Virus record (IMG/VR): IMGVR_UViG_3300008113_000183
Location: 6,143 to 70,142 of that record
DNA from: a virus
Direction: 5' to 3' (one strand)
Length of the DNA: 64,000 nt
The position numbers and the translations under genes are program-made. The notes beneath the pieces are model-generated. The model was not told the origin of the DNA and ran no database searches. It was given only the letters and a program-made list of their open reading frames with translations. The first letter of the stretch is position 1. Each line of letters begins with the position of its first letter. Positions 1 through 64,000 of the stretch are shown here, piece after piece.

Positions 1-1691
1 TTTTCATATTTGCTTTTGGATGTTCCTTGATAACTTCCGTTAAACCAAGCAGTTATTAAATCAAGGAAAGAAGCCCACTCACTAGTTAGAGTTGAAGATA
101 TATATGGAGACCTACTGTCGGAAGAATTACTTAGCACATATGAACTAGAAAAATAATCTTCTGGTTTGATTGCGGCATTGTTGGATACGTAGCCAGGAAG
201 TCCATATGAACCACCGGATATCTCAGTAAAGTCTGTAAAAAACTTTTTTGTTATTCTATATGTTTTTCCATCTCGTCCTTGAGCTTGGAGGCAATAACCC
301 TTAAGTTTTGGTATAGACCTCTGAAGTTTAACATCAATTGAGTTTGTGTTATTTACTTCAGCTTTTAATATGTTTGGAGTATTTACATTTGGAATCAAAA
401 CTTTAGTATCATAAATCTTTGATGACCACGGTATTTCTGGAAAAGATAAATCTTCAACAACTATTGGATCCTCTGGAGAGAATCTCGTTTGTCCGTAGTA
501 TGGATTACCAGCTTTGGTTGTTGAGTCTGGTTCATAGTAAAGGTGCTTAATCTTTACATCTGTAGCTTCTGATTGTTCAAATGTAATCTTTATTTTTTTA
601 ACATTTCTTTCTTGAAATCTTACTTTAGCTTCTCTGTAATAAAAGTACTTTGCTTTCTCTAAAGAAGATGGGATAAAGCTTGAGCTAATCCATATTGGAT
701 TAGGTATAATGTTTTCAACTACATCTTTTTCATCGGTAACTTCTATTTTTGTAACCATAACATCTTTTGTTAATGAATTTCCACTACCAAAATAAGGAAG
801 TATGTTCACGAAGTTCGCAGGTTGGGCATATTCAGCTTCCATTAACAGCGCTAAAACAAGTTTTGGACCGCCAAACGAAGACCAGTCTTGATACTTTACT
901 CCATTGTCAGTGCCTGCCGAGCTACTATACTTAAATTCAAAATCTTTTGCATTAGCTGGTTTGTTTTTAACATTGATCTGTTCGTATTCAAAAAATGTTG
1001 TTGGATTATTATCCCTGATATTTTCTTTATTTCTAGAAGTTGGAGTATCTTTAAAGAAGTATCTGTAGTCTGAATCAGTTTCGCTTAGTCTGTAAGCTTC
1101 ATGATTATTTCCCGCAAAACCGTTGGACTCTGGTTCTATAAATACATATTTAGTATTCCAGTTTTTTATCTGATTAATAGAAAGAGTCATTTGTCCACTT
1201 TCTATAAGTGGAATAACTGTAGAGTCTTTTATTTTTGAAAAGTCTATATAATCAGAACTATCAAATGAATTTCCAAAATAGTAGAGATCGCTTGATGGTC
1301 CACTTGAGTACATCTGCAAAACTTTTACTTTACTTTTAATTCTGTTAATAAATTTATTCTCTTGTTCAATTTCTGAACTAAAAAGATTAAAAGAGTTTAC
1401 AAGTCCAGCAGAAATATAGTCTAATTGCTTAGATATTGTATTTATATCAATTGAGTAGTTTGCTGTAAAGGTGTTAAACTTTTCAGATATTGGCGGTTCA
1501 CCTTTAATGTATGGAACAAAATCTGTTAGTGGTCCAGAAATTCTTTGATTTAAAAATGATATAAGATTCTGGTATTCTTCAAGAAGTTTTTTATTTGTTG
1601 GAAATTTATTTTCCCTATAATCAATAATAAACTTTGAAACTTTTGAAATTATTTGATCATAAACAACTGTATTTGTAGATAGCTGAGTCAT
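1..1691 (-). CDS. Virion structural protein, baseplate region (partial, runs off the window start); probable paralog of the 886-aa neighbour
   Basis: ATG at 1691 just after the stop of the upstream gene; reads MTQLSTNTVVYDQIISK... and the same frame is still open at the window edge. It is absent from the ORF track because there is no stop. It shares an FSSEI segment and N-terminal layout with 1693..4353. Confidence 0.75.
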   Translation of the reverse strand, partial: MTQLSTNTVVYDQIISKVSKFIIDYRENKFPTNKKLLEEYQNLISFLNQRISGPLTDFVPYIKGEPPISEKFNTFTANYSIDINTISKQLDYISAGLVNSFNLFSSEIEQENKFINRIKSKVKVLQMYSSGPSSDLYYFGNSFDSSDYIDFSKIKDSTVIPLIESGQMTLSINQIKNWNTKYVFIEPESNGFAGNNHEAYRLSETDSDYRYFFKDTPTSRNKENIRDNNPTTFFEYEQINVKNKPANAKDFEFKYSSSAGTDNGVKYQDWSSFGGPKLVLALLMEAEYAQPANFVNILPYFGSGNSLTKDVMVTKIEVTDEKDVVENIIPNPIWISSSFIPSSLEKAKYFYYREAKVRFQERNVKKIKITFEQSEATDVKIKHLYYEPDSTTKAGNPYYGQTRFSPEDPIVVEDLSFPEIPWSSKIYDTKVLIPNVNTPNILKAEVNNTNSIDVKLQRSIPKLKGYCLQAQGRDGKTYRITKKFFTDFTEISGGSYGLPGYVSNNAAIKPEDYFSSSYVLSNSSDSRSPYISSTLTSEWASFLDLITAWFNGSYQGTSKSKYE

Positions 1692-1692
1692 T

Positions 1693-4353
1693 TTAGCCTA
1701 ACCTCAAAAGTTTTTCGGAGAATGGATCAAGATTTTTAACCTTGCACTTAAGAATTACATTGTCAACAGATATGCCATTATAAATGCCTGGGATATTATT
1801 TCTGACAATTAATCTAAATCTTAAAGAAGAAGGAATATAACTATACGTAACTGTCAATTGATTAGAAATTGGTTTATTAAATATTAACTCTTTACCATTT
1901 TGAAAGAATAAATACTGATCCGTATCGTAAAATGATCCTTTTTCAAAGCTATTCTTTGTGTAGTTTGTTAGATTTACTGCAGTCATGCCATTGTCGAGAA
2001 CTACTACTACTGGAGAATAACCAATGTTTTCTGTAGTGTTAATAGTACCATATAAATCATTATATACAGCTGTTCCAAAGTTGTCCTCTATGAAGGGAAC
2101 ATACGACAAGGTAACTTTATTTCCGGAGCTAGTTCCTAAGAACTTTTCTCCCGGAGTACCGCTAGCGGTGTAAACCCTGACGGCAAAACTAGAATTAGAT
2201 AATGAATCTATATCTACTATATTTTGTTTATAATTAATTAAATCCACTTCATATTCTACTACATAAATGGCATTTCTATCTATATTTAAATCATACTTTA
2301 TATAATTTCCAATATTAGAATAAGACCATAGATTTGGATTTTCTAAAAATCCATTTTTATAAACTTTTATTGAAGATTCGTTAGGCATGAATCTTAGCTG
2401 TGCGAGATTTAAATTATCAAAAAACAATACTTCAGAATCTATTTTTCCATCTACCTCGGACATTAAAGGTTCCCAGGAAATTTCTGAATCAATTACATCT
2501 TTCCATGATATAGAAAGTTCATAAGAACCAGCTTCTGATAAATCATAATTAGTAAAAGAAAGATCTCTTCTTTCTTTAACTATATTCACAATACCTTTTA
2601 CTCCAAGGGGAGCTCCATCCATTTCTATTTTTTTTGAGATAAAACAAGCTTTGTTTTCATTTTGAGTATTATTTATACCAAAAGAAATTGCGTTTAAAGA
2701 AAAACTATATTCATATGAATTAGAAATTTCTTTACTTTCAAGATATTTTGTAGCGTCGTCTAAATTTAAACCAGGAGCAAGTGGATCTTGTTTTTGAAAA
2801 TCAAGAGAATATGATTCCTGATCGTTTTTAACTGGTATAAAACCATCTGTTCTAGAAGTTGAAATTAAATTATCGTTTGCGCTGTTCCTTGTGGAGCGAT
2901 ATATTTTAGTGTTAAAAAGATTACTTCTAGAATCTACAACATGTTGAACTATGCTATGAACTATATTTTCTATAGCACTTGAGTTTTTTTCCTCTGTAAG
3001 GTCAGAAATTTTAGCATTGATCTCTTCGTCTGAGTATCCATACATTTTTTCTATAAAACCAAAATCTGAGTATTCCTGAGAAACTGGATATTTATTTGAA
3101 TAATAATCTGAATAAAATTCCGTATTTTTTTTAGAAATATTTCCATTGTATGAACCTTTAAAGTAAAAATAAACTATATCTTGTAAAGTTTGAGACTTAT
3201 TATTTCTATTTTTTTTCTTGCTATTTACAATATCTCTTAATATTTTAGAATTTACTTCTTGTCTTATAGGGGTATTTTCGCTTCTTACATACTTAGATTG
3301 ATTGAATATAAATATTATTTTTTTTACTCTTGACTTTTCAAATACAATGTCAACTGTTTTATTTAACAAAAGTGGTGAATGAAGAACGGGAAAATCTATA
3401 TATTCATCTTGAATTGATGTAGAAGCTATAGACATTACAGGATTTGTTTTAACCAAAACCACTTGAAGTAACTGCAAACCGTTTCCGTCATTTGGAGTTA
3501 CTCTAATGAAGTCCATCTCAACAGGCATAAGGAAAGACACCTCATTTACGGCCTGTGCTCCTTTAATGTAAGATGTGTCGTATGTTACATACTTTGAAAG
3601 TTCTGGCATTGAGGACGTAAGTAAGAATGGAGACTTTATAGTTACAGACCAGTTGTCCTTTTTGCTCTCATTAAACAATTTGTCAAAATTAGTATTTGTT
3701 GTTTCATACTCAGAAAAATTACTAGTTTGTTTTATCTCAGAAATATTTTCAATTGGATTAATAAATGTGGCACCGGTAGATACTGACATTTTACTAAGCG
3801 CTGTATCTATTTTATAGTTGCCGTTTTCAGAAAAGTTTACGCCATCTCTGTCAAATAAATTTATTGTTGAGCTTTCATTAACAAAAGAATTTATATCATT
3901 GTCAAAATTTTCAATATAGTTAAAATTAAAAAGATCATCTTCACCAACTATAAATTGATAATTATCTATAAAGTTCTCTAAGAATAATATATCTTTTTCT
4001 AGTTTATTTATCTCAGAAGAAAATATTGAAACCATAGAATTTAATACATTTGATATAGAAGATGCGGCAGAAAAAAACTGACCCACTCTTAATCCAGAAT
4101 CTCTAAAAAATTCTAAAACAGATTCAACATTCATAGGCGAATAGCTAAGTGCCAAAGCCGGAGTATAGTTAACAGAATTATCAAAGTTCTTTAAGTTTTC
4201 GACGAGAACAGAAATTTGGGTTTTATCACCCTTTATGCTTTGTAAGAGAGATCCTACAGTCCTTCTACTCTGCGAAGAAAAGGTCTCTAAAACTTCAGGA
4301 AGTTGTCGTAACACTACTACCCCAATCCTTTCCTTCCATGTCTTGTAGCTCAA
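1693..4353 (-). CDS. Large virion structural protein (baseplate/wedge region), about 886 aa
   Basis: Long ORF in the baseplate operon with beta-rich composition. The true start may be a GTG slightly downstream (VLRQLPE). Confidence 0.7.
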   Translation of the reverse strand: MSYKTWKERIGVVVLRQLPEVLETFSSQSRRTVGSLLQSIKGDKTQISVLVENLKNFDNSVNYTPALALSYSPMNVESVLEFFRDSGLRVGQFFSAASSISNVLNSMVSIFSSEINKLEKDILFLENFIDNYQFIVGEDDLFNFNYIENFDNDINSFVNESSTINLFDRDGVNFSENGNYKIDTALSKMSVSTGATFINPIENISEIKQTSNFSEYETTNTNFDKLFNESKKDNWSVTIKSPFLLTSSMPELSKYVTYDTSYIKGAQAVNEVSFLMPVEMDFIRVTPNDGNGLQLLQVVLVKTNPVMSIASTSIQDEYIDFPVLHSPLLLNKTVDIVFEKSRVKKIIFIFNQSKYVRSENTPIRQEVNSKILRDIVNSKKKNRNNKSQTLQDIVYFYFKGSYNGNISKKNTEFYSDYYSNKYPVSQEYSDFGFIEKMYGYSDEEINAKISDLTEEKNSSAIENIVHSIVQHVVDSRSNLFNTKIYRSTRNSANDNLISTSRTDGFIPVKNDQESYSLDFQKQDPLAPGLNLDDATKYLESKEISNSYEYSFSLNAISFGINNTQNENKACFISKKIEMDGAPLGVKGIVNIVKERRDLSFTNYDLSEAGSYELSISWKDVIDSEISWEPLMSEVDGKIDSEVLFFDNLNLAQLRFMPNESSIKVYKNGFLENPNLWSYSNIGNYIKYDLNIDRNAIYVVEYEVDLINYKQNIVDIDSLSNSSFAVRVYTASGTPGEKFLGTSSGNKVTLSYVPFIEDNFGTAVYNDLYGTINTTENIGYSPVVVVLDNGMTAVNLTNYTKNSFEKGSFYDTDQYLFFQNGKELIFNKPISNQLTVTYSYIPSSLRFRLIVRNNIPGIYNGISVDNVILKCKVKNLDPFSEKLLRLG

Positions 4354-7300
4354 AAACTACACCAGCTGTAATATTGTTTCTAACAATTGTATATACTTCA
4401 TCTGGATTTGTAAAGTTTTTCTTAACAAGTTTTGGAATTTTAACTACAACATATCCACCCTTTGGATATGCCTCACCCATTGCTGGGTATACGTCCCAAT
4501 ATGAAATAGATTCTTCAATGTCATTAAGAACTTTATTGGTATCAAAACCGGCAGAAATTCCTCCGCCTCTTGTTCTCAGGTCTGTAAAAGAAAAGTTTTC
4601 ATCGGAGAATGTGTTAACTACATAAACGATACCTATCAAAAGGGCAAAAGGATCATACTCTGAAATATCATATTTGTTAAATATATTATTATTATACGTA
4701 AAGTTAACAATTGAACCAGGAGTATATTCTTCCACTACAACATCCTGCATAACAGCTGGATATATTCCGTCAATTGGAGTTGACTTTGATTTATATATTT
4801 CTGTTGGTTTAAGATAAATATACAATGGCTTGTTTATCTTAACTATATCCTTATTCAGGAATGGGTTTAATGGTATTGGTGATCCAGCCGAGTTTCTAAC
4901 CATTACATCGGAAGAAACTGTAGTGTAATTTACTTTTGTAAGTCTTTCGTCAGAAGATATAATTGAAGAGTTAAACTCTACTAAACCAGTTTTACAATTT
5001 ACATTTTTAAAATCATTATATGAAACTTGTTGCCAAGGTGCAGAAGTAGATGATCTTGTGTAAACTTTTATAATTGGCCTAAAATCTGAAGCAAACCTTG
5101 TAAGATCATCTGACTTTTCATGGACTATATGTATTGGTGCATTTCTTACAGAGATAGATTGACCATTATTATAAACCGGACTTTCGTCAACGATATCATA
5201 ATGACCTCTACCAAATACTTTTGACCAACCAACAGCTGCAATATTTGATGTATCATATTTAGCTCTTAATGTTTGTCCAGAGTACTTTCCAAGCCAATCT
5301 TTTGGCCTAGTCATGTCAAGAACAACTGGTTTAACAAACGACCCAGAACTTATAGACAATGGCCAGGGTTCCGTTTTTGTTAACTTTGGTGGAGTTTTCA
5401 TTAATTGAATTTTATTTTTAGGAACAGATGAAACTTTAAAAACTGGATGTGCTGATTTAACTGGAACCTGTGTTGGTTGATACATATCGCCATTGGCAGA
5501 ACCTGTATATTCTCTTTGAGTAGAAAGGTCTCCATCGTAGTCATATGCATAAAGTCCTATGTACAGATTTTGCGGGCCAACTTCTTGATATTTTGTATAT
5601 GTAATATTTTTACCAACAAACTCTTTATTTCTTATGTCATAAAAGCCATACTGAAGGCCCTCTTGACTTGGAAGGGTATTAATTAATTCAATATTTGAAT
5701 AGTATGCATCTAAATTAGAGTTTGCGGAAACAATTTCTGAAGATAGATTTAAAGAAAAAGGTGTTCCATCGGGTTTGCACAACAACGTTACTCCATCGTA
5801 GTAATTAAAAGAATTTTTATTAGGCTTAATTGTTGCGTCCTCTACGCCCCTAACACTATAGCCAGTTACACTTTGTCTTTTAACTGTTGTTGTAGGGGAA
5901 TTGTAAGAAGATAAATTACTCTTTAGTGTTATTGTATTTCCAGTAGTAGTTAAATCTATATTAGAAGAAGAATAAGGAATACTTGTACCCGATTGAACAA
6001 CGGAAGATATAGTTGCCGTTTGCAGTGTTACTGTTCCATCTAAAATAACCGAAAGATCTACTTTCTCTGCTCTATTTACATTGGGCTTATATTCCGTTTG
6101 GTTTAAGCTAACTGACAAACTGGAGTAGGGTAAAAGTTCTGTACTAAAGTCATTTCCATCTATTTTATAAAGAGAAATAGAATTAAGAGTTGCGTTTCTG
6201 AGCAGCTCCGCATTAATAATTTTGGTTTGTTCTGCAAACGATATCGAATTTACTGGAATAGAAAGAGATAGAGTTCCTGTCACCGGCGTTGATTTTGGAG
6301 TATTTACAATTGGAGTTGTGCCGTATTCAGGATCTTTAGCAGGTTCTCCATCTATTTCATTCTTTATTCTATATTTACACTGTATGCCACTTATTGTTAT
6401 GCCCTCTGCCGTTGACCCAAAAGCTCCACCAAGCCTAGATCCTTCCAGTAGAATAGAAACATGCTTACCCTTAGCTTCTTTTCCATTTTCAATAGGAATT
6501 TCAATAAAATCTTTTGCATATTTGCGGATTGTTCCTGCACTTTGGTTTCTAGTAAAGGCGTTCTTTTCTTTGAAGCTATCAGCAACAATAAAGTCTACAA
6601 CTTTAAATCCATTATAAGAAGGTGAGCTAACCTGAGTGCCAAATTCTCCTCCAGAAATTTTTACAGAATCAAATGAATAAATCCACTCATCGTTTGGCAA
6701 TACAAAGCCAACCCATAATCTAATTGCATCTGGGTCATGATCTTTAGATGTACCGCTAAAATTTATAAGTCTAACTGGTTCTCCAGCTTGAAGAGCTAGC
6801 TTTGCACTTTTTGACACTCTTGCTCCATTTAGATATTTATCTATATTTTTATCTTTATAAGTATTAGCATTGACTTTTTTGACATAGTCGTCAAAAGTAT
6901 CTTGGCTCATGTTGGCCCAAACTCTTCCCAGCCACATTTTTGTTTGAGAGTCTACAATTCCGTCTTCTTTAAGCCCTCTATCTTTTTGAAAAGCTTTTAC
7001 CTTTGACGAAGTGCCAGATCCAAAAACTCCATCTATTGTAGTTTTAAATTCATTACCAGCCGCAGTTAATGTTAACTGTATATATTTGATATAAGTAGGG
7101 TTACCTTTACCTTGAAAATATTCATCCCAAGTATTACCCTTGTCTATGTCGTATGTATAGTTAAACGCGTTATAAAAGCTTGATATATCATCAAGCTTTT
7201 TATTAATCAAGGAATAATCTCCAGTTTGAGATGTCTCAAAAATAGTAGGAGTATAAAAATCCGTAGCCCCAGGTACTACTTGCTTAGGCCCTGCTGGCTT

Positions 7301-9782
7301 TCCAGGGGTCTTTTCATATTGTTCACCGCCGCTTGTAAATGTATGATTTTGATTAAATTTTGCTATAGCAGTTATGTTTAAGATTCCATCAAAATTTACT
7401 GGAGTATCAGAACCAGCTGTTAGAGACTGGACAGCTTGTATGTTAACAGAATAGCTTCTTACTGGAACGCTTGGTGCAATTTTTAATTGATTCTTTTTTG
7501 AAGGAACTATTTTATCCTTAATAACATAGGGACCAAATTTTGCCGGAATACTAAACTTAGGTGATTTCTTATTTGTATATGTTTCACAAGCTACATTTTT
7601 ATCCGTTATCTTAACAAGATTATATGATGAAGAAACTTCTTTTTTTTCAGCACTTTCTACTGTGGATGCATTTGTCCATGAAACATTTGGATTAGTATAT
7701 TCGATATATAAAGTAATATTATCGTTATTTTGATCTAGAAATACGCTTGACAAATTGGAAACAATAGAAGAAATTTCTGCTCTGTACAGATCTTTTGGAG
7801 AAGAAATGGTATTTCTTACATATCTTCTTTCTCCAGAAACAATACCATTTTTGTAATATGATATTAACTCGTCCTCAAATAAAGCATCCGTGTCTATAAC
7901 CCAGTCACTATACCACTGACCACTGTAGTAGTGAACGCTTGATCTTAAATCGTATTTAAATCTAGTAGATTCAACTTTATCATTAATTCCTACTGCAACG
8001 CAGTTGTACAAAAACTTATATGGACCTTCAACAAAGTTAGAAAAAGTAGATCCAGAAGAAATTGGGATTGCTGTTTCTCCATTGTTAGCCGTTGATATAG
8101 CGACACTAGATGAATAAATGTCATTACAATACTTTAAGAATCCAGTAGTTGATGCAATGATATTGCTAGCTACTAATCTATCTGTTGTTTTCGTGGTTCT
8201 TAAGAGAACTGCAAATTTTTGAGAATTTCTTTGAAGAACTGATTCTAAACCTGAATTAGAAAAATAATTATATTTTTTATAATCGTTACTTACATCTTTT
8301 GCATAACCATAAATTCCACAATCTGTAGCAAATTCATTAGTAGTTATTGAAAAAGCATTGTTTTTGGCGGAATTTAAAAGTAAACTTGTTGAATTATATG
8401 TGTTTGGGGCAGTTGTCGGATTAGTATTTATGTCAGCTCCAGCAACAGTAAATGCTGGATTTAGACTTAATAATGCGTTTGTTCCTGCGCCAAATGTGTC
8501 GACAATAAAAGTGCCAGAATTATTTAAGAATGAATTAATTTTTCCCGCTTGAGGCTCAGTTAGAGTCCAATGAAGTGAGCATGCGATAACATCATACTGT
8601 CTAATTTGTTCATCGGTAACATTATCAATGTCTACCATCCAATAATTAGCTCTATTTTTTTCCGTTATTGTTGCGTTTGGATTTTCAAAAGTAAAATTAG
8701 CTAAGTTAAAAACTGAATTTTGTAGATTCAAAAAAACGTATGGATTGATATTATTGAGATTCCTAGTCACTTCGCTAGAATATAAAACAGCAGCTTTTAT
8801 TGTTTTTGTTTGAATATTTTGAGTAGTAAATTCTCTTCCGTAGTTTACTTCAGAGAAATCAACTGAGTTTTGAACCCTGGCAACAACTCTCCAGTTAAAG
8901 ACTTCAAAAATCCTATTGTCGTCAATAGCTTTTTTATTTACGTAAACAACGTTATCCTCTGATCCAATTGCTTTATTGTTAATTGATTTTGTTTTTGTAT
9001 TTCTTTTTACAGAATAAGTTTTGTCAAAAAGATTTGATGGATCTACAACCTCTGCTTCTTCTTGTATTTTTTTAAAAAGTGGCAATGGATTTATTGATTC
9101 AGAGTATTTTAATATTTGATTAGACCATAAACCATTTTCATCTACTTCCACTTTATCGTAAACAAGAAATAAATTTTTTGGATACGCATCTTCTATAAAA
9201 ATTATAACTTTATGCGGTATATCATTTTGTGTAGAATTTTCATTTGTAATAAATGATTCAAAAGAAATTCTATATTTTAATCTACCAGTTTGTAAATCTG
9301 AATATGAATTACCATTTTCGTCAATAAGTTTTATATTATTTGGTACAAATCTATCTTCAACAAAATAATTTAAACCACTTGCTATATGCATGCCTGTTCT
9401 TAGCAATGTAAAATGATTACTTATATAATAATTCATTGCATATGGTTTACTTTTTAAAGCTTCTTTTTCGTAGTTTTGCATTACAACTTCTTCATTTAAG
9501 AATACATCACTAACAAGAATATTATCGGAAGATACATACGGATTGCCCAATTCATCTTCAAGCATTCCTAGTTCATTAGCGAACATCAATTTATTAAACG
9601 AAGAAGCTTCATTAATATTCTCTGATATCGTAGAAGAAAGGTCTACAAAAGCAAGGTTGTTTTCTGGCGTAATTTCTTTTGAGGAAAACCATCCGTAAAT
9701 TAATTGAATCACGTGGTATAAAATTACCAGTTTTTACAGCTGGTTCTTTCAGAGATTCTGTTTTGTCAACAAAATTCTTCAT
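4295..9782 (-). CDS. Baseplate wedge-like protein with an internal peptidoglycan-binding domain, about 1828 aa; +1 frameshift at 9695
   Basis: ATG at 9782 abuts the upstream TAA (TAAATG) and reads MKNFVDK...DSINL, then C-GGA-TGG joins the 1805-aa ORF (GWFSSKEITP). PG_binding_1-like motif IKYIQLTL...IDGVFGSGTSSKVKAFQKDRGLKEDGIVDSQT at about 6940-7095. Confidence 0.75.
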
Positions 9783-12700
9783 TTAATCTTCCTCATAATC
9801 TTTCATTAAGCTCTCATAGCTGTTTACATGCATTGGTGTAGAACCAAGTAGTCCCATCATATATTGATCATATCTATTAATTGGATACCACTTTGGAGGA
9901 AGCCAATCTGGAGTTGCCGTATATGGGGTAGCGTAGTTTCCATCGAAGTATTGAACCGTAAACGATGGAGTAGAATACATATCTGTTCTATTTATATATA
10001 GTAAATTAGGATCGTAGAATACTGAATCTCCGTACGCATAATTTAAATTGTCATATTTTTCGCTCCAGAATACAATATCTCCAGCTATATTTACTGGATT
10101 TATATTAACTGTAGCTGCAGCTTCTGATTCTACTGCAACAAACCACAATCCAGGACTATCTTTTTCTTGAGCCGTAAATGGACCTATTTCAAAGTTTCCA
10201 TATTCATCAGTTCTTACATAAGAAGAATATGGGGTTGCATCGAATATATCTTGAAGAGTTCTTCCTTTTCTCCAGTAAATTACTTTATTTACTTCAGCAG
10301 AAGAATCTTTTCTTAAAAATCCTCTGATATTATTATTTGAAACACCATCCGCAGAGATAACATTATTATCAACAATTGCTTTTAGTAGATAGTTATTGTC
10401 GTACTGGCTTAATATATCAAAGGTAAGTGTTTTTGAAAAACCTTGAGTTTGGGAATTTTCGTGTGCATTAATAGAACCATTAGCAACGCCCGATACCGAC
10501 AAGGAACTAGAGACGCCACTAATTGGAGTTGCACTTGCAAAGTAAACTCTTGCACTAGCGAAGCCATTAATGTCAGTATTGTAGTATTCTTGTTCAGAAG
10601 CTACATGTTGACCAGTGATAGTAAATGTTTGATAAGGCTTTGAGTTGCCATTTATATCAAGTGACTTTATCGTTATGACCATAAAATCATCAAGACTATC
10701 GACCACATAAGATGGATTTAGTTTCACTTCTGCGTCTGCAAAAGAGTAATCAGTGTGACTCAAGTAAACAAAACCTTCTTGATCCCAAAGCTCCATAGGG
10801 TCAACATTCAATGATATTGGCGTTGCATGGGATATTATTGACTTTTCATATGTTATGTCATAGGAATAAAGTGAAGATGGCGTTGAGTCAAATCTAATTT
10901 CCGTAACATATTGACTATTATTTGCATCATAATAATCGTTATCAACTACATAAGAGTCTCTTACTCTATAGGAAACATAATACTCCCTACCATTAACCGC
11001 AGGGGTTGCAGAGTCAAAAACCTCTATTTCGTTTGTTAAACTACTTCCATTTTCCATTAAAACGTAACCTGTTACTGAATCAATAACTTCAACATTATAA
11101 ACATTCTCATACCCAAGGTAAAGATTATTAGATCTATTTGCTTTTATAGTTTCTTCATTTATTAAAGAAACGTACGTAGGCGATGCTGCATCATAGAATG
11201 CCACTTCTCTTAAGGTAGCTGGTGTAGCTGAGTTTCTTTCTACAATAATGGGAGCACCCTGTCTTGCGGTATAAGTGAGGTTAACGTAAAAGCCCGGAGT
11301 TGCAAAAGTCTCCATTATTGGAGAAGAATAAATATAATAATCTTCACCGCCTTGATGGTACCAACCAACGTTTAAGTACGAACTATATATTCCTTCAAAT
11401 TCTGCAACAACGTCAACTGGAGATAGAGTTCCCTCTTCGTATTCTAAAATAGAAGAATTTGCATAAATAACATCATCTTCAGCTAGTGTTACGAATTGTT
11501 GTGAAGGGGTTAGTATGACTCCATCTGTATCATTAATAACTTCAATTTTTTCAATCCAATCAGTTGCATAATTTAAACCAAATGTATCGTAGGTAAGATC
11601 ATAGGTTGCAACAAAGTTTGAATTAAGGCTAAAGTTGTCATCAGAGTTTTCTGACGAACTCCTAATAATTCCTCTTTTATTCATTGAGCCAGAAATCATT
11701 GGCGTTGATTGAGAACTAAATGCTTCCCAGGAATCTCTTTTAAATGGATAAATTGGAGTAGCAGAATTATCTGTTTTTATATTAATAATACTTGGCGTTG
11801 AACCATATGGATATTTTAATTCTTTAAAATAATAATTATAAGTTGCGCCATCATTATTAATATAACCAGCGTGATCTGTTGGTGTTGCAAAATTAGGGTT
11901 AATGTATTGCGCTATTATATTTGGCGAAGCTGGGACAAATTTTAGCGCATCCAAATCAGCAGAAATTCCACCATAACCTTCATAACTAGGGTCGATGTAT
12001 ATATCCTTTATTTCTTCATAACCAGAAGGTTTAATGTTATCGATATGAATATACACTGGAGTTGAACCAGGTGGGAATATTAATGTGTTCTGAATAAAGT
12101 CTTTATCTATAAGAACATTCTTAGTGTACGATATTTCGTTGTCATAATTAAGAATAAAAAATCCATCTAATTTTGGAGTAGTTTGAAATGTTCCTCTCTT
12201 CAAAGTGTACTTATTAGAAGAAACTTTAATATTAGCTCCACCATTAATAAATCTAGCATTTAATAAACTTATTGGACTTCCTATACTTGAAGAATATGGG
12301 GTAGCTCCAGTAAAGGAAATATTAAAGCTATCAGAACCAGATGTCGGCGTTGCTGATGCTTTATTTGCATAAAAGAAATTGGCTCTTGAATTTACAGGAG
12401 TTACAGAAGTATCAGAATACGCTGCGTTAGTAGCAAGGTCTTTAAATATATAATTAGGATATGCATATCCGTCTTGGTCAAAGATTGGAACAACTTCATA
12501 TTCTGGACTGGCTGGATGACCTGGTCCATAAGAGTTATTTGGATAATGACTAACGTCTACGTAAAAAGTTCTAGCGCTGGTATAAGAGCCGTGAACTGGC
12601 ATTTCCAATAGATATCTAAAGTTAACAGTTGCTGGACTATTTTCGTAGTAACTTTGTGTATAAGTTCCATAATAATTATAATCAACAAACACAGGAGCGT

Positions 12701-23200: not shown

Positions 23201-26200
23201 GCTCTTGCGTATGGATCAGACCACATTCTGTTTCTAAATGCTCCAACCATAAACAAAAATAATTGTCTTGATGTTTTAATTGATGCAATATACTGATCTT
23301 GATCCTCTTTTTCAGACACTCCAGATAAAGTTAATGACTCTCTAATAATTCCTAATATTTTGTCTAATTTATCGTTTAGCAAATCGTTAAAATAACTTAT
23401 TAAGCCAACACTTGAATCCGGATTATCAATAAAACTTTTTCTTGCAGTTTCTAAACCTTGTCTAGTTTTTTCCGAAACAATTTTTTGCCCTGCGTATACG
23501 GCCTGTCCATTCTCTAAAGCTGGCCCTTGAACGTCAAGTGAATCAAAAAATCTATCACCAAAAACTAAAGAAAATTCATCTTCTGCTGTTCCACCTGAAT
23601 CTCCATAGTTTTTAAATAAATTATTTACATTTTTATTTGTAGCCGCTGTTGATTCTTGACTGTCTGCGTTTTGCGTAGAGTATCTTTTTTCGAGGTTGTC
23701 AATGTATTGTCTTCCACTTTGATTTCCGGTAGTAACTCCTTGATCACCTAACTTTGATCCAAGCCCAAACCCTGCGCTAAGATAGCTTCCAATTTCTTGT
23801 TCACTTTCTGGACCATCTGCTGGAAGACCATAAGCTCTCTGGAAAGCTTCTTTAACTTTTGCATATGTATGATAACCGGACCTAAATTGATCCCATATTT
23901 CTATTGCCTGTTGTAATGTTCTTCCGTTGCCTGCAATAACTGAAACTTCTTGAGAATAATCTTCGTCATAAAACTTTCTAGCTTCTACAGACTTTGGCTC
24001 AGCTTCATCAAAAATTGGAGAGAATCTTTTTCCAGCAAAACTTGATCTATCTTTTTTTTCTTCTTTTAATATGTTTTTTAGATTGTCTAAATCATCGTAT
24101 TTACCGTTTTTTACTAAATCAAAATAATCTTTTGTTCCTGGACCAAACTCACCATTTTCGCCAAGAATATTTCCAGCTATTTCTAGTTTTCCAATTGAGT
24201 TAATAGCATCAACAATAGAAACACTGTCAGCTAAACGGAATTCAAAAAATGCATCTCCATCAGAAGGTGCGGTCGGACTATAGCTTTGGTTTACTCTAGT
24301 TAGTTTCTTACCTTTAAATACTCCAAAAGAAATAATCTTTTTATCACCACCGAACTCATGAACAACCTCTTCTCCAGGAGGAGCAAATTCATCTACTGGA
24401 AGCACTATATCAGGAACAACGCCTACGGGCATATCATCTGGAACGAAAGCGTAATAGCATTTTCTTGGAATGGGGAAAGGAGCAATTCCGGTAGCGGCGG
24501 TTGTTTGTATGGAGTCTTCTGCTCCATGCCAATCACCTTCTGATTTTGAGTGATTCCCATCTGACCAAAAAGTTTTTTCACTTTGAGTAAGATTTAACAT
24601 ACCAAGATAATATGCTGCGTCAGGAGAGACTACTGCGCTGAGGTGAGCTTCTTTTCCAAGCTGAAGTGTATTACCGCCACCAACACCCCAGTGAGATCCG
24701 GTATCAAGTTTTGATCTCACAGTATTTCCAAATTTATCTGTAGAAAATACGGTGCTATTTCCATTCTCAACCGTATTGTCATATGGGGATGCTATTCTTA
24801 CTGTTTCTTGACCCCAAAGATAGTATGCCGGCCTACATACGACAGCCTTACCAGTACTTGGGCTATAAATCATAACTTTTCTTTCCTGATATGATTTAGC
24901 ATTGCCGACCGGAACGTAACCGCCTTGACTTTGTATAAACTGCTCTATGCTTTCATCGGAAAATCCATCTGAAGGTTTATATGGCCATCTCATGGCAATG
25001 TAGAATTGTTCGTCCTCTGGAGTTTTTGGAGCCTTCCAATCTCTTAACCCTGCTGCGTTTGAATTAAAGTCTGGATTATTTTTTAGGATATTATAAACAT
25101 CTGCCCTAGTTTCACTTGAGTCAAGTATTAAACCTGGATTATCTGGTAATGGCATTCGAATAACTGCAGATCCACTTGTTGCACCAAGTTTTTCTTGGAA
25201 TATATAACTATCTGCTATTTCAGTTTCTGTTCCTTTAAAACTTGGCATGCCAGATGCGTTAAGTTTAAGGGCAAGCGGGATTCCATTTGCATTTTCGACC
25301 GTTGAATAATCAACTGTATTACTAACTCCAGCATAGCGTTCACTTTCTAGCTTTAGTAAAGTTACCCACCTTGTTTCTTCTTTTAACCCACCAACTTCAT
25401 TGTAACTCCAGCTATCAAGTGCTAAAGTCATGTAGTCAGCTTTGTGATTTTCCCATTTACCCAATTGATCAGCTAGTGCGTAATAGGCAAAGTCTTCCAA
25501 GACAACTTTGTCATCTCTATCGGTAAAAAATGGAAATCTATATCTAAGAGGTAATTGATCTATCTGTTTATGATTTTTTAATTGATTTTCATCAAGAGTT
25601 ACTTGGGTTGAATCTTCTGTTGATATAGGTAAGTGAAAACCAACTGTTGCAAAACCAAAAGCTTCTGGAATTTGAGCTATTGCATTTCCAGAATCATCTC
25701 TATATTCCATAGTTGATTTGTAGCCAAAAGCTATAACCCTACTTTTACCTGCATTGTCTCTTAATTTATCTGCAGGTATATAAACTCCACCTGAAGTTGT
25801 TGTTAATTGCTGTGATAAGGTATCTTCAATCGATATTAGCGAACTATCCGCTTGTGTGAAAGCCGCAGCATCAGCGATTGGATTAGAGTTCTTATTAAGC
25901 TCTTTCATTGTGTTCTCAAGAACAGTATCTATATCCAATTCTTTTGGAGCAGAGATTCCAAGTTCTTCTGCCCTCTTTGTTCCTGGGTATCCAGTTGTCA
26001 ATGGAACAACGCCAGAGGTATACAACCAATGGGGTTTACCGTAAAATACAGTAGATCTATCTTCAAATGGTCTTACTGCAACAATGTAATTAGGCAGAAG
26101 TCTTGCGCACATTTGAAAGAGATCCCAGACAGTTCTCATGTATGTTTGAGCTCTAAATGAAACCTCATCTAAACCAGGCAAGTCGTCGTCTAAGCCAGAA

Positions 26201-29200
26201 GTTATACCCATTGCATTAAATAGATTAGTTCCACCTCTTCCGCTTAGAACTCCAGCTAAACCACCACCAGCGAGTATTCCACCAATTATTGGGGCGCCAA
26301 GTCCTCCAGTTACGGCTATACCAGCAGCTGCAACAGCACCACTTAAAGCTACCTTAGCAAATCCAGCTGAATTATTATTATTTCTTACTTCATTTTGTTG
26401 ACCATTTGCATCTATTAAATTTTTAGCATCAGTGTTTCCAGCTGAAACTCCACTGCCAGCATTTGCTGTCATTTCATTCCATGAATAATCAGTTAGTCTA
26501 CCAATATAATTAAGTCTTTCGTTTGGTTTATCTTCTGGTGTAATACTGGCTACGGTCGACCATCCGTCACCAAGGTCTCCACCTAAGAACTGAGCAATTC
26601 CGGTTCCATTTCCTGGGTAAATATTTCTCTTAAATATTTCAAAATCTCTTTGCGAACTAAAGTTTGCCCACAATGTTCTCATTAAAGAAATGCCACCAGA
26701 CCTTACTTCTGGACCAACTCCAAAAACACTTTCTTCATCTCCACCAGTTGCCAACACATTAATAGCAGATCCTATGCCAAACGTTTTTCCATTTGCCTCA
26801 CCTAAAGAATCAAATATACCTTTGACTTGAGAAACAACTGCTTCATTCTTTGCAGCCTCTAGATCGTTAAGTGGCTCATAAAGTATTTGACCAAAGTGTC
26901 TAATGCCAAACTTATTTTCTGAGAATATTCTTCCCCTAGTAGCGTGTGCTATTGCTTCGCGAGTTCTTGATGAACCCATTGTCAAAAGTCTAACCATAAG
27001 ATCTCTTGGCTCAGACAGCCAGAATCCAGTGTTTATTCCACCGTCGATCTTACCGCTGTCTCCCTTTTTATTTGTCGAGTTAACGATTGGACTTAATTCA
27101 ATAGCATCTGATTGAGCAGTAATTGTTACTATTTCTCCATTTTCTACAGAAGTAATTGTTCCATTGAATATAGTTTGCAACGAGTTTGGATTAGCTCCAT
27201 ATCCGCCTCTTAGATGCACTCTTACACCTGGCTTGAGCCTTATGCTATTGATGTCAACCACATATGTGTTTTCCATGTGTCCAACCATATTACGAGCTCT
27301 ATTGAGAGCTTTATCTAGGACTGATTCAATTCCATCTAATTGTGTTAATTGTTCATTTTGAAACTCTTCTTCTGCGTCAAAGATTCTAGTAGACTCTGCT
27401 GTTGTTAACTTAGAGTACATATTTGAAACTCTAAGAATTAAAGTATCACCTAAAATATCTTCAGATTGAACAACGGAAAAATCTATAATTGATTGAAGAC
27501 CATAGAAGTTGTCAAACAACTTTACTCCAGAAAAATAACCACCTTCATCAATAAGCCAAAGCATGTAGGTTGGAAATGCTCTAATCATTCTTCCTGAGAT
27601 ATCTCTGTACTTTGTATCTATGAGCATTCTTTCCCAGTGTTTTGCAACATTGCTATTTGCAGCCTGAGTAGACATAACCTCTGGTGAGTCGGATGAACTT
27701 CCTGAATAAGGGTCACTAAAGTCTGCCAGATTTGATCCAGCTCCCTTAAGGGAATCTATATGGGCGCTGCCTTCGCCCTTTTTGTATGTCTTAGAAGGAT
27801 CATCGGCATCAGTAAATGGAACAGCGATCGGCACAAAGTTGATCTTTCCATCTGTGTCATCTCCGGAATTAGCCTTTGTTGGCCTTACTCCGTCAATTGT
27901 AAAATAAAATCTATTATTAGACTTGCTTACATAGCCTAAATGATAGCCATTTGCATGGTATAAGAAGGCTGGCATTTTGTCATCTGAAGGATTTTCTTCT
28001 GCTGGTATATAAGTAATTGTGTGATGAATGGTTAATTCGTCAGGATCAATACTAAGGTAGCCGTCTTCTGAAATAACTAAATCTTTAGTTTCAAGTATAT
28101 TTTGAATTTGCTGAGTTGCGCTAGAGTCACTATACGACAAGTCTCCAACTGCAGTGTTGAACTTTACGCTTCCAGATCCAAGAGAAGCTGTTAAGCCAAA
28201 AACTGCAGTTTTATCATCTATGTCTGGATATTCTTTAATAAAATCTATTAACAAGTTTTTGTTTTGACCCTTAAAGAACTCTCGAACTGCCCCTTCTACA
28301 TATGCAGATGCTTCGAGTAAACCTATTTGTTCTTTATCAAAATACTCTTTTAGTTTCTTTAGTTCATTGTTTTGAACCATAGTTTTAATATCATTAAGAA
28401 TTTTGTTAGTATTCTTTTGTTGTTCAGTTGTAGACTGAGCATTAAGTTGTTTTGGAGTAACAGTAAAAGCCTTCATTTTTTCTTGCTGTGGAGCAAGATG
28501 TTCGATGATGTCATCGTCAAACATTTCAAAAGATCTAAAATAATAATCCGGATCTAAACATCCAACGACTTCTCCATTAGAATCTTTTACAGAAAGAGGA
28601 AAATCTGGATATGCATTAAAAGCACCCCATAGCTGTTTAATTCTTAAAAATGGGTTTCTCTTTGTTCCAAATGTTTCTATCATATCTTTTTGCTGCTTTG
28701 ACGAAAGTGTCTCTCTTTGCTGTTGAAAAATATCAAAGTCAACAAGAGACATTCTTACGTCATAAACGTGTGGAAAATTTGGAATAGTATTAACTTCATA
28801 ACTTAAGGGCATTACATACTTAATGCCAGCTAAAGCGGCAACTATATTCTTGATGCCCATAAAGCCTATAACGCCAGTAGAATGTTCAATTCTTGCTAGA
28901 CCATTAATATGCTCAAAAACTTTTCTTAGTTTTATTAATTCTTTTTCGCCAAAAACAGTCATTGATATATTAATATAAGAATCTTTTCCACCAATGTGTT
29001 GATAAGTTGGCTCCTCTTGCATTTGGAGCTGCAACTTAGCTAAGTTATTTCCAAGAGTCACTGAAACACCATTAACTATTACGGCTTTAGGATCCAGATC
29101 AACCTTAAACATTGGAACTTCCCATTCGTTAAATTGGTAGTTCGCCTGTCTTAACCTTTTAGCTTCCATTAATTCTTTAATTGGACCACTCTTAAAAAAT

Positions 29201-32073
29201 CTATTATATACAAGAACATTGAATGCTCTAGCTATATCTTCTCTTGCTTGGTCTTCAAAATCTTTTGCAGGTCTTCCTGTGGTATTAGCTTTTCTTTCTG
29301 CTTCCTCAATTGCAAGTCGGTTTAAAGTTTCCTCTGTACTTGTTGATGCTTGAGTAAAAAGATTTCTAACATCTTTAAGGCTATAGTTATTTGCGCCCAT
29401 CTTTAAATCTTTACCCTTATACTTAAAGGTAATCACTGTTGTAATGTAGTCTTGTGTTGGTGGATTGTTTGGATCCTTTAATACATAATCAATTTCCTGT
29501 TGAGTTAGATTTGATTTGTTTTCCGCAACGAATGCTTTGGCAAAAAAATCATACACTTTTTCATTGATTGTATCTTTACCAATGCCAGCGGTAATTAATT
29601 CTATACTCTCTAAAACAACTCTTCTCGCAGAAGGGCTTACTGAACCTTCTATTGAAGTTTGGACAACTGAATTTAAAGATCTATGATATCCGGCAGATTG
29701 GTTAATGTCTATTCCCATTGTCTTAAGTAGAGAGTCCCACATTGACTGGCCGGTATCGTCTAATAATCTTTCTTCTTCAGATCTAAAGGAAGAAGAGTCT
29801 GGAGTAAATATCTTAGTTTGTATTCTTTCTGGAATAAACAAAGATATATTATTTCCATTTCTATATTCTTTAATTACATTCGTTGTAAGCACGTCGTCTT
29901 TATATGGATCTGTAATTAAATCTGGTTCCGTTAAATAATTATCTTGTGAATTAGAAAGAACTTCTACTGCCCTGTCTCCAGGAAGACTTGAAAACTGAGG
30001 ATCAAATGCATCGTCTTCTGGTTTGGGTAGCAAAAATGATTCGTTAATATAACTATGCAGGCTTCCTGCTGCTTTACCCATATAATGTCTAAACTTACCC
30101 CAATGAACAGCTTGGTTGAAATCTTTAATCATTGGCAAAAATGGTTTGTGATTAAAATTTAATAGTTCAAGATCCACAACTAAAGCAAACGGATAATTTG
30201 GAATAGTAGAAATACTCATTGAAGAAAGTGCTACGCCACTAATTCCATGAACAGTATTTAGATAGTGACTTTTTATTGGGAGTATTGGAGCATACTTAAA
30301 TGCCGCCACAAGACCTCTAAGAGATGAAAGAAACTTGTCTATTTTTTCTTCATTACCAGCTTCTTTAAAGTCTATTTTAAAATCTTTATTGAGTGTAACA
30401 TCTTTAATGCCATCTATTGATAATCCCCAAATTTCTTCATAATTTGGAAAAAACAATTTTACGCTTATAGTTGTTTCTTTATATCCTGCATTGAACTTAG
30501 GACTATTTTTTTGTCTAATAGCACCAGATGTTAAGCTACCCGTTTTAAACTGTGAACTTACATTAATGGAGACTGGTGGAACGTAAAAATTTGATGCACC
30601 TAGTCTAAGATGAAATATATCTGGAGTTTTTGGGGAAATGTTTTCCCTAAACGGGAATGCATCGAGTGCACTTTTAATTCTTTGTCCAGTATTAATTAAC
30701 TCCCAAGCTGGCTTGAATATTGGCTTTCCATCTTTGTCGGTACCAAAAGCTCTTAGTAGAGATTTAGCTAATTCATCTATATTGTTAATTGGATCGTCTT
30801 CGCTGCCACCAGAATAGTCTGCTGCTGCTGCTGAAGCGTTAAAAAATAAAGTAGAAAGATTAGGAAAGTATGACTGTACTATAGCAAGCGTTAAAGGATC
30901 TCTTGAAAGATTTTGAGTTACAATAACTAAATCATTTAGCCAAATAGTATCCCTAACTGGATCCAAGGCCTTTCCAGCACTTCCTAGTTCTGGATCTAAT
31001 AAGTTGTTTCCAACAGAAAATCTTTTTCTAGCAAAATCTCCAATTGCTGCTGCGCTTACAGCTAAATCTAATAAACCACTAGTTTTTATTCTATTCCAAA
31101 TATTTTTGAAATACTTATCATTTGACGAAACTTGTACTTCACCATTTTTTATAAAAGAACGATAAAATGAACTCTTTATATTATCTTTGTATTCCTCATT
31201 GTTATACAAGGATGAAGGAATTTTTCTAATTATATATTCTTCTATATCAAACAATACATCAGCGGTTGCAAGCATTCCGTTAAATTGAGATTCTAACTGT
31301 GAAGTATTACCTCTATCTGCAGTGTCAGATTCTGGGTTAGAGTTAAAGTCATTTTCACCTACGGTATAATTTTGCAGCTTGTCTTTAATTGCTCTTAGTC
31401 GTCCAATTGCTCCTGGAACTGTCATTACCGAAAGGTAATAAGAAGAGCTCATAAGTTGCGTATTGTTAAGTATCTTATCGCTTAACATTTTTGAAGCAGA
31501 AGTCAAATATGTTTCTGCTTGTTGATCAGTAAACTTTTCTCTATCTAAGAATGCCCTGAACATATAGTCAGCAATTGCTGCTGCACCGTAGGAGTCTTGG
31601 GTTTTTACATTTTTATATTGTGAGTATGAAGACTTATAATACTGATCATCTATTTGTAATATTCCATTTTCTGAAACTGGATATTGTGGAGGATTATATT
31701 TTTTATTATTATAAGTATAAGAGCTTCCTGAGCCCGCCTCAAAAAGTGGATTAAAATATTTATTATAAATTTTTATAATTTCTTCACTTGTTTTTTGTTT
31801 TCCTGGACGGATTTGAACATACAAGGAATCTGTGTAGCCAGAAATTAATGTTGGCCATAAGTAAAAATTTACGTTATTTCTATCATTTTTATTATCAAAA
31901 CTTTTCTTAAAATCAGCACTTGAGTCTGCATAAATAACCCTTTTGAGTTCCTTTAGTCCGGCAGCAGCAATTTCTAAGAGAGTATTGACGTCTGACACTA
32001 TTGCGTTATATTTTTCTACCGTCAACTCCTTCATGAAAGGAGTTACTAAAGTTTGAGTTGAAGTTTCAGCCAT
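20254..32073 (-). CDS. Giant baseplate hub/tail-tip protein (3939 aa) with a C-terminal thermonuclease (SNase-like) domain
   Basis: Hub-like segments LKPGVRVHLRGGYG...IFNGTITSVENGEIVTITAQ and GEIVIIGNADIRPHD...FEVEQVVHHF. SNase motifs IIDGDT, IRFDGINTPE, DVYGERVLG and LNWELVVNNLAKVY. Confidence 0.75.
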   Translation of the reverse strand: MAETSTQTLVTPFMKELTVEKYNAIVSDVNTLLEIAAAGLKELKRVIYADSSADFKKSFDNKNDRNNVNFYLWPTLISGYTDSLYVQIRPGKQKTSEEIIKIYNKYFNPLFEAGSGSSYTYNNKKYNPPQYPVSENGILQIDDQYYKSSYSQYKNVKTQDSYGAAAIADYMFRAFLDREKFTDQQAETYLTSASKMLSDKILNNTQLMSSSYYLSVMTVPGAIGRLRAIKDKLQNYTVGENDFNSNPESDTADRGNTSQLESQFNGMLATADVLFDIEEYIIRKIPSSLYNNEEYKDNIKSSFYRSFIKNGEVQVSSNDKYFKNIWNRIKTSGLLDLAVSAAAIGDFARKRFSVGNNLLDPELGSAGKALDPVRDTIWLNDLVIVTQNLSRDPLTLAIVQSYFPNLSTLFFNASAAAADYSGGSEDDPINNIDELAKSLLRAFGTDKDGKPIFKPAWELINTGQRIKSALDAFPFRENISPKTPDIFHLRLGASNFYVPPVSINVSSQFKTGSLTSGAIRQKNSPKFNAGYKETTISVKLFFPNYEEIWGLSIDGIKDVTLNKDFKIDFKEAGNEEKIDKFLSSLRGLVAAFKYAPILPIKSHYLNTVHGISGVALSSMSISTIPNYPFALVVDLELLNFNHKPFLPMIKDFNQAVHWGKFRHYMGKAAGSLHSYINESFLLPKPEDDAFDPQFSSLPGDRAVEVLSNSQDNYLTEPDLITDPYKDDVLTTNVIKEYRNGNNISLFIPERIQTKIFTPDSSSFRSEEERLLDDTGQSMWDSLLKTMGIDINQSAGYHRSLNSVVQTSIEGSVSPSARRVVLESIELITAGIGKDTINEKVYDFFAKAFVAENKSNLTQQEIDYVLKDPNNPPTQDYITTVITFKYKGKDLKMGANNYSLKDVRNLFTQASTSTEETLNRLAIEEAERKANTTGRPAKDFEDQAREDIARAFNVLVYNRFFKSGPIKELMEAKRLRQANYQFNEWEVPMFKVDLDPKAVIVNGVSVTLGNNLAKLQLQMQEEPTYQHIGGKDSYINISMTVFGEKELIKLRKVFEHINGLARIEHSTGVIGFMGIKNIVAALAGIKYVMPLSYEVNTIPNFPHVYDVRMSLVDFDIFQQQRETLSSKQQKDMIETFGTKRNPFLRIKQLWGAFNAYPDFPLSVKDSNGEVVGCLDPDYYFRSFEMFDDDIIEHLAPQQEKMKAFTVTPKQLNAQSTTEQQKNTNKILNDIKTMVQNNELKKLKEYFDKEQIGLLEASAYVEGAVREFFKGQNKNLLIDFIKEYPDIDDKTAVFGLTASLGSGSVKFNTAVGDLSYSDSSATQQIQNILETKDLVISEDGYLSIDPDELTIHHTITYIPAEENPSDDKMPAFLYHANGYHLGYVSKSNNRFYFTIDGVRPTKANSGDDTDGKINFVPIAVPFTDADDPSKTYKKGEGSAHIDSLKGAGSNLADFSDPYSGSSSDSPEVMSTQAANSNVAKHWERMLIDTKYRDISGRMIRAFPTYMLWLIDEGGYFSGVKLFDNFYGLQSIIDFSVVQSEDILGDTLILRVSNMYSKLTTAESTRIFDAEEEFQNEQLTQLDGIESVLDKALNRARNMVGHMENTYVVDINSIRLKPGVRVHLRGGYGANPNSLQTIFNGTITSVENGEIVTITAQSDAIELSPIVNSTNKKGDSGKIDGGINTGFWLSEPRDLMVRLLTMGSSRTREAIAHATRGRIFSENKFGIRHFGQILYEPLNDLEAAKNEAVVSQVKGIFDSLGEANGKTFGIGSAINVLATGGDEESVFGVGPEVRSGGISLMRTLWANFSSQRDFEIFKRNIYPGNGTGIAQFLGGDLGDGWSTVASITPEDKPNERLNYIGRLTDYSWNEMTANAGSGVSAGNTDAKNLIDANGQQNEVRNNNNSAGFAKVALSGAVAAAGIAVTGGLGAPIIGGILAGGGLAGVLSGRGGTNLFNAMGITSGLDDDLPGLDEVSFRAQTYMRTVWDLFQMCARLLPNYIVAVRPFEDRSTVFYGKPHWLYTSGVVPLTTGYPGTKRAEELGISAPKELDIDTVLENTMKELNKNSNPIADAAAFTQADSSLISIEDTLSQQLTTTSGGVYIPADKLRDNAGKSRVIAFGYKSTMEYRDDSGNAIAQIPEAFGFATVGFHLPISTEDSTQVTLDENQLKNHKQIDQLPLRYRFPFFTDRDDKVVLEDFAYYALADQLGKWENHKADYMTLALDSWSYNEVGGLKEETRWVTLLKLESERYAGVSNTVDYSTVENANGIPLALKLNASGMPSFKGTETEIADSYIFQEKLGATSGSAVIRMPLPDNPGLILDSSETRADVYNILKNNPDFNSNAAGLRDWKAPKTPEDEQFYIAMRWPYKPSDGFSDESIEQFIQSQGGYVPVGNAKSYQERKVMIYSPSTGKAVVCRPAYYLWGQETVRIASPYDNTVENGNSTVFSTDKFGNTVRSKLDTGSHWGVGGGNTLQLGKEAHLSAVVSPDAAYYLGMLNLTQSEKTFWSDGNHSKSEGDWHGAEDSIQTTAATGIAPFPIPRKCYYAFVPDDMPVGVVPDIVLPVDEFAPPGEEVVHEFGGDKKIISFGVFKGKKLTRVNQSYSPTAPSDGDAFFEFRLADSVSIVDAINSIGKLEIAGNILGENGEFGPGTKDYFDLVKNGKYDDLDNLKNILKEEKKDRSSFAGKRFSPIFDEAEPKSVEARKFYDEDYSQEVSVIAGNGRTLQQAIEIWDQFRSGYHTYAKVKEAFQRAYGLPADGPESEQEIGSYLSAGFGLGSKLGDQGVTTGNQSGRQYIDNLEKRYSTQNADSQESTAATNKNVNNLFKNYGDSGGTAEDEFSLVFGDRFFDSLDVQGPALENGQAVYAGQKIVSEKTRQGLETARKSFIDNPDSSVGLISYFNDLLNDKLDKILGIIRESLTLSGVSEKEDQDQYIASIKTSRQLFLFMVGAFRNRMWSDPYARAWLVLKPNRKFAGDDNWDFTPVLKIFQAYIDPNEDYGKSKDKFTKLLAQNRSEGSSATNFIGKWGEDVSGFWDKNIGPLFTALGDSLSGLVNLFRMSMMQLGYGLSQVGQMSKQANILNKVLNDSIYYSLGRPGSLLRAVDNPFTREYAEPVIEIRQPFQRVHYLSSFSHILANGITENLNGVATMVTAVSDGKYPVTVAMDKSAPAERQVEKTVETGLFFDNATGSGLFGALHPILHPFEFARGISKFAQGTPDEMLARRVALAHLKDSLKDIYTGEIVIIGNADIRPHDLVYLADVYERMYGMFEVEQVVHHFTSELGFVTSITPNALVTVNDPAKWFMSSWIGTWMHMQSLRNDTRLYMSSLGSGINSMSQISVDGLADSLQTQMIGGIQFTHGAAALTKDIMAHFTSEGINDINTQVKGLVAQGSAASSGQIALGGMSSMFIGATALGATALGITSMAIPGASLLVGGISAGLGAGVGGKLAWKGWSWMRDNVLDQHGCYIQYLNKNGKAMDSGLGLSGQGMVVGRYHTKKLLPGILGVSSKIKTAEGYSYIRTNDLLSKLGWKEKEINDLVRYIDFENALVNTQVLKYSGIGPEKAGLNRFFKVICKVEEIIDGDTIDVIDLLDTSGKKFRIRFDGINTPEINVISTDIHTSGKTANITNISINSKKATITTEANHDFNVDEICVIAIDNPGGFYILNSSAKIEATPTPNTFVIATSLPDNSAAKTGKVRVYATNSGEFVNSSSPGGKAKMFTRNALKDKIFVLRVSPENVTASFTENDFEAGSAKSIERRLINGEPVPVYYDKDVYGERVLGVIFYKTPTQALETIIREANSLFDKYKKASSADLLTQLASSFSPGVFSDRYSDLTSKAKDINKTDYFTQYASSTIQGVSAAMKQTYNAYVSLRLTEYIYERVSEWPNVEWDEYYDDGTPVSLNWELVVNNLAKVYTANMRIEQPSVIDSYENAAIPSQVTVNRNN

Positions 32074-32079
32074 AATTTA

Positions 32080-32550
32080 TCAGAACATTCTGTTAAGTCT
32101 TAAGTTTTTTGACATTCTGTCACTAGAGGAACCACTCATGGTAATTCCGCTGTAGTTATTCATTATACTCTTATTTTGAAGATTTGTAAAGGAAAGTGAG
32201 CTTCCCATAGCTGGGTTTATTCTTTTATCTTTATCTCTGTACCTTGCACCCTGTAAAGACTTTGCATCATACCCCCTATTGTCCATTTGAATGTGGGTTG
32301 ACTTACCGTTGTCTAACCCTTCCATGGACCCTCTTATGGGATCTGGTTGTCCGTCATTTATTTTAGATCTAGATTGATGAACTGTAGTTTGTTGGGTTCT
32401 TGCTGACTCTGAATTATCTGCTGTCTTAGAACTGGATATAGAAGCGGAATAATGATTTGCAGTTCTAGTTTTTGCAGTAGAGTTAACCTTAATGGTCGAT
32501 GCAGCCCTAAGGTTTTTATTTTGATTATCTGCACCAAGAATCATATACAA
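32080..32550 (-). CDS. Hypothetical Ser/Asn-rich protein
   Basis: 156-aa ORF that fills the gap between coupled genes on the coding strand. Confidence 0.55.
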   Translation of the reverse strand: MYMILGADNQNKNLRAASTIKVNSTAKTRTANHYSASISSSKTADNSESARTQQTTVHQSRSKINDGQPDPIRGSMEGLDNGKSTHIQMDNRGYDAKSLQGARYRDKDKRINPAMGSSLSFTNLQNKSIMNNYSGITMSGSSSDRMSKNLRLNRMF

Positions 32551-32555
32551 TCAAC

Positions 32556-35500
32556 CTAATAGGAGCCGGCGATTTGAGAATAAGGATCTTTGCCCAACTG
32601 TGGCAGTCCTCTATACATAGTACTGTTAACAGCCCCTCTTGCAACAGATCCTATAGAATTTGAAAAAGATTCAGCTTGCTCTCTTGAACCCTCTATGTTT
32701 ACACTGTAGCTGACACCTTGATCGTATCCAGAGAACATAGAACCTTCTGGAACTTGAGGCTGCCTCTGAGCCATTGCCTCATATGCCGAACCTCCTGGCA
32801 GTAATGGTGGTCCAGCTATGTCTGATTGGCTTCTATCTTTTGAAGCCGAATAAATAAAGCTAGCAGCGATTAGACCAGCTACTGCATAGCCAGATTTTTT
32901 AACTATTGGTTTATCAAAGAATTCTTTTCCAATTCTTTTATAGCCGGCTTCAACTGGCCTTTGAGTCTCATCGGCAACTTCTCCATCAAGTCCTCTAAAT
33001 AAATTGCTTCTTTCTTCATCTGTTAAATCAATTGCGCTTGGAGCATATCCACTTGCAGAAGCTCTTCCTCCAAAAGAAAGTATTTCATTCATACCAAGCT
33101 CTGTTACGGTACTTTTAGCTTGTTGTAACATTCTCATCTGTCTCACTGCTTTTTCTGTTAATTCATCAAGACCAAGTTTTTCTATTCCCTTTTCGCTGTC
33201 AACTAAAAGTGCTGCAGCTATTTTAAACTGATCCTCGTCAACTATTGCAGAACCTCTTCTTGACTTACCCATCATGTCTTCTGCAATTGCCAGTATTTCT
33301 CTTCTCTCTTCAATTGACATAGAATTAACATTTCTTACCATTTCGTCATACTGTTCAGTAAGGGCAGAAATTCCTTCTTGTTTATTCAAAAAAGAAGCTG
33401 CTCTTTCTTGTTGTCTTGCTCTAAACATATTTAATAAAGTATTTTCATCTGAATATCCAGGTTGAGACATAATTCTTCTAACACCTTTATATCTACCAGA
33501 CATTTGCATTTCCATTGCGTCCAATAACTGCCTAACAGTTGTACCTTCTGATTGATTAGATGCTTCAAAAATCATTGATCTAACTTTATCAATAACTTGC
33601 CCTTGCATTCTTGGAGCATTATACTTTAAAAATTCACTTGCTTCGTCCCCAGCCTGGATAACGTCATTCATTATCTGACTATTTGTTTGCATCATAGACT
33701 CTGCTTCTTGTAAAATATTAGAAGCAATAATTGAAGACTCTTTGGAGTTTACTATCTCACCAGCATAGGCAACCTGATTCAATTTAAATATAGCATTATC
33801 TACCACATCCATTGCATCTTTTGCTTGTTGACCAAGCTTTGCGCTTTTTGATGCGTGCGCAAAAGGACTTTCGGCATCTAAGCCAAGTAAGCCTTTTAAG
33901 TTTTGTTTTATTCCACCTTCATCGCCACCACTAAATGCATCTTTTATTCTTCTTGAGTATTCAGTCATTTCTTCTGAAACATTTGTGGCGGAAGAGATGT
34001 CGTCAAATCCACGCTGAAAAGATTTTAAAGCTCCTGTTACGTCGTCGCCTTTTAGCCTTTGATCTAGTATAACGTTATCTATACCGGCTAACATGTTTTT
34101 ATAATCATCTTGATCTACTAAATTTTGCATAGACAGAGCTCTAAGTTTTCCTAGTAGTTCAAATTTAGAATCAATCATCTGCCTTCCAGTAGCTTCCACG
34201 ACAGAAACTCCTGCATCTTCTGCTATTCCAGAAATCTTCATAATAGCTTTTGCTGCTGATTCTTTATCAATAGCTCCACCATAGAGTCTTTCCAAGTTTT
34301 CTACACCCTCAACACCTATGCCTTCGTTAAGGTTGACTATTAAGTCAACTACGTCAGAAGGAGCAAATGTTGCTATTTTAGTATTCCTAAGGGCAGACAA
34401 CACGCTATCGTCGACTTTACCCTGGAGTCTAGCCAATATAGCCTCTTGCTGATCAGCGCCAGCAGAAGCTACAGTCAATCTGTTTATGTACTGACCAATA
34501 GTGTCTTGCTTCAATATTGCTTGACGACTTTTTTTGGATAAATCTTCATCAAACAAAGATGATATTCCTGCCCTAGTTTCTGCATCAGCGTCTTTCATTA
34601 TTTTAGCTATTGCTTGACCATACTCTTTTTGCTTAGCTAAACCTGCGCTTATCTCTGATTCAACTGTTGATTGCAGCAGTCTTGAGTATTCGCCTCTAAG
34701 TGTATTTAATGTTCCGTATTCTCTAGAGCTGACGTAGGTACTAAGGCCACGATGTATTTCGTCACTATAGTCAAAAGAACCCTCTGTAGCAAATATTCTT
34801 AACATGTTTCCATAGTTGTACTGTTGTACTAAATATTTTTCTTTTGCAAGTCCTGCTTCTGCTGCTGCTTTAATGTTTTCTCTAGTCAAAGCTAATGGTG
34901 ATGTAAATTGTTTTCCTTCTAGTTGTTTAAAAAAAGAACTATTCATATCAACTCTTTGAATTGAGTAAGAACCTCTTTGTTCCGCTGATTTCATTAGTGC
35001 TATAATAAAATCTTCTATTTGATCTGAACTTTGTTGACCGATTAAATTATCTAATTGGCTTTTTCTTCTACCGGAAGCTGTTAATCCTTCGTGTATTGAA
35101 TCTAAAAGTGCGTTTCCAGTAATGCTTTCTTTCATTATGTCCAATTCGTTCATTAAAGCATCGTTGTTTTGTAAAAATAATTTTATTGTATCTGTGTTTC
35201 TAAGATCGGCTTTTCCAAATATAAATTCTCCAGGACCAGTTGGTTGACGGAATAAGAATGTTCCAAGTCTGTCTTCTCCACTAGCATCTTTAAAGATTCT
35301 AGGCATGATGATTCCTTTGTCGTCTAAGTCGAAACCACCAAGGGAGTGCTTGAACATGCTCGCAGCATCGCCGGCAAATAGCATCTTATGACCTTGCACC
35401 TGAAATGTAAGAGCTTTAATAGGTTCATTCCTGCCTAATATAGTCATATCTCTTAAGCCTTCACCTAACCTAGCTGCCTTATTGGCTCTACCGCTAAAAA

Positions 35501-37406
35501 ATGAAGCTTCTGTATCTAAAGATAACCTAAATGCATCCTCTAATGCCGGTTGGTAAATTCCATCTTTTATTCTAAATAAATCTGCACTAGCATTTTTCTT
35601 TAAATAGTTTAAAAGCTGTGGCATTGTTCTAATATCCATGCCAGATTCTATAGCTTCTTTTAATTGACGCATAAACATTCTATTTCTTTGAGCAGAGTCT
35701 CTTGCCGCTTCCGGTACAGCATCTAGATTTGCTTCAGCTGATTGATATATCTGCCTTCTTAGGTTTCCTCTAACTTCTCCTGTTTCGATTGCATGATTTA
35801 AAGAGCTAATAATTCTGTTTTGCCTAGTCTCATTTGCTTTAATGTAAGTTGGATCAGAGAACATGTCATAGTGAAAAGCGGGAGCCAATGGATCATAATA
35901 TACCCTTGCTTTAGCTTCACCTTGAAGAACTAAGTTAATTGAATCATCTGTTCCCATTATTGCTGTCTCTGCTTTTAAGGCAACATCTGTTGTTAGGATT
36001 GAATACTGGTCAAGTACTTTAGAGAAACCGGCTTGATCAACGACAGCTTTAATCATTCTAGGAAGTACAGTCTCTCCTTCTTTAATGTTCATAAATATTC
36101 TTGCTGTGATAGCCTGAAAATTATCTCCTTCAAGATTATCTAATTGTGAAGTTAGTTCTGCAATTCTATTCGTAACAAACTGTTGAGACCTTTGATTTTC
36201 TGGAAGTGATCTTAAAGATTCTAATTCATTTTTTACTTGAGCTCTTATTGAATTGAACATTTTTGAGTTCAGAACAGATGTACCATCGTATGCTGATTGA
36301 AATTTTGAAGTAAGTATTTTTTGTTCAGCTTCAGTTAAAGAACCTATTTGCTTTAAAACATTTCCATCATCATCTAATATTTTTAAATTCTTTAATGCAG
36401 CGGTCACAACGTCCATTGCTCCACTTTTAGAATAAAAAGCTTTTCTCTCTAATCCTTCAACAGTAGGAGTGACAACTCCAGTTATTTCGTCAACCTCTCC
36501 TGAAATTTTATCCATTGCTGTAAGTGTTGCAAAACTTCTCCTAGAAGATGCATCGGAAAATGCAGAAGCTTCAGGAGAACTTATAGCTTCTATATATCTT
36601 TGAGCAAGGTTTCTTAAATCTTCATCGACTTTAAATATTCTAACAGATTTAGTATCAAGTTTAGTCGTACCGCTAACTTGCTCAAGTAAGTTTCCTAAAT
36701 CCTCTCCAGCTAAAGAAATATCCCTTAATGCAATTGCGCCTTTAACGCGCTTGCCAGACTTTGAATACATTGATGCAACAGATTGTGGCCCCTTACCTAA
36801 GGCCTCTATTAGATCTTCTGTTGATAAAATGCCACCAAGACCTTCAGATGTTGCGCTAAACAGTCTAGAAATTTCTCCAACAGTCATCTCTTTTTCTCCA
36901 GAAAAAACTCTTAGAAGATTAAATGATGCGTCGTCGGGGACTATAACGCCTAAGTTTTCGCCAACCTGATCCACAATTGATCTAAGAGACTGCTTATTTC
37001 CTATTCCAGATTTAAAGCTCGCAATTTCAAATCTAATTAAATTAGGATCGTCTATTCCTAGTCTATTTGCTAATCCTACATCTGTAGCAAGAGTGTCTCT
37101 AACGGTCTTTAATCTTTGTTCTAGTCCACCAAGACCCCTAAGGTTATAAGAAGAGCTTTCTAAGTCTCCGGTAATTCTACCAAAGGTTGTCATTCCCGTT
37201 TTTCCTACGGCATCGAATGCATCTTTTGCGGTGCTAAATGTTTCTCCTGTTGTATTTAGTCTATAGACTAAATTATCACCTTCAGAATCTACACGAATAA
37301 TATCGTTGATTCCGTACATGGTTCTATTGAGCAGGCGTCTTTCTGCTAGAATTCTGTCTCTCATTGGAATAGCGCTAGTGCTTATTAATGGGTTTGTTCT
37401 TGGCAT
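32556..37406 (-). CDS. Large tape-measure-region/ejected protein (1616 aa) with RNA-polymerase-like motifs
   Basis: Helical composition, position after the tape-measure-like gene, and motifs LGGFDLDDKG, FLFRQPT and TIGQYINRL. Confidence 0.55.
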   Translation of the reverse strand: MPRTNPLISTSAIPMRDRILAERRLLNRTMYGINDIIRVDSEGDNLVYRLNTTGETFSTAKDAFDAVGKTGMTTFGRITGDLESSSYNLRGLGGLEQRLKTVRDTLATDVGLANRLGIDDPNLIRFEIASFKSGIGNKQSLRSIVDQVGENLGVIVPDDASFNLLRVFSGEKEMTVGEISRLFSATSEGLGGILSTEDLIEALGKGPQSVASMYSKSGKRVKGAIALRDISLAGEDLGNLLEQVSGTTKLDTKSVRIFKVDEDLRNLAQRYIEAISSPEASAFSDASSRRSFATLTAMDKISGEVDEITGVVTPTVEGLERKAFYSKSGAMDVVTAALKNLKILDDDGNVLKQIGSLTEAEQKILTSKFQSAYDGTSVLNSKMFNSIRAQVKNELESLRSLPENQRSQQFVTNRIAELTSQLDNLEGDNFQAITARIFMNIKEGETVLPRMIKAVVDQAGFSKVLDQYSILTTDVALKAETAIMGTDDSINLVLQGEAKARVYYDPLAPAFHYDMFSDPTYIKANETRQNRIISSLNHAIETGEVRGNLRRQIYQSAEANLDAVPEAARDSAQRNRMFMRQLKEAIESGMDIRTMPQLLNYLKKNASADLFRIKDGIYQPALEDAFRLSLDTEASFFSGRANKAARLGEGLRDMTILGRNEPIKALTFQVQGHKMLFAGDAASMFKHSLGGFDLDDKGIIMPRIFKDASGEDRLGTFLFRQPTGPGEFIFGKADLRNTDTIKLFLQNNDALMNELDIMKESITGNALLDSIHEGLTASGRRKSQLDNLIGQQSSDQIEDFIIALMKSAEQRGSYSIQRVDMNSSFFKQLEGKQFTSPLALTRENIKAAAEAGLAKEKYLVQQYNYGNMLRIFATEGSFDYSDEIHRGLSTYVSSREYGTLNTLRGEYSRLLQSTVESEISAGLAKQKEYGQAIAKIMKDADAETRAGISSLFDEDLSKKSRQAILKQDTIGQYINRLTVASAGADQQEAILARLQGKVDDSVLSALRNTKIATFAPSDVVDLIVNLNEGIGVEGVENLERLYGGAIDKESAAKAIMKISGIAEDAGVSVVEATGRQMIDSKFELLGKLRALSMQNLVDQDDYKNMLAGIDNVILDQRLKGDDVTGALKSFQRGFDDISSATNVSEEMTEYSRRIKDAFSGGDEGGIKQNLKGLLGLDAESPFAHASKSAKLGQQAKDAMDVVDNAIFKLNQVAYAGEIVNSKESSIIASNILQEAESMMQTNSQIMNDVIQAGDEASEFLKYNAPRMQGQVIDKVRSMIFEASNQSEGTTVRQLLDAMEMQMSGRYKGVRRIMSQPGYSDENTLLNMFRARQQERAASFLNKQEGISALTEQYDEMVRNVNSMSIEERREILAIAEDMMGKSRRGSAIVDEDQFKIAAALLVDSEKGIEKLGLDELTEKAVRQMRMLQQAKSTVTELGMNEILSFGGRASASGYAPSAIDLTDEERSNLFRGLDGEVADETQRPVEAGYKRIGKEFFDKPIVKKSGYAVAGLIAASFIYSASKDRSQSDIAGPPLLPGGSAYEAMAQRQPQVPEGSMFSGYDQGVSYSVNIEGSREQAESFSNSIGSVARGAVNSTMYRGLPQLGKDPYSQIAGSY

Positions 37407-37416
37407 ACTGTTTTAC

Positions 37417-40400
37417 CTAAAAAATATTTATCGCTGATGATAAGTTAACGGAGTTAGAACCATAAGGGTTTCTATTTTCTCTTACGCTTCCAGAAACACC
37501 CATCCTTGACATCATGGCCCTAAGTTGGGAACCAACATTTTCTGGAGAGTTATTTTCAAAAAATGATGGATAAGATGGATTGGTTAAATTAGCTTCTTTT
37601 ACCTGTTGTGGATAGTAACCCATTTGAGACATTTCTAGACCCATGCTTTGGCCCATCTTTATCTTAACATGTTCTAGATTAGTATTTGCATGCCATCCTT
37701 CCCAGCTTTGATCTGGCAATTCGTGCCTTGAGAAATATTCAGCTAGCTCAGGTCTTTCTTCTACTTTCATTCCCCAAGCTGCTTGATATATTCTTCTTTC
37801 TAATCTTCCAGAAGTAGAAAGAATTCTTTCCCTTTCTTCTTCTGGGGCATTAATCATTGCCTTAAAATGTTCTCTTTTTCTTTTTGGAATTGCTAAAGAC
37901 AAATTATCCACTGAGCCACCGTAAATGTCAGCTCCGTACATTGTTCTCTTCGCTGCTGAAGTAAAGCTTGCTGCTGCTGCTGCATCACCCCTTGCTTTTG
38001 CCTCAGCTGCTAAACTTGTATTTTTAACATATCCAAGAATATCTACATACTCTTCAAGAGCAAGTTCTTTGACTCTTTTTTTAGGCATTTGCCTTTCGCC
38101 GGTCACTAGTTCGTGTATATTTCCTTTAATCGAAGAAACTAAACCAGCTGTACCAAATATTAAAGAGCTGACGGTTTTTGCAGTTGCGGTTCTACCAAAA
38201 AAAGATCCAGCTGCTGCTGTAGCAAGTGTTGCTGTAATTGGATCTCTTTGAGATGCTTTATTCATCATTGGTTGAATATAGCTCTCGTATGGTCTTTGCC
38301 ACTCTGGGAAGGTAGAACCATAAACGTTTCTTCTTTCCCAGTCTTCAGTGGCGGTTCTTCTATTTAAAAATTTAGTATTAAAGAAAGTGTCTCTGTGTGC
38401 AATAAATTCTCCAGCCCTACTGAAAGCATGTAGTGTCGGATTCATTTCCATTTCTTCTGGAGATGTGCCCCTATACTTATAGGGGGTAAATTGATATTTT
38501 GTAGTAGTATCTTCTACTTGAGACCTAATATCTTGAACTTTTATTCTTTCTGCTGGAGAAAGATCGCCCATCTTAATTGTTCTATTTAAGGATCTAAATT
38601 CTTTTGAATATGGAGCAACATCTGCGAGTATGTCTAATTGATTAACTCTACCGTATCTTCCAGTTTCATCTCCGTATAAAGTATTTAGTCTTTCATATCC
38701 AGCTCCAGGGAGTCTAATTTCTCCCTCTTGAACCCTAGTAAATGGATCACCTGTTTTAAAATTAATAAAATAATCTGAGCCGGGCAAGAAGGGATATTGT
38801 TGACCCATTGTATTTCTAATGGGGTTTATGTAATTAACGTCATTTCTTTCTTTTGGTATAAATCTTCTTACGATTTCAGAGACTTCTATATTACCCATTG
38901 ACCCTTCGCCGGCCATGGGAACATCTCCAAGTCCACCAAGATTTAAGTCCCAAAATGCCCTAGTTGAACCATAACCTTTTGATGCTGACTGTAGGGCTGA
39001 TACTTGTGGTGACATGTCTTGATTACCAAAGCCAAGACCTTCTCTTAATGAACCAAAAGCAAATCCGTAAATACCAGCTGTTTCCTGAAGCCTGTAGCCT
39101 AGCTCGCTAGCCTGAAAAGGAATTGACCCTGTTGAAATTGGAGCTCCAGCTGGAACAACTGAAGGAGGAATTATTCCAGGAACTTTTGGTGGACCATATG
39201 TCAACCCGCCAGGCAGTGTTGCCGCTGAAGCTATTCTGTTTGGACCAGAAGCAGCTGCGGAAGAAAGTTGATTATTATACTGTCCAATTTGTCCTATAGT
39301 AGATCTGCTTGCAGTAGCCATTGGTCCAGCGTTTGCGGACATAGCATTGTTGTAACCAGAAAGCTGTCTTCCTGCTCCGTAATATCCGCCACTTGCAGAA
39401 TTCAATGAAGCAATTGCCCCACCCGCGCCCATGACTGGAGATGCTTTACCTGAATCTATTAGACCTTGAGCGTTGTATGCTCCAGAATCACCAGCTGGAA
39501 CATAAGCAGCTAATCCTGCTGCAACTTCTTGTTCATGCATCCTCATTTGAGGTTTTAGTATTTTACCAACTGTTAAATTACCAAGTGCTGTAGCTGGACC
39601 AAATGGACCTGTAAAATATTCACCAGTTACAGGATATGGCCTATCATAATAATTTTCTCTTTCAAATCTATATGGGTCAAGTGGCCTTAATGGAGAAAAA
39701 TCATAACCAAATGCTAATTTTTCTGCCGGCGAAGAATATGAATCTGATGTTAATCCAGTACCTTCTGCAAGCTTTCTGTAATAGGATGGCCTGTAGTATA
39801 AGACTTTGCCACCCTTAAACGGAGTTGTACCCAGTGGCCAGTATCTACCTTGTCTAACTGCTACTTCACCGTTTAAAAGTTGATCTTTCTTTTCTTCATA
39901 AGACATTCCACCAGGAACTAAACCAGATCCAACAGACTGAGCTTCAACCGCAGCTCTTGCTAGTTTTGTTGTAAAGAATGGAGAATAAACTCTTTCTCCT
40001 CTTTGATCTTTTTCATTTACAGCGCCGCCGATAGTTCTATCAACTGCCATAAAGGTTGCGCCAGCAGCGGTGATTGGGAGAACTCTTTTACCAACCATGC
40101 CTCGCATATAAAGATCAAGCGGACCACCATATTGAGATTGATCTAGCTGCAGCCCAAAGGTGCCAAAGTACTTGTTTAGTCTTCCAAATATATGCGCAGT
40201 TGGTATTGAGCCAGTCGAGAAAGCTTCAGGGTTCTTATATGTCCCTATGCCAATTGCACTCTTTACCGCTGCCATTGGATTTCTTGCAAAGACGGTTCCA
40301 AATGTGGGAAGCATAGTGTATTGTTGACCACTGCCCAGTGCATTTACTGAAAGATCATTTATTTCATAAGGCGCAGTGCCAAATTTTCTATTTAAGGCTG

Positions 40401-43400
40401 GCAAAATTCTAGAAGCGGGTCTTCTAATGCTTGTGTTTACCATCGAGGTATTGCCCCTGGTAAATTCACCAAAAAGTTTTCTTACAGATTCACTATTATT
40501 TGCTGTTCCAATTACTTTATTTAAAGCGTCAATAGAGTTTTGAGTGACACTAGAAGCACCCTTGTGTGTACTAAATGCACTAAAATTAAATAGAGTAGCA
40601 ACACCGTAAGCTCTTGCTTCAACGGCTGCATCTATTCCTATCTTTCCTTCGGCTTGAAGTTGTCTTGTTACTTTTTCAATTTGAGTAAATATGTCGTCTG
40701 TAGCATTAACCGTTCTAGACGCTGCTGGCATTGCTTGCTGCAACATTTGGTTTCTTTGAGAAATATATCTAAATATTTCAGACCCAGCTTTATCTACATC
40801 AAACTGAGTTTCATCCATGTAACCTTGGAGTCTTGAGAACGACTTTGAAAGCCTAGTAGGATCAAAACCTGCCCTTCTAAGTTCTGCGTATGCTTGACTT
40901 TGCTCGTTAGATAAACTTCTTACTGCAGTTCTTACATCTTGAACAGTATTAATCTGACTAGCTCTTACTCCAGATGTAGACTTAAATAAATTAGGAGAAG
41001 CTTCTTCAAGCTCCTTCATTACTCTTTGATTTATGTTAAAATTAAATATTCTTTTTCTAAAAGATTCTACTGCAGAAAGAACTTGAGACTGACTATATAC
41101 TTGTTCTCCTGCTTCATCTACTACGGAAAGTCCATCTAACCTTAAAGATCTTTTACCCTTTAGCGTATTGTAGGATATAGTGTTGTTTTCGCTAGAAAGC
41201 AGCTCTGATAAAACCCTAGGATTTCTTATGTCAGATTGTCTATTTTTATACCTAGATGCAAGTCTAAGAAGAGAGTTTGGCTGCTCTGGATCTACGTCAA
41301 AAATTCGTTTAAATCTTCCAAACTTTTGACTTTGCCCCCCAAGAGTATCAACTCTTTCGCCCGTTAAGCCTGCTGCATTTCTTGCTTCTCTAGAAAATAT
41401 CTCAGTACTTGCAGATGGTGCAGCTCGATAAAATCCTGGTAGTTTTGATGTACTTAGTCTTCCTGATTGATCAGAGGTAAAAGATCTAAGAGTGCCTTTT
41501 GTTCCTTTGACTCTATTTAATATAAGAAAATCTGGTCTTACTTCAGACTGAGGAACAAATGGTTGAACTGACCTTGAAGATACATATTGTAATACTGGAG
41601 AATTTCTAATGTCTCGCAGTGATCTATTACCCATTAAATCTGCTGGATTGAATCCAACAATTGGAACTCTAAAATCTGATGCAATAAAGTCTTTTGCTTT
41701 AGTAAGCATACTTGTAACTTTTGTAAAGTCAAGTATCTCGCCAGACCTTGTTTGGTAAACTCCACCTATTGCGCTTCTGCCCATTGTTTGAGTTGCAGCA
41801 CCCAGTCCGCCTGTTACTGGATCAAACGTTGCTTGAGTTGAAGCAAGCTGTCTAATAGATGCTTGCTGTTCTTCTGGCATAAACTTAAATAGGCCTCTTT
41901 CAACTCCTTCGTCTACAAGAAGTGGCCTTAATCCAAGTATGTTTGTTGCGCCTCCACCAAGGAATCCAGTTGTTAACTTTCTTTGATTTAATAGAAAGTC
42001 TCTCATGTAACTAAAGTCAGTTGGATCAAAACCTTGACTCGTTAACTTTGACTCAAGAACCGATTGAGTTATTCTTCTTCCATCTTTTTGAACAAGAGGT
42101 ACGCCTAATGTTTGTGCAGTTTTTCTTTGTAAGAATGTTTGCTTGCTTTCAGATATAGGTCCAATAAAATCTAAATAACTTTGTTTTGATGGCTTTAAAG
42201 TATCTGAAGCTATATCTGGCATAGAGCCAGTTCTAAACTGGTTCCATCTGCTAGCTATTTTTTCATGTAGAGACCTTCTAAATTCCTCAGATACAAAAAG
42301 TTGATCGACCTCCTCTATGGATTCTTTTAGAGCTTGTCCATTGCCAATTGCGGCTTTAAAATCTTTACCGCCTTTGACTCCTCTAAATCTTTCAAGAATA
42401 TCATCAAAGAATTCATCTGTTTCTCCAGAGAATTGTTTTTTTCTACCTAAAGAAATTCTATTTGTTACCTCAGAAGCTTCTTTTCTAGAAGGAAGTTGAT
42501 TTATTTTTATTTGTGCAACAAAGCCGTCTGCAGCTTTTTGTTCTATGCCTTTTGCATTTACGAGATGTCTTGCTAGCTGATCTTTATATTCATCTTGAAG
42601 AGATCTTTGATAAAATTCACTACCCTTAAATCTGTCAGTACTTGGTCCACCAGCTCCTAGTCTATAAAAATCTTGACTTAATCTAGTCAGCTTACTGGAG
42701 TGCTGAGATTGAACAGCATTAATTGCCTTTGTTAAGACCTCATCAGCAGAAGTTCCATTTAGACCTCTTAGCTTTAGCCTGCTTGCATTTTCGCTTAACG
42801 CGGTTGTGAATGCATCGTCTGTTGAGTATCCAAACTTTTGAGTAAGCCTACCTAATGCTTGCTCTCTTGTTAACTTTCCTGAAACAACGTCGTGGGCAAC
42901 TCCGAGAGATTTAAACTGATTTTTTCCTGCCGCAATACCTATACCAGCACCCTTAAATGTTGGAAGTACATCTAGTATGCCTATTCCATCTTCGGTACTG
43001 CCAGTAAAGAATCCTCTGGCTCTAGCTGTCATCACCTTGAGTCTCTTAGACCTATCGGCATTAGCCATATCTTCTACGGCCTGCTTAGAACCGTGCCTAG
43101 CTGCCCTTAAAGCCTGTACAAATTCAGGTTGAGAATTACCGGCCTCAGACACTCCTGCGGCAAATGCTCCGCTTGTTTGGGATGACATCTTAAGGACTTT
43201 GTTTGTCATCCCAGCTATGTCTTGGCCAACTTCAGCCAGAAGAGATCTAATATCTATTGCTGCGTTTGCAGCTTTTCTTTGCACTGGCGAAAGAGCCCTT
43301 AGGTCGTTCATTGAGCCAGCTAATGTCGTTAGAGAGCTTCTTCCAGCTGCGCCAGCTGCGCCAACTGCCTCAAACGGCAGTACCATAGTTGCCACGTTTA

Positions 43401-44109
43401 ACGTTGACTGCTTTACGAAATCTGAGATTACGTCTGCTGGATTATACCAATTTAATCTTTTCTTTTCTTGATTTTGACCAAACAATGGCTCGGTAACAGC
43501 TCTTTGAGTAACATATAAGGCTGGAAGCTCGTATGGCATTCTCCTTGCAGCTCTTACAAGTCTTACTTGAAGCTCGTCTCGCATTGTCCATGCTTCTGCG
43601 GATTCCGATGTGATGCCTCTTGCGGAACTCCTTGCCCCTTCTTGACTAAGAGGTCTAAAAAATTTCCTTCTGCCTAAAGTCGGATTATATCCAGTTGTAA
43701 GCTTTCCGTCTACTTCATAAACGGCTTTAAGATACGGATCGTCTACCCCATCAATGCTTCTGTGCATTGCGCTAAGATTGTCTAACTCTTTTCTAATCTC
43801 AGTTATACTTCTAATTGCCCTTGTAGAAAGAGCATCAGTTCTTCCAGCTGACATTGCAGCATCTGAAGATTTTTGTAGAGACTGACCAAGTTTAAGGCCA
43901 CCAGATTTTGTAAATCTCGATGCAAGAGTTGTAACAAGCATTGCTGTTCCAGCAGATGCAAAAAAACGCATCATGGGATGAGCATCTAAAGCCTTTGCTA
44001 CATAGCCAGAATTAGGACTAGGAGTTTCTGTTTCACCCTCTCTAGAGGGCATGTCTCTAGAGGAGACTCCATGCCCTAAATTATGTATAGGTCCCTTATC
44101 CCTAAACAT
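37417..44109 (-). CDS. Tape measure-like protein (2230 aa)
   Basis: Directly follows the tail chaperone genes; rich in Ala/Gly/Arg with hydrophobic Gly-Ala stretches. Confidence 0.65.
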   Translation of the reverse strand: MFRDKGPIHNLGHGVSSRDMPSREGETETPSPNSGYVAKALDAHPMMRFFASAGTAMLVTTLASRFTKSGGLKLGQSLQKSSDAAMSAGRTDALSTRAIRSITEIRKELDNLSAMHRSIDGVDDPYLKAVYEVDGKLTTGYNPTLGRRKFFRPLSQEGARSSARGITSESAEAWTMRDELQVRLVRAARRMPYELPALYVTQRAVTEPLFGQNQEKKRLNWYNPADVISDFVKQSTLNVATMVLPFEAVGAAGAAGRSSLTTLAGSMNDLRALSPVQRKAANAAIDIRSLLAEVGQDIAGMTNKVLKMSSQTSGAFAAGVSEAGNSQPEFVQALRAARHGSKQAVEDMANADRSKRLKVMTARARGFFTGSTEDGIGILDVLPTFKGAGIGIAAGKNQFKSLGVAHDVVSGKLTREQALGRLTQKFGYSTDDAFTTALSENASRLKLRGLNGTSADEVLTKAINAVQSQHSSKLTRLSQDFYRLGAGGPSTDRFKGSEFYQRSLQDEYKDQLARHLVNAKGIEQKAADGFVAQIKINQLPSRKEASEVTNRISLGRKKQFSGETDEFFDDILERFRGVKGGKDFKAAIGNGQALKESIEEVDQLFVSEEFRRSLHEKIASRWNQFRTGSMPDIASDTLKPSKQSYLDFIGPISESKQTFLQRKTAQTLGVPLVQKDGRRITQSVLESKLTSQGFDPTDFSYMRDFLLNQRKLTTGFLGGGATNILGLRPLLVDEGVERGLFKFMPEEQQASIRQLASTQATFDPVTGGLGAATQTMGRSAIGGVYQTRSGEILDFTKVTSMLTKAKDFIASDFRVPIVGFNPADLMGNRSLRDIRNSPVLQYVSSRSVQPFVPQSEVRPDFLILNRVKGTKGTLRSFTSDQSGRLSTSKLPGFYRAAPSASTEIFSREARNAAGLTGERVDTLGGQSQKFGRFKRIFDVDPEQPNSLLRLASRYKNRQSDIRNPRVLSELLSSENNTISYNTLKGKRSLRLDGLSVVDEAGEQVYSQSQVLSAVESFRKRIFNFNINQRVMKELEEASPNLFKSTSGVRASQINTVQDVRTAVRSLSNEQSQAYAELRRAGFDPTRLSKSFSRLQGYMDETQFDVDKAGSEIFRYISQRNQMLQQAMPAASRTVNATDDIFTQIEKVTRQLQAEGKIGIDAAVEARAYGVATLFNFSAFSTHKGASSVTQNSIDALNKVIGTANNSESVRKLFGEFTRGNTSMVNTSIRRPASRILPALNRKFGTAPYEINDLSVNALGSGQQYTMLPTFGTVFARNPMAAVKSAIGIGTYKNPEAFSTGSIPTAHIFGRLNKYFGTFGLQLDQSQYGGPLDLYMRGMVGKRVLPITAAGATFMAVDRTIGGAVNEKDQRGERVYSPFFTTKLARAAVEAQSVGSGLVPGGMSYEEKKDQLLNGEVAVRQGRYWPLGTTPFKGGKVLYYRPSYYRKLAEGTGLTSDSYSSPAEKLAFGYDFSPLRPLDPYRFERENYYDRPYPVTGEYFTGPFGPATALGNLTVGKILKPQMRMHEQEVAAGLAAYVPAGDSGAYNAQGLIDSGKASPVMGAGGAIASLNSASGGYYGAGRQLSGYNNAMSANAGPMATASRSTIGQIGQYNNQLSSAAASGPNRIASAATLPGGLTYGPPKVPGIIPPSVVPAGAPISTGSIPFQASELGYRLQETAGIYGFAFGSLREGLGFGNQDMSPQVSALQSASKGYGSTRAFWDLNLGGLGDVPMAGEGSMGNIEVSEIVRRFIPKERNDVNYINPIRNTMGQQYPFLPGSDYFINFKTGDPFTRVQEGEIRLPGAGYERLNTLYGDETGRYGRVNQLDILADVAPYSKEFRSLNRTIKMGDLSPAERIKVQDIRSQVEDTTTKYQFTPYKYRGTSPEEMEMNPTLHAFSRAGEFIAHRDTFFNTKFLNRRTATEDWERRNVYGSTFPEWQRPYESYIQPMMNKASQRDPITATLATAAAGSFFGRTATAKTVSSLIFGTAGLVSSIKGNIHELVTGERQMPKKRVKELALEEYVDILGYVKNTSLAAEAKARGDAAAAASFTSAAKRTMYGADIYGGSVDNLSLAIPKRKREHFKAMINAPEEERERILSTSGRLERRIYQAAWGMKVEERPELAEYFSRHELPDQSWEGWHANTNLEHVKIKMGQSMGLEMSQMGYYPQQVKEANLTNPSYPSFFENNSPENVGSQLRAMMSRMGVSGSVRENRNPYGSNSVNLSSAINIF

Positions 44110-44122
44110 TTATCCTCCTAAG

Positions 44123-44749
44123 TTACATGCCATTCCAAAGTTTTCTGGCAACAGGGTCTTCATATGCGGCTTCGCCTTGTTTTCTAGAAGCATTGTAGTT
44201 TGTGGCTTTTATTCTTTCTTTTTCAGCTTCTTCTTCTGGATCAATTAATTCTAGTCTAATATTTGTTGATTCAAGTCCATTAATGTTTTGTTTTACTTCT
44301 ATAATTTTTTCAGCTAAAGCTACTCTTTCAGCTAACTGAGAAAAAGTCATATTATCCAAATCTTCTGGTGAGTATGTGTTTATAGTAGCCAAAACAAAAG
44401 CTTTCATTAAACTTCTAACTTCACTAGCTATTTCTCTTTTTGAATCAAGTATTCTTTTTGCTACTTTAGCAGATTGAAAGCCCGAAGCATCGAGAACCTC
44501 TTGAGCTATAGATGAAACCATTCCAGCTGGAATTCTGTAAATATCAAAACCTTCTGGGTAAACAATTGTTTTTTTTAATATTTCATCTTCTGCGTCTGCG
44601 GAAGAATAACCTTGAGACTGACCCACTAAAGATATTTGATCAAACTCAGAAAAAGTTAACTCTCTAAATAACAAATCAGTCCCCTTTACATTAACTGCGT
44701 AAAGGGGACCGTATTGCTGTTTAAGTTCTAGGAGAACTTCATTATCCAT
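44123..44749 (-). CDS. Tail assembly chaperone-like protein (paralog 2, longer C-terminus)
   Basis: LKQQYGPLY...FRELTFSEF...QEVLDASGF; lies between tube genes and tape measure. Confidence 0.65.
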   Translation of the reverse strand: MDNEVLLELKQQYGPLYAVNVKGTDLLFRELTFSEFDQISLVGQSQGYSSADAEDEILKKTIVYPEGFDIYRIPAGMVSSIAQEVLDASGFQSAKVAKRILDSKREIASEVRSLMKAFVLATINTYSPEDLDNMTFSQLAERVALAEKIIEVKQNINGLESTNIRLELIDPEEEAEKERIKATNYNASRKQGEAAYEDPVARKLWNGM

Positions 44750-44752
44750 AAA

Positions 44753-45256
44753 TTATAACTGACGGACCTCTAGGGCAACAAAGCCAGAAGCTTCTAGGAT
44801 CTCTTGAGAGAGGAGCGATGGCAGACCAGCCATTTCATTGGAAAGAGCAATCTTGTCATATGCTGGGAACAGTAAGCAAATCTCTGTAATTGCTTCTTCG
44901 TTCCAAAGGTTGGCTTCAGCAGTTGACATCTGACCAGCTTGAACAAGTTGTTCCATTTTCTTTACAAGCTGCTTGTATTCGTTTCTATTAAGAGTTCTCC
45001 AAACAATGTGCTTATCAAATGTAATGGATGTAACATAAACATCTCCAAACATTGATTTCCATTGTTTAATTTGACCAGCTGTTGGACCGCCGTCCCAAAT
45101 TTGCTCATTATCATCAAGGTCTTCAACCGTCATACCTTGTTGATCATCAAAATCTGGCTCTTCATCTTCTAATGAAAGAACCTGATATTCATCTACTCCA
45201 AGTTCTTCTTTTGTAATTTCATCAGTAGTTACTACTACCTTCTTTTCACTTGACAT
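44753..45256 (-). CDS. Tail assembly chaperone-like protein (paralog 1)
   Basis: WKSMFGDVY...WRTLNRNEY...QEILEASGF; strong AGGAG RBS at 45263-45267. Confidence 0.7.
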   Translation of the reverse strand: MSSEKKVVVTTDEITKEELGVDEYQVLSLEDEEPDFDDQQGMTVEDLDDNEQIWDGGPTAGQIKQWKSMFGDVYVTSITFDKHIVWRTLNRNEYKQLVKKMEQLVQAGQMSTAEANLWNEEAITEICLLFPAYDKIALSNEMAGLPSLLSQEILEASGFVALEVRQL

Positions 45257-45291
45257 TTTTTTCTCCTTTTGCGCATTGGATTATTACGCTA

Positions 45292-45302
45292 ATTATATCA
45301 CA
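45292..45302 (-). promoter_or_regulatory. Extended -10 promoter (TGTGATATAAT)
   Basis: Perfect TGnTATAAT in the intergenic gap about 35 nt upstream of the chaperone ATG. Confidence 0.6.
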
Positions 45303-45323
45303 TTTTTATTGTTAAAAAAACAA

Positions 45324-46358
45324 TTAAGCGATGTATTCGCCATTATTAAAGGTAACGCCTGTAGTAACCGTTTCGGTTGTAACAGGTTGAATCGTGTACT
45401 CTTTTTCAGTTTCATCTGGAACAGTTACGCGTTGACCAGTTGCGGCATTATCTCCGACTTTTGCATCTGTAAAATACATATCTCTAGCTATAAATTGATA
45501 GTTCTCGACTAGTGGTTGACCACCACTTGTATAGGAAGTTGTCATGGACATTAAGTTAATGTTCTGAAGAACTAATTTCATAGGAGATGATTTAGAAAGA
45601 TCAGTTAAAGTTTTACGTTCATTATAGTCAGTTGACAAAATTCTATCTGAATTTAATTGTCTATTTATACTTGATGCAGAATCGTATGTAACTACTTTAT
45701 TATTTGTTATTGCGACTTCTTCTGTCCCGTAAAAAACTACTAAATTAAATGGTGGATGGGCACTAAATATATTATGACCTGCCCCTTGGTTTTCTACTAG
45801 TGATCTAGCCATTGGATCGGAAGTAACTCTGTCTAATTCTGAATTAAGCCAATATTTTTGAATATTTATTTCATCGTCTTTTCTAGCCTGATCAGTTACG
45901 CTTCCTAGCGTACTCATAACGGCCGAAGAAGGGTTGGAGCTAGAGCTTTCCATTCTAACTCTAGCAGCTTCCTCTAAAAGATCTGTCATTCTTCTTGGGT
46001 ATCTAGAATATACGGAAAGTTCTCCGGTAATTAACCTAGTTCCCATCATCACCGCATCATAGTTATATGACCAAAATCCGTATAACGGTTGCTTTTCCTG
46101 TTTAATAACAAAAGCCATTGACGCAATATCCATCTCATATTTTTCATCAAAGAGACCATCAATATAAACTTTTACATCTTCTCCAGAGAAAAAATAATCA
46201 AAATAACTATTAAATTTTTCGTCTGTCCTTGTTCCGCCCCATTCAAGATCTATTGCTTGATTTATGGGATCAAAGAAGTTGTCACCTTCTTTTAAGTTTC
46301 TTGGCATATATGCCGTAAACGGTCTATATGGAGCCCTATTGTATGATCTTTCTGACAT
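45324..46358 (-). CDS. Tail tube-like paralog (tube initiator/baseplate-proximal candidate)
   Basis: FFSGEDVKVY...KQEKQPLYGFWS...GTRLITGEL aligns with the tube motif of 47166..47855. Confidence 0.6.
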   Translation of the reverse strand: MSERSYNRAPYRPFTAYMPRNLKEGDNFFDPINQAIDLEWGGTRTDEKFNSYFDYFFSGEDVKVYIDGLFDEKYEMDIASMAFVIKQEKQPLYGFWSYNYDAVMMGTRLITGELSVYSRYPRRMTDLLEEAARVRMESSSSNPSSAVMSTLGSVTDQARKDDEINIQKYWLNSELDRVTSDPMARSLVENQGAGHNIFSAHPPFNLVVFYGTEEVAITNNKVVTYDSASSINRQLNSDRILSTDYNERKTLTDLSKSSPMKLVLQNINLMSMTTSYTSGGQPLVENYQFIARDMYFTDAKVGDNAATGQRVTVPDETEKEYTIQPVTTETVTTGVTFNNGEYIA

Positions 46359-47084
46359 TTAATTAGCTACCCTTGAATTGATAAAGTTCTTATATAATTC
46401 TACTCTATCACCAAAAAAGTTTGTTGATATATCTAAAGCTTGTTTTGCTAAATCATCTGGATTATTTGAATAAATATTTCTATCTTCTGCTGGATCCAAA
46501 TGTATCAGTGGCTGCAGGCCTCTGGCCATATAAGTGTACGTTTGCTCGGTAATAAGGTCGTCAACTGACATGGTTTGACCTTCGTCAACTATAGTAACTC
46601 CATATATTTTCATCTTAGCAGCTAAACCATACTCGTTGAAAAATGTTAGAACAATATCAAAAGGGGGAAGCATATCTGCAAGCGGTGCATAATTTTTTTC
46701 AAGAAGTGCTTTTTTAAAAGCTTTAATTCTATAAAATGCGTATTCGTTAAAAACTGTAAATATTAAAGATCCAGCAATAGTTCTAGATCCTTTTACAAAT
46801 CCCCTAGGATTAACGTGTCCCAAAGTTCTAACAGGAGTATTCTCTCTGTGTGCAGAATAAGATATTGTCTGTAGCTCTCCTAGTTCGATGAAGTCTCCAT
46901 CGTCGCTTGAAGTTTGGTCTCCTATTCTAGGTAAAACCATTGTTGCCTGGATGTCCACGCCAGCAAAAGACATGTTTGAAAATGGATCTGGAAGACCCTT
47001 TTCTCTTCTAACCGACTCAACTTGATTGGCATAGTCGACTACTTTTCTTTGTTCTATTTTAAGTTTTTCAATATCTTTGTACAT
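46359..47084 (-). CDS. Tail tube-like paralog
   Basis: SFAGVDIQAT...ISYSAHRENTPVRTLG...GSRTIAGSLIFTVF...PPFDI...NEYG is clearly homologous to the upstream tube gene. Confidence 0.7.
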   Translation of the reverse strand: MYKDIEKLKIEQRKVVDYANQVESVRREKGLPDPFSNMSFAGVDIQATMVLPRIGDQTSSDDGDFIELGELQTISYSAHRENTPVRTLGHVNPRGFVKGSRTIAGSLIFTVFNEYAFYRIKAFKKALLEKNYAPLADMLPPFDIVLTFFNEYGLAAKMKIYGVTIVDEGQTMSVDDLITEQTYTYMARGLQPLIHLDPAEDRNIYSNNPDDLAKQALDISTNFFGDRVELYKNFINSRVAN

Positions 47085-47095
47085 TTTGCTCCGAT

Positions 47096-47140
47096 AAAAA
47101 ATAAAGCGTGGAGGACAAACTAGTCACCCTCCACGCTTTA
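47096..47140 (-). terminator. Rho-independent terminator after the major tail tube gene
   Basis: 13-bp stem TAAAGCGTGGAGG/CCTCCACGCTTTA followed by TTTTTT on the minus strand. Confidence 0.85.
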
Positions 47141-47165
47141 GATATTAAGACTTAACCTTAAGAAA

Positions 47166-47855
47166 TTATGGTCTAATTATTTCTGAGTTTAGACCACTCG
47201 AGGTTACTGCGTCCTTTGAAATGATGTCAGACAAGCTACCACCGAATCTGCTCAACTGTGAGTTGGAGATGGTGTACATCGGACCAATTTCGCGAGCAAC
47301 GTAGGTCATTGTCTCTTCAATGACGATGTCGTCCATTGAAGCGCCAGAACCTTCGTTAAGAAGCTCAACGCCGTAGATTGATCTTACTGCGCCTTGACCA
47401 TATTCGTTGACAAAAGTAATTGTAATGTCAAATGGTGGAATTTGGTCTGCGTAGTAAGGAACCTTACTTACAACGTCTCTTGTTTGGTCGTCAAACTCAG
47501 CAATGCCTCTTCTGTGTGAAGGATCACCTGGAAGTGTATTGCTTGATCTTGTCCAGAACTTCATATCTTGAGATGTGCCGTGATGAGTCTCAAGCATTGT
47601 GTAAAGAGCTGGGCGGTCAAAGACTGTGAAAATCAATGAACCAGCGATACCTCTTTTACCTCTGGAGAATGACCTTGGGTTTGGTGAACCCATGGTGTAA
47701 ATTGGTGCTTTTTCTCTTGTAACCGAGAAAGTGATACCCGAAAGTGCTCCAATCTCCTTACCGCCAAAAGTGGCAACAATGTCTGCTCCGGAGAAAGTGG
47801 TGTAAGTATTAAGGTATTTATTAACCGGTGAATCGTAGTACTCGCCTGTAGGCAT
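47166..47855 (-). CDS. Major tail tube protein
   Basis: Follows the sheath gene; GGAGG RBS; high-expression codon bias; followed by a terminator; motif FSGADI...TREKAPIYTMG...GKRGIAGSLIF. Confidence 0.75.
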   Translation of the reverse strand: MPTGEYYDSPVNKYLNTYTTFSGADIVATFGGKEIGALSGITFSVTREKAPIYTMGSPNPRSFSRGKRGIAGSLIFTVFDRPALYTMLETHHGTSQDMKFWTRSSNTLPGDPSHRRGIAEFDDQTRDVVSKVPYYADQIPPFDITITFVNEYGQGAVRSIYGVELLNEGSGASMDDIVIEETMTYVAREIGPMYTISNSQLSRFGGSLSDIISKDAVTSSGLNSEIIRP

Positions 47856-47883
47856 CTGCGTACCCTCCTATTTCGTGTAGATA

Positions 47884-49170
47884 TTATAGATTAACTGCTA
47901 TTTGAACTTCAATTGACTTAAGTTCAAAGGCTGGTGTCAGCACTAAGTCAACTAGAGCCTTATTCTCGGTTGGGATGTAACTTACAGTAAAATCACTGTC
48001 GAGAAGAGCTCCAAGCTGCTGCATGCCACGTAGACCCGAAGTAATAGCTGTTTCCATCGAGTTACGAACTTGCATTGTAGAAGGTTCACCAATAAACTTC
48101 TGACATACCTGACGGACTACAAGTGAGGCCTCGTTAATAATTCTTGAGGTTGAAATTCTGTTGTAGTCTGAGGTTGCAGGAGCAAAGGTCATGCCTTCTG
48201 CATATACTGGAATCTTATTGAAGTTAAGAACAATTGCATTCACACCCTTGTCGGCAACGCCGGTTGCCTGATCGTTTGAAAGCTGTGTTCTAGTTGGGTT
48301 GTAACGAAGTCTTGTTACGTTGAATACTGTCTTGTTAACTGGGCTAACATAAGAAGCCATTCTGCTAATAGAAGCTGCAAAAGTTGTTGCGCCATTAGCG
48401 TATCCAAAATCGCTGAAGTTCTCTGAGCTATAGTTAACTGGCTTTACTTCAGCTGCAATAACAAGAACATATCTGCCAATTCCACCCCATGTGTAGGAGG
48501 AACCGCTTGTAGCATCCTTGTTTGGAAGACGAGTAAGGGTCAAGTGTGAAGAAACATTTCCTGGTGTCATAACTTCTGCTGTTGCAGGAGTTGCGCCAGA
48601 GCCAATCCATGGTCTAATACCCATGACTGCAACACATGGATTTGTGTTTTCGCTAATTGCCTTGACCTTGTTTGCTACTTTGTATGCCCAGTTATTTGCA
48701 ACTGTAACTGTATTGTCAGCATGGAAGCCATACTCTACGTCATCGCTCGGTGTTGCTGGATCTTGCCAGTCTGAGGTAACTCCACCTCTACCCCAAGGGA
48801 CAATGATGTCTGGCATCGATACTTCTGCTGCAGCAAAGGCGTCGTCAAAAACGTCTGAACCACCAGAGGTAACTGTACCATTGGTATGATTGAAGCTAGT
48901 GTTGCTTGGGAGAGGAACCATAAAGATTCTATCTGCGCCTGCAGCAACTAGTTCTTTGTAAGCTTTGTGTAGCTGTGAGCCTTCACCAAAAGCAGTAATA
49001 ACATCTGCTTCTTTTGTGACCTGAACTACGTCCAGGTCTGCTACGTTACCCGTGCCATCAGCAGTATTACGTGTGCCGATTACACAGATTCTTGGACCGA
49101 CAGGGGAATCCTGTCTTGAGATGCTATAGAAGCGATCTTTTACTATTGTTTTAACGCCAGGTAGAGCCAT
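47884..49170 (-). CDS. Tail sheath protein (compact, 428 aa)
   Basis: N-terminal LPGVKT, FGEGSQL...AAGA, and a C-terminal sheath-type domain (RISTSRII...FIGEP...LVLTPAFELKSIEV); GGAGG RBS. Confidence 0.85.
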   Translation of the reverse strand: MALPGVKTIVKDRFYSISRQDSPVGPRICVIGTRNTADGTGNVADLDVVQVTKEADVITAFGEGSQLHKAYKELVAAGADRIFMVPLPSNTSFNHTNGTVTSGGSDVFDDAFAAAEVSMPDIIVPWGRGGVTSDWQDPATPSDDVEYGFHADNTVTVANNWAYKVANKVKAISENTNPCVAVMGIRPWIGSGATPATAEVMTPGNVSSHLTLTRLPNKDATSGSSYTWGGIGRYVLVIAAEVKPVNYSSENFSDFGYANGATTFAASISRMASYVSPVNKTVFNVTRLRYNPTRTQLSNDQATGVADKGVNAIVLNFNKIPVYAEGMTFAPATSDYNRISTSRIINEASLVVRQVCQKFIGEPSTMQVRNSMETAITSGLRGMQQLGALLDSDFTVSYIPTENKALVDLVLTPAFELKSIEVQIAVNL

Positions 49171-49220
49171 TGAATTTTAAACCTCCGGTTTGCAGTCTTT
49201 TGTAGGTCTAGTCTTAATGT

Positions 49221-49229
49221 ATAGTAACG
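49221..49229 (-). promoter_or_regulatory. Candidate late promoter motif CGTTACTAT
   Basis: The same 9-mer lies in the intergenic gap at 63221-63229; a variant GTACTAT is at 52753-52759. Confidence 0.45.
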
Positions 49230-49235
49230 AACAAC

Positions 49236-49793
49236 CTATAAAAACATATAGGTAACAGTTCTTTTAACTATATCTGTATTTCCTTTGTTCTCTTCTGCGT
49301 CTGCTAGCCTTCTTGCATACACAAATTCTGAAGCTCCCAATCTTTTAAAAACCGGAGTATACTCCAACATAAAATCTTCAAATATCTCAGCTAGAGAATC
49401 AGCGACTTCAGCTCCATCATATCTAGATTCTGGAGTCTTAGTGGCTCCTCCCATGACCTTTGTAGTTATGGTAAAGGAAACAACGTTTTGAAATCTTTGC
49501 CCAAAAACCATCATGTCATTTTCGACAACGTGTCTGCTTCTAGGCTTTGGCTCAACAGAGTGAGCCTTTCTAAGCTCTAATCCATATACAATACATGGAT
49601 AGGTTGAATATTGTGCCGGCTGAGTTGGAACAACTGGAATGTCCGGATGAAGATTTTCCCACAAAAGTTTAACCACTGAAACAAATTCAAGGTAAGTTAA
49701 ATTACCAGCTGCTTGTAGTGGTGGACCAAATGTTCTATTATTTGCCACCTCATTGAGAGCTGGTAGTGGAAATCCAAATGCATTCTGTGCCAT
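49236..49793 (-). CDS. Tail completion/terminator-like protein
   Basis: 185 aa immediately upstream of the sheath gene; alpha/beta pattern YPCIVY...QRFQNVVSF...AEIFEDFM. Confidence 0.5.
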   Translation of the reverse strand: MAQNAFGFPLPALNEVANNRTFGPPLQAAGNLTYLEFVSVVKLLWENLHPDIPVVPTQPAQYSTYPCIVYGLELRKAHSVEPKPRSRHVVENDMMVFGQRFQNVVSFTITTKVMGGATKTPESRYDGAEVADSLAEIFEDFMLEYTPVFKRLGASEFVYARRLADAEENKGNTDIVKRTVTYMFL

Positions 49794-49794
49794 A

Positions 49795-51450
49795 TTATGC
49801 TGCCTTGCCTGATGATATACTAAAAGAAAGTTTCTTTAAACCCAAAGAAGAAATTACGCTAATATCAAAGTACAACTTTCCCATAACCTCCTGATCACTA
49901 TAAGCGTCAAAGGTGTAGTCTGAAATAATATTATTACTTTTAAGGAAAGATAATAACTGCCTTACGTCTTCGACAGCTTTTTGTGAAGAAAATTTACTAA
50001 TATTGTTATTTGATAATGCTCTAATTTCATTTATCAACATTGCACATAGTCTTATTTGTGGAAGTTTTCTATAATTAGAGGTTGAATGCGCCATTGTATT
50101 ATCATTAGTTAGGTAAATCTGATAAGTGTTACCTCGTCTAGTTTTAGAATTTCTAGTAAAGGTATTTACGCCAATGCTGTCCAATCTATCTACTTGAGAT
50201 TGATTTAAAGATATTCCGCTTAGACCAAAGACTGATGGCATTCTTTTTCTTATTAAGCTTTGATTAACTGGATTTGAAGATATCATACCAGCTACAGTGG
50301 CGGCTCCTGATGCAACATACGTCCTGTTTAAGAAATTGTGATTTATGATCAATTCTCCATATACTGGAACAATAAATCTTCCCATATCTCCAATTATTTG
50401 ATTTTGAGAATCAAACATTGTGTATTTATTTTGGAAAATATTTTTAGCCTCTAAAGTTTGTATATCTTGTTCTGAGATTCCATTACTTCTACTGCCTATT
50501 ACGCCTATTTGAATCATTCCACTTTTATCATGAAAGTCTTGGCAGTACATTCCTAGTTGAGTGACAAAATCTATAGATCCAGTATTTAATATACTCGTCT
50601 CCAATGGAACAATTATATCTATATAATCATAGTCTTTAATTATATGGTATGTAACTTCTAATCTAGACCAATATCTTTGGTAAAAGTTATAATTTACCGG
50701 AGTTGCATCATTCATTGAATAAAACGGTTGAGCTGCATTTCTAGTGGTTACACCTTCTATGTACTCGCTCATAGGAGCAGCTGCACAAATATAAATATCT
50801 CTTGCTCCTGCAGCGTACGCGTCAAAAACCCCTCTTAACAAAGGAGAATCTGTGTTAGCTTTTAATAAGTCTATTGCTTCTTGGATAGAAGATATCCTTA
50901 TTATATTATTTAAAGTTATACCATCTGCGTGGCCTATTAATAAAACTGAGTTTGTTTTATATTGATCTAATGTTTCATAAGCTGGAACAAAGGACTGAGT
51001 AATGTCTCTTTGCCCAGATGCATACTGAGAGGATATTGAGGCTGTAGATTGAGGAATTTGAAACTGAGCTATATATTGAATTATGCTAGCGTCAGAATAA
51101 GTTGTAGCTATTACCGAGTAACTTCCCGGAAATAAGTCTTCTGCAACAGTGTAATAGAAAGAAAATTTTGTTGCGTTTACTGAAGATATATTTTGTCCTG
51201 GAATGTCTCCAAAGTTTCCATAATATACAGTATTATCTACTGTCTTTTCGATATAGTTTCCGCTAGGTGTTGCATCCTGAAAAAGGTAGGAGTATGGCCC
51301 ATCAATTACGCTTCCAGAACCTGCATCACCTCTGTATACAGAGACTAAAACATCTGACGGAGTTGCCCCATCTGTTGGATCATAAAAAGTATTGTTCTGA
51401 CTAAATATAAACTCAAAAGTGCCAGTTTGACCGGGAGATAAAACTATCAT
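49795..51450 (-). CDS. Sheath-like paralog with an N-terminal Ig-like domain
   Basis: VLLIGHADG...SPLLRGVFDAYAAGARDIYI aligns with the sheath segment ICVIGTR...SQLHKAYKELVAAGADRIF; sheath-like C-terminus. Confidence 0.6.
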   Translation of the reverse strand: MIVLSPGQTGTFEFIFSQNNTFYDPTDGATPSDVLVSVYRGDAGSGSVIDGPYSYLFQDATPSGNYIEKTVDNTVYYGNFGDIPGQNISSVNATKFSFYYTVAEDLFPGSYSVIATTYSDASIIQYIAQFQIPQSTASISSQYASGQRDITQSFVPAYETLDQYKTNSVLLIGHADGITLNNIIRISSIQEAIDLLKANTDSPLLRGVFDAYAAGARDIYICAAAPMSEYIEGVTTRNAAQPFYSMNDATPVNYNFYQRYWSRLEVTYHIIKDYDYIDIIVPLETSILNTGSIDFVTQLGMYCQDFHDKSGMIQIGVIGSRSNGISEQDIQTLEAKNIFQNKYTMFDSQNQIIGDMGRFIVPVYGELIINHNFLNRTYVASGAATVAGMISSNPVNQSLIRKRMPSVFGLSGISLNQSQVDRLDSIGVNTFTRNSKTRRGNTYQIYLTNDNTMAHSTSNYRKLPQIRLCAMLINEIRALSNNNISKFSSQKAVEDVRQLLSFLKSNNIISDYTFDAYSDQEVMGKLYFDISVISSLGLKKLSFSISSGKAA

Positions 51451-51827
51451 CAGCTAGGCCTTTCTCTGGTTGCTCCAACTATCCAGTATACTATTTTTCC
51501 CATTCTACCTCTTGCTGGAGCGGCAAAATCTATTAAGTAAATATTTGGGTCATTGACATTTGCTGGAGATTCTTCATATATTCTATCTCCTTGTTTTGGA
51601 TTTACTTCTGACTCAAAATAAAAGATAAGATCGACAGTTGTATTTACGCCTTCATTATCTTCTTTTTGAGCTTGAGCTAAAACTTCAGAGGAGGGAAAGA
51701 AATGCCTTGTTGTTATTCTTTCAAAGTTAACTGAATACAAAAAATCATCAGACACTCTTCTTTGCAGAAGGATATCGTGGCCATATTCTCTTAATATTTT
51801 TCTAAAAGCTTTTTTTGGATCAATCAT
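51450..51827 (-). CDS. Head-closure/neck protein
   Basis: Likely start MIDPKKAF overlapping the upstream stop; ILREYGHDILL...FYFE...PKQGDRIYE pattern typical of head-tail connectors. Confidence 0.55.
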   Translation of the reverse strand: MIDPKKAFRKILREYGHDILLQRRVSDDFLYSVNFERITTRHFFPSSEVLAQAQKEDNEGVNTTVDLIFYFESEVNPKQGDRIYEESPANVNDPNIYLIDFAAPARGRMGKIVYWIVGATRERPS

Positions 51828-52722
51828 ACTTCTTAAATTTTCTATCTGGCATTGGGTCATCCGGATCCGTAGGAGTTGTTCTACCAGGGCCATAAAGCTC
51901 TTTGTCCGACAAATAAACTAGTTTGCCAGTATCGGGATCAAGTGTTTTGTATGTTGAGTGGATCTTTTTATTAGGCAAACCTTTTGGAATAACGGCTCTC
52001 ATTCCAACTCTAGATGCCATTAGTTCTTTTCTTAAAGCTGCTGCTATTTGACACCAAGTTGTTGCATTGCCTCTGTTGATTGAATTTCTTGGATTAGACC
52101 TATTTGTTATAGATAGGTCAGCTAGCTTCAAGGAAAGTTCATCGTCCCCCCCAAAACCATATGTTCTGCTTAGTTCACAGCATGCTGAGGCTTTTATATA
52201 TTCAGCTGCAGTAAAACTAATTCCAGATCCTGTTTCTGTATCTTGAAGGTTAAAGATTTCCTTCATCTCAAGAGAATAATGGTGAATCAATTCTCCTATT
52301 TCAAGGAGTGATGCATCTGGGAAAAAAGAAAGAAGTTCTTCTGGATCAATGTATAGTGGATCAATATCTGGCGCAAATATTATTGTTTCGTCAGATTTAA
52401 GAGTTACAGTTGGCCTGTAGTCGGAATCTGCGTCACTTACGTAAAGATTTTGATTAACTACTATCTGAGTAGTATCAGGCATGATGCCGTTGAAGGTGAC
52501 CGTATACTGACCTGCTGTTGAAGGAGTAAAGTCATAATAATATTCAGATGAATTTATAGCAGTTGCAAAGGCATTAGTCACAACGTCTTGGCCATCAGCT
52601 TTTTCAATATTAACTAAAACTGACGATGGAGATACTGATTCCTGCTCTCCTGTAACTGGATCAACATCAACAAATTTAACTTTAATTCTTACTGTGTCGT
52701 TGACCAATACTGAACTAGACAT
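51820..52722 (-). CDS. Head-tail adaptor/neck protein with an N-terminal Ig-like domain
   Basis: YYYDFTPSTAGQYTVTF Ig-like strands followed by a helical adaptor-like part; GGAG RBS. Confidence 0.55.
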   Translation of the reverse strand: MSSSVLVNDTVRIKVKFVDVDPVTGEQESVSPSSVLVNIEKADGQDVVTNAFATAINSSEYYYDFTPSTAGQYTVTFNGIMPDTTQIVVNQNLYVSDADSDYRPTVTLKSDETIIFAPDIDPLYIDPEELLSFFPDASLLEIGELIHHYSLEMKEIFNLQDTETGSGISFTAAEYIKASACCELSRTYGFGGDDELSLKLADLSITNRSNPRNSINRGNATTWCQIAAALRKELMASRVGMRAVIPKGLPNKKIHSTYKTLDPDTGKLVYLSDKELYGPGRTTPTDPDDPMPDRKFKKYD

Positions 52723-52775
52723 TTTATCTCCATTTAACTAAAACTATATACAATAGTACTTATTTCTAAGAATTA

Positions 52776-53138
52776 CTAAGCAAGAGCCTGCTCAGCGGTT
52801 GCAGTTGTGGATACAATCGCAATCCTTATTGTGCTTCCTTCTTCTAGGGTTGTTATCTCATTTGAAATACTGCCAGATTTAACTATATAAACAGTTGATG
52901 ATTGTGCCATTGAATATGCTTGCTGCTCGGTCACCTCAAGGGTAATTGAGCCTGTTTTTACTGAGGATATAGTTGCAATACCTATTGTCGATAAATTGTT
53001 AAAATCTAACTCATCACCTATGTATACTGCTATAGATGGGGGCAGTAAATTGATGGAAAAACCTGGCACAGATAGAGTCAATGTACCCTGGTAAGAAACT
53101 CCACTCTGACTGTATCCAACAAGATCATTGTAAAGCAT
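52776..53138 (-). CDS. Hypothetical virion protein
   Basis: 120-aa Ser/Thr-rich ORF on the coding strand. Confidence 0.5.
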   Translation of the reverse strand: MLYNDLVGYSQSGVSYQGTLTLSVPGFSINLLPPSIAVYIGDELDFNNLSTIGIATISSVKTGSITLEVTEQQAYSMAQSSTVYIVKSGSISNEITTLEEGSTIRIAIVSTTATAEQALA

Positions 53139-53147
53139 TATTACCCC

Positions 53148-53450
53148 TTATATAAAGTGTTTTATAATAGATGCTGATGCAAGAATTACCCAGCATACGT
53201 TAAATAGTATTATAGTTGGCAGAGTTTTAACTGTTGAAGACCAAATTAAAGCGATACTTGAAATGATTGCAAATATGTATAACCACCACCATTGTTGACC
53301 TAATAGTAATCCTGGAAATATAATTGCTATTTTAGTAGCAAAACCCCAAGCCTCTACAGTATTTGCTTTGTCCCAATAAGACTTAGTGGACATTGCTTTT
53401 ACTGCTGATTGTATTTTTTTAAAAAATAAAACTATATTCTTAATCATCAA
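53148..53450 (-). CDS. Small membrane protein
   Basis: About three hydrophobic segments with WWW; overlaps the upstream stop. Confidence 0.6.
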   Translation of the reverse strand: MMIKNIVLFFKKIQSAVKAMSTKSYWDKANTVEAWGFATKIAIIFPGLLLGQQWWWLYIFAIISSIALIWSSTVKTLPTIILFNVCWVILASASIIKHFI

Positions 53451-54118
53451 ATCTGTTCTTCAAACTGTTTATATGGATATTCTTCAGAAATCTGCAAAAT
53501 CCAATCTTTAAAAGATTGAGAAATACTAATGTGTTCCGGTATTTGTTTATAGTTGGACTGTCCTTTTAGGAACTTGGCTAGATGCATATCCGGCATTGAG
53601 TCTATTTCGTTTAGAATTTCTTGAGGAACGTTCAATGAATCTAATACTAATTTAGAATATGTAGCCATTGGGTGATCTGAGTTAAATGGCGCATCAACCA
53701 TAAAAGACCATTCTCTAAAGTTTTTAAACAGTTGATATATAGATCTAGCTGCCCACATGGTAGATGGGCTAGGATCCGATTGAATATCTACTACGCCATT
53801 TTGAATATCTGGCGCTAAATGATTTACTTCAATGTAAGAAATTAAAAAAAATGGAGAAAAACATATTGGATATTCGAATTTAACAACATGTTTTGCTTGA
53901 AGAACCGTATCTGAATAATCAGAAGACTTGCCGACAACATAAGCCTGCCCTTCATATTCCGTACCTTGAGAAAGCGAAACTCCAGTAACCTGAAGTACAT
54001 CACATCTATCAGATCTTGGTACGTTTACTCCAGGTGTGATAAGTGCCATCTTAGCTAGGATAAAAAAACCAGAGGCTAATGCTTCACTTTCTTCAAGTAG
54101 TCTTTCTCTTGAAATCAT
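53447..54118 (-). CDS. Hypothetical protein
   Basis: 223 aa, coupled by ATGA overlap. Confidence 0.6.
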   Translation of the reverse strand: MISRERLLEESEALASGFFILAKMALITPGVNVPRSDRCDVLQVTGVSLSQGTEYEGQAYVVGKSSDYSDTVLQAKHVVKFEYPICFSPFFLISYIEVNHLAPDIQNGVVDIQSDPSPSTMWAARSIYQLFKNFREWSFMVDAPFNSDHPMATYSKLVLDSLNVPQEILNEIDSMPDMHLAKFLKGQSNYKQIPEHISISQSFKDWILQISEEYPYKQFEEQI

Positions 54119-54372
54119 TCTAGTTCTGCTATCTTGGTTTCTATTAAAGAAAATTTATTACACAATTGCAATAGAACAGTTCTTTCTGGCCCTATGTTAA
54201 TAGATGGATTTTCATTAATATAATTAATATATTGACCTACCTCAAATGATTCTGGATCAATATTGCAGTTAATGCAAGCTATATATAATTCTTTAGCTAG
54301 CATAGCCTTTAATTGATTTAGGGCGTCTAATTTATCCCCATTGCCTAGAAATGACTCTATTCCCATAGTCAA
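54115..54372 (-). CDS. Small helical protein, paralog of 57636..57863
   Basis: K..ALN..K.....ELY...I....DP..F...LIETKIAEL pattern shared with 57636..57863. Confidence 0.6.
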   Translation of the reverse strand: MTMGIESFLGNGDKLDALNQLKAMLAKELYIACINCNIDPESFEVGQYINYINENPSINIGPERTVLLQLCNKFSLIETKIAELE

Positions 54373-55139
54373 CTATCCTTTCTAAGAAAATTATTTTTAT
54401 TAGCTTTTTTCATTTGCTCATCAACTCTATTAGTCTCTGCTCTATACAGTACAGATGTTCCAGTTCCTGGAGCTAAATGACCAAGGCCAAATCCTCTTGT
54501 TGAAACGTATTTAAAATTACTTTCATCTTCAAATATGATCTCACCAAAATCAGAGTCTCTTTTAAATGGTATCAGCTGAGCAATAGGTGTATTAAATTTT
54601 ATTTGAAACGCAGAATCAGTTTTAATATTAAGGACTATGTTCATCAAATGATAAAAGTCAGTATGAATAATAGCTGGCAATACGTCATAGTTTTCATTTG
54701 GCTCCCAAAGTAATGGTAACAACAATGTTGACCACCCTGGTGCTGTTTCTATTCTCCATGGATTTACCACTTTTGGATATTGTCCACTTTCAATTTTTCT
54801 AACATCTGTAACTGGGCATTTTCCAGTGGAGTTAAATGGGAAATGCTGTATCATACCTATTCCAGCACTGGGTCCAAAGTCATCACTAGAATGCTCCCAT
54901 TCACCTCTTTCATTTGGTCTAAATCTAAGGTTTGTCCACATTGGAAGGGTGACACCGGCAGATAAAAGATCTACAGTTCCAGCACATCTTCTAATAGAAC
55001 CTGGACCTTTAGCTATTCTTTTAAACCAATTTGGAAGATGTGTAACAGAATTTACATATGGAGCTGAATCCATTAATCTATTATCAGATGGAGTAATTCT
55101 AATCTGACCTGGTTTAATCTTTTTCTTTTTAGATGCCAT
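54369..55139 (-). CDS. Conserved phage protein of the type often found beside phage oxygenases (DUF6065-like, tentative)
   Basis: LPNWFK...IRRCAG..D....G..LPMW...NPWRIETAPGWSTL...IIHTD...TPIAQLIPFKR. Confidence 0.55.
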   Translation of the reverse strand: MASKKKKIKPGQIRITPSDNRLMDSAPYVNSVTHLPNWFKRIAKGPGSIRRCAGTVDLLSAGVTLPMWTNLRFRPNERGEWEHSSDDFGPSAGIGMIQHFPFNSTGKCPVTDVRKIESGQYPKVVNPWRIETAPGWSTLLLPLLWEPNENYDVLPAIIHTDFYHLMNIVLNIKTDSAFQIKFNTPIAQLIPFKRDSDFGEIIFEDESNFKYVSTRGFGLGHLAPGTGTSVLYRAETNRVDEQMKKANKNNFLRKDS

Positions 55140-56646
55140 AATAATTATCTATCTCTACAATTTCTCTTAAAGCTTGTGCGTGATCTACTAGCTCGTGATT
55201 GTGTCTACCGTGTTTCATCTCATCCATTTGATAGTTTACTTGTTGTCTTATATTCATGTTGTCTAGAGCAATTGTACATGCTTCTTTTGAGATTATACCC
55301 TGACCTTGACCCACGTGTGTCATATGCGGAGACAAAAACATTTGACCACTGTTGGATTCAAAATCATATCTACTTGGCGGTCTTTCTGACCATAGATCAA
55401 TTAATTCTTGAAGTTCTGAGTTTATCGGCATATCTGCCATTGCTCTCCAAAACTCAGAATCTCTTCTATCAGAATAATAATGAAGTCTAATCATAGTGAG
55501 GATATTGCGCATCATCTTATCTACTGATTTATTATAATGCTTTTGCATGTGGACTGACTCTGGAGTATAGGATGCAAGGTATGGCATTAAGCTTCTTATT
55601 TGCTGTATTGTTGATCCAATACTTGTAGCTTCTAATGGCTCAACAAACGATGAAGCCAAGCCTACTGCGCAACAATTTTTTTGCCAAGGATTCTTAAGAT
55701 ATCCTGCGTCAAAAGAAATTATTTTTGGATCTTTTGGAAGTTTATATCCAGAAATTTTTTCTGCTTCTTCAATAGCCTGTTCAACATCTATGAATTTATC
55801 ACTAAAAACATAACCATTTCCACGTCTTTCTTGTGTGGGAATTTCCCACATCCAACCAGAGGAAGCGGCTTTTGCTCTAGTGTAAGGTCTTATCTTTCCA
55901 TTTGGATCACTTTCTGTCGGAAAAGCTATAGCAGTATTGCACAATAGATAGTCCGAATAAGAGTTCCATTCTTGATCACCCATAGAATTCATTAGAACCC
56001 TACTAAAGCCTGATGCATCAAACCAAAAATCAGCTTCTACTAAATCATTAGTATCTGTATTTACAGAAGCTATTCTTCCATCTTCATGTAAGTTTACATT
56101 TTCAATCTTAGCGTCGATAAACATAATAGATCTATTGAAGCATACAGTTGTTAGGTACTCATTTAATTTGAATGTGTCAAAATGAAATTGATTAGTACTT
56201 CTATGTAAGCTTTTTCTATTGATCTTATCTTTAACAAGTCCAATGCTTCCTGTTTGATTTGTTAACAGTTTTCCTTGCTCTATGAAACCCATGTATGTTG
56301 AGAATAGACCAAAGGCAAAAATGTCATCAGGTTCAGAAACACTATGAAAATAATCTGGAGTATGTGTTGTCCAGTTTTCATATCTGATTCCATATTTATG
56401 TGTTCCGGCGGTGTTAACCAGTAGTTCTTCCGTAGGTATTTCGCAGAGATCCATAAATTGACGCCAATGTTCTGTGCTACCTTCTCCAACTCCAATAATT
56501 CCTATCTGAGAAGAAGAGATAACAACTATAGCAGCTGAAGGAAATGCTCTTCTTACGAGAAGTGCCGTTAGCAAGCCTGCTGTTCCTGAACCTACAATTC
56601 CCACAATCATGGGACGATTTCTTTGATTGCTATTTTCTTCCATCAT
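55129..56646 (-). CDS. Flavin-dependent (tryptophan-type, PrnA family) halogenase
   Basis: FAD motif IVGSGTAG, GVGEGST, catalytic-Lys region THKYGI, WxWxIP (WMWEIP) and FVEPLEATSI. Confidence 0.9.
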   Translation of the reverse strand: MMEENSNQRNRPMIVGIVGSGTAGLLTALLVRRAFPSAAIVVISSSQIGIIGVGEGSTEHWRQFMDLCEIPTEELLVNTAGTHKYGIRYENWTTHTPDYFHSVSEPDDIFAFGLFSTYMGFIEQGKLLTNQTGSIGLVKDKINRKSLHRSTNQFHFDTFKLNEYLTTVCFNRSIMFIDAKIENVNLHEDGRIASVNTDTNDLVEADFWFDASGFSRVLMNSMGDQEWNSYSDYLLCNTAIAFPTESDPNGKIRPYTRAKAASSGWMWEIPTQERRGNGYVFSDKFIDVEQAIEEAEKISGYKLPKDPKIISFDAGYLKNPWQKNCCAVGLASSFVEPLEATSIGSTIQQIRSLMPYLASYTPESVHMQKHYNKSVDKMMRNILTMIRLHYYSDRRDSEFWRAMADMPINSELQELIDLWSERPPSRYDFESNSGQMFLSPHMTHVGQGQGIISKEACTIALDNMNIRQQVNYQMDEMKHGRHNHELVDHAQALREIVEIDNYYGI

Positions 56647-57224
56647 GAATACCAGCTTACTAATGAGTACTTTATTCCCTTTTCTACAGGATGAGCCATA
56701 TGAGTATATGGAAAATTGCTAGGAAATAATATCACGTTTCCTACACTGCATTCTACCTTTGTATCAAAAAATGGAAATTCTAATTCTCCACCTTCTTCTG
56801 GCTCACCAAGTGTAGCGACCATGCTATATACTCTTTGATTTTGAGACCCATGGTCCGCATGAGCGTGATACTCTGCGCCTGGAAGGTATTTTAATATTTG
56901 ATATGGATCTTGAAAGGCATTAGGTATCATATATTGTCTTCTATAGTCTTCCACTACTTCTCTTATAGGGTTAACTATTTTTTCATTGAATATTCTTGAT
57001 AATTGAGTTTCAGGATAAGGTCTCATTAAAGGTATTGCTGAACAACTAAGGGAAGTTCTATAGTTACTAACGATATTACTTCCAGTTCCTGAATTTTGCC
57101 AACTTAATTCTGACCAACCTTCTTCAATATCTTTATTTAAAGCTTGTAAAAAAGTTTTTGCCTCAAATGAATCGAATACATTTTTGTAAATAGAAATACA
57201 TGTTGCTGGGCTTTCATGAATCAT
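56643..57224 (-). CDS. 2OG-Fe(II) dioxygenase, prolyl 4-hydroxylase-like
   Basis: RTS...QILKYLPGAEYHAHAD (HxD)...EGGELEF...ILFPS...HMAHPV..G.KYSLVSW. Confidence 0.88.
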   Translation of the reverse strand: MIHESPATCISIYKNVFDSFEAKTFLQALNKDIEEGWSELSWQNSGTGSNIVSNYRTSLSCSAIPLMRPYPETQLSRIFNEKIVNPIREVVEDYRRQYMIPNAFQDPYQILKYLPGAEYHAHADHGSQNQRVYSMVATLGEPEEGGELEFPFFDTKVECSVGNVILFPSNFPYTHMAHPVEKGIKYSLVSWYS

Positions 57225-57630
57225 AAATTATAAAATCTCCACTATAAATTACATTATTATTTTTTTCCAAAGTAAAAGTATATTTACCTGATTTATTATA
57301 TCTTTTTCTAAATCTTGCTGCGTGTTTTTCTTTTATAATTGGTTTTATTTCTTGCTTTTGATCTTTAAAGCTAATAAAAAATTGACAATCATTCATGTCT
57401 ACAAATTCATCAGTTACATCAATGCAATGTACAAAATTTACTTTAGAATCTTCATCACAATCAAAGACGTGTATGTGAGGCATTGAGATGATCTCAACTT
57501 GATTGGAAAAAAGGTCGTTTTCATCACCAATTCTAATTGGTAACATAGACTCTTTTGATAGACCTTCTGCTGTATTAAAGCTTTCTTCAGAATCTTTTAA
57601 AGAAAATGGAATAAAAACAAATCTTTTCAT
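57214..57630 (-). CDS. Hypothetical protein
   Basis: 138 aa, coupled to the dioxygenase gene. Confidence 0.55.
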   Translation of the reverse strand: MKRFVFIPFSLKDSEESFNTAEGLSKESMLPIRIGDENDLFSNQVEIISMPHIHVFDCDEDSKVNFVHCIDVTDEFVDMNDCQFFISFKDQKQEIKPIIKEKHAARFRKRYNKSGKYTFTLEKNNNVIYSGDFIIYDS

Positions 57631-57635
57631 TGATA

Positions 57636-57863
57636 TTAAAGATCAGCTAGTTTTTCCTCAATAAGTTCCAAGGAAGCCAAAAGTGCATCTAATCTTTGGT
57701 ATTCTCCAACAAGAATCATATCTGTTTCACGCTCTGCCGTTGGGTCAAAGGTATCAGGGTCAACACCCATTCTAATTAAAATATTATATATTTCTGATCT
57801 AGCCGTAGACTTTGCTGCGTTTAGTGCAACTCTTTTTTGCTCGGCGGTTAATCCTAAGTCCAT
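57636..57863 (-). CDS. Small helical protein (possible fibre chaperone), paralog of 54115..54372
   Basis: AAGGAG RBS; directly downstream of the His-rich fibre gene. Confidence 0.6.
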   Translation of the reverse strand: MDLGLTAEQKRVALNAAKSTARSEIYNILIRMGVDPDTFDPTAERETDMILVGEYQRLDALLASLELIEEKLADL

Positions 57864-57876
57864 TTTTTCTCCTTAA

Positions 57877-59460
57877 TTAAGTGTTATATATTATATATGA
57901 AGAACCAGAAGAAGCAGAATAATTATCCGAATCTGCGGTTAATCCAGCTCTAACGTCAAAAAGCACATTAGGATCTATTGTATCACAAACTACCACAATA
58001 GCTCCTCCTCCACCTGCTCCGCCTCGTTTACCTGTTCCGCCAGTTACAGCTGGAGCCCCTTTACCTGTGCTCGTTCCATTGTTCACTCCACCTGCTCCAC
58101 CTAAATAATGTGCTGACGCATCGGGGTTTGGATGTGTTGTTGAGTGATTGTGGTGATGATACCTAGGGCTGCTATGAGTATGGCTTGGAACATGGGTATG
58201 AGTATGTCCAGGATGACCATAGTGGGCATGAACGTGACCGTCGTGACCACCAACAGAACCATGAAAATATATTTCATGATGATGAGCGTTTCCATCTGGT
58301 TGACCATGACTATGATGGCCATTTGGTTTTTGGTGACCATGTGGCGGATAATGAGGTGACCAATGTCCGAAACTGAAGTTACCCTGCCAAGCGTGCCAGT
58401 AGTGCCCATCCCAATGGTGAGCTCCGCCGTGAGGGCCGTCATTGTGGGGGTGGTGATAATGCCCGCCATGATGCCAGTGCTTATCTTCGTAGTGGTGAGT
58501 TGGACCACCTTTTACGCTAAACGGTTGATGTGGAGATACTTTGTGAGCATGTCTGTCCGAATGCCTTGTTGTGTGATTATGATGGTCGTGATTTCTAGTA
58601 TGAGGAGCATGAGATGTAGTTGGGGCAACGTGGTGATGATCGGTTCTATTCGGGGCAGCTGCTCCATTTGCTCCAGTTGTGCCAGCTGTACCAGTATTTC
58701 CAGCTGAGCCAGATACGCCAGATCTACCTAAAGAAAATAACTTTCCAGATCCAACTATAGTTTTTGCAAAGACTGCAACGACCGCACCTCCAGATCCACC
58801 TGCTCCACCTGCTCCACCGGTGCCTGCAGTGCCATTTGCATTACCGTCAGCTCCTGGATTACCTTTTCCACCTGGGGCATTAACAGTAGTTGCGCTTGGT
58901 CCATATGCTCCATTAGACCCGGCTGCACCAGCTTTTCCTGGCCATGAGTCTGATGAGGTGTATGCTGGAGTTGTTGTTCCAGTGGAGCCAGTAGAGCCTT
59001 TAGAACCACCTGTAACCTTTGCTCCTCCAGTATTTGCTGGATCTATGTAACTGCCACCTAAAAGATTATTAATACTTTTATACAAAAAGCTTGGAAGCTG
59101 CGTAACACCTGGGTCAGATCCACCGCCTCCCTGCCCACCAAGTCTATATGAAATAGTTGAAGTTGATTGTCCAGCAATTGTTCCATCTGAAATATTTGAA
59201 CCAGATTCTGATACTGTTCCAGATGATACCGAACCCACTCCAATATATCCATTAAGCGTTAAAGTTCCTTTGACAAAGATTTTAAATCCATTTGTATATA
59301 CGATACCACTAGAGGTAACCTCTAGGTTATTGTAGTACATATCAGCAGTTAATGTTACAGCGGAGTTTATGTAACCATTTCCGTCAAGTCCGGTACCATA
59401 AAAAGCATCATTTGCACTTCTTTGAGTTCTTTGTCTGCCTAATCTTTCTATTGCGCCCAT
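57877..59460 (-). CDS. Gly-rich fibre/receptor-binding-like protein with a 177-aa His-rich insertion
   Basis: Gly-rich, partly collagen-like (GxxGxxG) flanks around a segment (58108-58638) with about 54 His counted by hand; N-terminus paralogous to 59462..60172. Confidence 0.75.
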   Translation of the reverse strand: MGAIERLGRQRTQRSANDAFYGTGLDGNGYINSAVTLTADMYYNNLEVTSSGIVYTNGFKIFVKGTLTLNGYIGVGSVSSGTVSESGSNISDGTIAGQSTSTISYRLGGQGGGGSDPGVTQLPSFLYKSINNLLGGSYIDPANTGGAKVTGGSKGSTGSTGTTTPAYTSSDSWPGKAGAAGSNGAYGPSATTVNAPGGKGNPGADGNANGTAGTGGAGGAGGSGGAVVAVFAKTIVGSGKLFSLGRSGVSGSAGNTGTAGTTGANGAAAPNRTDHHHVAPTTSHAPHTRNHDHHNHTTRHSDRHAHKVSPHQPFSVKGGPTHHYEDKHWHHGGHYHHPHNDGPHGGAHHWDGHYWHAWQGNFSFGHWSPHYPPHGHQKPNGHHSHGQPDGNAHHHEIYFHGSVGGHDGHVHAHYGHPGHTHTHVPSHTHSSPRYHHHNHSTTHPNPDASAHYLGGAGGVNNGTSTGKGAPAVTGGTGKRGGAGGGGAIVVVCDTIDPNVLFDVRAGLTADSDNYSASSGSSYIIYNT

Positions 59461-59461
59461 G

Positions 59462-60172
59462 CTATACCAACTGCATATAATTTACTGTTCCAGGATTTTG
59501 ACCAGTAATATCTGTAGAAATGGAAGCAGGAAGTGCAGAGTGTGTAGAGATGATAAGAATTACGCCACCGCCGGCAGGAGCAGTTCCAGGAGCCTTTATG
59601 TAAGCTGTACCAGTAGATGGACCAGATAAATATCTCGCAGCAACAATTACTACACCTCCACCAGCTTGTCCAGAACCACCTGCTCCACCTCTTAAAAAGG
59701 TTGGAGTAGTGCTTGAGGCGCTGACTGCCCATCCTCTAATTGCTTGATGTGGAATTTGATAATATTTACTCCCACCCAATGCATCAGTTGGAGCTGTAGC
59801 TGAATAACCGGTAGCAGAGCCACCAAGGCTATGTGTAACCGCAGTTGTAGCAGCTCCGCCTTGTGCTATTGATCCAGCTGTAGAATAACCTGTTGTATAG
59901 CCTATTGTCGAATTGTTATTTAAGGTCAAGATATTTTTAACAAATATTCTATATCCATTTGGAGCTAATCTTACTCCTGCATTTATTGTAAGATTATGAA
60001 GATAAAGATCAGAAGTCATTGAATAAACATTTGAAGACGGAATCATTCCTAAAATAGTTGTTGTCCCATCTAGAGTTACGCTACCATCTGCACCGGTTCC
60101 GTATACAGGGTCGGCAGAGTCGATAAAAGATGCCATGTCATTAGGAGCCCCATATCGAACTACCCCAGCCAT
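59462..60172 (-). CDS. Gly-rich fibre protein, paralog of 57877..59460 without the His-rich insertion
   Basis: Shared YGTG.DG...D.Y..NL......G..IFVK..LTLN...IG and GGG-hydrophobic strand motifs. Confidence 0.7.
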   Translation of the reverse strand: MAGVVRYGAPNDMASFIDSADPVYGTGADGSVTLDGTTTILGMIPSSNVYSMTSDLYLHNLTINAGVRLAPNGYRIFVKNILTLNNNSTIGYTTGYSTAGSIAQGGAATTAVTHSLGGSATGYSATAPTDALGGSKYYQIPHQAIRGWAVSASSTTPTFLRGGAGGSGQAGGGVVIVAARYLSGPSTGTAYIKAPGTAPAGGGVILIISTHSALPASISTDITGQNPGTVNYMQLV

Positions 60173-60173
60173 A

Positions 60174-60527
60174 TTAAACCTCTTCTATTCCAAAGATAGC
60201 CATATTAACAGCGCCTGCAGCACTTGCTAATGCCTTGATTTGATCTCCTGCACCACCGGTATAATTCATTACCATTGAACAGTTAAATGCCATTGTTTCA
60301 TTAGCTGATAATGTCATTGCACTTATGATGTCTACCCAGTTAGGAGTTGCTGTTTCATTAACGCCTGAAGGAAGTAGTCTTACAGTTACTGTTTTTGCAG
60401 ATGCTGTTGTATTAGTTAAAATTATTTGTTTAACTATTGTAGTGGTACTACTCGGTACCGTGTAATATGTAGCGGTTGATGCGGTTAACATGCTTGGTCC
60501 GCCTAAACGCTTCTGTGTAATTGCCAT
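60174..60527 (-). CDS. Small fibre-associated beta-sandwich protein
   Basis: YTVPSSTTTIVKQIILTN...GDQIKALAS...FGIE pattern common in phage fibre clusters. Confidence 0.6.
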   Translation of the reverse strand: MAITQKRLGGPSMLTASTATYYTVPSSTTTIVKQIILTNTTASAKTVTVRLLPSGVNETATPNWVDIISAMTLSANETMAFNCSMVMNYTGGAGDQIKALASAAGAVNMAIFGIEEV

Positions 60528-60528
60528 T

Positions 60529-60750
60529 TTAAATGACCTCCATATAATGAATTATTTTTACGTCTCTAATATCTTCTGGCGTGGCACTTATAGAAATGGA
60601 ACCAGAAGATGAAAGTTCTACTATTTGATCTGATGTATTTCTATAAAACAATTTACCATCAGCATAATTGATCGCTAATTCACCATGTTCTAGTGATACT
60701 GGAACCTGCGTGGCTGTACCACTTCTTTTTATCTTAATAGTGTTAGCCAT
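60529..60750 (-). CDS. Short fibre adaptor with a MANTIxIKR N-terminal domain
   Basis: MANTIKIKRSGT...PVSLEHGELAINYADGKLFY, homologous to the N-terminus of 60778..61668. Confidence 0.65.
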   Translation of the reverse strand: MANTIKIKRSGTATQVPVSLEHGELAINYADGKLFYRNTSDQIVELSSSGSISISATPEDIRDVKIIHYMEVI

Positions 60751-60777
60751 TTAGACTCCATTGCCAAATAGTTTTAA

Positions 60778-61668
60778 TTAAAAAGTTCCACCGTCAATAG
60801 ATATACCGTCTATTGTACCACCTGTAATGTTAACATTATTGGCATTTTGTGTAGCGATTGAACCAAGTTCTAAAGCTGTTCTTGCTCCGGATGCACTTGT
60901 TGCTCCAGTGCCTCCGTACGATAATCCAACTGCTGTACCCTGCCAGGTACCTGTAGCAATAGTTCCAACTGAAGTTAAACTAGAGGTAGTTACTCCTGAA
61001 CCAAGCGTAGTCCCGCTAAGGACTTCTGTACCATGAATCCTGAATACACCACCAGCGAGGAGGTTTAAGTCTTCTGATGAAGTCCATGAACCAGTTGCAC
61101 TAACCCAGTTAAATGTCTTGTCTGTTGTTCCCTTAACTGTTATTCCAGCACCATCTGCAGCTGCATCACTTGGCGATGCAGTGCTTGCTAATTCTATATT
61201 CTTATCATCTATGGAAACAGTTGTAGAATTTACAGTTGTAGTGGTGCCATTAACTGTTAAGTTTCCTGTGACAGTCAAGTCTCCAGGAGTTGTGACACTA
61301 CTGGCTAAAGCTATTACGCCACTTGTTACCGTAATTTGATTTGAGGTTCCACTTGGAGTTACTCCAGAAATGGCTGTGTCTACATAAAGCTTTGTAGCGG
61401 CATGCGCGTTTGAAGAAGGTGTAGCAACTGATACTGTTCCAGAAAATGTTTTATTTCCAGTTACAGTTTGAACCGTACCCAAAGTTAAATACGCTCCTGA
61501 TCCTGCAATAGCAGGAATTGTAGTTGCGTCTCCGCTTCCATCTGAACCCTTACCGTAATAAAGGATATCGTCAGCTTCGTTATAAGCCAGCTCAGCGTTC
61601 TTTAGCGAAGACGGAGCACCTGCGGAGCCTGTTCCGGCCCTTCTTTTAATTCTTATTGTATTTGCCAT
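60778..61668 (-). CDS. Tail/head fibre protein
   Basis: MANTIRIKRR...LKNAELAYNE N-terminus, AATKLYVD, GDLTVTGNLTVNGTTTTVNST, and C-terminal IDGGTF. Confidence 0.75.
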   Translation of the reverse strand: MANTIRIKRRAGTGSAGAPSSLKNAELAYNEADDILYYGKGSDGSGDATTIPAIAGSGAYLTLGTVQTVTGNKTFSGTVSVATPSSNAHAATKLYVDTAISGVTPSGTSNQITVTSGVIALASSVTTPGDLTVTGNLTVNGTTTTVNSTTVSIDDKNIELASTASPSDAAADGAGITVKGTTDKTFNWVSATGSWTSSEDLNLLAGGVFRIHGTEVLSGTTLGSGVTTSSLTSVGTIATGTWQGTAVGLSYGGTGATSASGARTALELGSIATQNANNVNITGGTIDGISIDGGTF

Positions 61669-61670
61669 GT

Positions 61671-62009
61671 TTAAAAGTTTCCTCCATCTACAACGTCGGC
61701 TTCAGAATAATTAACCCACTGAGAACCATTATATCTTAATATATTTCCAGTCGAGGCTGATGTAATAGTAACATCATTTAAGCCGTTTAATACCGACTGA
61801 TTAGATATGCTAGTTTCCGCAACTATTATTCTATCTTTAATTGTTAAGTGAGATCCGGCTGGATTAAGTCCTAATACCGTTTGTATTGCTTCAACTGCAT
61901 CATTTATATTAGCGTGTTGCAAATGATGGGGAACACTGCCCGAGTTTAAAGTATCAGTTGCAGTTGGATTACTGAATACATCTAAAGAACCTGGATATTG
62001 TGTGGTCAT
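61671..62009 (-). CDS. Short fibre/anchor protein
   Basis: YPGSLD...HANINDAVEAIQTVLG, LNDV...GNILRYNGSQWVN, and C-terminal VDGGNF. Confidence 0.65.
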   Translation of the reverse strand: MTTQYPGSLDVFSNPTATDTLNSGSVPHHLQHANINDAVEAIQTVLGLNPAGSHLTIKDRIIVAETSISNQSVLNGLNDVTITSASTGNILRYNGSQWVNYSEADVVDGGNF

Positions 62010-62016
62010 ATTTTCC

Positions 62017-62418
62017 TCATAACGTTAAAATTGATCCAATCCAGTCAAAAGCTACTGTTACTGAATTTTGAGATCCAGTAAAAGGAAATCCAGAGGCTGT
62101 ATCTGTATAACTTAGTAACCTTGAATTTGATTGGGATGAACCAACTTGATATATTACAGCTGCATTAAAAGCTGTATTTTCTGGGAGAGTAAAAACAAAA
62201 TCTTGAGAATTTACAACTCCTAAATTATTTACTAAAGATGGAATATTTTCTGTTACGTATGCAATATTTGCATTTGATATATCAGATAAAAATTCATGAA
62301 CATTTTGACTAGGGGTATATGAACTTTTTACTAGTGCTACTTTAAAATTATTTGATGAAAAATTAAATCCACCATTTAATAATGCTTGTTTTGCTTTACC
62401 ATAAACAAAATTAGCCAT
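62017..62418 (-). CDS. Virion structural protein
   Basis: MANFVYGKAKQALLNG...FKVALV pattern typical of small phage structural proteins. Confidence 0.6.
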   Translation of the reverse strand: MANFVYGKAKQALLNGGFNFSSNNFKVALVKSSYTPSQNVHEFLSDISNANIAYVTENIPSLVNNLGVVNSQDFVFTLPENTAFNAAVIYQVGSSQSNSRLLSYTDTASGFPFTGSQNSVTVAFDWIGSILTL

Positions 62419-62421
62419 TTT

Positions 62422-64000: not shown

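What the first reader, a model, noticed from the sequence alone, without database searches (positions are those of the whole stretch)
34482..35339. RNA-polymerase-like motifs in the protein next to the tape measure, in permuted order
The 1616-aa protein has LGGFDLDDKG (35316-35339), resembling the two-barrel polymerase catalytic loop (NADFDGD; DLDGD in cellular RdRPs). About 25 residues later comes FLFRQPT (35238-35249), resembling the beta-prime NRxPTL motif that normally precedes the loop, and later IGQYINRL. Established: crAss-like phages package two-barrel RNA polymerases, and Thermus phage P23-45 has one fused to its tape measure. Inference: a divergent, possibly circularly permuted, ejected virion RNA polymerase with a DxDD variant active site, perhaps partnered with the 2230-aa neighbour.
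Basis: inference. Interest (0 to 1): 0.7.

Follow-up and report, generated by a model that had tools for sequence, protein, structure and literature searches.

The report
Polymerase-like core in phage tape-measure protein
The 1616-residue protein sits where a jumbo phage's tail tape measure normally is, and it carries an invariant acidic and basic residue set that looks like a rearranged active site of cellular-type RNA polymerases, so it may be an enzyme injected with the DNA.

Summary
The motifs are real. D693, D695, D696, R720, P722 and E727 are identical in 186 of 186 family members.

The gene (32556-37406, minus strand) is not next to the tape measure. By synteny with Bacillus phage 0305phi8-36 it occupies the tape-measure position itself.

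Relatives at least 80% complete carry one or two further 810-930-aa paralogs outside the tail module, in 9 of 9 such genomes. These share the core: hhalign probability 92.7%, E 4.3e-7.

The three paralog groups share D-G, R, K, K-x-E, GG-x-D-x-DD and R-x-P-x4-E. This is the residue set of two-barrel polymerases: one Asp plus two basic residues in one barrel, an Asp triad plus an R-x-P loop in the other. Here the triad reads DxDD and R-x-P follows it.

Links to known two-barrel enzymes are weak but consistent:
- hhalign slices against the YonO-like RdRP family give P 0.005-0.02.
- There is no Pfam, PDB-sequence or significant full-length profile match.

Best reading, about 0.55: a tape-measure-fused, divergent two-barrel polymerase, probably a virion RNA polymerase. 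The fold and the activity are unproven.

The parts
32556..37406 (-). Gene for the 1616-aa protein (P0001), the tape-measure-position protein of the tail module.
   Evidence: ORF. The order chaperone-position genes, 2230-aa, 1616-aa, 156-aa, 3939-aa was conserved in 14 of the 14 related loci examined, out of 80 fetched. The same order in 0305phi8-36 runs gp143/144, gp145, gp146 'hypothetical tape measure protein', gp147 hub.
35889..36311 (-). Residues 366-506: candidate second-barrel (DPBB-B-like) segment holding D374-G375, R436, K453 and K478-x-E480.
   Evidence: Conserved in at least 85% of 186 members and across the three paralog groups. In hhalign, the corresponding type A slice aligns to the D-G...R...K-G block of the RdRP/YonO-like family with P 0.0054. 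The part from residue 440 was modelled with low confidence (pLDDT 34-57). Residues before 440 were not folded.
35577..35888 (-). Residues 507-610: long helical hairpin between the two conserved beta-rich segments.
   Evidence: AF2 DSSP gives helices at model positions 80-171. It occupies the same place as the neck/head of QDE-1 and the 613-679 connector of gp96 (PMC9508822 and PMC10770324 passages). Its only fold matches are generic helical hairpins.
35196..35576 (-). Residues 611-737: beta-rich domain carrying the Asp loop and the R-x-P loop; candidate DPBB-A-like barrel.
35313..35342 (-). LGGFDLDDKG (residues 689-698): candidate metal-binding Asp loop, D693-x-D695-D696.
   Evidence: Coordinates. 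The three Asp are 186/186. The local context GG-x-D-x-D-D-K resembles MGGADTDGDK of 0305phi8-36 gp99. In hhalign the type A slice aligns to that loop with P 0.019.
35226..35249 (-). RQPTGPGE (residues 720-727): invariant R-x-P-x4-E block after a beta-hairpin.
   Evidence: R720, P722 and E727 are 186/186 and 45/45 across the paralog groups. It resembles the R-x-P 'Pro-Gate' loop of two-barrel polymerases (PMC9508822 passages) and FRSPLIHKSE of gp99, but lies on the other side of the Asp loop.
34476..34499 (-). IGQYINRL (residues 970-977): third conserved motif.
   Evidence: G971 161/186, Y973 136/186, N975 162/186, R976 133/186. The likeness to the bridge-helix GYxxRRL motif is recalled from memory and was not tested.
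34344..34346 (-). D1021: a further conserved Asp.
   Evidence: 164/186. Invariant in the 27 most divergent long members.
32559..34049 (-). Residues 1120-1616: C-terminal module with the conserved GPPLLPGGSAYE (1532-1543); candidate tape-measure and anchoring part.
   Evidence: In relatives this module is a separate overlapping ORF, reached by a +1 shift at the codons matching K1119/G1120. The C-terminal motif is invariant in the 27 divergent members. This agrees with Hardies 2007, who found that only the last ~60 residues of orf146 homologs align.
37417..44109 (-). 2230-aa upstream neighbour (P0002), a homolog of virion structural protein gp145 of 0305phi8-36.
   Evidence: tblastn of residues 1258-2230 gave 28.5% identity and E 2e-42 to ORF145. 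It also hit Bacillus WH1, Moorella MTATph1 and Acinetobacter ME3. No Pfam or PDB-sequence match.
20254..32073 (-). 3939-aa downstream protein (P0003) in the baseplate-hub position.
   Evidence: PHROG 20474 ('endolysin') at E 6.6e-124 and PHROG 452 (endonuclease) at residues 3542-3608. It sits where hub gp147 sits. Gly-rich hydrophobic segments lie at 1903-1943 and 3402-3430.

Best explanation
P0001 is the tape-measure-position virion protein of a jumbo myovirus of about 200 kb related to Bacillus phage 0305phi8-36. Its first ~1120 residues form a very divergent single-chain polymerase of the two-barrel (cellular RNAP / QDE-1 / YonO / P23-45 gp96) kind.

Inferred mechanism:
- A first beta-rich segment supplies D374, R436, K453 and K478.
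- After a helical hairpin, a second beta-rich domain supplies D693, D695 and D696, which would bind Mg2+.
- A beta-hairpin then brings the R720-x-P722 loop back beside them, where it would contact the incoming nucleotide.
- The last ~500 residues tether the enzyme inside the tail, so that it leaves with the DNA and transcribes the first genes.
- The 810-930-aa paralogs encoded elsewhere in related genomes would take over later.

Shown: position, conservation, paralogy. Inferred: fold, polymerase activity, RNA rather than DNA product, ejection.
For: 1. **Invariant site.** D693, D695, D696, R720, P722 and E727 are 186/186. D374, G375, R436, K453, K478, R627, G971, N975 and D1021 are at least 85%.

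2. **Paralogs with the same core.**
   - A profile of the beta domain found a 926-aa ORF elsewhere in complete relative G001.
   - Its homologs occur in G002-G005 and G009-G012. That is 9 of 9 records at least 80% complete, and three of them (G003, G005, G011) hold two.
   - hhalign of type A against the P0001 family gives probability 92.7%, E 4.3e-7, over 305 columns.
   - The type A profile in turn hits the P0001 homologs in G006-G008, at E 2e-5 to 9e-5.

3. **The shared residue set matches the family definition.**
   - Over 45 sequences of three groups the shared set is D-G, R, K, K-x-E, G, GG-x-D-x-DD and R-x-P-x4-E.
   - Two-barrel polymerases are defined by an Asp triad in one barrel and two basic residues in the other (PMC7824862 passages).
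   - They also have a fourth Asp in DPBB1 and a conserved R-x-P loop in DPBB2 (PMC9508822 passages).

4. **The cultured lineage relative has a canonical enzyme.**
   - 0305phi8-36 gp99 matches Pfam RdRP at 67.6 bits.
   - It shows PLDGQG, QIRFGFTKGLLLVYP, FRSPLIHKSE and MGGADTDGDK.
   - hhalign of type A slices against 37 of its 65 homologs: the D-G...R...K-G block gives P 0.0054 over 67 columns, and the Asp loop maps onto FDDTLPRMGGADTDG with P 0.019.
   - In a tiling control of 20 slices, only the R...K-G slice reached P 0.018. All others were 0.064 or higher.

5. **Fold searches.**
   - Both align over chain range 611-794, which holds DFDGD 779-783.

6. **Genome context.** Five complete or near-complete relatives have PolIII alpha (5/5). 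None has Rpb1_2, Rpb2_6, T7-type RNAP, sigma70 r2 or Pfam RdRP (0/5 each).

7. **Precedent.** P23-45 gp96 is a tape-measure-fused virion RNAP with a non-virion paralog (PMC10770324).
Against: - **No sequence-library match.** There is no Pfam, PHROG or PDB-sequence match for P0001, for 27 divergent members or for the paralogs.
- **Full-length hhalign to known enzymes is not significant.** A2 and A6 against gp96 give probability 0.09-0.13%. A6 against the RdRP family gives P 0.069, and A1 against it gives P 0.46. The slice tests were chosen after seeing the motifs.
- **Fold matches are in the noise range.**
   - Foldseek found nothing at E <= 1e-3 in the PDB.
   - The best VIA Z for the domain is 3.2, to a phage portal.
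   - Among two-barrel enzymes only gp96 was listed for the domain model. For the 461-aa model, QDE-1 and E. coli RNAP beta were listed, and beta only over the helical hairpin.
- **The triad is DxDD, not DxDxD.** The R-x-P block follows it instead of preceding it by 35-45 residues. The R-x-P slice aligned to nothing in the RdRP family.
- **The candidate first barrel is poorly covered.** It was modelled with low confidence from residue 440, and residues 366-439 were not folded.
- **Relatives carry a different enzyme at this position.** The Moorella MTATph1 positional equivalent has RNase_T at 24.2 bits against a cut-off of 24. An enzyme here therefore need not be a polymerase.
- **The window's own record holds no paralog.** It is only 33% complete.
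Confidence: 0.55

Rival explanations
1. The conserved core is a metal-dependent nucleic-acid enzyme of another kind, with its own fold. It could be a nuclease, a nucleotidyltransferase, a primase or a DNA-end-processing enzyme. The likeness to two-barrel polymerase motifs would then be convergent. It would be carried in the tail to act on host or phage DNA at entry, and the paralogs would do the same job later.
For: - The invariants are Asp, Glu, Lys and Arg only, with no invariant His, Cys or Ser. This fits phosphoryl transfer in general.
- Positional equivalents in cultured relatives carry a different nucleic-acid enzyme. MTATph1 CDS0027 matches RNase_T at 24.2 bits. By eye, gp146 shows DEDD-like motifs.
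- No known fold is matched with confidence.
- Some type A homologs are fused to a NADAR domain, PF08719.
Against: - The whole set, not just an acidic cluster, matches the two-barrel definition in collinear order: D-G, R...K-G, K, then GG-x-D-x-D(D).
Confidence: 0.25
2. The protein is only a tape measure or ejection protein. The invariant acidic and basic cluster would be a structural metal or partner-binding site, for example a contact with the tube, the hub or the 2230-aa protein, and not a catalytic centre.
For: - It occupies the tape-measure position.
- It is the fastest-diverging gene of the block, at 23-27% identity where its neighbours keep 41-47%.
- Language-model look-alikes of a homolog were tape-measure families, but only at scores of 0.75-0.78, below the tool's threshold.
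Against: - The same core occurs in 810-930-aa paralogs encoded outside the tail module, in 9 of 9 well-covered genomes. A tail-assembly contact does not explain that.
- 186/186 invariance of six charged or Pro residues, against 17-25% background identity, is typical of an active site.
Confidence: 0.12
3. The domain is a cell-wall-degrading enzyme, as many tape measures and tail tips carry.
For: Tape measures often carry lytic domains. P23-45 gp96 has a metallopeptidase domain (PMC10770324, section 6).
Against: - No match to any lytic family in Pfam or PHROGs.
- No invariant His, Cys or Ser.
- The lytic function is already present in the 3939-aa hub-position protein.
- Non-tail paralogs would make no sense for a wall-degrading enzyme.
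Confidence: 0.04

Closest known systems
P23-45 gp96, the tape-measure-fused virion RNA polymerase of a Thermus siphovirus (PDB 8H2M/8H2N; PMC10770324)
   Same: - A giant protein in the tape-measure position with an N-terminal enzyme module and a non-virion paralog in the genome.
- By eye it shares GDGxxG, VVQVR and GLKGTVIVDP motifs with the D-G, R and K(G) set here.
   Different: - No detectable sequence or profile similarity.
- gp96 has the canonical FRNPVMGH before DFDGD. Here the triad is DxDD and R-x-P comes after it.
- The host phage here is a contractile-tailed jumbo phage, not a siphovirus.
- Some relatives have two extra paralogs rather than one.
YonO-like / RdRP-family single-chain two-barrel RNA polymerases, e.g. 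0305phi8-36 gp99 (ABS83659.1, Pfam PF05183) and QDE-1
   Same: - gp99 is encoded by the nearest cultured lineage.
- The motif order D-G, R-x4-K-G, K, then GG-A-D-x-D-G-D-K parallels D-G, R...K(G), K-x-E, then GG-x-D-x-D-D-K/E.
- hhalign slice P values are 0.0054 and 0.019 at exactly these motifs.
   Different: - Pfam RdRP matches neither P0001 nor any of the five complete relatives.
- The type A HMM does not hit 0305phi8-36.
- The Gly between the second and third Asp is missing.
- The R-x-P...E block lies after the Asp loop, not before it.
0305phi8-36 gp146, 'hypothetical tape measure protein' (2537 aa, virion protein by mass spectrometry)
   Same: - The same position, between the gp145 homolog and the hub.
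- Rapid divergence with a conserved C-terminal end, and a homolog split by a frameshift in a relative (PMC2147016 passages; compare).
   Different: - No detectable homology to the P0001 family: hhalign probability 0.14%.
- gp146 has no DxDD/R-x-P core. By eye it shows DEDD-exonuclease-like motifs instead, although Pfam found nothing in it.
crAss-like phage virion RNA polymerase (phi14:2 gp66, PDB 6VR4)
   Same: A single-chain two-barrel enzyme carried in the virion as part of a giant protein (PMC10770324 passages).
   Different: - It is packaged in a podovirus and is not in a tape-measure position.
- Its motif is the canonical DFDxD (bioRxiv 10.1101/2020.03.07.982082, abstract in the search listing).
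- It was not listed among the fold matches, and no sequence comparison was run.

Membership tests
Two-barrel (double-psi beta-barrel) nucleotide polymerases | A DxDxD Asp triad in the beta-prime-like barrel. | tested here: not met
   The triad is D693-x-D695-D696, i.e. DxDD, in 186/186 members and in both paralog groups. No DxDxD occurs anywhere in P0001. The local context GG-x-D-x-D-D-K looks like GGADTDGDK of gp99 with the Gly missing.
Two-barrel (double-psi beta-barrel) nucleotide polymerases | A conserved R-x-P ('Pro-Gate') loop in the same barrel, 35-45 residues before the triad. | tested here: not met
   R720-x-P722 is invariant (186/186) but lies 24 residues after the triad. At the canonical upstream place there is F668-(R/Q)669...H673, which is not conserved across the paralog groups. 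The R-x-P slice did not align to the RdRP family.
Two-barrel (double-psi beta-barrel) nucleotide polymerases | A second barrel supplying one Asp and two basic residues. | tested here: inconclusive
   D374-G375, R436, K453 and K478 are conserved in all three paralog groups. In hhalign, the type A slice carrying them aligns to the D229-G230...R293...K298-G299 block of the RdRP family, with P 0.0054. This is motif-level evidence only. The segment was not folded with confidence.
Two-barrel (double-psi beta-barrel) nucleotide polymerases | Two double-psi beta-barrel folds facing one another. | tested here: inconclusive
Two-barrel (double-psi beta-barrel) nucleotide polymerases | A match to curated family models (Pfam RdRP, Rpb1_2, Rpb2_6). 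| tested here: not met
   There is no Pfam match at E <= 1 for P0001, none at E <= 0.01 for 27 members and none for the paralogs. PF00623, PF00562 and PF05183 are absent from the 5 complete relatives.
Two-barrel (double-psi beta-barrel) nucleotide polymerases | Template-dependent NTP polymerisation. | not testable with these tools
   This needs a biochemical assay.
Phage tail tape measure proteins | A gene placed between the tail-chaperone genes and the baseplate hub. | tested here: met
   The order is conserved in 14 of the 14 loci examined and matches 0305phi8-36 gp143/144, gp145, gp146 (TMP), gp147 (hub). One gene, the gp145 homolog, lies in between, as in that phage.
Phage tail tape measure proteins | A match to tape-measure family models. 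| tested here: not met
   No Pfam or PHROG match. Language-model look-alikes of a homolog were tape-measure families, but only at 0.75-0.78, below the tool's threshold.
Phage tail tape measure proteins | Protein length proportional to tail length. | not testable with these tools
   No virion image exists for this uncultured phage.
gp96-type tape-measure-fused virion RNAP system | A non-virion paralog of the virion enzyme in the same genome. | tested here: inconclusive
   Paralogs are present in 9 of 9 related records at least 80% complete. None was found in the window's own record (33% complete) or in the 44-56% complete contigs of its closest clade.
DEDD (RNase T / DnaQ-like) exonucleases, as in positional equivalents | A match to the RNase_T model or an RNase H-like fold. 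| tested here: not met

The most novel reading that the evidence does not exclude
[quoted passage not shown] In this branch the catalytic barrel is rearranged: the Asp loop is shortened to DxDD, and the R-x-P nucleotide-gating loop has moved to the far side of a hairpin, which amounts to a permuted double-psi barrel. Together the three enzymes would be a complete phage-own transcription apparatus for widespread, mostly freshwater jumbo myoviruses of about 200 kb. One copy is fused to the tape measure and injected through a contractile tail. One or two non-virion copies act later. This would make these phages independent of host RNA polymerase.
Probability: 0.35. Interest if true: 0.9.

Novelty: new variant of a known kind. 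Interest (0 to 1): 0.78.

Why it matters
If the reading holds, three things follow.

1. Tape-measure-fused virion polymerases would not be a curiosity of one Thermus siphovirus. They would also occur in contractile-tailed jumbo phages. The profile search found 217 cluster representatives.

2. The two-barrel active site would tolerate a DxDD triad and a relocated R-x-P loop. Searches for DxDxD, which is how gp96 and gp64 were found (PMC10770324, section 6), would have missed this branch. It also bears on how double-psi barrels evolve.

3. A group of ~200-kb phages with no recognisable RNA polymerase or sigma factor would gain a candidate transcription machinery of three paralogs.

Even if the enzyme is not a polymerase, a conserved catalytic-looking module inside a tape-measure-position protein, with stand-alone paralogs, is a directly testable new enzyme family.

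Tried and rejected
**Searches that found nothing**
- tblastn of P0001 and of the type A paralog against 50,697 phage records gave no match.
- Profile searches of PDB sequences with A2, A1, A4 and A6, and phmmer with P0217 and gp146, gave nothing meaningful.
- ESM Atlas look-alikes gave no score of 0.9 or more, and no structure was held.
- BFVD Foldseek found only three uncharacterised uncultured-phage proteins at E <= 1e-3.

**Fold and profile matches set aside**
- hhalign with -mact 0.05 against three gp96 homologs gave a meaningless global alignment.

**Ideas tested and dropped**
- P0001 and P0002 are not paralogs: best BLASTP E is 0.03.
- The positional equivalents gp146, ME3_36 and MTATph1_27 show no homology to the core.
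- Readings of FDLDD as a HAD motif, a PD-(D/E)xK nuclease motif, a NodB deacetylase motif or a DEDD ExoI motif were considered from memory. I dropped them because spacing, predicted secondary structure and the lack of fold matches do not fit. None was formally tested.

**Steps not available or not done**
- Complex prediction was not used, because no claim here rests on a binding pair.
Neither the 780-930-aa paralogs nor residues 200-440 of P0001 were folded.
- Supplementary files of PMC10770324, which hold the alignments of 23 RNAP families, are closed. They could have allowed a proper profile comparison.
Full report
**What is there.** The window is a 64-kb piece of a 70-kb IMG/VR contig that CheckV rates 33% complete. 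All large genes lie on the minus strand. The finding lies in a 1616-aa ORF at 32556-37406. LGGFDLDDKG is residues 689-698 (35313-35342). FLFRQPT is residues 717-723 (35238-35258). IGQYINRL is residues 970-977 (34476-34499).

**Is it more than chance?** A bare DxDD is common: it occurs twice in this protein and three times in the 3939-aa neighbour. Its conservation is not.
- A word-indexed search found 74 homologs. I aligned 42 of them, down to 17% identity.
- A profile search of 1.84 billion cluster representatives found 217 proteins at E <= 0.001, of which 153 were at E <= 1e-30.
- I aligned the 186 stored family proteins of at least 900 aa. D693, D695, D696, R720, P722 and E727 are 186/186.
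- D374, G375, R436, K453, K478, R627, G971, N975 and D1021 are at least 85%, counting gaps from fragments against them.
- The 80 loci were fetched with the motif patterns themselves. Their uniformity is circular and is not used as evidence.

**Context: this is the tape-measure position.**
- Upstream lie two tail-sheath paralogs and three paralogs in the tube position, followed by two small genes. Downstream lies a baseplate-J-like gene.
- The block p241, p344, p167, p208, 2230-aa, 1616-aa, 156-aa, 3939-aa is conserved in 14 of the 14 related loci I examined, out of 80 fetched.
- The 1616-aa protein is the fastest-diverging member of the block, at 23-27% identity where its neighbours keep 41-61%.
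- The C-terminal half of the 2230-aa protein is homologous to virion protein gp145 of Bacillus phage 0305phi8-36 (28.5% identity, E 2e-42). It also matches proteins of Bacillus WH1, Moorella MTATph1 and Acinetobacter ME3.
- In 0305phi8-36 the order is sheath paralog, sheath, tube, tube paralog, two chaperonins, gp145, gp146 'hypothetical tape measure protein', then hub gp147.
- Hardies et al. assigned orf146 as the tape measure from tail length. They noted that it diverges so fast that only the last ~60 residues align, and that the BtI1 homolog is split by a frameshift (PMC2147016, passages).
- P0001 behaves the same way. Its C-terminal GPPLLPGGSAYE is invariant in 27 divergent members. In several relatives the gene is two overlapping ORFs.
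- So the protein is not 'next to' the tape measure. It sits in that position.
- It shows no detectable homology to gp146, ME3_36 or MTATph1 CDS0027. The Moorella protein carries an RNase_T domain instead, at 24.2 bits against a cut-off of 24.

**Known families.** There is no Pfam or PHROG match for P0001, none in Pfam for 27 divergent members, and no PDB-sequence match for the family profiles.

**Structure.**
- AlphaFold2 on residues 440-900 used 39 sequences and gave pLDDT 73.8 and pTM 0.70. It shows a poorly defined beta region, a long helical hairpin, a beta-rich domain holding both motifs, and then helices.
- Foldseek found nothing at E <= 1e-3 in the PDB. VIA-align on the whole model matched only helical hairpins.
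- The beta domain folded alone (residues 600-745, pLDDT 74.9) again gave nothing with Foldseek.
- That range holds the barrel with 779-DFDGD-783 (PMC10770324, section 6).
- The range ends are compatible with the two Asp loops being superposed: model residue 106 against chain 792, with DLDD ending at model 97 and DFDGD ending at 783. I saw no residue-level alignment, so this is an inference.
- This is collinear with QDE-1's DPBB1, neck/head, DPBB2, bridge-helix order (PMC9508822 passages).
- The fold question is therefore open.

**Paralogs.**
- I searched five complete or near-complete relatives (202-211 kb, four with terminal repeats) with the beta-domain profile. This gave, besides the tail gene, a weak hit at E 8e-4 in G001.
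- The hit lies in a 926-aa ORF reading ...LGGADLDDEIGVHIRLMV...RLVAFIVRTPNDWSEF....
- Its homologs occur in G002-G005 and in G009-G012. That is 9 of 9 records at least 80% complete.
- They fall into two types: HGGxDxDD...RNPNDFGEW, and HGGHD(E/Q)DD...RSPNGxGEY. G003 and G005 hold one of each; G011 also holds two paralogs, which were not typed.
- The window's own record and the 44-56% complete contigs of its nearest clade show none. Given their incompleteness, this decides nothing.
- The type A family has 130 cluster hits, all unnamed apart from 'hypothetical protein' labels and one 'ribA/ribD-fused uncharacterized protein'.
- It is homologous to the P0001 family over 305 columns: hhalign probability 92.7%, E 4.3e-7, P0001 365-730 against type A 176-503.
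- Over 45 sequences, the residues conserved in all three groups are D374, G375, R436, K453, K478, E480, G589, G690, G691, D693, D695, D696, R720, P722 and E727.
- Those 45 comprise P0001 plus 20 sampled virion-type proteins, every second one of the 36 type A rows, and 6 type B ORFs.
- The type B ORFs were picked by the pattern GG.D.DD, and two of eight loci were dropped. For that group the Asp motif is conserved by construction; the other positions are not.

**Comparison with two-barrel polymerases.**
- By published definition these enzymes have an Asp triad in one double-psi barrel and two basic residues in the other (PMC7824862 passages).
- In QDE-1 a fourth Asp (D709) and K743/K767 lie in DPBB1. 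A conserved R-x-P loop (R962-P964) lies in DPBB2, ahead of D1007/D1009/D1011 (PMC9508822 passages).
- The set shared by the three paralog groups has the same composition.
- The K-K spacing is 24-25 residues: K453/K478 here and K235/K259 in type A. That is the same as K743/K767 in QDE-1.
- The nearest cultured lineage has a canonical member. 0305phi8-36 gp99 was cited as YonO-like by Iyer et al. (PMC7824862). I confirmed it as Pfam RdRP at 67.6 bits.
- gp99 shows PLDGQG, QIRFGFTKGLLLVYP, FRSPLIHKSE and MGGADTDGDK.
- In 37 of its 65 homologs the invariant columns are D229, G230, R293, K298, G299, K349, Q388, F425, R529, P531, E537, G570 and G571.
- Full-length hhalign of type A against this family is not significant (P 0.069). 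Its best alignment is nevertheless the D-G...R...K-G block.
- As slices, that block gives P 0.0054 over 67 columns, and the Asp-loop slice maps onto FDDTLPRMGGADTDG with P 0.019.
- In a tiling control of 20 slices, only the slice holding R...K-G reached P 0.018. All others were 0.064 or higher. The R-x-P slice aligned to nothing.
- These tests were designed after I had seen the motifs, and they are marginal.

**What differs.** The triad is DxDD, as if the Gly of DxDGD were deleted. The R-x-P-x4-E block lies 24 residues after it, at the end of the second strand of a predicted hairpin (strands at model positions 98-108 and 113-122). In gp99, gp96 and QDE-1 it lies 35-45 residues before the triad. 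A hairpin returns its end to its start, so R720 should lie beside the Asp loop. That is an inference from secondary structure, not from coordinates. Whether this is a true permutation of the barrel could not be decided.

**Genome context.** The five complete or near-complete relatives have a PolIII-alpha polymerase (5/5). None has family A or B DNA polymerase. None has Rpb1_2, Rpb2_6, sigma70 region 2 or Pfam RdRP (0/5 each). The T7-type model also gave 0/5, but it rang in no control genome, so that result is uninformative. A replicative polymerase is thus accounted for, while no transcription enzyme is recognisable.

**Verdict.**
- The best-supported reading, about 0.55, is a tape-measure-fused, highly divergent two-barrel polymerase, probably a virion RNA polymerase with non-virion paralogs. 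This parallels P23-45 gp96/gp64.
- Defining features tested in their strict form (DxDxD, R-x-P before the triad, family-model match) are not met, and the fold is unproven. I therefore do not file it as a member. I describe it as a new variant that probably works like one.
- The main rival, about 0.25, is a different metal-dependent nucleic-acid enzyme.

Noticed in passing
window 34047-34052 (K1119/G1120 of P0001); L004:13290-13460; also L058, L070, L080: In relatives the gene is two overlapping ORFs, for example 1124 + 509 aa. In L004 the sequence ...CTT AAG C GGA GAT GAT... needs a +1 shift to read RLK|GDD as P0001 does. Six sampled protein clusters of ~1100 aa end at RLKRR or RLNRR. The residues after the shift are conserved upstream of any start codon. 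This looks like a conserved programmed +1 frameshift that makes both an enzyme-only product and a fusion product. A frameshift in the same gene position was dismissed as an error for BtI1 in 2007.
   Followed up: partly
L085:17708-21637 (Moorella phage MTATph1 CDS0027); L084:24284-31897 (0305phi8-36 gp146): The positional equivalents of P0001 in cultured relatives carry a different enzyme. MTATph1 CDS0027 matches Pfam RNase_T at 24.2 bits against a cut-off of 24. By eye, gp146 shows YLDIETTGL, a second acidic motif and HLARAD, which are DEDD-exonuclease-like, although Pfam found nothing in it.
   Followed up: partly
window 37417-40338 (residues 1258-2230 of the 2230-aa protein): The C-terminal half of the 2230-aa protein is very highly conserved, with hundreds of invariant columns among 13 sequences at 43-50% identity. 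It is shared with virion proteins of 0305phi8-36-like phages, yet has no Pfam or PDB-sequence match. Its function is unknown.
   Followed up: partly
window 20254-32073: The 3939-aa hub-position protein matches PHROG 20474 ('endolysin') at E 6.6e-124 and a staphylococcal-nuclease-like PHROG at residues 3542-3608. It has Gly-rich hydrophobic segments at 1903-1943 and 3402-3430.
   Followed up: no
window 45324-47855: Three adjacent paralogs (229, 241 and 344 aa) match PHROG 9206, which is labelled 'major head protein'. They sit where 0305phi8-36 has its tail tube and tube paralog, so the PHROG label is probably a misnomer.
   Followed up: no
L006-L009, L011, L030 (around 11267-12733 of each locus): In one clade the homolog's core region matches the query in two or three reading frames, and a single-frame reading holds 43-45 stops. 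The same gene in G001 appears as pieces. This could reflect frameshifts, insertions or assembly problems. I did not resolve it.
   Followed up: no
P0322, P0337 (type A homologs): Some longer type A paralog homologs (1191 and 1395 aa) carry a NADAR domain, PF08719. One source names one of them 'ribA/ribD-fused uncharacterized protein'.
   Followed up: no
window 55129-57224: A tryptophan-halogenase-like gene (PHROG 2928, E 1.6e-102) lies next to a 2OG-Fe(II) oxygenase-like gene, just upstream of the structural module.
   Followed up: no
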